Assembly: GCA_964535515.1 (NCBI GenBank)
Contig: CAZHTA010000006.1
Location: 1-57,026 of the forward strand
DNA length: 57,026 nt
Direction of reading: 5' to 3'
Source of the DNA: an uncultured Gammaproteobacteria bacterium
GTDB taxonomy: Bacteria; Patescibacteriota; Patescibacteriia; Magasanikbacterales; GWA2-37-8
Below, in pieces: positions 1-57,026 of this stretch (positions are counted from its first letter, which is position 1; every line of letters starts with the position of its first letter). A program made the translations under genes and the position numbers. The notes beneath the pieces were generated by a model. It did no database searches. It was not told the DNA's origin and saw only the letters and a program-made list of their open reading frames with translations.

Positions 1-329
1 TCAGCATCTACCACACCAGCAGCAAGTTTTTTTCCTTCTTCATTAGCAAAAGCACGAATTGTTAAAGCGCCCGGCCAATACTTCTTTGTTAACTCTTCCA
101 AACGCTCGTTCCACTGCCAATATTTTTTAGCCATGTCAATTGAATCAACTAAAACCAAGACGGGCTTGTCTTTTGGTCGTGATTTTATCTCATAAACCAA
201 ATCAACCGCTTCTTGATTAGACGCGTCACAACCAACACCATAAGTGGTTTCCGTTGGATAAATTACTACCCCACCACTTTTCAATATTTCACTTGCTTCA
301 ACTAAATTTTCTTCTAACAAAACTTTCAT
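1..329 (-). CDS. tsaC: L-threonylcarbamoyladenylate synthase (TsaC/YrdC/Sua5 family), N-terminal part; gene runs off the left edge
   Basis: Hand translation of the minus strand from ATG 327-329 gives MKVLLEENLVEASEILKSGGVVIYPTETTYGVGCDASNQEAVDLVYEIKSRPKDKPVLVLV...KKYWPGALTIR. It shows YrdC-domain signatures (PTET.YG.GCDA, K.RP..KP, WPG.LT). It is absent from the ORF track because there is no stop in the window. Confidence 0.8.
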   Translation of the reverse strand, partial: MKVLLEENLVEASEILKSGGVVIYPTETTYGVGCDASNQEAVDLVYEIKSRPKDKPVLVLVDSIDMAKKYWQWNERLEELTKKYWPGALTIRAFANEEGKKLAAGVVDA

Positions 330-330
330 A

Positions 331-1416
331 CTATTCTTTAATCCATTTTAAATAAGACTCACACAGAGGCATTAATTTGCCTTCTAACACACTTTCTGGA
401 TCAGTTGACTCATAATCGGTGCGATGATCTTTAACCAAATGATATGGGTGAAGCACGTACGATCTAATCTGATTACCCCATTCCGCTGATTTGTATTCAC
501 CGCGCAGGTCCTTCCTTTCTTGGGCTTGTTTCTCTAATTCCAAACGGTGCAGTTTAGCTTTCAGAATACTCAAAGCGGTTTCTTTGTTTTGCTGTTGTGA
601 TCTCTCGTTCTGACATGATACGGTAATACCTGTTGGAATATGTACAACCCGTACCGCCGAGTAAGTAGTATTAACTGACTGTCCACCTTTACCACCAGAC
701 ATAAAAGTATCAATTCGTAAATCCTTTGGATCTAAATCAACTTTAATGCTCTCATCTAACTCCGGCAACACTTCAATTAAAGCAAATGATGTATGCCTCA
801 TTTTCTCGGCATCAAATGGTGAAATACGTACTAGTCGATGCACACCATGTTCAGATTTTAAATAACCAAAAACATAGCGTCCAGAAATACGAAACATAAT
901 AGACTTGTAGCCCGCTTCTTGGCCACGAGACTCATCTAAAATATTTACCTTCCAATTTTGACTCTCAGCAAAACGCAAAATCATGCGTGTGAGCATCTCC
1001 GCCCAATCTTGGGCTTCCGTACCACCTGACCCAGCATGGATCGCCACAATCGCATTGTTTTGGTCATATGGACCGTTTAGCAGAAGATAGAACTCAAAAT
1101 CAGAATACTGTTTTTCTAATTCAATCAGCTGCTTTTCTATTTCACTATTTAAACTTTCGTCACCAGAATTAACTAGACTCAACAGATCGTCAGTTTTTAT
1201 TTCTAGCTCACCCCATTTATCAACCTCTTCTTTAATACCTTGGTAATCTTGAGAAATTGCCTGGGCACTCTCAGGATTTTGCCAAAAATCTGGCTTACTC
1301 ATTTCATCAGATAATTGTTCCATTTTTGATTTCAAATCCGGCAACTTTAACAACGTGGTGGTTGCAGATATTTTCCCTTTTAAATTTTCCAATCTTTCAA
1401 CCAAAACATTTGCCAT
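331..1416 (-). CDS. prfB: peptide chain release factor 2, single uninterrupted ORF
   Basis: 361 aa with the SPF tripeptide (VRISPFD) and GGQ motif (SGGKGGQSVN). Full length without a frameshift. Confidence 0.95.
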   Translation of the reverse strand: MANVLVERLENLKGKISATTTLLKLPDLKSKMEQLSDEMSKPDFWQNPESAQAISQDYQGIKEEVDKWGELEIKTDDLLSLVNSGDESLNSEIEKQLIELEKQYSDFEFYLLLNGPYDQNNAIVAIHAGSGGTEAQDWAEMLTRMILRFAESQNWKVNILDESRGQEAGYKSIMFRISGRYVFGYLKSEHGVHRLVRISPFDAEKMRHTSFALIEVLPELDESIKVDLDPKDLRIDTFMSGGKGGQSVNTTYSAVRVVHIPTGITVSCQNERSQQQNKETALSILKAKLHRLELEKQAQERKDLRGEYKSAEWGNQIRSYVLHPYHLVKDHRTDYESTDPESVLEGKLMPLCESYLKWIKE

Positions 1417-1417
1417 A

Positions 1418-1915
1418 TTAAAAAATCTTAACCGCCCCTAAAGTAGTAAACAAAATTATTATCGCTGCCATCACTACACCTGCCAAAAGAGCCGCAAATG
1501 ATTTGCCAAAAGGCAAACCAAAAACAAACGCCGCTACTGCTCCAGTCCAAGCACCTGTCATAGGGAGCGGAATCCCAACAAAAATTGCTAAACCAATCAA
1601 CCCCCATTTAGCATAGTCACCGGCGAACTTATTTTGCGCGCGGGCCAAATATTTTGTCCACATTTTATGCATCCAACCCTGGCTCTTTTCTAAATATCGA
1701 TGGAAGGGTGCTGCAAAAAGCAAGATAACCGTAGCTGGAACCATATTACCAACAATCGAAAGAGTTACCGCTTGCCAAATTGGCAAATGATATGCAGCAA
1801 TACCCATTGGTAAGGCTAAACGCAATTCACCGATCGGCGTCATGGCCATCAAAAACACCGACAATTGCGGTGGAAATTGAGAAAAAAAATTGACTAATAG
1901 TTCGGTCATATACAA
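1418..1915 (-). CDS. small polytopic membrane protein, COG2426 / small multidrug-export-like
   Basis: 165 aa with 4-5 hydrophobic helices. The TPIGELRLALPMGI motif resembles the Sm_multidrug_ex family as I recall it. Confidence 0.5.
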   Translation of the reverse strand: MYMTELLVNFFSQFPPQLSVFLMAMTPIGELRLALPMGIAAYHLPIWQAVTLSIVGNMVPATVILLFAAPFHRYLEKSQGWMHKMWTKYLARAQNKFAGDYAKWGLIGLAIFVGIPLPMTGAWTGAVAAFVFGLPFGKSFAALLAGVVMAAIIILFTTLGAVKIF

Positions 1916-1952
1916 AAGATAGTTTACCTCAAATTACAAAGATTTACAAACG

Positions 1953-1979
1953 AAAAAGACGCCCACTACTGAGCGTCTT
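1953..1979 (-). terminator. intrinsic terminator downstream of groEL
   Basis: Minus-strand hairpin AGACGC-N10-GCGTCT followed by a T run (plus-strand A run 1953-1957). Confidence 0.6.
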
Positions 1980-1999
1980 TCTTTTTCTACTTTTTCTCT

Positions 2000-3649
<1,650 letters not shown>

Positions 3650-3659
3650 TTAATTTCTT

Positions 3660-3947
3660 TTATTCTACTACCGCTAAAATTTTATCATGCGGTAAAATTT
3701 TAAACTCTTCTTTTATGTTTCCACTACCGGTCTTTATCTCCTCACCACCCCATTTTTCAAACAACACCTTATCACCAACTTTCAATTTTAATTTTGCCAA
3801 GTCTTCGCCATCTCCTAAAGCAACAATGACGCCTTCAGCTTTCTTTTCCTTATCAACTGTATCTGGTAACACAATACCAGAAGCAGTAACTTCCTCCTCT
3901 TTGTTGGGCTTAACTAAAACCCGATCTCCTACTGGTCTGATAGACAT
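3660..3947 (-). CDS. groES: co-chaperonin GroES (Cpn10)
   Basis: 95 aa starting at the internal Met (MSIRPVGDRVLVKP...). The ORF-track extension up to 4088 overlaps the promoter and CIRCE, so it is rejected. Confidence 0.93.
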   Translation of the reverse strand: MSIRPVGDRVLVKPNKEEEVTASGIVLPDTVDKEKKAEGVIVALGDGEDLAKLKLKVGDKVLFEKWGGEEIKTGSGNIKEEFKILPHDKILAVVE

Positions 3948-3996
3948 ATATGTAATGATTAAATGAATAAAAAGACAAATTAATTTTAACGACCTT

Positions 3997-4023
3997 TTAT
4001 CACTCTGATTATTTGAGTGATAA
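3997..4023. promoter_or_regulatory. CIRCE-like HrcA operator, TTATCACTC-N9-GAGTGATAA
   Basis: Perfect 9-bp inverted repeat with a 9-nt spacer between the groES promoter and start codon. It differs from the consensus TTAGCACTC-N9-GAGTGCTAA by one symmetric G/C to T/A change. Confidence 0.85.
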
Positions 4024-4033
4024 GAGTAATACC

Positions 4034-4061
4034 ATTTTACAGCATTCTTTTGTATTGTCAA
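4034..4061 (-). promoter_or_regulatory. sigma-70-type promoter of groES-groEL
   Basis: Minus strand TTGACA (4056-4061), 16-nt spacer, TAAAAT (4034-4039), directly upstream of CIRCE. Confidence 0.7.
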
Positions 4062-4110
4062 GAAAACACCAAAAACATTTATCCACAATCAAAATTTGGG
4101 TTTATTTAAC

Positions 4111-4244
4111 AAAAAAACCCGAGGATAGAGGCGAACTCTTACGGTCGTCCATATTTGTTTAAACTCATGCCTGTCTAGGTGTGAGCATAAACGATGGCGA
4201 GCCAAAGCGTCTGCCTCTATCTCCGGGTTCTTTACTTTGAGACT
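4111..4244 (-). ncRNA. unassigned structured small RNA (about 130 nt) with its own promoter and terminator
   Basis: A 15-bp closing helix, CCCGGAGATAGAGGC (plus 4213-4227) with GCCTCTATCCTCGGG (plus 4118-4132), is interrupted by a tandem GA/AG mismatch. It encloses about 80 nt of irregular hairpin (GUUUA/UAAAC, GCUCA/UGAGU, CCU/AGG) and is followed by a U7 tract (plus A run 4111-4117). No ORF is present. Confidence 0.6.
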
Positions 4245-4246
4245 GT

Positions 4247-4275
4247 ATTCTACCTCCCCCATTAAACCGTGTCAA
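4247..4275 (-). promoter_or_regulatory. promoter of the unassigned small RNA
   Basis: Minus strand TTGACA (4270-4275), 17-nt spacer, TAGAAT (4247-4252). The -35 lies 3 nt after the stop of the upstream gene. Confidence 0.6.
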
Positions 4276-4277
4276 CC

Positions 4278-5225
4278 CTACCTTAAAGAATGAAATTCTT
4301 TGTGTTTTTTTAACCACTCTTCCCTAACCGCTAAACGTCGATCATCTTCATGTAACTTAATTACTCTTTTACTTAAAACCACATCTTTCCCTTCAGCTTC
4401 CGCTTTCTCTTTTAAACTCAACTTCATCTTCTGCCGACCCAAACTTTCAGCCTGGCGTTCAAGTAAATCACCATACCACCCAGTCCAAATTCTTTCCCAC
4501 ATCCTACGCCAGATTCTTTTTCCATTACTAAGTAATACTATCGGTAATATTGCCTTGTTATTTCGTACATATGGCAAATACCGAACTGTCCACTGGTTAA
4601 GATTGATAAACTTACGCCAAAGATAATACGGATCAAACAAAGGTACTGTCTGGTGAAGCCAATAGGCAAAGTGTATATCTTCTTCGGTCGAACGCAAATC
4701 AGAAAAATCTAAACTTTTTTCATCAACAAAAAAAGACAAACAAACTCGATTAGCAAGTTTTAAACCATAGGTACGCATACCAGTGATGCGAAGCACAAAA
4801 TTCACTAATACTCGCACCAACCACAAACGACCCGGAGTAACAATAATCAAAAAGTCAATATCACTTTTTTCTGTCGCCGTACCCGCTGCCACACTATTAC
4901 ATAAAAATATCGCATTTAAAAAAGGAACAAAACTCAAAAGACGAGCGGCACGGCGAGCCACTCTCATTTTTTTCAAACATATTTCTTTTCTAATCAGATG
5001 ATCGTCAATAACCGATTCTTTACCTGGTAAGAAGTAAAAATCACCCCGCTTACCAACAACACCATCCTTAATTAAAACTTTCAAACCAGCAAAAAAATCA
5101 TTCTTACTTAATGCCGGTGGACGCCAAAGGAGATTATAAAACTCCTCCTCTTTTAAAGGAAGAGAAAAAATATCAAAATACACCAAGGTTCGTAAAATAG
5201 ATTTTTCTAAAGCATCAATATTCAT
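4278..5225 (-). CDS. nucleotidyltransferase-domain protein (pol-beta superfamily-like), function unknown
   Basis: 315 aa. The segment NSVAAGTATEKSDIDFLIIV resembles the G[SG]..G...SDID NTase signature. Confidence 0.5.
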   Translation of the reverse strand: MNIDALEKSILRTLVYFDIFSLPLKEEEFYNLLWRPPALSKNDFFAGLKVLIKDGVVGKRGDFYFLPGKESVIDDHLIRKEICLKKMRVARRAARLLSFVPFLNAIFLCNSVAAGTATEKSDIDFLIIVTPGRLWLVRVLVNFVLRITGMRTYGLKLANRVCLSFFVDEKSLDFSDLRSTEEDIHFAYWLHQTVPLFDPYYLWRKFINLNQWTVRYLPYVRNNKAILPIVLLSNGKRIWRRMWERIWTGWYGDLLERQAESLGRQKMKLSLKEKAEAEGKDVVLSKRVIKLHEDDRRLAVREEWLKKHKEFHSLR

Positions 5226-5263
5226 AAAAAAAGAAAAGGCCTGGTCTGCAGGCCTCGTTCATC

Positions 5264-6079
5264 CTATAAAGTTTCCCTAGGCTTACCGATCTGACCACCA
5301 ACGACTTTATTTACCTGATGAGTTTTCACGCCAACAGCCTCGCTACCAGAGCCAACGGCATCATCTAACTCTTGCGGTTCGTCTGAAACCCCCAACCCGT
5401 CCTCTTCATCAACTTCATTATTTTTTTGAGGACTATCCCAAACAAAAACAAATCTATGACCATCCACAGTCACATTCCAACCAAAAAAATTATTATTATC
5501 GTGCCCCTCAATCAAACCACCTAAATGAGAAAACATTGAACGCACTTTAATATTGCCAACATTCAACCTTTTCAAATCATTAAAAATATCTTCTTGCCCC
5601 TCCGCGCGATCACTAGTTTTAACTAAAAAATAACTATCCGCACCAGCCACTCCTTCAATATTTTTAAATTCATCAGGAAGTTCGCTGGTAATAATAGATA
5701 AACGATCACGATATTGATCCATCTTATTATACAAAGCAGTAACATCATCAAACATATCTGCTATTTCCGCATTAACTTGTCGAGCAATTTCTGCATTGGT
5801 CATAACGTCATCGACATCCTTTCCACTTTCTGCCGCTTCTTTTTGCTTCTGCTCTTTCAACTCTTCCTCCTTAGTGCGGCGTAACTGCTCAATTACTGGT
5901 GAAAAAGATTTGTTCCAATCAAATTCTTCCACCTCTATCCTGTAACCCTTTCCAAACGGATGCTTTGTTAATTCCGGACGAATATATTCTACAAACGCAG
6001 ATTCCGTAAGGCCAGGAACACCAGAAAGGGTTGGTGGTGGGCCATAATCACCTTTATTAAATTCTCTGTCTCCTCCCAT
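5264..6079 (-). CDS. hypothetical protein with an acidic central coiled region
   Basis: 271-aa ORF tightly packed with neighbours on the same strand. No family recognised. Confidence 0.5.
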   Translation of the reverse strand: MGGDREFNKGDYGPPPTLSGVPGLTESAFVEYIRPELTKHPFGKGYRIEVEEFDWNKSFSPVIEQLRRTKEEELKEQKQKEAAESGKDVDDVMTNAEIARQVNAEIADMFDDVTALYNKMDQYRDRLSIITSELPDEFKNIEGVAGADSYFLVKTSDRAEGQEDIFNDLKRLNVGNIKVRSMFSHLGGLIEGHDNNNFFGWNVTVDGHRFVFVWDSPQKNNEVDEEDGLGVSDEPQELDDAVGSGSEAVGVKTHQVNKVVGGQIGKPRETL

Positions 6080-6082
6080 ATT

Positions 6083-6346
6083 TTAAGTATTAACACCTTC
6101 AACCAAACTAATTGGAGCAAAATCCTTTGACAAACTATCTTCCACAATAATTTTATCACTATTCCACTCCACAATTTGACTTGGGTTAATTAAAAAAGTG
6201 CGACCACCAATCAGGCGCGTTCGCACTTCATATTGAAAAACTACATTTGAATCAATATCAAAAACAACCGATGATATTTTGCCCAATTTACTTCCTGAAA
6301 CTGTATAAACCGGCAAACCACTTAACTTACGCCAGTCCGTTAGCAT
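6083..6346 (-). CDS. PRC-barrel domain protein
   Basis: 87 aa. LSGLPVYTVSGSKLGKISSVVFD... resembles the PRC-barrel/YlmC pattern. Confidence 0.55.
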   Translation of the reverse strand: MLTDWRKLSGLPVYTVSGSKLGKISSVVFDIDSNVVFQYEVRTRLIGGRTFLINPSQIVEWNSDKIIVEDSLSKDFAPISLVEGVNT

Positions 6347-6351
6347 AGTTT

Positions 6352-7095
6352 TTAAGATTTTTTTTCTGGAGATATTTTATTAACCAAATACTGTTGTCCA
6401 GCCATAAGTAATGTACTCCAAAACCAATATAGGGTCAAACCAGCTGGTAAACTAAAACCAATCAAAACAGTTAAAGCTGGCATGAAATACAACATCTGCT
6501 TGTTCATCATCGAAGCCATACTCTGCTCTTTGCTTGGTTCGGTGGATGTACTAACCGCTGGCTTTTTACTCATCATTGTTTTAGCTTGAAGATACTGTGC
6601 CAAACCCGCTAAAACTGCCAACACTGGACTAGCAACTGCTAAATTAAACACCCACATTGTTACTGGATTAATTGACCCTGGGTTAGCAACAAAAGGATAA
6701 AGGTTGTCTTGCAAAGTCTTGGCAATTGTCCCCGCATTTAAACTAGAAGAAAATACCCAATACAACGCAATCAAAATTGGCAACTGAATTAAAAGTGGCA
6801 AACAAGAAGCTAGTGGATTTACTTTTCCGTTTCGATATAACTCCATTGTTGCTTGTGCTTGTTTTTGTTGATCACCGGCATGCAATTTTTTAATCTCTTC
6901 CAGTTTAGGTTGCAACTCCTGCATTGCTTTTTGTGATTTGATTGAATGATTGGTTAACGGATACAAAATCAAACGAATCAAAACCGTAATAATCAAAATC
7001 ACTACACCAACATCGTGGCCAGGTACAAGATTGTACAGACCAACAAAGACGTTAAAGAGAGGCTGAAAAAAAAAAGTAGTAAAAAGAGATGACAT
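6352..7095 (-). CDS. yidC: membrane protein insertase YidC (short Gram-positive-type form)
   Basis: 247 aa with YPLT..S.KS..AMQELQPK..EIKK......QK...E.M.LY...VNP...CLPLLIQLPI. Confidence 0.9.
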   Translation of the reverse strand: MSSLFTTFFFQPLFNVFVGLYNLVPGHDVGVVILIITVLIRLILYPLTNHSIKSQKAMQELQPKLEEIKKLHAGDQQKQAQATMELYRNGKVNPLASCLPLLIQLPILIALYWVFSSSLNAGTIAKTLQDNLYPFVANPGSINPVTMWVFNLAVASPVLAVLAGLAQYLQAKTMMSKKPAVSTSTEPSKEQSMASMMNKQMLYFMPALTVLIGFSLPAGLTLYWFWSTLLMAGQQYLVNKISPEKKS

Positions 7096-7124
7096 AAATT
7101 TTAAAATGAAGAAAAATTAATTAA

Positions 7125-8363
7125 CTATTCCGCTTTTACCTCTTCAACCACTTCTTTTGTTTCTTCCCCCTCCTCTACCGATCCTTCAGCAGTAGCAACA
7201 ACATCGTCGCTAGACATTTCTTGACTACCACCCTCTTCTTTTACGTTTATACGCCAACCAGTTAATTCCGAAGCTAAACGTACGTTTTGGCCATTGCGAC
7301 CAATCGCCAAAGAAAACTGATCTGGAGATACAAAAACCTCAGCAGTCTTTTCGGTATCGTTTAATTTTACATGTAAAACCTTAGCAGGAGAAAGAGATTT
7401 AGCAATATATTCTTCGGCATTTTCACTCCAAGTGATAATATCAATCTTTTCTCCACCTAATTCTTCGATAATAGTATTAATACGTCCACCACGTTGACCA
7501 ATACAAGCGCCTACTGGATCAATTGAGCTATCATCAGTAGCCACTGCTACTTTAGAACGCCAACCAGCATCACGCGCTACTCCCTTAATCTCAACTGAAC
7601 CACTTTCAATTTCGGGAATTTCTTGGCGGAAGATCTCTTTAACCATTCCGCTGTTAGCCCGAGACAATATAATCTCTGGCCCACGCACAGTCATACCGAC
7701 TGTTAAAAGCAAAAATTTCATTCGTGAACCTGGCTGATAACGTTCACGCGCAATCTGTTCCTCAAATGGTAATAGACCGGTAATTTTACCTAAATCAATT
7801 AAAACTTTGCGATTCTCCGCTCGCTGCACAGTACCAACAATAATCTCGCCTTCCTGTTTTTTAAAATCATCAAATACTGAAGAACGTTCGGCTTCGCGAA
7901 TCTTTTGAATAATTACTTGTTTAGCAGTTTGTGCTGCCATTCTACCAAAAGAACCAGGGATCTCTAAAACAATCTCTAAGACATCACCGACCTTGGCTTT
8001 CTTTTGAACTTCTTTGGCGGCGGTTAACATTAACTCAGTTTTCGGATTAAACTTTGGTAAATCCTCTAACTCTTCTGGAGTTAAATCACGTCCTTCATCA
8101 CGCGCCTTTTCTCGACGAGCATTAGCTTCTTCTTGGGCTTTTTCTAATACTTCTTCCTCAATATCTTCTACCACTGTCTTAATATCCCAAGCTTGCATAT
8201 CACCAGTCTCAGGGTCAAATTTGACCTTGATATTTTGCTGTTTATTACCAAAATCCTTACGATATGCAGCCGCTAGTGCTGATTCGATTGTTTCCATCAC
8301 TGCATCATACGACAAACCCTTTTCATCACATAACGCCTGGATTGCCTTTGTAATTTCTGACAT
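7125..8363 (-). CDS. nusA: transcription termination/antitermination factor NusA
   Basis: 412 aa with an S1 domain and two KH domains (GACIGQRGGRINTI, AIGRNGQNVRLASELTGW) and an acidic tail. Confidence 0.93.
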   Translation of the reverse strand: MSEITKAIQALCDEKGLSYDAVMETIESALAAAYRKDFGNKQQNIKVKFDPETGDMQAWDIKTVVEDIEEEVLEKAQEEANARREKARDEGRDLTPEELEDLPKFNPKTELMLTAAKEVQKKAKVGDVLEIVLEIPGSFGRMAAQTAKQVIIQKIREAERSSVFDDFKKQEGEIIVGTVQRAENRKVLIDLGKITGLLPFEEQIARERYQPGSRMKFLLLTVGMTVRGPEIILSRANSGMVKEIFRQEIPEIESGSVEIKGVARDAGWRSKVAVATDDSSIDPVGACIGQRGGRINTIIEELGGEKIDIITWSENAEEYIAKSLSPAKVLHVKLNDTEKTAEVFVSPDQFSLAIGRNGQNVRLASELTGWRINVKEEGGSQEMSSDDVVATAEGSVEEGEETKEVVEEVKAE

Positions 8364-8469
8364 ATATTATATTTAAATATTAAATTTGAGTTAAAAAAAA
8401 CAACTTCGGAATGAAGCGTTTTAATATCTATGTCAATACTATATCACGCTTCTTGATTACTTGTCAAGG

Positions 8470-9084
8470 TTATTTTTTCGCCACTGCTCTTGGGGTTTTA
8501 CCAACAATTTTAACACTATCACCCACATCTAAAAACCAATACAGTTTTTCTGCGTCTTTATACCCAATATTCACACACCCATGACTCATCGGACGTTTAC
8601 CAAACTCATTATGCCAATAAGCACCATGAAGATAAAAACCACGCTTAAATTCCATGTTCCATTTGGTGTTAGGTAAATAGTAACCAAAACCAGAATACAG
8701 GTGCGTCGCTAACTCTCTAATTACTTTAAAATCACCATTCGGTGTAGGTGAACTTAAAACACCAGTAGAAACTGGCATAGTACCAATTTTTACATCACCA
8801 ATATAATACGATAACTGCTGTACAGATAAATCTACTTTAACATTTTTATTTTTTAATCTAACTTTACCAGCGCTCAACGGATCAAAACCACGCAAGACTT
8901 CTTTTCCGTCATTAAAACCATCACCGTCAGTGTCAGCTACGACTGGATTAGTCCCCAATTTTTCTTCAATCACATCTGATAATCCGTCGGAGTCTAAATC
9001 AATATCTTTAGCAAAAACCGGTGTAACAAAAAAAATAGAAAAGAAAAAAATAAAAAATAAAGATAATTTTCCAAAACGAACCAT
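8470..9084 (-). CDS. secreted L,D-transpeptidase (YkuD family) with thrombospondin-type-3-like Asp repeats
   Basis: 204 aa with a signal peptide, DSDGLSD...DTDGDGFNDGKE repeats, and a YkuD catalytic region (LHGAYWH...MSHGCVNI). Confidence 0.85.
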   Translation of the reverse strand: MVRFGKLSLFFIFFFSIFFVTPVFAKDIDLDSDGLSDVIEEKLGTNPVVADTDGDGFNDGKEVLRGFDPLSAGKVRLKNKNVKVDLSVQQLSYYIGDVKIGTMPVSTGVLSSPTPNGDFKVIRELATHLYSGFGYYLPNTKWNMEFKRGFYLHGAYWHNEFGKRPMSHGCVNIGYKDAEKLYWFLDVGDSVKIVGKTPRAVAKK

Positions 9085-9090
9085 AATAAT

Positions 9091-9459
9091 TTAAAGACCT
9101 AACCGTTCCCTAACCTTTTTCACCACATCATTTATATTCCAATCTGATTTTACTAAATAATCAAAGGACTTGTTTTTAATTGCTTCAGTCACTTTTGTTT
9201 CATCAGATAAATTTGTAAGCATAATTACCGGAACATCTTTCCCCCAGCTATCTCGCCTTAATCTTTCTAGCATCGTTAGTCCATCCATTTTAGGCATGAT
9301 TATATCCAACAAAATTAAATCCGGATGCTCAGTCAAGGCTAATTCCAAACCTTCTTCGCCATCATGACCAAGTAAAACAGAAAATTTTTCTTTTGCAAAC
9401 TTTGTGGTTAAGGCTTTCAACAAAGAGGTTTCATCTTCCACAATTAAAATCTTTTTCAT
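9091..9459 (-). CDS. single-domain (CheY-like) response regulator
   Basis: 122 aa with KILIVEDE, DLILLDIIMPKMDG and a conserved Lys (LVKS). No output domain. Confidence 0.9.
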   Translation of the reverse strand: MKKILIVEDETSLLKALTTKFAKEKFSVLLGHDGEEGLELALTEHPDLILLDIIMPKMDGLTMLERLRRDSWGKDVPVIMLTNLSDETKVTEAIKNKSFDYLVKSDWNINDVVKKVRERLGL

Positions 9460-9635
9460 ATTAGATTATTTAATTCCATTCTTTCCAGATCCTTTAGATG
9501 ATTCAGTGCTTGTTCTACCGATCTTGCTGTTACCACCGAAAATTCGCCTTTTTCTAATTTCATCCGAATGGCATTTTGCAGAGGCATTTCATCTTCTAGC
9601 ACTAAAATTATCTTATCGTTTTTAATTCCTGACAT
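9456..9635 (-). pseudogene. 59-codon ORF encoding only the N-terminal half of a receiver domain
   Basis: Hand translation gives MSGIKNDKIILVLEDEMPLQNAIRMKLEKGEFSVVTARSVEQALNHLKDLERMELNNLI. It stops (ATGA overlap with the next REC gene) before the phospho-acceptor Asp strand. It is below the ORF-track length cutoff. Confidence 0.55.
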
Positions 9636-9665
9636 ATAAAAATAGTTATAAAACTAATGATTTAT

Positions 9666-12038
9666 TTAGGACAGCTCCTTATCTCCCTCTTTCTTTTTCA
9701 TACCAACCAAAGGTAAGTCTACATAAAAAGTCGTTCCTTTATTTTCAACCGATTCAAACCACACTTTACCACCACTATGTTCGACAATTGACTTGATTAA
9801 ATACAACCCCAAACCGGTTCCTTCTGTGTCTGCTGCCCGTACGTTATCAGCTCTAAATAACTTAGTAAATATTCTATCTTGTTGAGCGACCGGGATACCA
9901 ATCCCTGTATCAGCCACCATAATTTCAAACATTTTGTCTTTAATTTTAATTTCTAATTTTATTTTACCTTTTTCCGGCGTATATTTTACAGCGTTAGAAA
10001 GAAGATTTTGAAATATAATTCCCATCAGCTTTTCATCTAACATCATTTCTTTTAGATTTTTATCATAAATTTTCTTAAAAACCTGTTTCTTTTCAGATAT
10101 CTTGTGGTCTAAGTCAGCTATTGCCTGATCGGCTATTTTAGTGACATCAGTTATTTTCGGCTCAACCACAAAAGTTCCTAATTCTAAACGGGAAACATTC
10201 AAGAGCGAATTGACCAACTCTACCATCCTTTGGTTGCCCCGATATATTTCTTGTAAATAATCAGCTTGTTCTGGTTTAAGTTTCCCAGCGTCACCATTAA
10301 TTAACATCTCAGCATACCAATTAATCGTAGAAAGTGGTGTACGTAGCTGGTGCGAGGCTAGCGACACAAACTCAGTCTTGGCTTGGTCGATTTGTTTTTC
10401 TTTAGTGATATCACGTTCAATACCCACAAAAAACAATATTTTACTATCCGCATTTAGTACTGGAGAAATACTGACAAGGGCATTATATAATTCTCCGTTT
10501 TTTCTCCTATTTTGTATCTCTCCAATAAACGTCTTTTTCTTGCTTTTTATCGTATCCCAAAGCTTTTGATAATACTCGAGTGACATTGGTACCCTCCAAA
10601 GTACACCAGCCTTTTTACCCAACGCTTCTTCCGGTTTGTAGCCGGTGATCTTTTGTATTGCTTTATTCCCATAAATTACAATCCCATCTGGGTCAGTAAT
10701 AACGATATGGTCAGAGACATTATCTACAGCTAACTTAAATTTTTCTAAATCATTAGCAAAACTTTCTGCGTTATTTTTTTCTTTTTCTATATCTTCTAAA
10801 ATATTTAAAATAGCTTTCTTTTGAGCGTCGAGCGCCTTATTTTTATCATTAATACTGCTCGTCTGTTCTTCTACTTTTTCCTCAATCGTATTTTTAAATT
10901 GCTCGACCTCCATCGTCATAGCATTAAAGGCTCCGGCCAAAGTACCCATTTCATCTTTAGAATCAATATTTACCCTATAGCCAAAATCACCTTGCCTTAT
11001 CTTATTAGTCGCTAATTCCAAATCAATAATTGGTTTAGTAATTATCTTGGAGATCAAAGAACCAATTATAAAAAAAATAAATATCGCACCTAATAAAATT
11101 AAGGAATTGGCCACTGTTAAGATAACTCTAAAGCTTAAAGCATCTGCTCTGTCTACTTTGGTAATTAAACACCAACCAGCTTCTGGAATATAGGCGTGAG
11201 TGCCTATAACATCTATATTTCGATAATCTAAATTCTCCACTAATTGATTGCCAAATTTTTCTTTTAAGCCTGAGTAGCCATTTTTATTTACATACTCTAC
11301 TTCTTGTGGATCGTAGCAATCGCTAACATTCTTAGTGTCAATTTTCTCTTTAAGAATAAAATCCTTATTCAAAAAACGAGAAGGAGTGATGAGCAATTTA
11401 TCACTGTTAACTAAAAAATGTTCCTCAGTATCACCTAAACCATTTTCATTTTTAACAATTGAGTAAAAGTAGTCTGGTTTATATCTCAGCAATGAAACAC
11501 CCAACAAACTACCATCGCTGTCTTTTATTGGGGTAGACACAGCATATGTTAATTCTTTGTTATCCAAAAAATAAACATCCTTAATAAATGTCCCTTCCTT
11601 TCCTTCTATAAAATATTCATCAGTAGATTCATCCCCTCCCTCCTCCTCTGGATCTGACGAAACTAATATTTTTCCATCCAAACCAATAATATCTAACTCA
11701 ATAATATTTGGATCGGCGACCATAGTCCGTGCAAATCCCTTGATAATTTTTTCCTTTATTATCGGATATTGCGCGCTATTTATTGGTTCTTTTAGAAAAT
11801 CTAAATAGACTGAGGCGGCCGACAAAATAACCGCCACCTTTTTCTGATCTTGAATAAACGTTCTAACATGTTCCGCCCTCGCTCGACTACTCGATTGAAG
11901 ATAAGAATAAATATTATTTTTAACCAAGTTTGTCGCATAGGTCCCCATAAAAGCTGCGATGAGAGCGCCTATTAACAAAAAAATAATTAAAAAACTGACA
12001 TTTATTTTAGTACGAATCTTCATAAATATTTTTAACAA
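9666..12038 (-). CDS. sensor histidine kinase (extracytoplasmic Cache-like domain, HAMP, PAS, HisKA, HATPase)
   Basis: 790 aa with two TM segments around a roughly 270-aa external domain. HAMP (DEMGTLAGAFNAM), PAS (ITDPDGIVIYGNKA), H-box (SLASHQLRTPL) and G-boxes (DTGIGIP, GTGLGLYL) are present. Confidence 0.92.
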   Translation of the reverse strand: MLKIFMKIRTKINVSFLIIFLLIGALIAAFMGTYATNLVKNNIYSYLQSSSRARAEHVRTFIQDQKKVAVILSAASVYLDFLKEPINSAQYPIIKEKIIKGFARTMVADPNIIELDIIGLDGKILVSSDPEEEGGDESTDEYFIEGKEGTFIKDVYFLDNKELTYAVSTPIKDSDGSLLGVSLLRYKPDYFYSIVKNENGLGDTEEHFLVNSDKLLITPSRFLNKDFILKEKIDTKNVSDCYDPQEVEYVNKNGYSGLKEKFGNQLVENLDYRNIDVIGTHAYIPEAGWCLITKVDRADALSFRVILTVANSLILLGAIFIFFIIGSLISKIITKPIIDLELATNKIRQGDFGYRVNIDSKDEMGTLAGAFNAMTMEVEQFKNTIEEKVEEQTSSINDKNKALDAQKKAILNILEDIEKEKNNAESFANDLEKFKLAVDNVSDHIVITDPDGIVIYGNKAIQKITGYKPEEALGKKAGVLWRVPMSLEYYQKLWDTIKSKKKTFIGEIQNRRKNGELYNALVSISPVLNADSKILFFVGIERDITKEKQIDQAKTEFVSLASHQLRTPLSTINWYAEMLINGDAGKLKPEQADYLQEIYRGNQRMVELVNSLLNVSRLELGTFVVEPKITDVTKIADQAIADLDHKISEKKQVFKKIYDKNLKEMMLDEKLMGIIFQNLLSNAVKYTPEKGKIKLEIKIKDKMFEIMVADTGIGIPVAQQDRIFTKLFRADNVRAADTEGTGLGLYLIKSIVEHSGGKVWFESVENKGTTFYVDLPLVGMKKKEGDKELS

Positions 12039-12061
12039 CCAAACTTTCTAAAACCCTAAAA

Positions 12062-13051
12062 TTATAACTCACTTTTAGATTTTTTAAGTGTATTAAGTTC
12101 TTCCTTCAACTTAACCATCATTAATTCTCGACCAACCATCAAATTGTTTAATCTTTCTGACTCTTGTAATGCTCTTCTGATTTCAGCTTCAGATAACTCC
12201 AATTGTTTTGTCCTTGTCTCTACTTTTATTTCTAGATTTTTTTGTAAATCTACAAGATCTTTCTCAGATTGTTCGCGCTTCGTTATCTGCTGCCCAACCA
12301 CTATGTAAGAATAACCGGACATAATCATGACGAAAGCTGCCAACAATGCTATAACAAAAAATAAAATATTAGAAAATTTCAAATACTTCGCCACCTCACC
12401 TCCGGTACGATTTTCAAACATAACATAGAAATCATCAATCGGCTGCATGATCTCGGCTTTTGCTTTATAATAATTTTCATCATTCATTAACTTGTTGGCC
12501 AATATCGAATCTGGTTCCTTTTTGATTGTAAAATTACCATTTTCATCATCAAACAAGCCTTTCGTGGCGTTCATGGCAATTGTTTCGGCTTTTACTAAAT
12601 CATCAGAGTTTTTTTGTGCTAAAGCTAGTTTTTGAAATTCTGCTTCAGTAAAACCCTCTTTAACCATTAAATCATGCAAAGATACTGCTTCACCATCAGG
12701 ACGTGGCTTTTTACCGGCGACATCCACAAAATCCCAATAAACACGATCATAATCTACTGGACGTGGGACTTTGCCGTTGCGAATATCCAAAATAGTCTGA
12801 TAATTACGTTCGAATTCCGAGTTACCTGTCGCCACAAAGGCCCGCGCCATACGCGTAAGGTCATCCGAACTTTGACGCAATTCATCTGCTAGTTTATAAG
12901 AATTGAAATTAGTATCACGACTCTTAGCTAATTTAATTTGATTTTGATATAAAGAAAAAATAAGTATACCTAAGACAACAATCAAAAATAATTGGAAACC
13001 AAAAAGAACTGAAAAAGATCTTTTTAGAGAAATGTTAGTAAACTTATACAT
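12062..13051 (-). CDS. membrane-anchored sensor-like protein (helical periplasmic domain, second TM, coiled coil), no output domain
   Basis: 329 aa with the order TM, roughly 200-aa helical domain, TM, coiled-coil tail. It lies immediately upstream of the kinase gene on the same strand. Confidence 0.5.
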   Translation of the reverse strand: MYKFTNISLKRSFSVLFGFQLFLIVVLGILIFSLYQNQIKLAKSRDTNFNSYKLADELRQSSDDLTRMARAFVATGNSEFERNYQTILDIRNGKVPRPVDYDRVYWDFVDVAGKKPRPDGEAVSLHDLMVKEGFTEAEFQKLALAQKNSDDLVKAETIAMNATKGLFDDENGNFTIKKEPDSILANKLMNDENYYKAKAEIMQPIDDFYVMFENRTGGEVAKYLKFSNILFFVIALLAAFVMIMSGYSYIVVGQQITKREQSEKDLVDLQKNLEIKVETRTKQLELSEAEIRRALQESERLNNLMVGRELMMVKLKEELNTLKKSKSEL

Positions 13052-13133
13052 GCAATAAATTATTAGTACACTTAAAAAGAGATAACTACATCACAGCCAA
13101 CCATGATAACAAACATTACAAGCCAACATTAAC

Positions 13134-13165
13134 CAACACCCCAAATTTTTTGGGGTGTTAAAAAT
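13134..13165. terminator. hairpin downstream of the distal pilin gene
   Basis: AACACCCC-N9-GGGGTGTT. There is no clear U tract on either strand, hence the modest confidence. Confidence 0.4.
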
Positions 13166-13166
13166 A

Positions 13167-13661
13167 TTACCTCGACAAAACAATCTCTTCGCTATTCTCG
13201 TTTTCACAAGCGCGAATAAACAACGCACCATTATTCGCTATTTGTAAGGTATAGCCAGTATGGCCAACATCCCATGTTCCTTCACCATCCGGGCTAACCG
13301 GTACAGTTGAAAGATAGCCGCGCGATACTAAATCATTTACATTTACACAATATGAGCCACCAGTGACATCCGTATTACAGTGGTCATTATACGCTTGGCA
13401 ACCAGAAGTTTCGGTACCAATCATATAAACACCTGTACTTGTCCCCATGACAGCAACAGAAGGTAAATATGCCCCTCCATGATCAACTTGATCTAATTTA
13501 ATCGCATTCAATAGTTCGCTAACCTGCTGCCAACGAACACTATCACGCGAATCACGGAAACGCTTTAAAGGATCTAAGGCGACAAATACTATCACCGCCA
13601 AAATAGCCATAATAGCGACTACGATCAAAAGCTCAATTAAAGTAAATCCTTTTTTATTCAT
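13167..13661 (-). CDS. type IV pilin-like protein (prepilin N-terminal cleavage/methylation motif)
   Basis: 164 aa with a class III signal MNKKG/FTLIELLIVVAI (Glu at +5) and C-terminal Cys residues. Confidence 0.9.
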   Translation of the reverse strand: MNKKGFTLIELLIVVAIMAILAVIVFVALDPLKRFRDSRDSVRWQQVSELLNAIKLDQVDHGGAYLPSVAVMGTSTGVYMIGTETSGCQAYNDHCNTDVTGGSYCVNVNDLVSRGYLSTVPVSPDGEGTWDVGHTGYTLQIANNGALFIRACENENSEEIVLSR

Positions 13662-13670
13662 ATATAATAA

Positions 13671-14129
13671 TTATCTAGCCACTGAAATACCCGCTGGAGT
13701 ATGTTCAGGAGCACAAGCTCCAATTTTAACAGTACCATTGGCGTACTTAACAATATAATAACCAGTAGCTGCTGCTGTCCCATTACTTGGGTCCATCGGA
13801 ATTGAAGCTAAATAGCCACCTGTTACTAAAGCTGACAAATCTACACTTGCTGTGGTTGAGGCAGCAGCACAAGTACTTGTGGTTGTGCCAATCATAGCAG
13901 TAGTAGTATTTGCTAAACTACTAAGTGGCGACACATAAGTTCCTCTGTTATCAACCTGACTAATTTTAACAGCACTTAATATACCTGTTACATCTCCCCA
14001 ACGACGAGAATCACGTGAATCTTGGAAACGAGTTAACGGATCCAAAGCCACAAAAACCACACCAGCGATGATCGCGATGATCGCAATAACGATCAAGAGC
14101 TCGATCAATGTAAAACCTTTTTTATTCAT
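13671..14129 (-). CDS. type IV pilin-like protein (likely major pilin paralogue)
   Basis: 152 aa with MNKKG/FTLIELLIVIAI. The N-terminal roughly 55 aa are nearly identical to the adjacent pilin. Confidence 0.9.
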   Translation of the reverse strand: MNKKGFTLIELLIVIAIIAIIAGVVFVALDPLTRFQDSRDSRRWGDVTGILSAVKISQVDNRGTYVSPLSSLANTTTAMIGTTTSTCAAASTTASVDLSALVTGGYLASIPMDPSNGTAAATGYYIVKYANGTVKIGACAPEHTPAGISVAR

Positions 14130-14137
14130 AGGTTTTA

Positions 14138-14166
14138 ATATTAAACTAATTTATAAAGACAATCAA
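14138..14166 (-). promoter_or_regulatory. candidate pilin promoter placed for a (near-)leaderless transcript
   Basis: Minus strand TTGATT (14161-14166), 17-nt spacer, TAATAT (14138-14143). Only 8 nt separate the -10 from the ATG at 14129. Confidence 0.45.
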
Positions 14167-14193
14167 CAAAAGTGTTTTTGCTAGATTGTTTAA

Positions 14194-15231
14194 TTAAAAT
14201 TTTGGTATATCAGGATCAGTCTTATCCCATTTTTTTTCTATTCCCCGCAAAGCCAAACCAATTGCCTCAATATGAAACAAAGGAATCTTTTCTCCAATTG
14301 ACTTGGCTTTACCGATTTGTACTGCTAAACCTAAAGCTTTAGAAAAATATTCAACTAAACCAACTAACATACTTGAGCCACCAACTAAAACAACTTCTAA
14401 TATTTCTTTTCCGGTTTCTGTTTTGTAATTAGCAATACTTTGCTTCACTTCTTCGATGATTTTATTCAATTCTTTTTCTAAAACTCCAACGACTTTCTTG
14501 TCTCGACCTTTAAGACCAAACCTGACTTTTTCTATTTCTGCCTTAGGGAAATCTATCTCCTCTGCCTCAGCGATTGCACGAGTAAAATCATTACCAGCCG
14601 TATTTATTACATACTCATAATGCAGGCCACTCTCATCAAAAATACCAACAAAAGTACTAGTAGCGCCAATATCTAATACAACAACTGGTTTAGCGGGCGA
14701 ACTTATAAATAAATCCCTAAAAGTCGCCAAAATTTCTATATCAAAATTCTTTACTTCTAGTTTTAAATTCCTAAAAAACTGTGTCCACTCAGTGATCACC
14801 TCTTTCTTAGAGGCAACGGCCAATATTTCCACTTTTTCTTTTGTTTCTCCAAGAATTCGATAGGAATAAACCAAATTTTTACTTTCAATTGGTATGTTCT
14901 CCGCCAATTCTTTTTCGATGAGCACCTGCCTTTGGTTCTTGTCGTCAGTTGACAGATAGAAATGGTGAATAAAAGTCTGGCTCTCTGGTAAGCCAAAGTA
15001 TATTTCATTCATCTTAATTGCTTTGGGCTTAGCTTTGGTTAAGGCTTCTTTAACTGCCAATGCCAATTTCTCCGAATCTTTAATTCTCCCTTTTTCTACT
15101 ATTCCGGCTTCTAATTCTGCCCGGCCAAGACTTACCACTTTGCCTTTTCCAAAACTATCTTTTAACAAAGCTACCTCGATTGAGCTATCAGCTACATCCA
15201 CGCCAACAAATTTTTTACCAAATAGACACAT
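14194..15231 (-). CDS. pilM: type IV pilus assembly protein PilM (actin-like ATPase fold)
   Basis: 345 aa with VGVDVADSSIEVALL, VLDIGATST and VLVGGSS, which are typical PilM/FtsA-like phosphate motifs. Confidence 0.8.
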   Translation of the reverse strand: MCLFGKKFVGVDVADSSIEVALLKDSFGKGKVVSLGRAELEAGIVEKGRIKDSEKLALAVKEALTKAKPKAIKMNEIYFGLPESQTFIHHFYLSTDDKNQRQVLIEKELAENIPIESKNLVYSYRILGETKEKVEILAVASKKEVITEWTQFFRNLKLEVKNFDIEILATFRDLFISSPAKPVVVLDIGATSTFVGIFDESGLHYEYVINTAGNDFTRAIAEAEEIDFPKAEIEKVRFGLKGRDKKVVGVLEKELNKIIEEVKQSIANYKTETGKEILEVVLVGGSSMLVGLVEYFSKALGLAVQIGKAKSIGEKIPLFHIEAIGLALRGIEKKWDKTDPDIPKF

Positions 15232-15258
15232 AAAATAATTAAATATCCAACAAGCAAA

Positions 15259-15654
15259 CTAACTCTCAATTTCTTGCCAAGAATTAAGAGTTACTATTCC
15301 GTTATTAACCGTAACTAAAATCTGCAGTTTTTTATTAAAATTGTTTACGCCAGACAATACCGTAATCGTTCGGTTATTGCCATTGGCAACTACCTCTATT
15401 ATACACGATCCGTCAGCAAAACTCAAAGTTCCACCCGACCAACTCGCATTCAACTGCAACTGCCGGAGCGCTTCTTCACCACAACCAGTTGCAAAAGAAA
15501 AAGACTCTTGCCCTTTTTGAGCGGTGTAACCCATATCCATCTCCACCATACCCAAAATCGATGCACTAAAGGCAATGACTAAAACAGCAGCACTAACAAT
15601 GACAACTGTAAGAAGAGCGGCGACACCACGATTGTCAAATTTTAAATTCCTCAT
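15259..15654 (-). CDS. membrane-anchored pilus-cluster protein (PilX-like minor component?)
   Basis: 131 aa with an N-terminal TM (GVAALLTVVIVSAAVLVIAF) but no canonical G/FT..E cleavage motif. Confidence 0.5.
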   Translation of the reverse strand: MRNLKFDNRGVAALLTVVIVSAAVLVIAFSASILGMVEMDMGYTAQKGQESFSFATGCGEEALRQLQLNASWSGGTLSFADGSCIIEVVANGNNRTITVLSGVNNFNKKLQILVTVNNGIVTLNSWQEIES

Positions 15655-15656
15655 AG

Positions 15657-16166
15657 TTATTCTCTTAAGCTCGCACTGGTTTGTAAACTTTGTACAAATT
15701 GCAAATTAACATCTGTGCTAGTTACATATTGCACCGTTAAATTAATACCAATATTTTCTCGTGTACTACTAGCAGATAGGTTGGTAAAAACTAAGTTAGA
15801 CACCTGAACACGGCCAGTAGTTATCGTTGTTGTACTGGCGCTCCCCTCTTTAATTTGCAAACCACCATTAACGCCCGACAAGTTTATTATCGTTGGACTA
15901 AGCGTGCTACTGGCCATGGTTAAATACAAAACCCCAGGATTAGTATCAAAAACTGATTGAGTGGTGCTAACCGAACTGGCGGATTGAATTTTTTGTGTTA
16001 TCAAATTAATTGCTACTCGGGCATTGGCCTGCACCTCCTCTTGTGAATATGTTTTATTGCGCGCATTAGAGATGTTTAAACTAAAACTAATAAAAGTACC
16101 AATTATTCCACCAATAATGGCGATATATATTAAAGTTTCAACTAATGTAAAACCCTTTCTATTCAT
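15657..16166 (-). CDS. pseudopilin / minor pilin
   Basis: 169 aa with MNRKG/FTLVETLIYIAI. Confidence 0.85.
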   Translation of the reverse strand: MNRKGFTLVETLIYIAIIGGIIGTFISFSLNISNARNKTYSQEEVQANARVAINLITQKIQSASSVSTTQSVFDTNPGVLYLTMASSTLSPTIINLSGVNGGLQIKEGSASTTTITTGRVQVSNLVFTNLSASSTRENIGINLTVQYVTSTDVNLQFVQSLQTSASLRE

Positions 16167-16169
16167 ATC

Positions 16170-19100
16170 TTATTTATAATTAACCGTCATATCTCGAAAT
16201 ATTGGAGTGCCCACCCCATCTCCAATCAATTCCGCGCGATATTGTACCCATTGCCGCCAATTCAATGTTGTAGAAAGCAAGGTCTTTGCTGGATCAGCAT
16301 AATAGGTTCCTAGTCCGCCTACACCATACCAACCGCTCCAAACTCCTGGGCTGCCACCACTATCCGGCGCTACCCGAAGTTGTAACTTGACATCACAAGT
16401 AGCACAACCGCCAACATCTTCATTCCAACTTAAAATTTGTACTGGCGAACTATTGCTCATGTTATACGCTGAAGAAATAAAATAGGCGGTAGAGGCATAA
16501 CCACTACTACTACCTTCGCCCCAACCCACCCGTACATTATCTAACTCCACTAATTGACTGCCGTTACTAGACAGAAAAGCCTTAACCATTAATTTGCCAG
16601 TAGAAGTAGGAAAAGTAGAAATATTAGTATTGATATCGGTCGCGATATTATAGTTTGATCCACCGGCTGTTGTCCAAGCCACTCCATTCCAATACTGCCA
16701 AGTGGAGCCGTCATTGTCTGATAATTGATAATAAATCTCACCGCCATTTTTGGTAGCCGTCTCCACAAAAGTAGACCAACGATCTAAAGAAGTGGTGGCT
16801 ATACTTAAAGATGTAGAGGCACTGATTGTTGGTTTGTCTGTTGGATAAAGTGCCGCCCCTGTCCAAGTACAAGTTTGGGCAGTACAAGTGGATTGATTAC
16901 CATTACCACTACAAGGACTATGAGTCCCAGAACAAGAATTATTTTTTGTCCAAGTTAAAGATACATTGTCCCAGCCAACAGTATTGTTGGTATTTGGAGG
17001 GTTGCCAGTTGGTTTAATACGCCTAGCAACTAATTTTATGTAATAAGTGCCGGCGGTGGTCAATTTGGAAGCCACATTTAAATTGGAAACTGTGGCCCAA
17101 CCTGTTAAAGAAGTAACGTTCTGTGACCAAACTTGAGTACCAATTGTTGGGGCGCCAGCAAAATTATCTACAAAAACATAAATAATATAACTGGTTAAAA
17201 ATGTACCATTATAACTTTTTATACTCCAATTAAAATTAATGGTGGCAGTTTCTGGATTGTTCGCTGTGGTTGTAAAACTTTGTTGCCAATAACCAGAGGC
17301 AGTACCCGCCGCATTATTCCGACTAAGAGCAATATCTTTGTAATTTGTCGGGTTCCCTCCAGTCGTTGGACTACTACCACTAGCTCTGGCTCCATCTTCC
17401 CAATCTGCATACGTGCCCCAAGTCGTAGACCAAGCTGGTGAAGAACCAGAAGTTCCACCCCCCCAAAGACAATTGTTTTGTGCTGCACAAAGTGGCGAAG
17501 TGCCAAAAGTAGTACACGCACTGGGTATACCACCGCAAGATCCACCACCACCCTGATCTACCAAGCTGGCTTTGCCACTAGCCACAGTAATTTTTGCAGA
17601 ATTGTAAGTATAATCACCGGCAGTGGTAAAAGGCCAATCGTATTGTTTCTCACAACTAATTTGTACATTGTCCAAAATAACTTGCTGTGTTCCATCGCCA
17701 GATAAAAATGCTTTAAACATTATTTGTGCCGTTGTAGTGGTAAAACTACCGATATTAGTATTAATTACAGAAGCTGTGTTGTAGTTAGTTGCTCCGGCTG
17801 TTGCCCAAGCGCTACCACTCCAATATTTCCAAGTTGAACCACCATCAGAAGACAATTGATAACTCACTTCTCCGCCGTTTTTGGTAGCCGTTTCAACAAA
17901 ACTAGACCAGGCAGCAATCCCAGATACCGTGTGAGCGGCAACGGGATTAATAGTGGGACTGTCTGATGGATAACTACTCGCAGCATATACACTAGCCGGC
18001 GGAGTAAAACCGCTAGTCCAACGTGCGGTATTAGAAACTCGCACTTCATCAATTTTACCGTCAAAGTATGCTGTTACTCCTTCAAACTGAACTGCTGCTC
18101 CAATAAAAAAATCTGCGGGCTGATTTGAAATTCCACCACTATAATTATTCGAACCTTGCAAAACCCCATTAACAAAAATATAAAGTTTAGAACCATCATA
18201 AACTCCGGCCAAATGAACCCAAGAATTTAACGGCAAAGCAATGCTAGAAGTAACTCGAGAAGCTACAGAGCTAGTTCCATCCGGAGAAACATAGAAGATT
18301 GGGAGACTGTTTGAATCAAGTGTCAGATTGTAAGCTCGGCGATTTAAAGCCGAATTATCCCACTTACTAACAATCGATTGTTGGCTAACAGCGGCCGCTG
18401 TTTTGTAGACCCAAGCCTCAACTGTAATATTTCCCGTGATTCTTAAATTGGGTACTGTGGCATCAGTCCGATAACGCGCGCCATTGCCATTAAAATTGAC
18501 AGACGTGCTAAATTTACCTGATTGGTTATAAGTTGGGGCTGTACCACGTAAATTATCCAGATGGTAAGCGTTACTAGAAGAATCAATGAAATTTCCACTG
18601 GCTTCATCCAAATGCCAAATACCTACAGTATTAGCATCAATACCAGCAGTGCCACTACTCTCCAGCCGTGCCACGCTACTAGTCACTGTGATTTTACTTG
18701 GCGTGTAGGTATAATCAGCTGAATTATCGAAAGACCAAGACTTGGTACCACAACTACTTCCAGCATTTTTTAATTTCATTTCTCCCGCAGTACCAAAATC
18801 AACATTGCCATCATCGCTTTCATACTTATTCACATTAGACCAGATATTTTGACCATTTCCTCCGGTCCAATCGGTTTGTGTCCAATTTAACGAATCCCAA
18901 TTAGTCAAATACGTCACTTGTTGTACAGTATTAGTGGTATTTCTTACTGGCAAATCAACTCGCGAAATTACTTTTTTGGTTTGGATATCAGTATATGTTG
19001 CTGGACAATCAGCAATATTATTACTCCCATCACGACAGACTGGCCAAACACTAATTGTTCTCGTATAAGCACCGCTTTGACCGATCGTTCCTTCACCATC

Positions 19101-19352
19101 AAATACCCACTGTCCACTAGAAGTAGAAACTGTTGAAGTGGTAAAAATTAATTCATTCCAAGCTCGATCGCGAATAGCACGCACTGCCTCTACCCCCTCT
19201 TGAGCATAGACCTGTGCTTCTGTTTGTTCCCCCCCAACACTCAAAGAAACAAAACCACCAACTGACAAAGATGCCATCGCCGCACTAATTAAAGCAAAAA
19301 TAGCCATCGCTATAATTACCTCCAACAAGCTTTGTCCTTTGGTATTAACCAT
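16170..19352 (-). CDS. giant pseudopilin with a LamG (concanavalin-A-like) domain and repeated modules
   Basis: 1060 aa with the pilin-type N-terminus MVNTKG/QSLLEVIIAMAIF. The LamG-like region is about aa 240-445 (WVHLAGVYDGSKLYIFVNG...FDGKIDEVRVSN). Two roughly 100-aa repeats and two Cys-rich linkers are present. Confidence 0.85.
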   Translation of the reverse strand: MVNTKGQSLLEVIIAMAIFALISAAMASLSVGGFVSLSVGGEQTEAQVYAQEGVEAVRAIRDRAWNELIFTTSTVSTSSGQWVFDGEGTIGQSGAYTRTISVWPVCRDGSNNIADCPATYTDIQTKKVISRVDLPVRNTTNTVQQVTYLTNWDSLNWTQTDWTGGNGQNIWSNVNKYESDDGNVDFGTAGEMKLKNAGSSCGTKSWSFDNSADYTYTPSKITVTSSVARLESSGTAGIDANTVGIWHLDEASGNFIDSSSNAYHLDNLRGTAPTYNQSGKFSTSVNFNGNGARYRTDATVPNLRITGNITVEAWVYKTAAAVSQQSIVSKWDNSALNRRAYNLTLDSNSLPIFYVSPDGTSSVASRVTSSIALPLNSWVHLAGVYDGSKLYIFVNGVLQGSNNYSGGISNQPADFFIGAAVQFEGVTAYFDGKIDEVRVSNTARWTSGFTPPASVYAASSYPSDSPTINPVAAHTVSGIAAWSSFVETATKNGGEVSYQLSSDGGSTWKYWSGSAWATAGATNYNTASVINTNIGSFTTTTAQIMFKAFLSGDGTQQVILDNVQISCEKQYDWPFTTAGDYTYNSAKITVASGKASLVDQGGGGSCGGIPSACTTFGTSPLCAAQNNCLWGGGTSGSSPAWSTTWGTYADWEDGARASGSSPTTGGNPTNYKDIALSRNNAAGTASGYWQQSFTTTANNPETATINFNWSIKSYNGTFLTSYIIYVFVDNFAGAPTIGTQVWSQNVTSLTGWATVSNLNVASKLTTAGTYYIKLVARRIKPTGNPPNTNNTVGWDNVSLTWTKNNSCSGTHSPCSGNGNQSTCTAQTCTWTGAALYPTDKPTISASTSLSIATTSLDRWSTFVETATKNGGEIYYQLSDNDGSTWQYWNGVAWTTAGGSNYNIATDINTNISTFPTSTGKLMVKAFLSSNGSQLVELDNVRVGWGEGSSSGYASTAYFISSAYNMSNSSPVQILSWNEDVGGCATCDVKLQLRVAPDSGGSPGVWSGWYGVGGLGTYYADPAKTLLSTTLNWRQWVQYRAELIGDGVGTPIFRDMTVNYK

Positions 19353-19355
19353 AAA

Positions 19356-21011
19356 TTATCTACTAGCCGTTATTACTGTGCCCTCTGCCCCACAAGCTTG
19401 AGCGCTAACCTTACCGCTGTTATCACGATTGACTACATAGTATGTTTTTTGAGGAGAACCTAAATTAGGATCCTGAGGGATAGGATTTAACTTGTTGCCC
19501 AAAACATTGGAAAGATCCAAACAAGCTGACTGAAGACCAAAAGATTGGCTCATAACAGTTGCACTGCCTTCAAGCATCACTTGGTCCAATTTAGGAGAAA
19601 ACTGAGAATTTTCTGTTTCAAAATATGTTTTATATTGAAAATAACGATCAGCAAACAAATTTCCTAGAGAAAACGACGGCTCAACATTGCCAGTATTATC
19701 TAAATCCTGAAAATAAGTAGAGGCTGTACCATCCGGACCAACAAACGTTGGATTACTTGTGCAATTTGAATCAACACAAGTACGCGCTTGCATTTTCATA
19801 TGAGCAACACCACGACGATATTGGTCAGCCACTTCACCAGCGCTCAACCCTCGATCATATATAAGCAGTTCATCCAGCATACCATCAAAATGGTACGTTG
19901 CGCTATGATTTACAAAAACTGACATTCCATTAGAAATTACTTTAAAATTTTTCACATCCTGATTAATTTTACTACCATTTAAATATAAAACAGTTGTAGA
20001 TTTAGCACCATCCCATTGTCTTGTGACCACTGTATGATACCACTGCCCAGCATTTAAACCTGACATTCCTGTTGGAAAACTTAAAATAGTAGCCGCCGAA
20101 CAACCAGAAGTATTTCCTGCACCAGTACACTTAGACGGATCAGACGGTTCATTTCTAATAGTAACCATAACTTTCCCATTAGAAATCGCTAAATAAGCAC
20201 CCGAACCAGGAGTACCACCACGAAAATTGGAAATAAGAAAAGTCAGCGTAGGATAACTGCCCAGCTTAAACCAAGTTGAAAAAGAAAAATTACCATTCTG
20301 CATAAAATTTTGAATACTCGCTGTCGTTGCTGGAATAGTAAGGTATGGCAAATTACTCACAGCAGGCAAAAAATTAATTGCTTGAGCATTTTTCCCACTA
20401 GAGAAACTGATTGAATTCTTATTGTAAATAATTGGGTTATTCCCTAAGCCGCTCTTGTCCACAATTTGATTACCATTAACCTCGCCATTATCAAAACCCA
20501 ACCAAGTTATTAACCCATTTGTACTAACATCATTATTCTGCGCCCAACTTAACTTAAGCCATGATGTACTAGTGCTACCACCATCTTTGATTGAAGACTG
20601 GTAATTTCCTGAACTGCCAGAACTCAAACGTAAATAATTGTAAACTGAATCATAGACAGTGTTAGAATAACTACCAGAATCAAAAGCTGTTTGTTCCTTG
20701 TCTTCAATTAAAACAGACGAAGCCTGCCCTCCACCATTTTCTCCACAAGCAACGTCACAGCCAGAGGTAGCAGTACCAATCATTTTCCAATTTTCATCAA
20801 AACCAACCGGCAACAAACCTTTGTTTTCTATCTGATAAAGACGAACAGCATCAACAATCGACTTAACATCAGCAGCACGACGAGAATTACGCGAATCTTT
20901 AAAACGCTCTATTGGATCAACAGCTACAAAAACCACCACCGATACAACTGCAATGATAGCAATAACGATGAGCAGTTCAACAAGAGTAAAAGCTTTTCTA
21001 TTTAACACCAT
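19356..21011 (-). CDS. large pseudopilin with a LamG domain
   Basis: 551 aa with MVLNRKA/FTLVELLIVIAI and a LamG signature (WYHTVVTR...LYLNGSKI...FDGMLDELLIYDRGLSAGEV). Confidence 0.85.
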   Translation of the reverse strand: MVLNRKAFTLVELLIVIAIIAVVSVVVFVAVDPIERFKDSRNSRRAADVKSIVDAVRLYQIENKGLLPVGFDENWKMIGTATSGCDVACGENGGGQASSVLIEDKEQTAFDSGSYSNTVYDSVYNYLRLSSGSSGNYQSSIKDGGSTSTSWLKLSWAQNNDVSTNGLITWLGFDNGEVNGNQIVDKSGLGNNPIIYNKNSISFSSGKNAQAINFLPAVSNLPYLTIPATTASIQNFMQNGNFSFSTWFKLGSYPTLTFLISNFRGGTPGSGAYLAISNGKVMVTIRNEPSDPSKCTGAGNTSGCSAATILSFPTGMSGLNAGQWYHTVVTRQWDGAKSTTVLYLNGSKINQDVKNFKVISNGMSVFVNHSATYHFDGMLDELLIYDRGLSAGEVADQYRRGVAHMKMQARTCVDSNCTSNPTFVGPDGTASTYFQDLDNTGNVEPSFSLGNLFADRYFQYKTYFETENSQFSPKLDQVMLEGSATVMSQSFGLQSACLDLSNVLGNKLNPIPQDPNLGSPQKTYYVVNRDNSGKVSAQACGAEGTVITASR

Positions 21012-21012
21012 A

Positions 21013-21537
21013 CTATTCTTCGATTTTACCTAAACCATTAATACTGACAGTTGAAACACCATCAATACTGTGCACCAGATCAAAGCTACCAACATTATTC
21101 GGCCTGCCAAGACCAGCAGAAAAATTTATATCAATATTGCTACCACTTAAATTAAGACTAGTATTCCTAATAGTCACAACATTGTCTAAAACCATCAATC
21201 GATCACTCGCACTATCCCTAGCAGCATACGAACTACCCTGATAAACAGTATAAGAATTAGGCACGCTAATTAAATCCAAATATACTCCATAAGCTGAGTT
21301 GTTATAACGACTGATAGAATTTTCTCTAGCCCACCTTAAATTCTGCACCAACTGAGCACTAGTTTCATTCAACTGCGATTTAACCTGCAAAGACCCATAA
21401 ATTGGAATAGTGGCCGAAACCAAAATAATTGTAATAGAAATTACGATAAGCAGTTCAACTAAAGTAAACCCAGCCAAACCAGGTTTACGTTCTTCGTTAT
21501 CAAACGACCCTCTTTTAATACTCAAACATCCAAACAT
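21013..21537 (-). CDS. GspH/FimT-like minor pseudopilin
   Basis: 174 aa with ...PGLAG/FTLVELLIVISI. Confidence 0.8.
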   Translation of the reverse strand: MFGCLSIKRGSFDNEERKPGLAGFTLVELLIVISITIILVSATIPIYGSLQVKSQLNETSAQLVQNLRWARENSISRYNNSAYGVYLDLISVPNSYTVYQGSSYAARDSASDRLMVLDNVVTIRNTSLNLSGSNIDINFSAGLGRPNNVGSFDLVHSIDGVSTVSINGLGKIEE

Positions 21538-21544
21538 AGGATAA

Positions 21545-22624
21545 CTAACGATGAATATTACCAGTAATATTATAAATTGGCGTAATAATAGAAAGCGCTA
21601 AAAATCCCACAATCAAACCCACGACCAATAACAATATTGGTTCAATAGCAGTAGATAAATTTTTAGTAGAATTATCCACTTCTACTTCATAAAAATCTGC
21701 CAAATAAAGTAAAGTGCCCTCCAAATTACCAGATTGTTCACCAACAGTGATCATTCTAACAACCATCTTGGGGTATAATTTCAAATAATCCTCCATACTA
21801 TCAGCTAACCGACTCCCTTTATTCACTCTCGCACCAACCTCTTTTAAAGATTTTTGATAATAATAATTACCAACTGTATCAGCGGTAATCTGTAATGCTT
21901 CATCGATATTTAAACCACTCTTTAACAACGTTCCTAAAGTACGTGAAAACCTCGCTAAATTGGTATTTTGAACAATCCCTTTTATCACTGGTGTTTTAAG
22001 TAACAACCAATTAGTAGTAGGACGAGAAAATTTTGCACGCAACACTACTGCTAATAAAATCACGCCAACAACAATACCGCCAAATAAGCTCGCTGTATTA
22101 GTGGAAACAAAATGAGTGAAAGCAATCAAAGCCCGAGTAGTAATTGGCAAATTAGTTTTCAGCCCTTCAAACAAAGGTATAATTTTAGGTAAAACTAAAA
22201 AAGCCATCGCTAGACCCAAACCAAAAGCAGCAATCAAAACCACAACCGGATAAAGCATCGCGCCTTTAACCTTAGAAGTTAATTCCCTTTCTTTCTGTAA
22301 CTGTTCCGATAAATACTGAAGATTCTCCGCTAAAGTACCAGAGTTTTCTCCGGCGTAAACTGAACTCTTAAAAATTCCTGAAAAAACTTTTGGGTAACGT
22401 CCCAAAGACTCTGACAAAGTATTACCAGATTCCACTGATTTCTTTACATCCCCAATAATTTTTTTCATTCTTCCCTTAGCCGCATCTTCAATAATACCAA
22501 GAGACTCAGTAATAGTTAAACCTGACTGCTGCATGACAGCTAAGTATTTAGCTAACAACGCCTTGTCAGCCAAACCCGTGCCACCAAAGCTTATATTAAA
22601 ATTAAAATTTTTTTTATCAGGCAT
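21545..22624 (-). CDS. pilC: type IV pilus / T2SS platform protein PilC (GspF family)
   Basis: 359 aa with two GspF repeats and three TM segments. Confidence 0.9.
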   Translation of the reverse strand: MPDKKNFNFNISFGGTGLADKALLAKYLAVMQQSGLTITESLGIIEDAAKGRMKKIIGDVKKSVESGNTLSESLGRYPKVFSGIFKSSVYAGENSGTLAENLQYLSEQLQKERELTSKVKGAMLYPVVVLIAAFGLGLAMAFLVLPKIIPLFEGLKTNLPITTRALIAFTHFVSTNTASLFGGIVVGVILLAVVLRAKFSRPTTNWLLLKTPVIKGIVQNTNLARFSRTLGTLLKSGLNIDEALQITADTVGNYYYQKSLKEVGARVNKGSRLADSMEDYLKLYPKMVVRMITVGEQSGNLEGTLLYLADFYEVEVDNSTKNLSTAIEPILLLVVGLIVGFLALSIITPIYNITGNIHR

Positions 22625-22649
22625 AAAAAATAAAATATAAATTAAATAA

Positions 22650-24347
22650 CTATTCCCTAGTCACTCTTAAGACTTCCTCCAAAGTAGTCACTCCATTCAT
22701 AACTTTATCGATGCCGTCCTCCAACATAGTAGTCATACCCTGACTTTTAGCCGTTTCCATAATTTGTTGGCTAGAGGCACTGGCCAAAATCAATTTTTTT
22801 ATCTCTTCACTCATTTCCAAAAGTTCAAATACACCGACTCTCCCCTTAAATCCAGTGTGATTACAAACATCACAACCCTCTCCTCTGTACATTCTAAATT
22901 TTTCTAACTTCTTACCCGCCTTTTTAGTAATAAGACTACTAATAAAAGAATCCGCCACCAAAGCATTTTTTTCTGCTTCGCTCATTTCATAAGAAACACG
23001 ACAGTTAGTACAAACCTTACGCACCAACCTTTGGGCAACAGCAATATTAACAGTTGAAGCCACTAAAAATGGTTCAACCCCCATATCTAATAAACGCGGC
23101 AAGGTTGTGGCGGCATCATTGGTGTGCAAAGTGGACAATACCAAATGCCCAGTCAAAGCCGAATTAACAGCAATACCAGCAGTTTCTTCATCACGAATTT
23201 CTCCGACCATAATAATATTAGGATCCTGACGCACAATCGAACGCAAGCCATTAGCAAAGGTTAGATTTGTTTTAGCATTAACCTGAATCTGGGTAACCCC
23301 TTCGATATCATATTCAACCGGATCTTCAATCGTCGCAATATTAACATCACGTCGATTTAGCAACTTCAAAATTGCATACAAAGTGGTAGTTTTGCCCGAT
23401 CCCGTAGGTCCAGTAACCAAAAACATACCGTGCGGGTGCTTGATTGCTCTCTGCACCTTTTTCATATCAGCCAAACTTAAACCCAAGTCTGATAAACCGA
23501 AAGAACGACTGTGGGCAGATAAAATACGCATTACCACATTCTCTCCCAATACTGTTGGCACCACAGAAACTCTAACATCCACTGTTTCGTTTTCAAATTT
23601 AAACCTAAGCTTCCCGTCTTGAGCAGCACGGTGTTCATCGGTTCTCATTTTTGACAGAATTTTAATTCTCGTCAAAACTACCTCGGCAAACTCATTGGGA
23701 ATCTGCAAAACATCGTGCATAATACCATCGATTCTGAAACGAATTACTAACTTCTCGTTGTATGGTTCAACATGAATATCCGAAGCTTTATTCTGATGGC
23801 CATATTTAAGCAACGTGTCTACCATTGTCACTAAAATATCATCACTTTTTTCTTTACTTAATCCTGGTTTTTGCAAATCTACTAAAATTCGATTAAACTC
23901 ATCTTTTAAACTTAATTGATAATTTGCCATAGCCTCTTCAAAGTCCTGCTCCATGGTAAAAAACGGCTGCACTTGTTGTTCTAACAATTTTTCAAGAACA
24001 TGAACAGCATCATAATCATTAGGATCAAGCATAGCCACTTTTACCCCTTTTTCATCAGCCGCAAATGGAACTACGCCTTTGGAACGAGCTACTAACTCCG
24101 GTACTTTCTTCATTAAATCTTGATCAATTTTTTCATGACTTAAATTAACATAAACCTTGCCGTAATATTCAGCTAGTGCTTGACCAAGGATATCTTTAGT
24201 AATATGGCCGCCTTCTATCAAATACTCAACTAACCCCATACCCGTATCAGCCATCCCTTTTTCCACCTCTTTTATATCTTTCTCGGAAAGATAAGTTTCC
24301 TCTAATAAAATCTTTTTAATTTTGTCTTCTGTTAGTTTTTCTACCAT
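22650..24347 (-). CDS. pilB: type IV pilus assembly ATPase PilB (GspE family)
   Basis: Walker A (GPTGSGKTTT), Asp box, Walker B (IMVGEIRD), His box (TGHLVLSTLH) and the tetracysteine CTNC...CDVC are present. The start is set at MVEKLTEDK (24347); the 43-codon upstream extension in the ORF track looks non-coding. Confidence 0.92.
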   Translation of the reverse strand: MVEKLTEDKIKKILLEETYLSEKDIKEVEKGMADTGMGLVEYLIEGGHITKDILGQALAEYYGKVYVNLSHEKIDQDLMKKVPELVARSKGVVPFAADEKGVKVAMLDPNDYDAVHVLEKLLEQQVQPFFTMEQDFEEAMANYQLSLKDEFNRILVDLQKPGLSKEKSDDILVTMVDTLLKYGHQNKASDIHVEPYNEKLVIRFRIDGIMHDVLQIPNEFAEVVLTRIKILSKMRTDEHRAAQDGKLRFKFENETVDVRVSVVPTVLGENVVMRILSAHSRSFGLSDLGLSLADMKKVQRAIKHPHGMFLVTGPTGSGKTTTLYAILKLLNRRDVNIATIEDPVEYDIEGVTQIQVNAKTNLTFANGLRSIVRQDPNIIMVGEIRDEETAGIAVNSALTGHLVLSTLHTNDAATTLPRLLDMGVEPFLVASTVNIAVAQRLVRKVCTNCRVSYEMSEAEKNALVADSFISSLITKKAGKKLEKFRMYRGEGCDVCNHTGFKGRVGVFELLEMSEEIKKLILASASSQQIMETAKSQGMTTMLEDGIDKVMNGVTTLEEVLRVTRE

Positions 24348-24484
24348 ACTATTTGTTAAGCAAAAAATTAGGTTTTTACGAAATCCTCCTAAATAATTAT
24401 ACCATAAAGACAAACCTAACGAAATAGCCTTGGCAAAAAAAGCAACTGTGATATAATAAGCATATCTAAGTAACATAAATAATT

Positions 24485-25576
24485 ATGCAAAACTGGGTTT
24501 TTAAAGAAATTACTGAAGAAGTAAGGCACTTTATGGATTCTATTGGCGACGGGGTGCTAGTAGTAAGTAAAAATGGGGATATACTAATCTGCAACAAGGC
24601 TATTTGCAGTATTTTAGGATACGACAACAAAAAAAATCTCATCGGACAACCAATTCTTACCCTGCTTTGTCCAACCGATGCTACTGGTACACCAATTACT
24701 AAAAAGAATGCAGCTTTATTTAAGTCAATCAATGAAGGCAAAAAAATAATCAACGCCATCCGTCAATTTGTAAAAAAAGACGGCGGCCGAATCTGGTCGT
24801 CTATTACCACCACCCCCATTTTAGATAAAAACAATAAGGTGGAGGGTGCCATACTAATTATTCGAGATGTCACTGAGGAAAAACAAGAAGAAGAATATCG
24901 AGCAGATTTTGCTCATATCGCCAGTCATAATTTACGTAGCCCGCTTGGTAATGTAATGTTGGCAATTGAGTATCTAATTAGCCAAAAACCAGGAAAACTA
25001 AACAAAGAACAAGAAAATTATTTAGGTGACTGTTATAAAACACTTAAAGAAATGAATCGTTTAGTAAACGATCTTTTAAGTATCTCTCGTCTTCCCCAAA
25101 AAGGCATTAAGCCGGTTTTGAAAAAAATCTCTTTAGAAGAAACCTACGCAAAAGTATATAACGATTTGCAGTATTATGCTCGCTCACACAATGTCAACAT
25201 CGAGTTAACTAATAACAACAAAAAACATTTTGTAAAAGCTGACGAAAATCACATACGTACGATCATACAAAATATTATTGAAAATGCGATTCGCTATTCT
25301 TCTGCTAATAACCCAATAAAAATAGAATTTAAAAAAGAAGGAAAATACGTCATTTTTTCCTGTACCAATTCTGGTATTGGTATTCCAGAAAACAAGAGAA
25401 AATTCATTTTTGCCAAATTCTTTAGAGCACCTAATGCTGTTAATAAAGAAGGACAAGGCACTGGACTTGGCCTATACATTGTTCATGAATTGGTAGAGCT
25501 CAACAAAGGCAAAATCTGGTTTGAAAGCGAAGAAAACAAAACTACTACCTTTTATATTAAACTCTTAGCCTATTAA
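24485..25576 (+). CDS. cytoplasmic PAS-domain histidine kinase
   Basis: 363 aa with no TM segment, two PAS-like segments, an H-box (IASHNLRSPL), and N/G boxes (NSGIGIP, GTGLGLYI). Confidence 0.9.
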   Translation: MQNWVFKEITEEVRHFMDSIGDGVLVVSKNGDILICNKAICSILGYDNKKNLIGQPILTLLCPTDATGTPITKKNAALFKSINEGKKIINAIRQFVKKDGGRIWSSITTTPILDKNNKVEGAILIIRDVTEEKQEEEYRADFAHIASHNLRSPLGNVMLAIEYLISQKPGKLNKEQENYLGDCYKTLKEMNRLVNDLLSISRLPQKGIKPVLKKISLEETYAKVYNDLQYYARSHNVNIELTNNNKKHFVKADENHIRTIIQNIIENAIRYSSANNPIKIEFKKEGKYVIFSCTNSGIGIPENKRKFIFAKFFRAPNAVNKEGQGTGLGLYIVHELVELNKGKIWFESEENKTTTFYIKLLAY

Positions 25577-25578
25577 AT

Positions 25579-25953
25579 ATGCCGAAAAAGAAAAAAATAC
25601 TGATCATCGAAGACGACAGTTTCACAATTAAACTTTACACTCGCTTGCTTAATGACGCTGGTTTTGATGTTGTAAGCACTCCAACAGCCAAAGATTTTAT
25701 CCCGCTAGCCAAAAGAGAAAAACCAAACCTGATTATAGCCGATCTAATGCTAGCTGACGGTAATGGTTTTGATGTAATAAAAAATGTTCGCACTACTACT
25801 CAGCTCAAAAAAACCCCTATCATTACACTCTCAAACTTAGGCCAAGAAACAGACATTAGTGAAGCACTACGCAAAGGTAGTAATAAATACTTTGTAAAAA
25901 GCAACACCCGTTTTGAAGAAGTGATTGAAGCAGTAAAAACACTAACAAAATAA
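25579..25953 (+). CDS. single-domain response regulator
   Basis: 124 aa with KILIIEDD, NLIIADLMLADGNG and VKS. It starts 3 nt after the kinase gene. Confidence 0.9.
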   Translation: MPKKKKILIIEDDSFTIKLYTRLLNDAGFDVVSTPTAKDFIPLAKREKPNLIIADLMLADGNGFDVIKNVRTTTQLKKTPIITLSNLGQETDISEALRKGSNKYFVKSNTRFEEVIEAVKTLTK

Positions 25954-25970
25954 TCGGCTATTCGCCGATT
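25952..25970. terminator. bidirectional hairpin shared by two convergent REC genes
   Basis: AATCGGC-tattc-GCCGATT followed by T7. The hairpin overlaps the stop of the plus gene and the last codons of the minus gene. Confidence 0.55.
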
Positions 25971-26326
25971 ATTTTTTTAACATGTTCTATCACTTCAACT
26001 ATTGGTGTATCCGATTTTACAAAGTAATCAACCGCCCCTAACGCTTTCGCTCGCTCTACATCACCTGGTTGACTTAAATTTGTAGAAACAATAACCGGCA
26101 TCTTATTAGACTCCTTTTTTAAAGCTTCTAAAACACCAAAGCCATCCATTTTTGGCATCATCAAATCAAGCAAAAGCAAGTCATAACTCGCTTTCTTAAG
26201 TTCACTAAGAGCTTCTTCACCGTCAAAAACTGCTTTGGCTTCAAAACCAGAGTTATTGAATTTTAATTCCAACGCTCGGGCCATTGGTTTTTCATCCTCC
26301 GCGATTAAAATCTTCTTTTTTGCCAT
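25958..26326 (-). CDS. single-domain response regulator
   Basis: 122 aa with KILIAEDE, DLLLLDLMMPKMDG and VKS. Confidence 0.9.
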   Translation of the reverse strand: MAKKKILIAEDEKPMARALELKFNNSGFEAKAVFDGEEALSELKKASYDLLLLDLMMPKMDGFGVLEALKKESNKMPVIVSTNLSQPGDVERAKALGAVDYFVKSDTPIVEVIEHVKKIIGE

Positions 26327-26346
26327 ATAAAATAAAAATTAGACAA

Positions 26347-27204
26347 CTACTCCTCACCTATTATTATATCACCTTTTTCATCTGTCCGCCAGATGTCCAC
26401 AGACATCCTTTCTAACTTCCTTGCCACCCGAAGCGATGGATGTCCAAACTTGTTTTTCCCTACCGATACAATCGCAACCTTAGGCCTAACCACCTCTAAC
26501 CATTCTTCGCTAGTCGAACTATCACTACCGTGATGACCAATTTTTAAATAATCAGCTCGAAACTCATTGCAATTAATTAAACCGCTAGGACAAAAAGTTT
26601 TGATTAATGCCTCCTCTAAAAGCAACTCAGCATCGCCAGAAAATATAAACGACTGTTTAGGGGCTGTTAAAGAAAAAACCAACGAGCTGTTATTCCCTCC
26701 CCCATTTTCACTTGGCAAAAATTTAGCATCTGGTTTGTAAAAATTAACTTTTTCTTGATCAAAGGACCAAAATGTATACGGCTCAACTACAACCTGTCGA
26801 TCGGCACCCTCTTTTTTAGCAAAATCTTCCCAGCTCAGCCAAAACTGGTCAGACGGCTTCTGTTCTCCGTTCTCAATTATCGTTTTAACCTGATAACGCT
26901 TTAACACATCAATACAACCACCATAATGGTCTAAATCTGGATGGCTAATGACTAAATAATCAATTACGCGATCGTAAAATGGCAACCGACCACCAAGTTT
27001 AGATAAAATATTACTATTCGGACCACAATCAACCAACATCTTTTTGCCATTAGAAAAATTAATCAAGGCAGAATCACCCTGACCAATATTAAAAAACACC
27101 ACGCTAAAGTGATATTTTTTACTTTCAAAATATTGCCAATAACAGAAAAAAACTACCAACCCTAATAATGTTAACCAAAATATTGCCCTCCATTTTTTAT
27201 CCAT
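26347..27204 (-). CDS. ComEC-type metallo-beta-lactamase domain protein (stand-alone)
   Basis: 285 aa with an N-terminal TM, GQGDSALI, SHPDLDHYGG, SGDAE and IGHHGS. Confidence 0.8.
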   Translation of the reverse strand: MDKKWRAIFWLTLLGLVVFFCYWQYFESKKYHFSVVFFNIGQGDSALINFSNGKKMLVDCGPNSNILSKLGGRLPFYDRVIDYLVISHPDLDHYGGCIDVLKRYQVKTIIENGEQKPSDQFWLSWEDFAKKEGADRQVVVEPYTFWSFDQEKVNFYKPDAKFLPSENGGGNNSSLVFSLTAPKQSFIFSGDAELLLEEALIKTFCPSGLINCNEFRADYLKIGHHGSDSSTSEEWLEVVRPKVAIVSVGKNKFGHPSLRVARKLERMSVDIWRTDEKGDIIIGEE

Positions 27205-27226
27205 AAACTATATACAATTACAAAAA

Positions 27227-27820
27227 TCAATGCGAAACCATCTTAGTAGCAAAATCAGCTCCATAAACAGCAGTAAAATCATGAAAGAAATTTGTCAAAG
27301 CAACCAAGTCCAGTCGCAATGCTTCTTGGTAACGTGCTAACTTTATATAAATACGAGTTCTTTCCTCTGCACCGTCTTTAACGTCATAGTGCTGACTAGT
27401 CTTGTATTGCGACGCTTCTTCAACCAATTTATCAATTTTGCGATTTTCATAATTATTTTGAATCGCGAACTGCAAATTGCCTGAAGCTTCAGTAAATTTT
27501 TTCCAATCTAATTGTGGACCAGAAAATTGCCGAGGCAAAGTTACGCATCGTGGACGTATTTCTTTGTAAAAACTCTGTAACTGACGCACTAAAACCTGAA
27601 CATCTTCCGATAAACGCAACAAGTCCTCTCCCCACGATACCAGCTCTTCACTGGTTACTGTTTCTGAGTCATACTCTGGTAAAGTATCACCAGCAAAATG
27701 TTCTTTCAAAACCCCCTCACACAAAGCTGGCACTTCGCTCAAAGAAAGTGCTCGCTCATATTCCAAAGGTGTATTTACTTCTCCTTGAACTCCGCCTAAA
27801 CCACGTTCGTTCGCAGACAT
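27227..27820 (-). CDS. hypothetical protein
   Basis: 197-aa soluble helical ORF. No family recognised. Confidence 0.45.
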   Translation of the reverse strand: MSANERGLGGVQGEVNTPLEYERALSLSEVPALCEGVLKEHFAGDTLPEYDSETVTSEELVSWGEDLLRLSEDVQVLVRQLQSFYKEIRPRCVTLPRQFSGPQLDWKKFTEASGNLQFAIQNNYENRKIDKLVEEASQYKTSQHYDVKDGAEERTRIYIKLARYQEALRLDLVALTNFFHDFTAVYGADFATKMVSH

Positions 27821-27840
27821 AAAATATAATTAATTAAATA

Positions 27841-28455
27841 TTACTTAACCGCTAAAATTATCTGATTAACCCAAACATCGTTCTCTCGAACAAAATCTTC
27901 ACGCTCAATACTAAAAGCCAAACCTTCTAGTTTTTCTCTAATACTCTCTGGGCGGTGATAATATGAATCGATCTTTATCGCCCCTTCTCTAGTCTGCACC
28001 TCCGGTGGTTCCTTTTGGTTGATATTAGTTACTAAAAACTTACCCCCCACTTTTAACACTCGGTACACCTCATTAAAAAATCTAATCGGGTCTTTTAAAT
28101 GCACAACTAGAAAAGCCGCTGTAACAAAGTCAAAAGTATTGTCACCAAAAGGCAAGTCTTCTGCCTCCCCAATTACAGCCTCGATTTGAGCATTCTTTCT
28201 TTTTAAAACCTTTAACATCTCTTCAGATACATCCAAAGCAGTCACTTCTGCCCCAGTTCGTGCTAACTCAACTGTTAGACGTCCCGTACCAGCGCCAACA
28301 TCCAAAACTTTTTTACCTTTTAAGTCTCCTAATATCCCACTAATCCTACCTTTTTCAAAACTATTCAAATACCCTTCTTTTTTATCATAAACACTAGCTG
28401 CCAAATCATACCCTTTAGCAGAAGACAAAATTTTAACTTTAACTTTTTTTGACAT
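27841..28455 (-). CDS. class I SAM-dependent methyltransferase
   Basis: 204 aa with motif I (VLDVGAGTGRLT), an acidic post-I residue (LDVS) and a Methyltransf_11-like layout. Confidence 0.85.
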   Translation of the reverse strand: MSKKVKVKILSSAKGYDLAASVYDKKEGYLNSFEKGRISGILGDLKGKKVLDVGAGTGRLTVELARTGAEVTALDVSEEMLKVLKRKNAQIEAVIGEAEDLPFGDNTFDFVTAAFLVVHLKDPIRFFNEVYRVLKVGGKFLVTNINQKEPPEVQTREGAIKIDSYYHRPESIREKLEGLAFSIEREDFVRENDVWVNQIILAVK

Positions 28456-29923
28456 ATGTTTTTATTCGATAAAGCCAGAAAAGGATTAAAAGATAAACCA
28501 AAAGCATTGCTACAAACGGCAGACTAAAGGTTAAGCTACCCACTGCCGACAAATTACTAACCCATATAATATATCTTAAACCGACGTCGGCGGCAAATGC
28601 AACTAATAATCCTAAAGGAAAAACGACAAAACTAACGAGCAGTGCCAAAAAACCCAACAACATTATCACTGGAATAAAACCCACTACTAGAATATTGGCT
28701 AAAATTGCTAAAAGTGGAATTTTACCAAAATAGAAAATAATTAATGGTAAAGTAATTACCAACGCCCCCAAAGTAGTGAAAAAAAGGTCGGACACTAACT
28801 TTTTTACTCCCACCAATTCTTTACTACCAATAAAATATTTAGTTAATAGTGGGCCAACATAGGAAACACCGACGGTAGCGATAAAAGACAACTGAAATCC
28901 AACATCAAACATAATCCTTGGATTAAATAACAACATCGCCCCAGCAGCAAATAAAAGCGAATTTAACATTCTAGCTGGTCGTCCCCAATAGCTACCAAGC
29001 ATAACAAATATTGACATTACTGCTGCCCTAACTACGGATGCAGTAGCACCAGTAAATAGAGTAAACAAAATTAAACTAATAGTTGATAACCAAAATGCTT
29101 GCCGACGCCAACAACCAATAAAAATAAAAACGGCCATTACTACTAAGGCGATAATACTAGTGTTGTATCCAGACACAGCCACAATATGCGACAAGCCCGA
29201 GTTGCTAAAAGAAATTTTTAATTCTTTAGGCATACTCCCCCGCTCACCATACAAAATCCCGGCCATTAACGAAGCTTGTGGTTCTGGCCACAAGGAGTTA
29301 ATTTTCTCACTTAGCAACATCCGCCAATTAAACAAAGTTTTCCCTAAAAAATTTCCACCACCACTGCCCACTTTATCTAATTTAGCAAAACTACAAGTAG
29401 CAAAAATATTTCGTGTCACTAAATATCGTGCATAACCAGCTGACGTATCATCAGGGAAATCAAACTGACATAATATTTTTAACTTGTCACCATAAACATA
29501 GCGCGGATAAAGAGCGGCTTGAACAAGAATATCACCTCGATAATCATCGGGTTTAACAACATACGCTACTCCGTCAATTCCAAGCTGCACACCAGACACC
29601 GCCCCTACTACTGCAATTTTCTTCCCCACCAAACTCGCCACGTGGTCTCCTCCCAATTTAGGCATTGACCAAACTCCGCGCAAAAAACCAAAGGTAAATA
29701 ACAATAAAAACAAAATCACTAAACGTATTTTAAAATCTTTGCCCAACCAAGAAAAAAGAAATAATAAAAATAACGTGGCAAAATAACTAACCATCAAAAA
29801 AGTCTGACGTTCTTTAACTAATACTAAACTTAAAAAAATACCAAAAATAAAAAGACCGCACCCCAATAAAAAAGTACGGCTTTTAGAATTAATCACTAAA
29901 TTAAAACCCTCCCTTAAATCCAT
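28439..29923 (-). CDS. comEC: ComEC/Rec2 competence channel domain protein (membrane part only)
   Basis: 494 aa, polytopic, with an OB-like N-terminal region and the competence-domain motif SNSGLSHIVAVSGYNTSII. Confidence 0.85.
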   Translation of the reverse strand: MDLREGFNLVINSKSRTFLLGCGLFIFGIFLSLVLVKERQTFLMVSYFATLFLLFLFSWLGKDFKIRLVILFLLLFTFGFLRGVWSMPKLGGDHVASLVGKKIAVVGAVSGVQLGIDGVAYVVKPDDYRGDILVQAALYPRYVYGDKLKILCQFDFPDDTSAGYARYLVTRNIFATCSFAKLDKVGSGGGNFLGKTLFNWRMLLSEKINSLWPEPQASLMAGILYGERGSMPKELKISFSNSGLSHIVAVSGYNTSIIALVVMAVFIFIGCWRRQAFWLSTISLILFTLFTGATASVVRAAVMSIFVMLGSYWGRPARMLNSLLFAAGAMLLFNPRIMFDVGFQLSFIATVGVSYVGPLLTKYFIGSKELVGVKKLVSDLFFTTLGALVITLPLIIFYFGKIPLLAILANILVVGFIPVIMLLGFLALLVSFVVFPLGLLVAFAADVGLRYIIWVSNLSAVGSLTFSLPFVAMLLVYLLILFWLYRIKTYVKKS

Positions 29924-29925
29924 AA

Positions 29926-30870
29926 CTACTTAATTACATGAAAAGCAGTAAATACTTTCTTTAAAAACAACGGCCCAGCGTCTACGTTATCAACTGTCAC
30001 TCGACGCCAAGAATAAAAGTTATCAACGCTTGGGCGTCCACCGGCTAACACTCTAACCGCCCCTAAATACCCTGCCTGCTTGGCTACTTCATATACTGAG
30101 GCATTAGCGAAACCATAGGGATAAGCCAAAACAAAAATTGGTACATCAAGCTTTTCTTCGATAATTGCTTTGCTGCCAGCAAACTCTTCTAACAAAACAT
30201 CCTTTGAAATATTAGCAGAATATTTATGGCTCATCGTATGTGACCCCACTTCCACCAAACCACTATCAACCATCTCTTTTAACATTTCCCAAGAAACATT
30301 ACCATTCTTCCCAACGTCCTTAGTAATCACAAATACGGTAGCGGGAATATTGTATTTCTTCAATAACGGAAAAACAATCGTGTAAAAATCTCGGTAACCA
30401 TCATCAAATGTTATCGCCAATGTCTTACGATATGGTGACAAAAATGTAGAATTATTAAACGAATACTTCAGATACGCTTCCGTCATTTTTACAAAACTAT
30501 AACCATTGTCCTGCAAATATTTAATTTGATTCTCAAAACTAGTTGGTGTTACTGACCAACGACTGTATTGATACTTTGGATTGGTACTAACACGATGATA
30601 CATTAAAATACCAAAATCGGTCTGATATTTTTCTGGATAAGTAGACGAGGCCTGCATTTTAAACGTCGAAGAATTATCCAACAAGGTTTGATCGGCTTGA
30701 CGCAACGACGCTAGCTGTTGGTCAGACGCATAATCTTCAATATCTAAACCCGAATACAAAAAAGTACTCCACCAAAACAAAAGCCCGGCAGTAATTAAAA
30801 ATACAGCGCCGAGCGATAGTATCCACTTTAAATTTTTGTGATGGCTAAAAAATTTCATCCTACAAAACAA
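29926..30870 (-). CDS. polysaccharide deacetylase (NodB homology domain)
   Basis: 314 aa with a TM anchor, ITFDDGYRDF and GSHTMSH. An alternative start at MKFF (30858) would remove the overlap with leuS. Confidence 0.85.
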   Translation of the reverse strand: MFCRMKFFSHHKNLKWILSLGAVFLITAGLLFWWSTFLYSGLDIEDYASDQQLASLRQADQTLLDNSSTFKMQASSTYPEKYQTDFGILMYHRVSTNPKYQYSRWSVTPTSFENQIKYLQDNGYSFVKMTEAYLKYSFNNSTFLSPYRKTLAITFDDGYRDFYTIVFPLLKKYNIPATVFVITKDVGKNGNVSWEMLKEMVDSGLVEVGSHTMSHKYSANISKDVLLEEFAGSKAIIEEKLDVPIFVLAYPYGFANASVYEVAKQAGYLGAVRVLAGGRPSVDNFYSWRRVTVDNVDAGPLFLKKVFTAFHVIK

Positions 30871-33800
30871 TACTAACTAATTTGCCTTTTACATATATCA
30901 CTTTCTTCGGTTCCTTACCTTCCAACCACTTCTGAACTTTTTCTGATTCTAACGCAACTTTTTTTGCCTCGTCTTCGCTAATATCAGCCGCTACTTCCAA
31001 AGTATCACGTAATTTACCATTAATCTGTACAGCTAGAGTAATAGTCTCATCTTTTGTTAAAGCAACGTCAAACTTTGGCCAAGCCGATTCAAACACTGTC
31101 CCCTTGCCATTAAATTGTTCAAACAATTCATCCGACAGATGCGGTGCAAACGGAGAAACTAATTTAATCAAAGTTAAATACATTTCTTTGTTTACCGAAT
31201 CTGCTTTTGATAACTCATTAACAAAAGTCATCAACTGAGCAATGGCCGTATTAAACCGCATTGCTTCAACGTCCTCAGTAATTTTTTTAATAGTTTGATG
31301 TAAAGCAATAACCAGCTTTGAATCAGGTTCTCTTTCATTAATTTTTTCCTGCAGCGACCAAACTTTTTCTAAAAATCTTTTCATACCAACCAACCCTTGC
31401 ATATTCCAAGCACAAGGTTGATCAAAAGGACCCATAAACATCTCATACAGCCGCATGGAATCAGCACCGTATTCTTCCACTACTTCATTAGGGTTAATCA
31501 CATTACCCCAACGCTTACTCATTTTTCTTCCATCAGCCGCTAAAATCAAACCAACATTCTGTAATCTGGTAAATGGTTCCGGATAACTAACAACACCGAT
31601 ATCATACAAAAACTTATGCCAAAAACGTGCATAGATTAAATGGCGAGTCGCATGTTCTGCTCCACCAACATACAAATCAATTGGTGACCAATATTTTTCT
31701 TTTTCCTTATCAACCAACGCATTACTATTATTTGGATCAATATATCGTAAATAATACCAGCAAGAACCTGCCCACTGCGGCATAGTATTGGTTTCGCGTT
31801 TAGCTGGGCCACCACAGGTTGGACACTTCGTATTTACCCAATCAGTAATATTTACCAACGGCGATTCACCTGTTCCACTTGGTTCGTAATTTTTAACTTT
31901 CGGCAATTCCAAAGGCAATTCACTTTCCGGGACTGGAACCCAACCAGAATTTACATTCCGAGAAAATTCCTCTGTTATTTCTGGAAGCTCATTAACTCCG
32001 GACCCCGCACTAAAATGACCCTTATTTTTAAATACCTTTACCGTCGCTTCCAAAGCAGAATAGTCTCCTTCCACGTTCATCGGAATATATGGATCATTAT
32101 CAGATAAATAAACAACTCTTTCACTAGCAAGATTTTTTAATTTGTCTAAATCAAAATTCTGCTTATTAAACGACCGAATACTCTCAATACTCTCTTCTTT
32201 GCAACCAGCCTTCGACAAATTATCCCAATTTGCCTCTCCTTGAGACACGCCGGTTGGTGCAACTAAAATTAATTTTTCAACTGCTAAATTATTTTTTAAT
32301 ATAAATTGACACGCTGCTGGCGCTCCCAAACTATGACCAATGACATACAACTTGTCTTCTTTGGTCAATCCCAACTTTGAAAGTTGATCTGTCCATTCTT
32401 CCAAAGTAGGGTGTTCGGCGTTAACCATATCTGGGATCAAAACATCAAAACCTTTGCTCTCCATTTCTTCTTTAAACCAAGGAAACCAATTCTCTTTTGA
32501 ATGGCCGCATACACCGTGAATTAATAGAATCTTTAATTTTTTGTTTTTACACTTCTCACAATGCACAAGCGGAATTGGTTCTCCCCAATATCTTTGACGA
32601 GAAAAAACCCAATCACGTAGTTTATAATTAGTTGTCAATTTACCACCAGCAAATTCAGTAATTACTTTTTTAGCTTCTTCAGAATTCGTTCCACTAAATT
32701 GACCAGAATTTTCTAAAATTCCAACACCAGAATAAAGTTCATTACCTCTCACTCTTCGCCAAATAATCTTCATATCTTCGTGAGTGACAAAAGAATCCAT
32801 TTCTTCTGATGTCAACCATTTTATCTCATGCAAAGCCTTTTCTTTCTCTTCTATCTCCGCCTGCTCACCATCTTTTAATTTAAATAACAATGGCACAAAG
32901 TGCGCAAAACGATTCTCCTGCTTAGCTGCCTGATAAAACTGTGCATGGACAGTGCCTCCAACGAACCCAACAAATTCTACATTCTTGTAACCAGTCTCTT
33001 CAGTAATTTCTCGAGCTCCTGTTGCGCTTGGTTCTTCTCCACTTTCTACACCGCCGATAACAAAACCCTGCCAATAAGTATTGTTCCATCTGATACCCAT
33101 GTATTTGTCTTCACTCCAATGCTTTACCACACAAACTACAGCATTACGCTCTTTAAACGGCACCCCATCTTTAACTGCGTCAGGTCCTTCGGTTCTCACG
33201 GTTAAAGGCGCAACCACTTCACGAATTGGCAAATCATACTTCCTTGCAAATTCAAAATCCCGCTCATCATGTGCTGGCACTGCCATAATCGCACCCGTGC
33301 CATAGCCAGTTAAAACATAATCAGCAATAAAAATTGGCAATTCTTCTTTATTGACCGGATTAATTGCCTTAATACCTTTTAATTCCACACCTGTCTTGTC
33401 TTTTTGTAATTCTGTACGTTCTAGCGAAGTTTTCTTTCTGGCGTTAGAAATATATTCTTCGACACTATCCCAATTTTTAATCTTCTCACTTAACTTTTTC
33501 ACCAGCTCATGTTCTGGAGCCATCACACAATATGTCGCCCCAAACAAAGTATCAGGCCGAGTGGTAAATACCTCTAATTTATCTTCTGTCCCTTTGATAT
33601 CAAATTTCAATAATGCCCCCTCGCTCTTACCAATCCATTCCTTTTGCATTAATTTTATCGATTCTGGCCAGCCCTTCAACTGATCCAAATCCTTAAGCAT
33701 ACGCTCAGCATAGTCAGTAATCTTTAACACCCACTGACGCATTGGCTTTTGTTCTACCTGGCTACCACAACGTTCACACAAACCATTATCCAAATCTTCA

Positions 33801-34303
33801 TTCGCCAAACCCGTCTTGCACTCTGGACACCAATTAATTGGCTCATACGATTCAAACGCTAAGCCACGTTTAAACATTTCAATAAACGCCCATTGTGTCC
33901 ATTTGTAATATTTTGGATCAGTAGTATTTACTTCTCGATCCCAATCATAGGTAAAACCTAAAAGACCAAGCTGTTTTTTAAAAGTTTCAATATTCTCCGC
34001 TGTAGCAACCGCCGGATGTACTTTGTTTTTAATTGCGTAGTTTTCTGCTGGCAAACCAAATGCATCCCAACCCATTGGATGTAATACATTGTACCCTTGC
34101 ATCATCTTCATTCGTGCAACAATATCGGTCGCAATATATCCCTTCGGATGACCGACATGTAAACCAGCGCCAGACGGATATGGGAACATATCCAAAACAT
34201 AGTACTTTGGCTTATCACTACCCTCTTTAGTTTTGTAAGTCCCATTATCTCCCCAATATTTCTGCCATTTCTTCTCAATTTTCTTATGGTCGTATTTTTT
34301 CAT
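30860..34303 (-). CDS. leuS: leucyl-tRNA synthetase with inserted Nudix and alpha/beta serine-hydrolase domains
   Basis: 1147 aa with HIGH (HVGH), TTRPDT, AHDERDFEFA, RDWVFSRQRYWGEPIP and KMSKR. The extra Nudix box is GGVESGEEPSATGAREITEETGY (aa 417-439). The extra YdeN-like module is at about aa 587-785 (GHSLG). Confidence 0.95.
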   Translation of the reverse strand: MKKYDHKKIEKKWQKYWGDNGTYKTKEGSDKPKYYVLDMFPYPSGAGLHVGHPKGYIATDIVARMKMMQGYNVLHPMGWDAFGLPAENYAIKNKVHPAVATAENIETFKKQLGLLGFTYDWDREVNTTDPKYYKWTQWAFIEMFKRGLAFESYEPINWCPECKTGLANEDLDNGLCERCGSQVEQKPMRQWVLKITDYAERMLKDLDQLKGWPESIKLMQKEWIGKSEGALLKFDIKGTEDKLEVFTTRPDTLFGATYCVMAPEHELVKKLSEKIKNWDSVEEYISNARKKTSLERTELQKDKTGVELKGIKAINPVNKEELPIFIADYVLTGYGTGAIMAVPAHDERDFEFARKYDLPIREVVAPLTVRTEGPDAVKDGVPFKERNAVVCVVKHWSEDKYMGIRWNNTYWQGFVIGGVESGEEPSATGAREITEETGYKNVEFVGFVGGTVHAQFYQAAKQENRFAHFVPLLFKLKDGEQAEIEEKEKALHEIKWLTSEEMDSFVTHEDMKIIWRRVRGNELYSGVGILENSGQFSGTNSEEAKKVITEFAGGKLTTNYKLRDWVFSRQRYWGEPIPLVHCEKCKNKKLKILLIHGVCGHSKENWFPWFKEEMESKGFDVLIPDMVNAEHPTLEEWTDQLSKLGLTKEDKLYVIGHSLGAPAACQFILKNNLAVEKLILVAPTGVSQGEANWDNLSKAGCKEESIESIRSFNKQNFDLDKLKNLASERVVYLSDNDPYIPMNVEGDYSALEATVKVFKNKGHFSAGSGVNELPEITEEFSRNVNSGWVPVPESELPLELPKVKNYEPSGTGESPLVNITDWVNTKCPTCGGPAKRETNTMPQWAGSCWYYLRYIDPNNSNALVDKEKEKYWSPIDLYVGGAEHATRHLIYARFWHKFLYDIGVVSYPEPFTRLQNVGLILAADGRKMSKRWGNVINPNEVVEEYGADSMRLYEMFMGPFDQPCAWNMQGLVGMKRFLEKVWSLQEKINEREPDSKLVIALHQTIKKITEDVEAMRFNTAIAQLMTFVNELSKADSVNKEMYLTLIKLVSPFAPHLSDELFEQFNGKGTVFESAWPKFDVALTKDETITLAVQINGKLRDTLEVAADISEDEAKKVALESEKVQKWLEGKEPKKVIYVKGKLVSIVL

Positions 34304-34306
34304 ATG

Positions 34307-34780
34307 CTATATTATTACAAACTCACTTTCATTCATTAACGATTTTAATCGCAACAACTTTTCTACTATCCCTGGTATCGTCGCAATCTTTGGTTCAAAA
34401 CTTTCCAACTCATTTAGTGGCACCCACACATAATCGGAATATTCTTCGTTCAATTTAACCTCACCACCAACATGCTCACAATAGTAATGCGGCAAAACCA
34501 TGTTACTTCCATCTTTTTTAAGAAAATATACTGTTGTATTAAAAACTGGATATAATTTAATTTTAAAATTACTGCCTACTTCTTCGTTCTTCTCGCGTTG
34601 CATACCAGCAACAATTGATTCATCAGTTACTTCCATCTTCCCGCCGACAAAAGAATACACCCCATCAAAATCATTTTCGCCTTTCCGCCTAGCCAAAAGC
34701 ACTGCTGACCCATCAGCAGAAAAAATCACCAATTTCTGACAATTTTGAAAACAATACTGAGTTTGGTGAGTTTCTGACAT
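34307..34780 (-). CDS. Nudix hydrolase
   Basis: 157 aa with the Nudix-box variant GGKMEVTDESIVAGMQREKNEEVG, which has one extra residue between the first Gly and Glu. Confidence 0.8.
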   Translation of the reverse strand: MSETHQTQYCFQNCQKLVIFSADGSAVLLARRKGENDFDGVYSFVGGKMEVTDESIVAGMQREKNEEVGSNFKIKLYPVFNTTVYFLKKDGSNMVLPHYYCEHVGGEVKLNEEYSDYVWVPLNELESFEPKIATIPGIVEKLLRLKSLMNESEFVII

Positions 34781-34843
34781 AAGAAAAAATTACCTTTAAG
34801 GGTAACTTGATTTTACTAAAATAACAGAAAAAAGGCAAGAAAG

Positions 34844-35707
34844 CTATTCCTGACAATTCGGACAAAAATGTGTCCCTCGACCAGCAACACGAATTTTTTT
34901 AATAACACCCTTACAATGTCGACACTTTTCCCCTCCCCGCCCATACACTTTTAAAAACGTTACATGACTACCGCTTTTACCTTCGCTATCCACAAAGCTA
35001 TTAAACGTCGTCCCCCGGTTCTTAATGGCTAATTGCAAAACTTTGCTAATACACTTAAATAATTTCTTCTTCTCAGCTTCTGTAACTTTATCTACCCTTC
35101 TCTCTGGTTTAACGCCAACGCAAAAACAAACTTCGTCAGCATAGATATTGCCTAAACCCGCAATTAATTTTTGATTCATGAGTAGTGCTTTAATATTTGT
35201 TTTTCTTTTGACGAATAATTTGGCAAAAGGCTGATATTTAAAATCAGCGGTTAGCGGCTCAATACCAAAACTTTTTTCTAAAATCCTATCCTTCTCCTCC
35301 CCAGTTACCAATTTAAAATATCCAAAACGACGCAGATCATTAAAAAACAACTCCGAACCGTCAATAAACGTAACAATCACCCGAGTAAATTTGTTAGGCA
35401 ATTCAAAATCAATACTACCCAAACTATGCCCACCAGCAGTAATCTTTTTCTTCTGTCGATAAATTAACTGTCCGGTCATTTTTAAATGTATTAACAAAAA
35501 CAATTTACTCTTTTGAAAAGAAAAGTACAACAACTTGCCTCGACGGTTAATCGCTGATATTTTGTCGCCTACCACTACTTGTTTAAACTTTTCCACTGGA
35601 TAATGGACAGACTTTTTTTGTAAAACCAAAACATTAACAATTTTTTTACCAATTATCTTTTTTTCTAAATCCCGCCTAATTGTTTCCACTTCTGGTAATT
35701 CTGGCAT
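34844..35707 (-). CDS. mutM: formamidopyrimidine-DNA glycosylase (Fpg/MutM)
   Basis: 287 aa with N-terminal PELPEVE, H2TH and a C-terminal zinc finger (CRHC...CPNC). Confidence 0.93.
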   Translation of the reverse strand: MPELPEVETIRRDLEKKIIGKKIVNVLVLQKKSVHYPVEKFKQVVVGDKISAINRRGKLLYFSFQKSKLFLLIHLKMTGQLIYRQKKKITAGGHSLGSIDFELPNKFTRVIVTFIDGSELFFNDLRRFGYFKLVTGEEKDRILEKSFGIEPLTADFKYQPFAKLFVKRKTNIKALLMNQKLIAGLGNIYADEVCFCVGVKPERRVDKVTEAEKKKLFKCISKVLQLAIKNRGTTFNSFVDSEGKSGSHVTFLKVYGRGGEKCRHCKGVIKKIRVAGRGTHFCPNCQE

Positions 35708-35770
35708 ACATTTTAGAATACTCAGCTATTGTACAAATAATAACAAAAACAATCAATATATCCGTTAACC

Positions 35771-35798
35771 TTGACTAAAACACTAATTATGGTAATAT
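35771..35798 (+). promoter_or_regulatory. promoter of high-GC cassette 1
   Basis: TTGACT (35771-35776), 16-nt spacer, TAATAT (35793-35798), in AT-rich DNA about 40 nt before the GC-rich block. Confidence 0.55.
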
Positions 35799-35837
35799 CC
35801 TAACCAATAGTGCGCAAATTGGAGGGGAGGGATACTC

Positions 35838-36044
35838 ATGCTGAGAACAACGTTCAAGCGCATGGCGCGCGATCTCTTCGGCAACCTCGCGGTTGCCGGA
35901 ATCACCCTGGTGGCTCTGCCACCACTCCTGGGTCTGAAGGCGGCTGTGATCACGACCGCCGTCGCTGCCAACATGGCCGAGGCCGCGGTTCACGCCGCGG
36001 AGAAGACCATCATCGCCTTCTTCCTCGTCCCCACCGAAACCTAG
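35838..36044 (+). CDS. small hydrophobic protein (68 aa), high-GC cassette 1, gene a
   Basis: The SD GGAGGGGAGGG lies 7 nt before the ATG. The product has a basic N-terminus followed by Ala/Val/Leu-rich helices (GNLAVAGITLVALPPLLGLKAAVITTAVAA). Confidence 0.6.
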   Translation: MLRTTFKRMARDLFGNLAVAGITLVALPPLLGLKAAVITTAVAANMAEAAVHAAEKTIIAFFLVPTET

Positions 36045-36082
36045 CGGGAACACCGCGTTCGGCACCCGCCGAGGAGGTAATC

Positions 36083-36280
36083 TTGCTGGACATTGCAAGC
36101 GATATCGTCGAAAAAGGCTACGACACCCTCACCGAGCCCTTGCACCGCCGCCGGCCACTGGCTGGCGACCTGGTCGAATTCATCCTGTGCATCGGCACCC
36201 TCCTTGTATTTGGCGCCGCCGCCACCCTCTTCACCCAAGAAGGGCGAGCCTGGGCCAAGCGCATCACCACCTTCAACTGA
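36083..36280 (+). CDS. small membrane protein (65 aa, TTG start), high-GC cassette 1, gene b
   Basis: The SD GAGGAGG lies 5 nt before TTG 36083. There is one TM helix (LVEFILCIGTLLVFGAAATLF). It is the C-terminal part of ORF-track frame 35810..36280, whose upstream part overlaps gene a out of frame. Confidence 0.5.
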   Translation: MLDIASDIVEKGYDTLTEPLHRRRPLAGDLVEFILCIGTLLVFGAAATLFTQEGRAWAKRITTFN

Positions 36281-36341
36281 CAAAGTTGAAACCAGTTATT
36301 CCTGCCAACTGGCCAAAAAGGCAGGATCTATCGAAATTAAA

Positions 36342-36376
36342 ATGAGCTCCGAATTTACGGAGCTCATTTATTTTTC
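36342..36376. terminator. bidirectional terminator between cassette 1 and gdh
   Basis: ATGAGCTCCG-aattta-CGGAGCTCAT followed by TTTATTTTT. Confidence 0.7.
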
Positions 36377-37605
36377 TAAATTTTAATCTTACTTGCTACC
36401 CGTTCAACCGCCTTAACAAATGCGGCCGTACGCATATCAATGTCGTACTTCTCTTTTGTCTCCCACACTTCACTAAACGCCAACACCATCATTGGTTCTA
36501 ATTTAGCAAACACCTGGGTTTCCGTCCATTTCTCGTTTTTAATATTTTGTTCCCACTCAAAACAAGAAACTGTCACACCACCCGCATTAGCTAATACATC
36601 TGGCACTAACACTACTCCTAGACTTCTCAAAATCTCATCTGCTTCCGGTGTAGTTGGACCATTGGCCATTTCGATTATTACTTTCGCCTTAATGTTATTA
36701 ACGTTATCTTTCGTAATCTGATTTTCCATTGCTGCTGGCACTAAGATATCTACCGGCAACTCCAACAGCTCCTCGTTAGTAACATTTTGTGTTCCTGTTA
36801 AATTTTGTACTGAGCCAGTTTCTTCTTTGTGTTTAAACACGGCATCTAAATCTAAATTCTCTGAATACACACCACCTTTGGAGTCGCTAATTGCTACTAC
36901 TTTGTAACCTTCACTTTTCAAGATCTTGGCCATAAAACCACCGACATTACCCATACCTTGAATGGCCACTTTGGTAACACTTGGATCTAACCCTAATTTT
37001 TTTGCTAATTCTTTTACCACATATACCCCACCTTGAGCCGTAGCAGTTTCGCGCCCTTCAGAACCACCGTCCGCAATTGCTTTACCAGTAATTACACCGG
37101 GATCAGCATGACCTAAAAGTTTTTCAAATTCATCACGCATCCAGCCCATAATCTGAGGAGTGGTATACATATCTGGTGCTGGCACATCTTTGTCTGACCC
37201 AATCTCACGCCAAATTTTTTGAATATATCCTCGTGACAATCTTTCTAATTCACCCACTGATAACTTTTTAGAATCAACTATCACTCCACCTTTGCCACCA
37301 CCCATTGGAATATTTACAGTTGCACATTTTACCATCATCCAAAAAGACAAAGCTTTTACTTCATCGACTGACACATTCTGGTGATACCTAATACCACCCT
37401 TGTAAGGACCCATGGCGTCATTAAACTGCGAACGATACCCGGTGAATACATTAACCTCGCCATTATCCATCCGCACTGGGATAGCAACAGTTAAAATGCG
37501 ATCCGGTTGTTTCAGTATGGCATGAATATTTTTATCAAGATTCATTATCTTGGCGGCCTTATCAAGCTGGGCCATGGCGTTAGAGAAAGGATTACTGTTT
37601 TCCAT
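36376..37605 (-). CDS. gdhA: Glu/Leu/Phe/Val-family dehydrogenase, most likely glutamate dehydrogenase
   Basis: 409 aa with the catalytic Lys motif (NIPMGGGKGGV) and a Rossmann motif (GMGNVGG). Confidence 0.9.
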   Translation of the reverse strand: MENSNPFSNAMAQLDKAAKIMNLDKNIHAILKQPDRILTVAIPVRMDNGEVNVFTGYRSQFNDAMGPYKGGIRYHQNVSVDEVKALSFWMMVKCATVNIPMGGGKGGVIVDSKKLSVGELERLSRGYIQKIWREIGSDKDVPAPDMYTTPQIMGWMRDEFEKLLGHADPGVITGKAIADGGSEGRETATAQGGVYVVKELAKKLGLDPSVTKVAIQGMGNVGGFMAKILKSEGYKVVAISDSKGGVYSENLDLDAVFKHKEETGSVQNLTGTQNVTNEELLELPVDILVPAAMENQITKDNVNNIKAKVIIEMANGPTTPEADEILRSLGVVLVPDVLANAGGVTVSCFEWEQNIKNEKWTETQVFAKLEPMMVLAFSEVWETKEKYDIDMRTAAFVKAVERVASKIKI

Positions 37606-37687
37606 ATCTTTTATATAGCTAGATTATATTAATTAAAAAGGAATATCTTTGTTTTAAAAACCCACCAAGTGTTTAGAGGGTAACTAC

Positions 37688-37715
37688 ATTTTACGCCTTC
37701 CAAAATTGACGTCAA
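37688..37715 (-). promoter_or_regulatory. gdh promoter
   Basis: Minus strand TTGACG (37710-37715), 16-nt spacer, TAAAAT (37688-37693). The -35 is part of a perfect 10-bp palindrome, TTGACGTCAA. Confidence 0.55.
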
Positions 37716-37792
37716 GGGAACAAAAAACCATAAAATACAAAACCCACCATAACAGGCGGATTTAATGATCATACAGCAAGATTATGAAGAAA

Positions 37793-46805: not shown

Positions 46806-47399
46806 GTGCTTTACGAACTCTATGACCGACTCAAGGTCCTCGTGTCCTGGATCGCGCTGGCGTTCTGTACCTGTGGCTTCGGCCTGTTGCCCAAAAAGAT
46901 CGGCCGCAAGCTGAAAGGCGGCGGAACGATCGGGAGTATCGTCGGCCTTCTGCTCGCCGCTACTCTCGAGTACACGGGCAACTCGTGGATGTCGATTGGG
47001 CTCATCCCGATTCTGTTCATCCTCGGACGTTGGGCAATTCCACCGGCCGAACGGCTCTTGGCCCTACGTTGGGGTCCGATGCGACGCCACAAAGGCGAAA
47101 AAGAAGTAGTGCGGGACTACAACGTCGTGAATATCGACGAAGTGATCCCCGGACTGCTCTTCGGCCTCATCGCCTGCTTCCACAGCAGCTGGTGGATGGC
47201 CGAAATCGGAATGACCATCATCTTCCGATTCGTAGATAGCAGCAAGCCCTGGCCAGTGAACGTCATCGAAAACAGACTGCAACGCAGCTACCCGCTCGAC
47301 GTCCTCGTGGACGATCTGGCAGGAGCAGTGTACACGGTTCTGATTTACGAGGCGACCAACTGGTACTTCACGCAGCCCTGGGTGTACTTCAGCCTGTGA
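46806..47399 (+). CDS. pgpA: phosphatidylglycerophosphatase A-like protein (high-GC cassette 5)
   Basis: 197 aa with a GTG start 5 nt after GGGGG. PgpA-like motifs are present (GGGTIGSIVGLL, NIDEVIPGL, VDSSKPWPV, LVDDLAGAVYT). Confidence 0.7.
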   Translation: MLYELYDRLKVLVSWIALAFCTCGFGLLPKKIGRKLKGGGTIGSIVGLLLAATLEYTGNSWMSIGLIPILFILGRWAIPPAERLLALRWGPMRRHKGEKEVVRDYNVVNIDEVIPGLLFGLIACFHSSWWMAEIGMTIIFRFVDSSKPWPVNVIENRLQRSYPLDVLVDDLAGAVYTVLIYEATNWYFTQPWVYFSL

Positions 47400-47426
47400 C
47401 ACCCAGGCAGTTCGTAACGCATGAAC

Positions 47427-47455
47427 GCCCGCGACTTCGGTCGCGGGCTTCGTGT
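47427..47455 (+). terminator. GC-rich UUCG-loop terminator of cassette 5
   Basis: GCCCGCGAC-ttcg-GTCGCGGGC followed by TTCGTGT. A second AT-type hairpin, ACACCGGAC/GTCTGGTGT, follows and serves typA on the other strand. Confidence 0.65.
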
Positions 47456-47517
47456 ATATATTAAAAAACACCGGACCGATTAAGTCTGGTGTTTTGATTT
47501 AATTTTTTTGAAAACTT

Positions 47518-49329
47518 TTAACTCATTCCTTTGGCTTTACGTTTAGCATCATCCTCATCTAAAACCATCTTTCTAATACGAACACTTTTAGGAGTAGCTT
47601 CTACTAATTCATCATCGCCAATATATTCTAACGCATCTTCAAGTCCCATGGTACGAGGAGTATTAAACCACTCTGATACACCATCGCCTTTGGAACGCAT
47701 ATTAGACAACGCTTTAGTCTTACAAACATTCACGCGCAAATCGCCAGTATGTGAGTTCTGTCCAACCACTTGTCCTTTGTATACTTTAACCGCAACACCA
47801 AAAAACAATTCACCACGTTCTTGAATGTTAAGTAAACCATACATATTAGTAACACCCGTCTCGTGCGCCACAAGAGAACCCTGATCACGTTCTCTCCAAG
47901 CACCGCTATCTTCATCATACCCAGCAAAAGTGGTATTGATAATACCCAACCCTCGTGTATCAGTTAAAAACTCATGACGAAAACCAAACAAACCTTTAGT
48001 TGGAATTAAAAATTCAAGTGAAGCAATACCATCAACATTTTGAATATTTTTTAAAATACCATGACGAGAACCAAGCTTTTGAATCACAACACCAGAAGTT
48101 GCTTCTGGGGTTTCGATAAACACCTGTTCAAAAGGTGCTAAAGTTTTCCCATCTACTTCTTTTAAAATTACCCGTGGACGTGATACTTGCAATTCAAACC
48201 CTTCACGACGAAGACGTTCAATCAAAATTGCTAAATGTAATTCACCGCGACCAGCGACAATCCAATCACCGTTGGTTCCATCTTCTACTTGTAAGGCCAC
48301 ATCACGTTCTAGTTCTTTGTAAAGTCTCTCACGAATCTGACGAGAAGTAGTAAACTCACCTTCTTGACCAGCAAACGGAGAATCATTAACCATGAAGGTC
48401 ATTTTTACAGTTGGTTCTTCAATCGTCAAAACTGGTAATGCAATTGGGTTGTCAACCGCCGCAATCGTGTCCCCAATAGTAATTTCTGGGATGCCGGCTA
48501 AAGCCACGATATCACCAGCTGACGCTTCGGTAACTGGAACTTTTTCTAAACCAGAAAAAGACATCATCGCGGTTAAACGACATTTTTTCATTTCTCCTGT
48601 ACGACTGATGTGCATTATATCTTGATTGGCTTTTAAAACACCGTTGTAAATTCTCCCAATCGCAATACGACCAAGATAGTTATCGTAGTTAGTTGATACG
48701 GCCAACATCTGTAATGGCGCAGCAACGTCTCCACTTGGTGCTGGTACATATTTTAAAATACTTTCAAACACCGCGCTGATATCAGTCATCTTTTCCATGT
48801 CTGGTTCAAGACCGGCTTTTCCTTGTTTAGCAACAGCATACACCACGGGAAAATCTGCAATCTCATCACTTGCTCCTAGCTCTAAAAACAATTCTAAAGT
48901 TTTATCTAATACATAGCTAATACGAGCAGCTGGTTTATCAATTTTGTTAATAACTACAATAATCTTGTGGCCCATCTGCAGCGCTTTCTTTAAAACAAAT
49001 CTAGTCTGTGGCATTGGCCCTTCTTGCGCATCAACCAAAAGCAAACAGCCATCAGCCATCTTCAAAACCCGTTCTACCTCACCGCCAAAGTCCGCGTGGC
49101 CTGGGGTATCAATAATATTAATTTTAGTTCCCTGCCATTCAACGGCGGCATTTTTAGAGAAAATGGTAATACCGCGTTCACGCTCTAAGTCATTGCTATC
49201 CATAATACAAACCTGATCAACCACCTCTTTTTTAAGGGTGGTTTTGGATTGACGAAGCAAGGCATCCACAAGTGTGGTTTTGCCGTGGTCAACGTGAGCA
49301 ATGATAGCGACGTTACGGATGTTTAACAT
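47518..49329 (-). CDS. typA: translational GTPase TypA/BipA
   Basis: 603 aa with AHVDHGKTTLVD, DTPGH and NKID. Confidence 0.95.
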   Translation of the reverse strand: MLNIRNVAIIAHVDHGKTTLVDALLRQSKTTLKKEVVDQVCIMDSNDLERERGITIFSKNAAVEWQGTKINIIDTPGHADFGGEVERVLKMADGCLLLVDAQEGPMPQTRFVLKKALQMGHKIIVVINKIDKPAARISYVLDKTLELFLELGASDEIADFPVVYAVAKQGKAGLEPDMEKMTDISAVFESILKYVPAPSGDVAAPLQMLAVSTNYDNYLGRIAIGRIYNGVLKANQDIMHISRTGEMKKCRLTAMMSFSGLEKVPVTEASAGDIVALAGIPEITIGDTIAAVDNPIALPVLTIEEPTVKMTFMVNDSPFAGQEGEFTTSRQIRERLYKELERDVALQVEDGTNGDWIVAGRGELHLAILIERLRREGFELQVSRPRVILKEVDGKTLAPFEQVFIETPEATSGVVIQKLGSRHGILKNIQNVDGIASLEFLIPTKGLFGFRHEFLTDTRGLGIINTTFAGYDEDSGAWRERDQGSLVAHETGVTNMYGLLNIQERGELFFGVAVKVYKGQVVGQNSHTGDLRVNVCKTKALSNMRSKGDGVSEWFNTPRTMGLEDALEYIGDDELVEATPKSVRIRKMVLDEDDAKRKAKGMS

Positions 49330-49382
49330 AACTTAAATAAAATATTGGCTCGAGAAAAGCCAACAAAGACTAACTTGGCCAA

Positions 49383-49411
49383 ATTATACCTTATTTATTG
49401 GGTTTTGTCAA
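49383..49411 (-). promoter_or_regulatory. typA promoter
   Basis: Minus strand TTGACA (49406-49411), 17-nt spacer, TATAAT (49383-49388). Confidence 0.6.
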
Positions 49412-49427
49412 CCTGTCCCCAATCAGA

Positions 49428-49456
49428 TTGACACCTCCACCCTTTTGTGCTACAAT
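49428..49456 (+). promoter_or_regulatory. rny promoter, about 245 nt upstream of the start codon
   Basis: TTGACA (49428-49433), 17-nt spacer, TACAAT (49451-49456). Confidence 0.6.
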
Positions 49457-49706
49457 AATGATGCTTATTTTATTATTAACACGGTTGTTCTCTGCCCATA
49501 GTTGTAGAGAAAACGATAGTTAAGAGCAAACTCCGTCGTCCAAATATACCACTACTGGAACGGATAAAATATGATTTTTTACATGTTTTCTAACCTTTTG
49601 AAATCTTTTTCTTCTCTTGAAGAAACTCTCAAAGGAAAGTCATAGGACTCTTCTCTATTTGTATTTCTCTAAAACTAAAGGCAACAACCTTTGAAATTTT
49701 TTGTAT

Positions 49707-51233
49707 ATGAACGAATTAATTATCCTAGCAGTTGCTTTGATCGCCGTTGGTGCTGGTTTTGTCATTGGCTACTTTTTACGTAAAAAGTTAGCCCAAGCCC
49801 AAGCCAACTCAATCGAAGCTCGAGCGGAACGAATGTTGATTGAGGCTAAAACCAAACAACAGGAGTTTATCTTAGAAGCTAAAGAAAAGGCCGTAAAAAT
49901 TATCGAGGAAGCCAAACGCGAAGAAAAGCAAACCCGCCAAGAACTACACAGTGAAAAACAACGTTTGGAAAAACGTGAAACCATGTTTGACCAAAAACTT
50001 TTGGAATTCCAAGATACTCAAACCAAACTACAAGAAAAGGTAGAGCGAGTAAAACAGATCAAACAAGAGATCGAAAATTTGAAATTGCAAGAAATGGAAA
50101 AACTCCAAGTAGTGGCAAACATGACCAACGAAGAAGCCAAAATGGAGTTACTAAAAATGGTAGAGGAAGAAAGTCAAGCCGACTTGCTAGCACGCATGAT
50201 GAAACTAGACCGAGAGTCTAGTGACAAATACGAAGAAAAAGCGCGTGAGATTATCATCGACGCTATTCAACGTACCGCTTCTTCTCATGCCGCTGAAACC
50301 ACCTCTTCCATCGTCACTTTACCAAGCGAAGAAATGAAGGGTCGTATTATCGGTAAAGAAGGACGCAATATTAAAACTATCGAAAAACTAACTGGCTGCG
50401 AATTGATCATCGACGATACTCCAGAGTCAATCATGATCTCCTGCTTCTCCCCTATCCGTCGTGAAGTAGCTAGACTATCTTTAGAAAAATTAATGGCTGA
50501 TGGCCGCATCCAACCAGCTCGCATTGAAGAGTTTGTTGAAAAAGCTAAACAAGACCTATCGCTTGATATTAAAAAAGCCGGCGAAGAAGCCTTGTACAAA
50601 ATGGCGATCACTGGTATTGATCCAAAACTAGTAAACATTGTTGGTCGTTTAAAATATCGCACTTCCTACGGTCAAAATATTTTAAACCACTCGATGGAAG
50701 TGGGTTACTTGTCTGCTCTAATCGCCGCTGAACTTGGTTTAGACCAAGCCAAAGCCAAGAAGGCTGGTTTGTTCCATGATATTGGTAAAGCTGTTGACCA
50801 AGAAACCCAAGGTTCTCACCCAGACATCGGCTATACTATTCTTAAGAAATTTAACGCTGACGAAGATATCTGCCAAGCCGCTCGTGATCATCACCTTGAT
50901 AAACCACAGAGCGTCTACGCCACTATCGTCAAAGCCGCTGATGCTATCTCTGGCTCACGTATTGGTGCAAGAAAAGATACCTACGAACACTTTGTCGCTC
51001 GTCTAGAAGAATTAGAAAAAACTGCTACTGGATTCCCTGGTGTTGATAAGGTATATGCTATCCAAGCTGGTCGTGAAATTCGTGTGTTTGTTAAACCAAA
51101 CGAAATCGATGACTACGCTGCTGTACAGCTATCTAAAGATATCGCCCACAAGATTGAAGAAGAATTGCAATATCCTGGTGAAATTCGTGTTACCATTATC
51201 CGCGAAACTCGCGTGGTAGAATACGCTCGCTAA
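49707..51233 (+). CDS. rny: ribonuclease Y
   Basis: N-terminal TM, coiled coil, KH (GRIIGKEGRNIKTIE) and HD domain (LFHDIGK). The ATG at 49707 is preferred; TTG 49701 is an alternative. Confidence 0.93.
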   Translation: MNELIILAVALIAVGAGFVIGYFLRKKLAQAQANSIEARAERMLIEAKTKQQEFILEAKEKAVKIIEEAKREEKQTRQELHSEKQRLEKRETMFDQKLLEFQDTQTKLQEKVERVKQIKQEIENLKLQEMEKLQVVANMTNEEAKMELLKMVEEESQADLLARMMKLDRESSDKYEEKAREIIIDAIQRTASSHAAETTSSIVTLPSEEMKGRIIGKEGRNIKTIEKLTGCELIIDDTPESIMISCFSPIRREVARLSLEKLMADGRIQPARIEEFVEKAKQDLSLDIKKAGEEALYKMAITGIDPKLVNIVGRLKYRTSYGQNILNHSMEVGYLSALIAAELGLDQAKAKKAGLFHDIGKAVDQETQGSHPDIGYTILKKFNADEDICQAARDHHLDKPQSVYATIVKAADAISGSRIGARKDTYEHFVARLEELEKTATGFPGVDKVYAIQAGREIRVFVKPNEIDDYAAVQLSKDIAHKIEEELQYPGEIRVTIIRETRVVEYAR

Positions 51234-51366
51234 GCTTGTGGACAACTTTTTGGCTAATCTAGCCAAAAAAAAGTCGTGATGATATAATGCAAGTGTTGAA
51301 TACGCAAATATTTATGCGTAATCAGATATATAATAATCTACCTTTAATAAGAAAGGGGGTGAATCT

Positions 51367-51648
51367 ATGAACAAAGCTGAATTAGCACAAGTTTTAGCAG
51401 AGAAATTAAACACTTCTAAACGTGAAGCCGAAGATATGATCAACACTTTAGTTGACACTATCATGGCTACTTTGAAAAAAGGTGACGAAGTTGTGTTGAC
51501 TGGTTTTGGTGCTTTCTCTGTAAAACAACGCGCTGGACGCACTGGTGTTAACCCACAAAACCCTACTGAAAAGATTCAAATCCCACCAGTAAAAGTTCCA
51601 AAATTTAAAGCTGGCAAGGCCCTTAAAGACGCCTTAAAACACAGTTAA
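51367..51648 (+). CDS. hup: DNA-binding protein HU
   Basis: 93 aa with MNKAELA...GFGAFSVKQRAGRTGVNPQNP. It is one of the few backbone genes with an SD-like GGGGGTG. Confidence 0.93.
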   Translation: MNKAELAQVLAEKLNTSKREAEDMINTLVDTIMATLKKGDEVVLTGFGAFSVKQRAGRTGVNPQNPTEKIQIPPVKVPKFKAGKALKDALKHS

Positions 51649-51689
51649 AAAAGTAAAATCCCCAAGATACTTATCAAGGGGATTTTTAT

Positions 51690-52364
51690 TTACACATTTT
51701 TTATCAAACCTTTTATCAGACCCATCATCCTATAATATTCCTGCCTGCTATTCACTCTTATGTCTAGGGTCCCAAAAGGTAAAATATTTTTTGGCCTCAC
51801 CCCTGCACTAGCAACACTAACTTGATCAACTATTCTAAAATTACTAATCGGCAAACCTGTTGCTTCAGACCAAAAAACCTTCGCCTTTCTATAATTTAAA
51901 TTCGGATGTATATGAATGTGAGTACGTATTCTTTTATCATCTATATTTAAAATTTTCCGAATAAACTTCATAAAAATTACTACCATCTCTCGATCGGAAT
52001 TAGTAAAACTTAATTTGGGATGCCTGTTGCTTTTATACCCTTCACCCCAATAAAGAGCCGCCCCTATAAGCAGCATCTCTCTCTCGTTTATGTGGCTAAC
52101 CTTAGCGACTGACTTTAAAAAAATATCTTCATTTTCTTTCTTTATTCGTTCGGAACGCTCAACATTAAAGGCTAAAATCCCTCTTTTATGAGCCAACGCC
52201 ATATTCTTACTTAATTTATCTTGTGCAGCATTGGTTAGTTTAATATCCTTAAACCAACAACTTAACGTCCCTTTCGATTTTAAACCTAAAATTTTTATAA
52301 TTTCATTGTAACTTTTCCCTTGCAATCTAAACTTTATGGCTTGTTCTTTTAATTCTTTATGCAT
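51690..52364 (-). CDS. HTH domain protein with a LAGLIDADG-like homing-endonuclease-like core (tentative)
   Basis: 224 aa with an N-terminal HTH (GKSYNEIIKILGLKSKGTLSCW), then LLIGAALYWGEGYK and LSFTNSD..MV, which resemble a single LAGLIDADG module. Confidence 0.4.
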   Translation of the reverse strand: MHKELKEQAIKFRLQGKSYNEIIKILGLKSKGTLSCWFKDIKLTNAAQDKLSKNMALAHKRGILAFNVERSERIKKENEDIFLKSVAKVSHINEREMLLIGAALYWGEGYKSNRHPKLSFTNSDREMVVIFMKFIRKILNIDDKRIRTHIHIHPNLNYRKAKVFWSEATGLPISNFRIVDQVSVASAGVRPKNILPFGTLDIRVNSRQEYYRMMGLIKGLIKNV

Positions 52365-52434
52365 AATAACTATTTAAATTTGAACTACCTTACATAATAT
52401 ATTGTAACATATACTATAAAAATTAACAAAGGCA

Positions 52435-52462
52435 TTGACTTTTTTCTCCAAAATAGTATAAT
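52435..52462 (+). promoter_or_regulatory. tRNA-Glu promoter
   Basis: TTGACT (52435-52440), 16-nt spacer, TATAAT (52457-52462), 14 nt before the tRNA 5' end. Confidence 0.6.
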
Positions 52463-52476
52463 GCTTTCATCGTTTC

Positions 52477-52551
52477 GGCCTCATCGTCTAATGGTTAGGA
52501 CATCTCGCTTTCAATGAGAAAATACGAGTTCGATTCTCGTTGGGGCTACCA
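52477..52551 (+). tRNA. tRNA-Glu (anticodon UUC) with encoded CCA
   Basis: Hand-folded cloverleaf. Acceptor GGCCTCA/TGGGGCT (two G-U pairs), D arm GTCT-AATGGTTA-GGAC, anticodon arm TCTCG-CTTTCAA-TGAGA, T arm ACGAG-TTCGATT-CTCGT, discriminator A, then CCA. Confidence 0.85.
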
Positions 52552-52558
52552 AATTAAA

Positions 52559-52589
52559 ATCCACTTATTATAGTGGGTTTTATTTTTTT
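52559..52589 (+). terminator. terminator after tRNA-Glu
   Basis: ATCCACT-tattat-AGTGGGT followed by TTTTATTTTTTT. Confidence 0.7.
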
Positions 52590-52595
52590 ATTAAA

Positions 52596-52624
52596 TTGAC
52601 AGTTCGCTATTTTACAGATAACAT
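52596..52624 (+). promoter_or_regulatory. promoter of high-GC cassette 6
   Basis: TTGACA (52596-52601), 17-nt spacer, TAACAT (52619-52624). Confidence 0.5.
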
Positions 52625-52678
52625 TTTAATTAACTCGGAAAGGAATACACGATGCGAGTATAGCAGACGGTCAAGAAG

Positions 52679-53080
52679 GTGTACCACAACGCCTTCAACA
52701 TCCGATTTGCCATCATCTCCGCCGTATTCAACGGAATATGGGTGATGGCAATCAACAGCCCACACGGGTTTCCTGTGTGGCTTTGTGCGGGAATGACGCA
52801 AGCTGTCTCGAGCTTCTGTTCGACAGGGGTAACTGCCAGGGTGGTCCAACACTTCTCTCCAATGCATAGCGCCTTCAAAGCCTATACACTCGGAAGTGTC
52901 GTCCCTGCGATGTTGACCAGCGTAATGAGCGTGGGTGCTCATCTGGCTAACGGAACTCCTGAACCAATCTCGAGCTCGGCAATGGCCATCGGGACCAGCT
53001 TCGTCACGAGCTTCGTCACCAACTTCATCACGCGGCGTGGGTTCTTTCGCCCGCCGAACTATCCGACCACGCGGCCGTGA
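52679..53080 (+). CDS. small polytopic membrane protein (high-GC cassette 6)
   Basis: 133 aa with a GTG start and hydrophobic segments (AIISAVFNGIWVMAI, SVVPAMLTSVMSVGA, AMAIGTSFVTSFVTNFI). It is preceded by a 3-codon mini-ORF, ATG CGA GTA TAG (52652-52663), which has the well-spaced SD (AAGGA). A hairpin, GGTAGAGTACG/CGTACCCTAC, follows the stop. Confidence 0.55.
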   Translation: MYHNAFNIRFAIISAVFNGIWVMAINSPHGFPVWLCAGMTQAVSSFCSTGVTARVVQHFSPMHSAFKAYTLGSVVPAMLTSVMSVGAHLANGTPEPISSSAMAIGTSFVTSFVTNFITRRGFFRPPNYPTTRP

Positions 53081-53645
53081 GGTAGAGTACGTCTGCCCAC
53101 GGCCGTACCCTACTTCTTATATTAAACTGCTGATAATTCTGTATACCATTTTCTAATTTCCTCAAACAAAAAGTTCGACGGTCAATAAAATGATCTAAAT
53201 AACAAAACACTACCTAAATGTTGGTATTTTGTTATTTATATGGTTCGATGAAAAAACCGGCAGGACTAATGTCTGTCTTTTATTTGTACAATAATTATCA
53301 TAAAATAACAAATATGCTATAATATTAAAAGAAAGAATGAAATAACTTCACTGGCTAGAGATTTTTTTAAAATCAGAATCTCCTCCTCCCGTGAAGGACT
53401 ATCACAAGACGACGGCAAACATAAATTAAAAATAGATGGCATTACCTCTTACAATCACCAGGTAATAGAAAAATGGTACAAAGAAGCAATCGCAATAGCC
53501 GAGATTGTTGTTGCTGTAGAAAAAGAATATTTTAACCACAAAGAAAAAATAACATCGACTAATTAAAAATCTAAACCAAATTACCCAGAATACCCCAGTG
53601 CTAATAAACGTTTAAATTACCAACATAACAAACTATAACTAAAAA

Positions 53646-53669
53646 CCCCACTATTTAAGTGGGGTTTTT
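53646..53669 (+). terminator. intrinsic terminator (works on both strands)
   Basis: CCCCACT-attta-AGTGGGG flanked by A5 and T5. Confidence 0.65.
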
Positions 53670-53710
53670 AGTTACATAAAACATCGAACAACTAAACTAA
53701 AGCACTTTCT

Positions 53711-53929
53711 CTATCTATTAGCTAAAATTATACAACTTAACACAAACGCTATAGTAAAAAAGATCGCTCCATAAAAACACGGCGTTAAAAAAGGATTTAC
53801 TCCAGGCATACAACCAGTAGTACATGTATTTTTTTTAATCCAACTATATAATTCATAACCAAAATTCCCCCAAGCAAAAATCGTACCACAAAGTAAAACG
53901 ATAAATTGTGCCAAGATGATCTTGCCCAT
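53711..53929 (-). CDS. small membrane protein with four Cys
   Basis: 72 aa with two TM helices flanking WIKKNTCTTGCMPGVNPFLTPC. Confidence 0.5.
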   Translation of the reverse strand: MGKIILAQFIVLLCGTIFAWGNFGYELYSWIKKNTCTTGCMPGVNPFLTPCFYGAIFFTIAFVLSCIILANR

Positions 53930-54072
53930 ATATAATTAAAAATTATTTTATTGCGGTAAATAACCGCATATATTAATATTATACCAAATTTCCTTTAAAC
54001 CTAGCAACGTGTCTACCATAAAGAGTAATGCTATGGTAGAATAACTGAAGAAATAACCACTAATACAACAAC

Positions 54073-54708
54073 ATGCCCAACAAAAATACCCGCCTAATAT
54101 TTTTTATAATATATTTCTCAATATTTTTTGTTCTACCTATTTTTATTGCTATCCCCCATTTTAATCCCGACCATGACCTTAAAATACTCCTCTACGCTTT
54201 CTTTTTGGTCTTTACGATCTCATACCTACGAAACGAATGGAAAATGTTCCCCAAAGAAAAATATCTACTCACTTTTATTCCGTTTATACTAAACCTGCTA
54301 ATTATCACCTTTAGCCATAACTGGAAATCAATATCAAATAATATACTAATTAGCTGGGCAATAACATTCACCAGTATAATGTGTGCAGAAATATTACAAT
54401 CTCTCTACAAAGAATTTACAATAGTAAATATAAAAAAAGAAAACTGGGAAAACACCGAAACCCCTTTCCTAAAAAAATATTGGCGACAAAAGTTTTTTAA
54501 ACAAACAACCTACCTAGGAGGCCCACTATTCTTATTATTCTCGTCCTCAATAATCAGCTTCTCAATATTCCTGGTCATAATATATCCCGATTATATAAAC
54601 ACCTACCAATACCCACAAAACCTAACGGCTGGAATATATGTACTAATATCCTTTATTCTTGGCACAATCAACTATTTACGCGTTTTCAAGAATCAACCAA
54701 CTGACTAA
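54073..54708 (+). CDS. polytopic membrane protein, unknown function
   Basis: 211 aa with about 6 hydrophobic helices. It is very AT-rich, like the backbone. Confidence 0.55.
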   Translation: MPNKNTRLIFFIIYFSIFFVLPIFIAIPHFNPDHDLKILLYAFFLVFTISYLRNEWKMFPKEKYLLTFIPFILNLLIITFSHNWKSISNNILISWAITFTSIMCAEILQSLYKEFTIVNIKKENWENTETPFLKKYWRQKFFKQTTYLGGPLFLLFSSSIISFSIFLVIIYPDYINTYQYPQNLTAGIYVLISFILGTINYLRVFKNQPTD

Positions 54709-54741
54709 AAAAATAACACCGATTAAAAAATACCTAAACAA

Positions 54742-54770
54742 AAACTCAGCAATAACTGAGTTTTTGTTTT
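54742..54770. terminator. bidirectional terminator
   Basis: AAACTCAG-caataa-CTGAGTTT with T runs on both strands. Confidence 0.65.
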
Positions 54771-54802
54771 TATAATCATTGTCCACCACCCCCAAAGAAA
54801 CT

Positions 54803-55522
54803 CTAAAGTTTATCAAACAACAACTTAAATATTTTCTTCTGAAACTCTGCAAAAATTGGACTTTCAATTAACGTTGCAGTTTCTGAACGAAAATCAATAA
54901 ACGCTACCTTGTTCCCATATATCAATTGCGTAATGTCAAAATCAAACAGACCATACTTTGGCGGTACTACTTTTATCAACCGTCCCAAGCGTTGTTTTTT
55001 TTGTTGTCTAGTGATCTCGTTCGTAATAATTAATCTTTCTACTTCAATGCGATCACGAAAACGCAAAAGATATTCGTTGGGAATATACTTACGCGCTGCC
55101 TTATAGTTCCGCGGCGATTCATAGCGGTAAAAAATATCACCTTTCTTACAAGTTGAAACCAAATCTTCATAAACATGGCGAACACCGTGCTCACCTTCAA
55201 AATAACTGATGATCGGTTTAGTCTCAGAAACATTGTACATCTGCAATAGCGCCGGCATCTGCCCTTGCACTTCAACTTTAATACTTTCGGCAATCTTCTC
55301 TAGCTGACGCGGCGATTCAGCCAAATATACTTTGCGTTTACCATGGCGCGATTCAGCCACCAAATCTTTGTTCACAAGTATGGGAAGGTATTTATAAACC
55401 TGAGGACGATGTAATCCGGTTTTTTGTGCAATCTCCGCAACCGACATTGCACCCTGAGACATTAAAACCTGATAAATCTTTGCCTCAATAATCGACAAAC
55501 CAATTTTAGTAAGTATTTCCAT
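54803..55522 (-). CDS. TrmB-family HTH transcriptional regulator
   Basis: 239 aa with an N-terminal wHTH (LSIIEAKIYQVLMSQGAMSVAEIAQKTGLHRPQVYKYL). Confidence 0.75.
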   Translation of the reverse strand: MEILTKIGLSIIEAKIYQVLMSQGAMSVAEIAQKTGLHRPQVYKYLPILVNKDLVAESRHGKRKVYLAESPRQLEKIAESIKVEVQGQMPALLQMYNVSETKPIISYFEGEHGVRHVYEDLVSTCKKGDIFYRYESPRNYKAARKYIPNEYLLRFRDRIEVERLIITNEITRQQKKQRLGRLIKVVPPKYGLFDFDITQLIYGNKVAFIDFRSETATLIESPIFAEFQKKIFKLLFDKL

Positions 55523-55691
55523 AAAATGTATATTAAAAGATACACTATATATTTAATATATAACGCCTGTCATTATTAGTCAAATGAATAAACATACACA
55601 ATCCTAATTCATATTTGTATATAAATTAATACAGAATTATCGAAACAACATATAATTGCAGTAGTCCTTTAACAACCCATAGGAGAAAGAC

Positions 55692-56504
55692 ATGCTCCCC
55701 CTCAACCTGGTCCTTGTTCGTCACGGAGAGTCCGAAGGCAATGTCGCCAACAAACGTTCACGTGCAGGAGACAATCACGACTTCACCCCCGATTTCCTAA
55801 ACCGCCACAGTGCTAAGCTCCGCCTTACGGAAAAAGGCAAAGAGCAAGCCAAAGCTGCGGGGCAATGGTTAAAAGACAACGAGCTGGCGCAGTTCGACCG
55901 CCACTACGTGTCTGAATACACCCGTGCCCTGGAGACCGCAGCTTTACTTAACCTCCCTGACGCACGTTGGTACATGGATTTCCAACTCCGTGAGCGTGAT
56001 CACGGCCGTGTCGACATCGTGTCCGATGAAGTTCGCCGGACACAGTTCGCTGAGTATCTGGCTCAGCGGAAACGACACCTGTTCTATGCTCCCTGGCCCG
56101 ACGGCGAATCCATGGCTGAAACCTGCGATCGACTCCGTAACAACATCATCGGCACACTCCATCGGGAACTGGCGGACAAAAAGGTAATCATCGTGTCGCA
56201 CGGCGACATTATGAGAGCCTTCCGCGTCATTCTCGAAAGAATGCCTGCTGATGTCTACCACACAGTCGACAGTGAAGACCAACCTTGGTTCAAAATCGGC
56301 AATGGACAAGTCGTCCACTACACGAGGGTCGACCCGTTCGACTCCAAACATGTTTTGCCTCGCATGGGCTGGGTTAGATCGGTCAATCCGTTCGATCCAG
56401 ACTTTGCGGGTCACGACTGGAAGGAGATCGTTCGCAAAACATACTCGAACGAAGATTTGCTCGCGCTGGCCAACAGCTCGGCGCGACTCATCAACGACGA
56501 GTAG
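55692..56504 (+). CDS. histidine phosphatase family protein (phosphoglycerate-mutase-like), high-GC cassette 7
   Basis: 270 aa. The SD AGGAG lies 6 nt before the ATG. Motifs LVLVRHGESEGN (RHG), ERDHG and VSHGD are present. Confidence 0.8.
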   Translation: MLPLNLVLVRHGESEGNVANKRSRAGDNHDFTPDFLNRHSAKLRLTEKGKEQAKAAGQWLKDNELAQFDRHYVSEYTRALETAALLNLPDARWYMDFQLRERDHGRVDIVSDEVRRTQFAEYLAQRKRHLFYAPWPDGESMAETCDRLRNNIIGTLHRELADKKVIIVSHGDIMRAFRVILERMPADVYHTVDSEDQPWFKIGNGQVVHYTRVDPFDSKHVLPRMGWVRSVNPFDPDFAGHDWKEIVRKTYSNEDLLALANSSARLINDE

Positions 56505-56519
56505 AAAGGAGGACTAACT

Positions 56520-56550
56520 GGCGAAGCCTAACAAGCTTCGCCTTCTTCTT
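56520..56550 (+). terminator. GC-rich terminator of cassette 7
   Basis: GGCGAAGC-ctaacaa-GCTTCGCC followed by TTCTTCTT. Confidence 0.65.
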
Positions 56551-56626
56551 GATTAGAAAAGCATTTACTCTCTCGCTCTCTTGTGTTAAATTATACATAT
56601 TAAATAATCAACTACAATTAAGTAAT

Positions 56627-57026
56627 ATGGCTGAAATTAAAATTTTAGTAGAAGGATACGCCGAAGAACTAAAAAAAGGCTGGAAAGCAAGTTCTACTTG
56701 TTGTTATATAAAATCCGGAAACAAAAAAATAATCACTGATCCAGGATGTAACCGCAAAAAACTACTAACTGCTTTAAAAAAAGAAAAATTAAAAACTTCC
56801 AACATTGATTATGTATTCCTCTCTCATAGCCATATTGACCATATATTATTAGCTTCACTTTTTGAAAAAGCTAATTTCGTAACCTTTGACACCAATCTGT
56901 TGTACAACAACGACCTGATGCTTGAATTTGATAAGCACGTGCTAGGAAAAGATATAGAGATTTTAGAAACGCCCGGGCACGTATCCGAACACCTTTCTCT
57001 TCTTATTAACACTTCAAAAGGAAAAG
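56627..57026 (+). CDS. MBL-fold metallo-hydrolase, 5' part; runs off the right edge
   Basis: Hand translation from ATG 56627 gives MAEIKILVEGYAEELKKGWKASSTCCYIKSGNKKIITDPG...DYVFLSHSHIDHILLASL...ETPGHVSEH, which contains an HxHxDH motif. There is no stop in the window. Confidence 0.75.
   Translation, partial: MAEIKILVEGYAEELKKGWKASSTCCYIKSGNKKIITDPGCNRKKLLTALKKEKLKTSNIDYVFLSHSHIDHILLASLFEKANFVTFDTNLLYNNDLMLEFDKHVLGKDIEILETPGHVSEHLSLLINTSKGK

Follow-up and report, generated by a model that had tools for sequence, protein, structure and literature searches.

Seven GC-rich islands in an AT-rich contig

The window analysed here, a contig of 57,026 nt, contains seven high-GC islands with eight genes, as found by a GC scan and by GC content at third codon positions (GC3). 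The 120-nt sliding scan yielded exactly seven blocks with 0.53-0.60 GC, all within 35.8-56.6 kb; peak 120-nt intervals inside the blocks reach 0.59-0.71, compared with a maximum of 0.533 elsewhere in the contig. GC3 of the island genes is 0.63-0.81, whereas the backbone genes (n=45) have a mean of 0.313 (standard deviation 0.035, maximum 0.39). The island genes thus lie 9-14 z units above the backbone and are clearly separable from it; the window has a bimodal distribution and no genes of intermediate GC3. Codon usage is shifted generally (C3 rises from 0.11 to 0.45 and G3 from 0.20 to 0.30), with NNT to NNC as the strongest change, and the island proteins also differ from the backbone in their Lys, Ala, and Pro content. 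Typical highly expressed genes, namely groEL, infB, and those for the pilins, are not GC-enriched. A first-pass annotation had described sharply bounded, one-gene-wide blocks between conserved genes from hand counts of 18/60, 39/60, and 35/60 G+C. These counts were exact on recomputation, the scan and GC3 confirm the compositional outliers, the position between conserved genes was borne out, and the observation of eight high-GC genes is real.

Island 1 (35771..36369, forward strand) is convergent with gdh and consists of a promoter (TTGACT-N16-TAATAT, 35771-35798), the genes c1a (35838-36044, 68 aa) and c1b (36083-36280, 65 aa) with one transmembrane (TM) segment each, and a terminator hairpin facing gdh (36340-36369). 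The start of c1b was corrected to the TTG at 36083. Island 2 (38447..40600, forward) has a promoter (TTGACA-N17-TATAAA, 38447-38475), a GC-rich leader of ~155 nt with a hairpin (38599-38617) and the SD sequence AAGGAGG, the c2 gene (38641-40497), and GC-rich 3' hairpins; the 618-aa product combines four predicted TM helices with an ectodomain rich in beta structure and has a coiled coil at its C-terminus. Together with an AT-rich gene for a ParE/YafQ-like toxin (37793-38047, reverse) and its partner gene (38051-38326, reverse), the c2 unit makes up a 2.93-kb indel relative to the sister genome L046 (37729..40655). Its borders, ACAAAAAAC (37720-37728) and ACAAAAAAAC (40653-40662), form a 9-nt A-rich direct repeat. 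Island 3 (44215..45055, reverse) comprises a promoter (TTGACA-N17-TAATGT, 45027-45055), c3 (44235-44996; 253 aa, with two TM segments at the N-terminus and a two-fold repeat within the protein), and a 3' hairpin (44215-44234). In island 4 (45813..46715, reverse) the promoter (TTGACT-N17-TAGTGT, 46687-46715) and the SD sequence AAGGAG precede c4 (45950-46651; 233 aa with a signal-peptide-like N-terminus), which is followed by a GC-rich 3' UTR of ~140 nt. Island 5 (46723..47495, forward) contains a promoter (TTGACA-N16-TAATAA, 46723-46750), a leader hairpin, the SD sequence GGGGGA, c5 (46806-47399; 197 aa, PgpA domain), a 3' hairpin (47430-47445), and a bidirectional terminator common to c5 and typA (47465-47495). 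Island 6 (52596..53140, forward) adjoins tRNA-Glu (52477-52551); its promoter (TTGACA-N17-TAACAT, 52596-52624) is followed by an SD sequence with a 3-codon mini-ORF (52652-52663) and by c6 (52679-53080; 133 aa, GTG start), the least certain gene model of all. Island 7 (55651..56560, forward) has a TATAAT box (55651-55656), the SD sequence AGGAGA, c7 (55692-56504; 270 aa, His_Phos_1), which encodes a cytosolic phosphatase, and a 3' hairpin (56520-56542). The divergent neighbour of c7 (54803-55522, reverse), previously called trmB, encodes no tRNA methyltransferase but a TrmB-family HTH regulator (PF01978).

Could the islands be artefacts of an assembly or binning chimera that fused high-GC and low-GC organisms? 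The contig is of metagenomic origin, no independent copy of the c2 or c6 junctions was found among the assemblies compared, and the sister contig L124 ends GC-rich inside typA, which is suspicious. However, the c1-gdh junction recurs in L001 with 100% identity, the junction of c7 with the MBL gene in L002 (91.5%) and L129 (82.5%), and the c3, c4, and c5 sites in L045 and L047-L049 from other datasets. Since the c1, c7, and c3-c5 junctions are thus found in independent assemblies, they are no chimeras. Altogether, six or more other datasets contain junctions that are 80-100% identical, the islands are precisely bordered by native promoters and terminators and their ORFs are intact, and similar GC-rich genes occur in many unrelated assemblies, so that a chimeric origin has a negligible probability.

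Transcription and translation signals

Promoters of the form TTGAC[AT]-N16/17-TAnnn[TA] lie upstream of c1 to c6, while c7 has TATAAT alone. The earlier description is correct in this respect but had T as the last base of the -10 box, which is A in c2 and c5. Sigma-70-type promoters of the same kind drive typA, infB, rny, tRNA-Glu, and the toxin-antitoxin (TA) pair in the backbone. Because the promoters are common to backbone genes, those of the islands are native AT-rich DNA and not cassette-specific. The idea that they were imported along with the genes does not hold, as they are AT-rich and of native type and that of c7 is orthologous with a sister genome. Elevated GC is found essentially only in the transcribed unit; in c7 it is confined to CDS and hairpin. 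The GC-rich 3' hairpins seen in the first pass are present at the islands. Its claim that SD sequences mark island genes in an SD-poor genome also stands: on this contig, seven out of eight island genes have a GGAGG-type SD sequence upstream, compared with none of ~45 backbone genes.

Turnover at conserved sites

Empty sites in sister genomes support gain and loss of the blocks. In L124, truB abuts typA over one common terminator and both c4 and c5 are missing; c4 is also absent from L049, and the 2.93-kb segment with the TA pair and c2 from L046. Where a unit is present, it can be highly divergent. A GC-rich end similar to c1b in L046 shares 55% amino acid identity with the window's version, a c3-like, GC-rich but shorter gene in the c3 site of L045 and L048 35%, the c4 copy of L048 32%, and same-site versions of c5 44-54%, whereas Gdh, TruB, InfB, and TypA from the flanks mostly share 78-93% identity with their counterparts in sister species. 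The similarity order of c5 is incongruent with that of TypA, a comparison that amounts to 45% vs 54% identity over ~180 residues, and the leader of c5 is conserved between relatives even where the CDS is only 45% identical. By this gene comparison, close relatives gain, lose, or replace units with very divergent same-site versions.

Homologues and the question of a donor

For c2, 102 homologous proteins and 38 genome loci were found, and for c7 623 proteins. The named homologues of both nearly all belong to Patescibacteria (CPR), and the few otherwise-titled c2 genome records look mislabelled; c2 and c7 represent families spread phylum-wide. In contrast, c4 and c5 have only a handful of close clusters: the orphan family of c4 has four representatives among 1.84 billion proteins, and the c5 family consists of five clusters. 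The genes c1 and c3-c5 are hypervariable envelope genes of a narrow lineage. Searches of 1.84 and 5.8 billion proteins gave c4 and c5 no homologue from a GC-rich genome; the orphan genes could conceivably stem from GC-rich donors outside the sampled diversity.

The first-pass annotation had proposed repeated gene-sized imports from a high-GC donor that uses SD sequences, which it speculated could be the host if the organism is an episymbiont; this is read here as recent acquisition from beyond the phylum. The composition and SD sequences of the islands do resemble high-GC bacteria such as Actinobacteria, and host DNA could enter through type IV pili (T4P) and ComEC; PilB, PilC, pilins, and ComEC were confirmed in the genome, as had been noted. 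However, the homologue searches revealed no host-like donor and, for any cassette searched, no non-Patescibacterial homologue near the top of the ranking, where all hits are Patescibacterial. The SD sequence is no mark of such a donor either, because it is conserved phylum-wide in the c2 family, where genes carry it in genomes with 35-68% GC, low-GC copies included. Moreover, the islands are common to sister species and their promoters are native. An extra-phylum or host donor is therefore largely refuted and highly improbable, and the homologues argue firmly for cassette families that are internal to the phylum and not host-derived. In agreement with the first pass, no integrase or transposase was found at the islands, nor a repeat family or PADLOC match. 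Searches for PHROG matches gave only a generic His_Phos match for c7, and viral contigs gave none.

Persistence of GC richness and SD sequences

Four-fold sites of the backbone are 0.41-0.53 identical to those of the sister species and thus near saturation. Even so, the island genes of the sisters have GC3 values of 0.80-0.90, those of the window being slightly lower. The proposed recent acquisition is at odds with these GC-rich genes at the same sites in sisters so far diverged. Among the genomes examined, c2 exceeds the GC3 of flanking ORFs in 28 of 30 and c7 is GC-elevated in six of six; since this applies to almost all of them, the acquisitions are not recent. The GC3 of c2 tracks that of the host genome (slope 0.65 on the logit scale, p = 6.5e-5) and is offset by +0.63. 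Out of 25 multi-genome families, only c2 and c7, whose loci had been gathered because the window copies are GC-rich, have both an offset in GC3 (+0.77 and +0.99) and SD sequences (frequencies 0.91 and 0.80). In low-GC CPR loci, SD frequency is 13, 34, 52, and 64% with increasing GC3 excess, against no more than 12% for control motifs; genes and their starts were called crudely in the fetched loci. The trait is not absolute, because c2 shows almost no GC offset in the low-GC genomes L024, L016, and L030, and transfer of c2 from GC-richer relatives is possible. Overall, the island genes remain GC-rich far longer than expected of imported DNA, and high GC3 and SD sequences are lasting traits of gene families and not the fading fingerprint of a donor.

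A different reading is classical HGT from GC-richer Patescibacteria followed by amelioration; the apparent persistence would then result from independent imports that reached the same hotspots repeatedly. In high-GC Patescibacteria, the composition of c2 is native, with the same GC3 as the flanks (0.77-0.94), and the c2 copy of the window belongs to a group of GC-elevated copies that is nested among those from high-GC genomes. The indel that contains c2 and the TA pair, the GC3 of the window's islands slightly below that of the sister versions, and the predominance of CPR-to-CPR transfer in the literature (PMC12455944) would also fit. So would the third positions of c7, where 23 GC-to-AT and 2 AT-to-GC changes were polarised in the window lineage, a ratio inflated by parsimony bias, with balanced branches in L129 (8:10) and L002 (12:9); this pattern looks like amelioration rather than maintenance. 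However, such imports would require different donors of the same family at the same site in every sister lineage, and the protein searches gave c4 and c5 no homologues in GC-rich genomes. c2 lies above host GC3 even in high-GC hosts, a one-sided excess at 28 of the 30 loci. Four-fold sites of c7 diverge ~3x slower than those of neighbour genes (two genome pairs), not faster, an effect limited to CDS and hairpin; the GC3 of the window is bimodal; and SD sequences precede 52-64% of island genes, more than the ~20% that the same crude caller gives for high-GC CPR loci. We consider this explanation rather unlikely.

Alternatively, the genes might be purely vertical and GC-rich through translation-level selection: GC-rich mRNAs would need an SD sequence in an SD-independent initiation system, and C- or G-ending codons would tune expression. 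This would explain the family-consistent GC3 excess and SD sequences of c2 and c7, the dose-response between SD frequency and GC3, the slow synonymous evolution of c7, NNT to NNC as the main codon shift, and the confinement of GC elevation to about the transcribed unit beside orthologous, AT-rich promoter DNA. Presence and absence of units and alleles only 32-55% identical between flanks at mostly 78-93% are hard to explain vertically, however. Furthermore, groEL, pilins, and infB are not GC-rich, amino acid composition is shifted too, and some c2 copies lack the offset. Descent without any transfer is thus improbable.

Proposed flexible single-gene units and known systems

We favour, with a probability of roughly 0.55, single-gene flexible units in hotspots free of mobile genetic elements (MGEs) that recombine among related Patescibacteria and form a persistent GC-rich, SD-led class. 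A unit would be self-contained and consist of a native AT-rich sigma-70-type promoter, an SD sequence, a mostly single GC-rich CDS, and a hairpin terminator, placed between conserved genes in a backbone that is AT-rich and lacks SD sequences. Turnover probably proceeds via natural transformation by T4P and ComEC, with recombination in flanking conserved genes or terminators and occasional illegitimate joins. The GC-rich state appears to be held well over backbone equilibrium, and it could be maintained at these recombining loci by gene flow or biased conversion, or else by selection acting on mRNAs that are rich in GC and depend on an SD sequence; in the window's own lineage GC richness may be leaking slowly AT-ward. 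For Patescibacteria, HGT is reported to originate mostly from other members of the phylum (PMC12455944), and for MGE-free hotspots of transformable bacteria, natural transformation with flank recombination has been proposed as the mechanism (PMC5635113).

Oliveira, Touchon & Rocha (2017, PMC5635113) described such hotspots between core genes of bacteria that are naturally transformable. As there, accessory genes cluster in few intervals between conserved genes, turnover among relatives is fast, integrases and transposases are lacking, and competence machinery is present. Unlike these hotspots, the islands are mostly single genes over six adjacent intervals, are GC-rich in an AT-rich host although accessory DNA is usually AT-richer, and carry a translation signal, the SD sequence, that the backbone lacks. 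In Alteromonas and other pangenomes (PMC4898812), replacement flexible genomic islands that encode envelope structures (loci for O-antigen or glycotype) likewise hold highly divergent but functionally analogous envelope genes at one locus in related strains, with atypical composition without amelioration and alleles that appear much older than their flanks. They are multi-gene and typically lower in GC than the core, however, whereas the units described here span 0.4-2 kb, are higher in GC, and include the cytosolic phosphatase c7.

GC-biased gene conversion (gBGC) reportedly acts in bacteria, as Lassalle et al. are said to have described in 2015, and the mouse Fxy gene is said to be a hotspot case. 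The abrupt GC3 step, the faster protein divergence, and the shift toward GARP amino acids resemble such hotspots, but a GC3 of 0.3 vs 0.8 goes far beyond reported bacterial gBGC, and the one polarisable lineage of c7 shows no W-to-S substitution bias. Phage morons (Hendrix/Juhala) are single genes with their own promoter and terminator and deviant GC that lie between two resident genes. The islands share this arrangement of promoter, gene, and terminator between residents with unlike GC, but have no prophage context and, apart from the generic c7 match, no PHROG or viral-contig relatives. Integron gene cassettes are similar as gene-sized units of varied and mostly unknown function; however, the islands have no attC, intI, or array, possess their own promoters, and are dispersed between housekeeping genes.

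Composition and anatomy of the islands

The window spans one complete NCBI contig of 57,026 bp, the backbone of which has a GC content of approximately 37-39%. A sliding scan in 120-nt windows revealed seven blocks of 0.53-0.60 GC (peak windows 0.59-0.71), all confined to 35.8-56.6 kb, and no 120-nt window outside these blocks exceeded 0.533 GC. The three 60-nt hand counts of G+C in the first-pass annotation were exact on recount, and the computation of GC3 that it had proposed gave a clear separation: the eight island genes (c1a, c1b and c2 to c7) have GC3 values of 0.63-0.81, compared to a mean of 0.313 (standard deviation 0.035, maximum 0.39) for 45 backbone genes. This corresponds to z = 9-14, genes of intermediate GC3 are lacking in the window, and the islands share the atypical composition of classical genomic islands. 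Every codon family is shifted. From backbone to islands, C at third positions increases from 0.11 to 0.45, the share of TTC from 10% to 88%, and that of CTC plus CTG from 6% to 75%, and the amino-acid usage changes as well (Lys 7.8% to 3.4%, Pro 3.3% to 5.7%). Adenine mutagenesis in the style of diversity-generating retroelements (DGR) is ruled out on composition, as A is not depleted relative to T on the island sense strands. Expression-driven codon bias is ruled out too, because groEL, the pilin genes, infB, and typA are not GC-rich.

A GGAGG-type Shine-Dalgarno (SD) motif is found before seven of the eight island genes, as the first-pass annotation had stated, and before no backbone gene, as it had noted for several of them, and the positions that it gave for the -35/-10 sites, the 3' hairpins, and a mini-ORF in island 6 were likewise correct. 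It had also recognized c1b as a gene, whose start is corrected here to the TTG at 36083, and had labeled as trmB a gene (54803-55522, minus strand) that in fact encodes a TrmB-family HTH regulator. Sigma-70-type promoters like those at the islands also serve typA, infB, rny, tRNA-Glu, and the AT-rich toxin-antitoxin-type (TA) pair beside c2, and thus represent the native promoter type. The GC content climbs only 40-50 nt 5' of the start codons, except at c2 with its 140-nt leader, and drops 50-100 nt 3' of the stop codons, and the promoters sit in ordinary AT-rich intergenic DNA. In essence, an island thus consists of a transcribed unit driven from a native promoter.

An Rfam scan of the leaders for riboswitches or known RNAs returned tRNA-Glu as its sole match. 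The GC-rich leader region of c2 (38482-38640, plus strand; ~155 nt) contains a hairpin and a T-rich run (38599-38617) directly before the SD motif and, judged by these sequence features, might function as an attenuator or as a cis-acting regulatory RNA. The leader of c5 forms a hairpin, CTCCCA(A)G..CTTGGGAG followed by TGTTTTGTT, which occurs at 46760-46790 in the window and at ~300-330 (reverse complement) in the sister contig L049, and which is kept despite only 45% identity of the c5 proteins. In island 6, the well-spaced SD motif precedes the three-codon mini-ORF ATG CGA GTA TAG (52652-52663, plus strand), 15 nt upstream of the GTG start of c6. This arrangement could mean that translation of the two reading frames is coupled or that the start of c6 is set wrongly. 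The codon pattern of c6 is also unusual in that GC2 exceeds GC1.

Recurrence of the islands in other assemblies

The islands are real. A chimeric assembly, in which GC-rich genes would have been joined artificially to an AT-rich contig, is ruled out by the recurrence of the junctions in contigs from other assemblies (L001, L002, L045-L049, and L129). The junction of c1 and gdh is 100% identical in L001, the segment from the TrmB-family regulator gene across c7 to MBL is spanned by the sister contigs L002 (91.5% nucleotide identity) and L129 (82.5%), and GC-rich genes also occupy the c3, c4, and c5 sites in L045 and L047-L049, which stem from other datasets. For the junctions of c2 and c6, the assemblies compared provided no second example, but c2-type islands are present in unrelated assemblies.

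In the sister contig L124, an abrupt switch occurs within typA at the conserved EPT..MTFMV motif (positions 1-230, TypA residues ~235-310). The GC-rich part has a GC3 of 0.93-0.97 and is 30-50% identical to the TypA of the window, and its identity to the patescibacterial TypA sequences compared reaches just 44-47%, whereas the remainder has a GC3 of 0.2-0.5 and 90-100% identity to the window. Either this core gene is genuinely mosaic or the contig end is chimeric. Because of its position at a contig end, its low identity, and the possible chimerism, the segment was set aside as evidence of recombination.

Turnover at fixed sites

The islands are syntenic among relatives and have been gained, lost, or replaced. 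The backbones of the sisters are 75-82% identical at the nucleotide level and the identity at four-fold sites is just 0.41-0.53, near saturation; the sister genes at the island sites of the window have a GC3 of 0.80-0.90. Compared to their sister versions, the island proteins are 55% (c1b), 35% (c3), 32% (c4), and 44-54% (c5) identical, and the flanking Gdh, InfB, TruB, and TypA mostly 78-93%. The c5 genes fall into several allele classes, whose similarities run counter to those of TypA: on short contigs, the window and L048 share 54% identity in c5 versus 89% in TypA, and the window and L049 share 45% versus 93%.

Gene content varies too. Between truB and typA the window contains c4 and c5, L048 a divergent c4 and c5, and L049 only c5, while the site is empty in L124, where the stop of truB, one bidirectional terminator, and the stop of typA follow each other. 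Between DUF4349 and gdh the window carries the TA pair and c2, but L046 joins DUF4349 to gdh; the 2.93-kb TA-plus-c2 segment missing from L046 is edged by ACAAAAAAC repeats. Between infB and truB lies a 253-aa c3 in the window and a 154-aa c3-like gene in the sisters. Empty sites, which the first-pass annotation had proposed to look for, therefore exist for c4 plus c5 (L124), for c4 (L049), and for the TA pair plus c2 (L046). Such differing content of one interval among close relatives is a feature of hotspots free of mobile genetic elements (MGE) and of replacement islands.

The first-pass annotation had seen no integrase, transposase, or attC-like array, and this was borne out by domain scans and a repeat search: no mobility domain was retrieved from the cassettes or their neighbors with Pfam, NCBIfam, or PHROG, and instead of a repeat family the window contains as its sole repeat an A-rich 9-nt direct repeat around the TA pair and c2. 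A classical genomic island, to which the composition would correspond, is at odds with the absence of a mobility gene and of att-type flanking repeats; only c6 is adjacent to a tRNA gene. An integron cassette array is incompatible with the lack of an integrase and of a shared 3' element in the window and with the separate promoter of each unit. A phage moron or prophage remnant was considered as well. The only PHROG match was generic (His_Phos, c7), the neighbors are infB, truB, typA, rny, and gdh, IMG/VR viral contigs contained no relatives of c2, c5, or c7, and PADLOC matched no island gene. Taken together, the PHROG and PADLOC results, and for c2, c5, and c7 those from IMG/VR, speak against a phage or defence origin.

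One element of ~68 nt (45745-45812 in the window), which comprises the truB terminator hairpin and a tail containing GAGGAGG, was considered as a shared attC-like cassette end and rejected, since it occurs only once in the window. It is doubled in L045 (141-201 and 1789-1809) and in L048 (4432-4499 and 6157-6214), with every copy edging a GC island, and one L048 copy is 95.6% identical to that of the window, well above backbone identity. The element may mark joints of local duplication or recombination.

Slow decay of c7

At four-fold sites, the window and L002 are 0.856 identical in c7 and 0.634 in MBL; for the window and L129 the values are 0.707 in c7, 0.41 in MBL, and 0.53 in the adjacent regulator gene. 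The low divergence is limited to the CDS and the 3' hairpin, and the AT-rich promoter region of c7 is orthologous and diverges at a flank-like rate. By standard mutation-bias arithmetic, a neutral GC-rich tract under AT-biased mutation is expected to evolve faster than its neighbors. Contrary to this expectation, c7 evolves about three times more slowly. Polarized third-position changes (GC to AT : AT to GC) amounted to 8:0 on the window tip and 15:2 on the stem shared with L002, or 23:2 for the window lineage in total, and were about balanced on the L002 tip (12:9) and in L129 (8:10), with the MBL backbone control at 6:14 and 3:9; parsimony inflates common-to-rare changes in all such counts. 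A hotspot of GC-biased gene conversion would be expected to leave more AT to GC than GC to AT changes or segregating alleles in the tract concerned. The 23:2 ratio suggests that c7 is leaking toward AT in the window lineage, at an estimated pace approximately four times slower than neutral amelioration. In the Lawrence-Ochman model of amelioration, the GC3 of foreign DNA decays to the equilibrium of the host at roughly the pace of neutral synonymous change, and old insertions are intermediate. The islands, however, are common to sisters at near-saturated four-fold divergence and still have a GC3 of 0.75-0.90, and the window contains no intermediates. Plain amelioration of foreign DNA thus fits poorly.

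Relatives of the island genes

The first-pass annotation had attributed the islands to gene-sized imports from a high-GC, SD-using donor, perhaps the host of an episymbiont. The relatives argue for an origin within the phylum. Those of c2 (102 proteins, and 38 genome loci from a genome scan built on an alignment of 11 sequences) are essentially all from Patescibacteria, with a best match of 55% identity and carriers among Paceibacterota, Falkowbacteria, Doudnabacteria, Yanofskybacteria, Magasanikbacteria, and others. For c7, 623 proteins form a smooth gradient from 98% to 48% identity, and all named matches are patescibacterial. Relatives of c5 comprise five clusters (86-54% identity), and those of c4 four representatives among 1.84 billion. 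All relatives of c2, c4, c5, and c7 belong to patescibacterial MAGs or to unnamed metagenome contigs with patescibacterial synteny, and no candidate donor outside the phylum was seen among them. Transfer from host to episymbiont would place the closest homologues in a non-patescibacterial lineage, which was found for none of these four genes; the host-donor idea fits worst. The c2 gene is located close to infB, Trx, truB, RNase Y, and gdh in L005, L022, L033, and L037, whose IF2 is only ~50% identical, and hence is an old resident of this neighborhood. Several c2 records with patescibacterial synteny (L007, L012, L014, L020, L027-L029, L033, and L037-L039) bear the titles "uncultured Gammaproteobacteria", "Acutalibacteraceae", or "Binatia" and probably represent mislabeled or contaminated MAGs.

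GC-richness and SD motifs as family traits

High GC and SD motifs are persistent, family-consistent traits. In high-GC genomes the GC content of c2 equals that of the flanks, but in many low-GC genomes it lies 0.07-0.22 above them. In 28 of 30 genomes c2 has a higher GC3 than the median ORF of its flanks, and it often is the top ORF of its locus. Its GC3 follows that of the host, with a logit slope of 0.65 ± 0.14 (p = 6.5e-5), and the offset averages +0.63 (p = 2e-6). An AGGAG or GGAGG motif 5-8 nt upstream is kept at every genome GC, including the low-GC copies in L024 and L027. The c7 gene is GC-elevated in all six genomes where this is visible. When the 1,613 ORFs of all fetched loci were clustered, 25 families had at least five low- or mid-GC members, and only c7 and c2 combined a GC3 offset (+0.99 and +0.77) with frequent SD motifs (0.80 and 0.91). 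In the other 23 families the offset remained within ±0.24, with SD motifs in at most 33% of the members. Across low-GC loci, SD frequency increased with rising GC3 excess from 13 to 34, 52, and 64% (reverse-complement and scrambled motif controls, ≤12%). Similar GC islands were seen in many other low-GC loci, but no locus above 60% GC contained one.

In L059, L082, L095, L099, L110, and L122, a GC-rich block of 300-500 nt lies directly upstream of typA (at ~9400-9980). This block, which is absent from the window and present in many distant relatives, is a candidate for an RNA gene or a small island gene. In the more distant genomes L130 (7073-11269) and L131 (3676-12913), the c7 homologue is part of GC-elevated blocks of several genes, among them those for SAICAR synthase, NAPRTase, and NAD synthase. 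Thus, the GC-rich class is not confined to envelope genes or single genes.

Possible causes and implications

Turnover of the islands may proceed through transformation and recombination in the flanking conserved DNA. A mechanism of this kind has been put forward for MGE-free hotspots, in which naturally transformable bacteria are enriched (PMC5635113), and it would agree with a study reporting that HGT into Patescibacteria comes mostly from within the phylum (PMC12455944). In line with the T4P and ComEC genes noted in the first-pass annotation, PilB, PilC, pilins, and ComEC are encoded in the window. The GC-rich state might be upheld by gene flow from GC-richer relatives or by biased conversion at recombining loci. 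Alternatively, selection could link GC-rich mRNA to SD-dependent initiation.

We tentatively propose, with a probability of roughly 0.35, that low-GC Patescibacteria run two compositional and translational "dialects" side by side within a single small genome: an AT-rich, SD-less backbone and a minority class (c2, c7, and lineage-specific envelope genes) long held at a GC3 of 0.6-0.9. The force that holds it there would operate on the transcribed unit and might consist in unusually strong GC-biased conversion at recombination hotspots or in the aforementioned selection for SD-dependent initiation. With either force, the islands would represent a gene-specific equilibrium rather than a sign of foreign origin, and there is a substantial chance that such an equilibrium underlies them. 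If biased gene conversion were responsible, its signature here would far exceed any other in bacteria. Hotspots, replacement islands, and HGT within the Patescibacteria are already known. In the open-access literature, we found no paper on the inverted polarity (GC-rich accessory units in an AT-rich core), on the coupling of SD motifs and GC3, or on the persistence at family level.

Compositional islands are routinely taken as recent foreign DNA, but the genes described here belong to the organism's own phylum and have retained their composition although synonymous divergence is close to saturation. Calling HGT from composition in Patescibacteria, and inferring donors or hosts on that basis, would therefore mislead. 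The coupling of SD presence to GC3 excess over ~90 loci suggests a two-tier translation initiation in SD-poor bacteria. As hypervariable, envelope-directed units at fixed sites, the islands are also good candidates for determinants of host or phage interaction in episymbionts.

Gene products and neighboring genes

The c2 protein (618 aa) has four N-terminal transmembrane helices, a beta-rich ectodomain, and a C-terminal coiled coil. Its AF2 model is confident (pLDDT 85), and a comparison with PDB folds gave no match with a TM score above 0.18. The c1a, c1b, c3, and c4 genes encode small proteins of the membrane or secreted type, and c5 is PgpA-like. The c3 protein (44235-44996, minus strand) contains an internal two-fold repeat, PPATVR.AVE..C..T..D...C.N ... 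D.LD.LQYL, and a single repeat copy would fit the shorter length of the sister gene (L045, 302-766). A domain match identifies c7 (55692-56504, plus strand), which is divergently transcribed from the TrmB-family regulator gene, as a His_Phos_1 phosphatase. In L131 (8684-12913) the c7 homologue lies between the NAPRTase and NAD synthase genes, and many family members carry the JGI name "NAD+ kinase"; gene context and naming hint at a role in NAD salvage. Finally, the LeuRS gene (30860-34303, minus strand) codes for 1,147 aa, with a NUDIX domain (residues 386-502) and a serine-hydrolase/alpha-beta-hydrolase domain (592-780) inserted between the editing and anticodon-binding domains.
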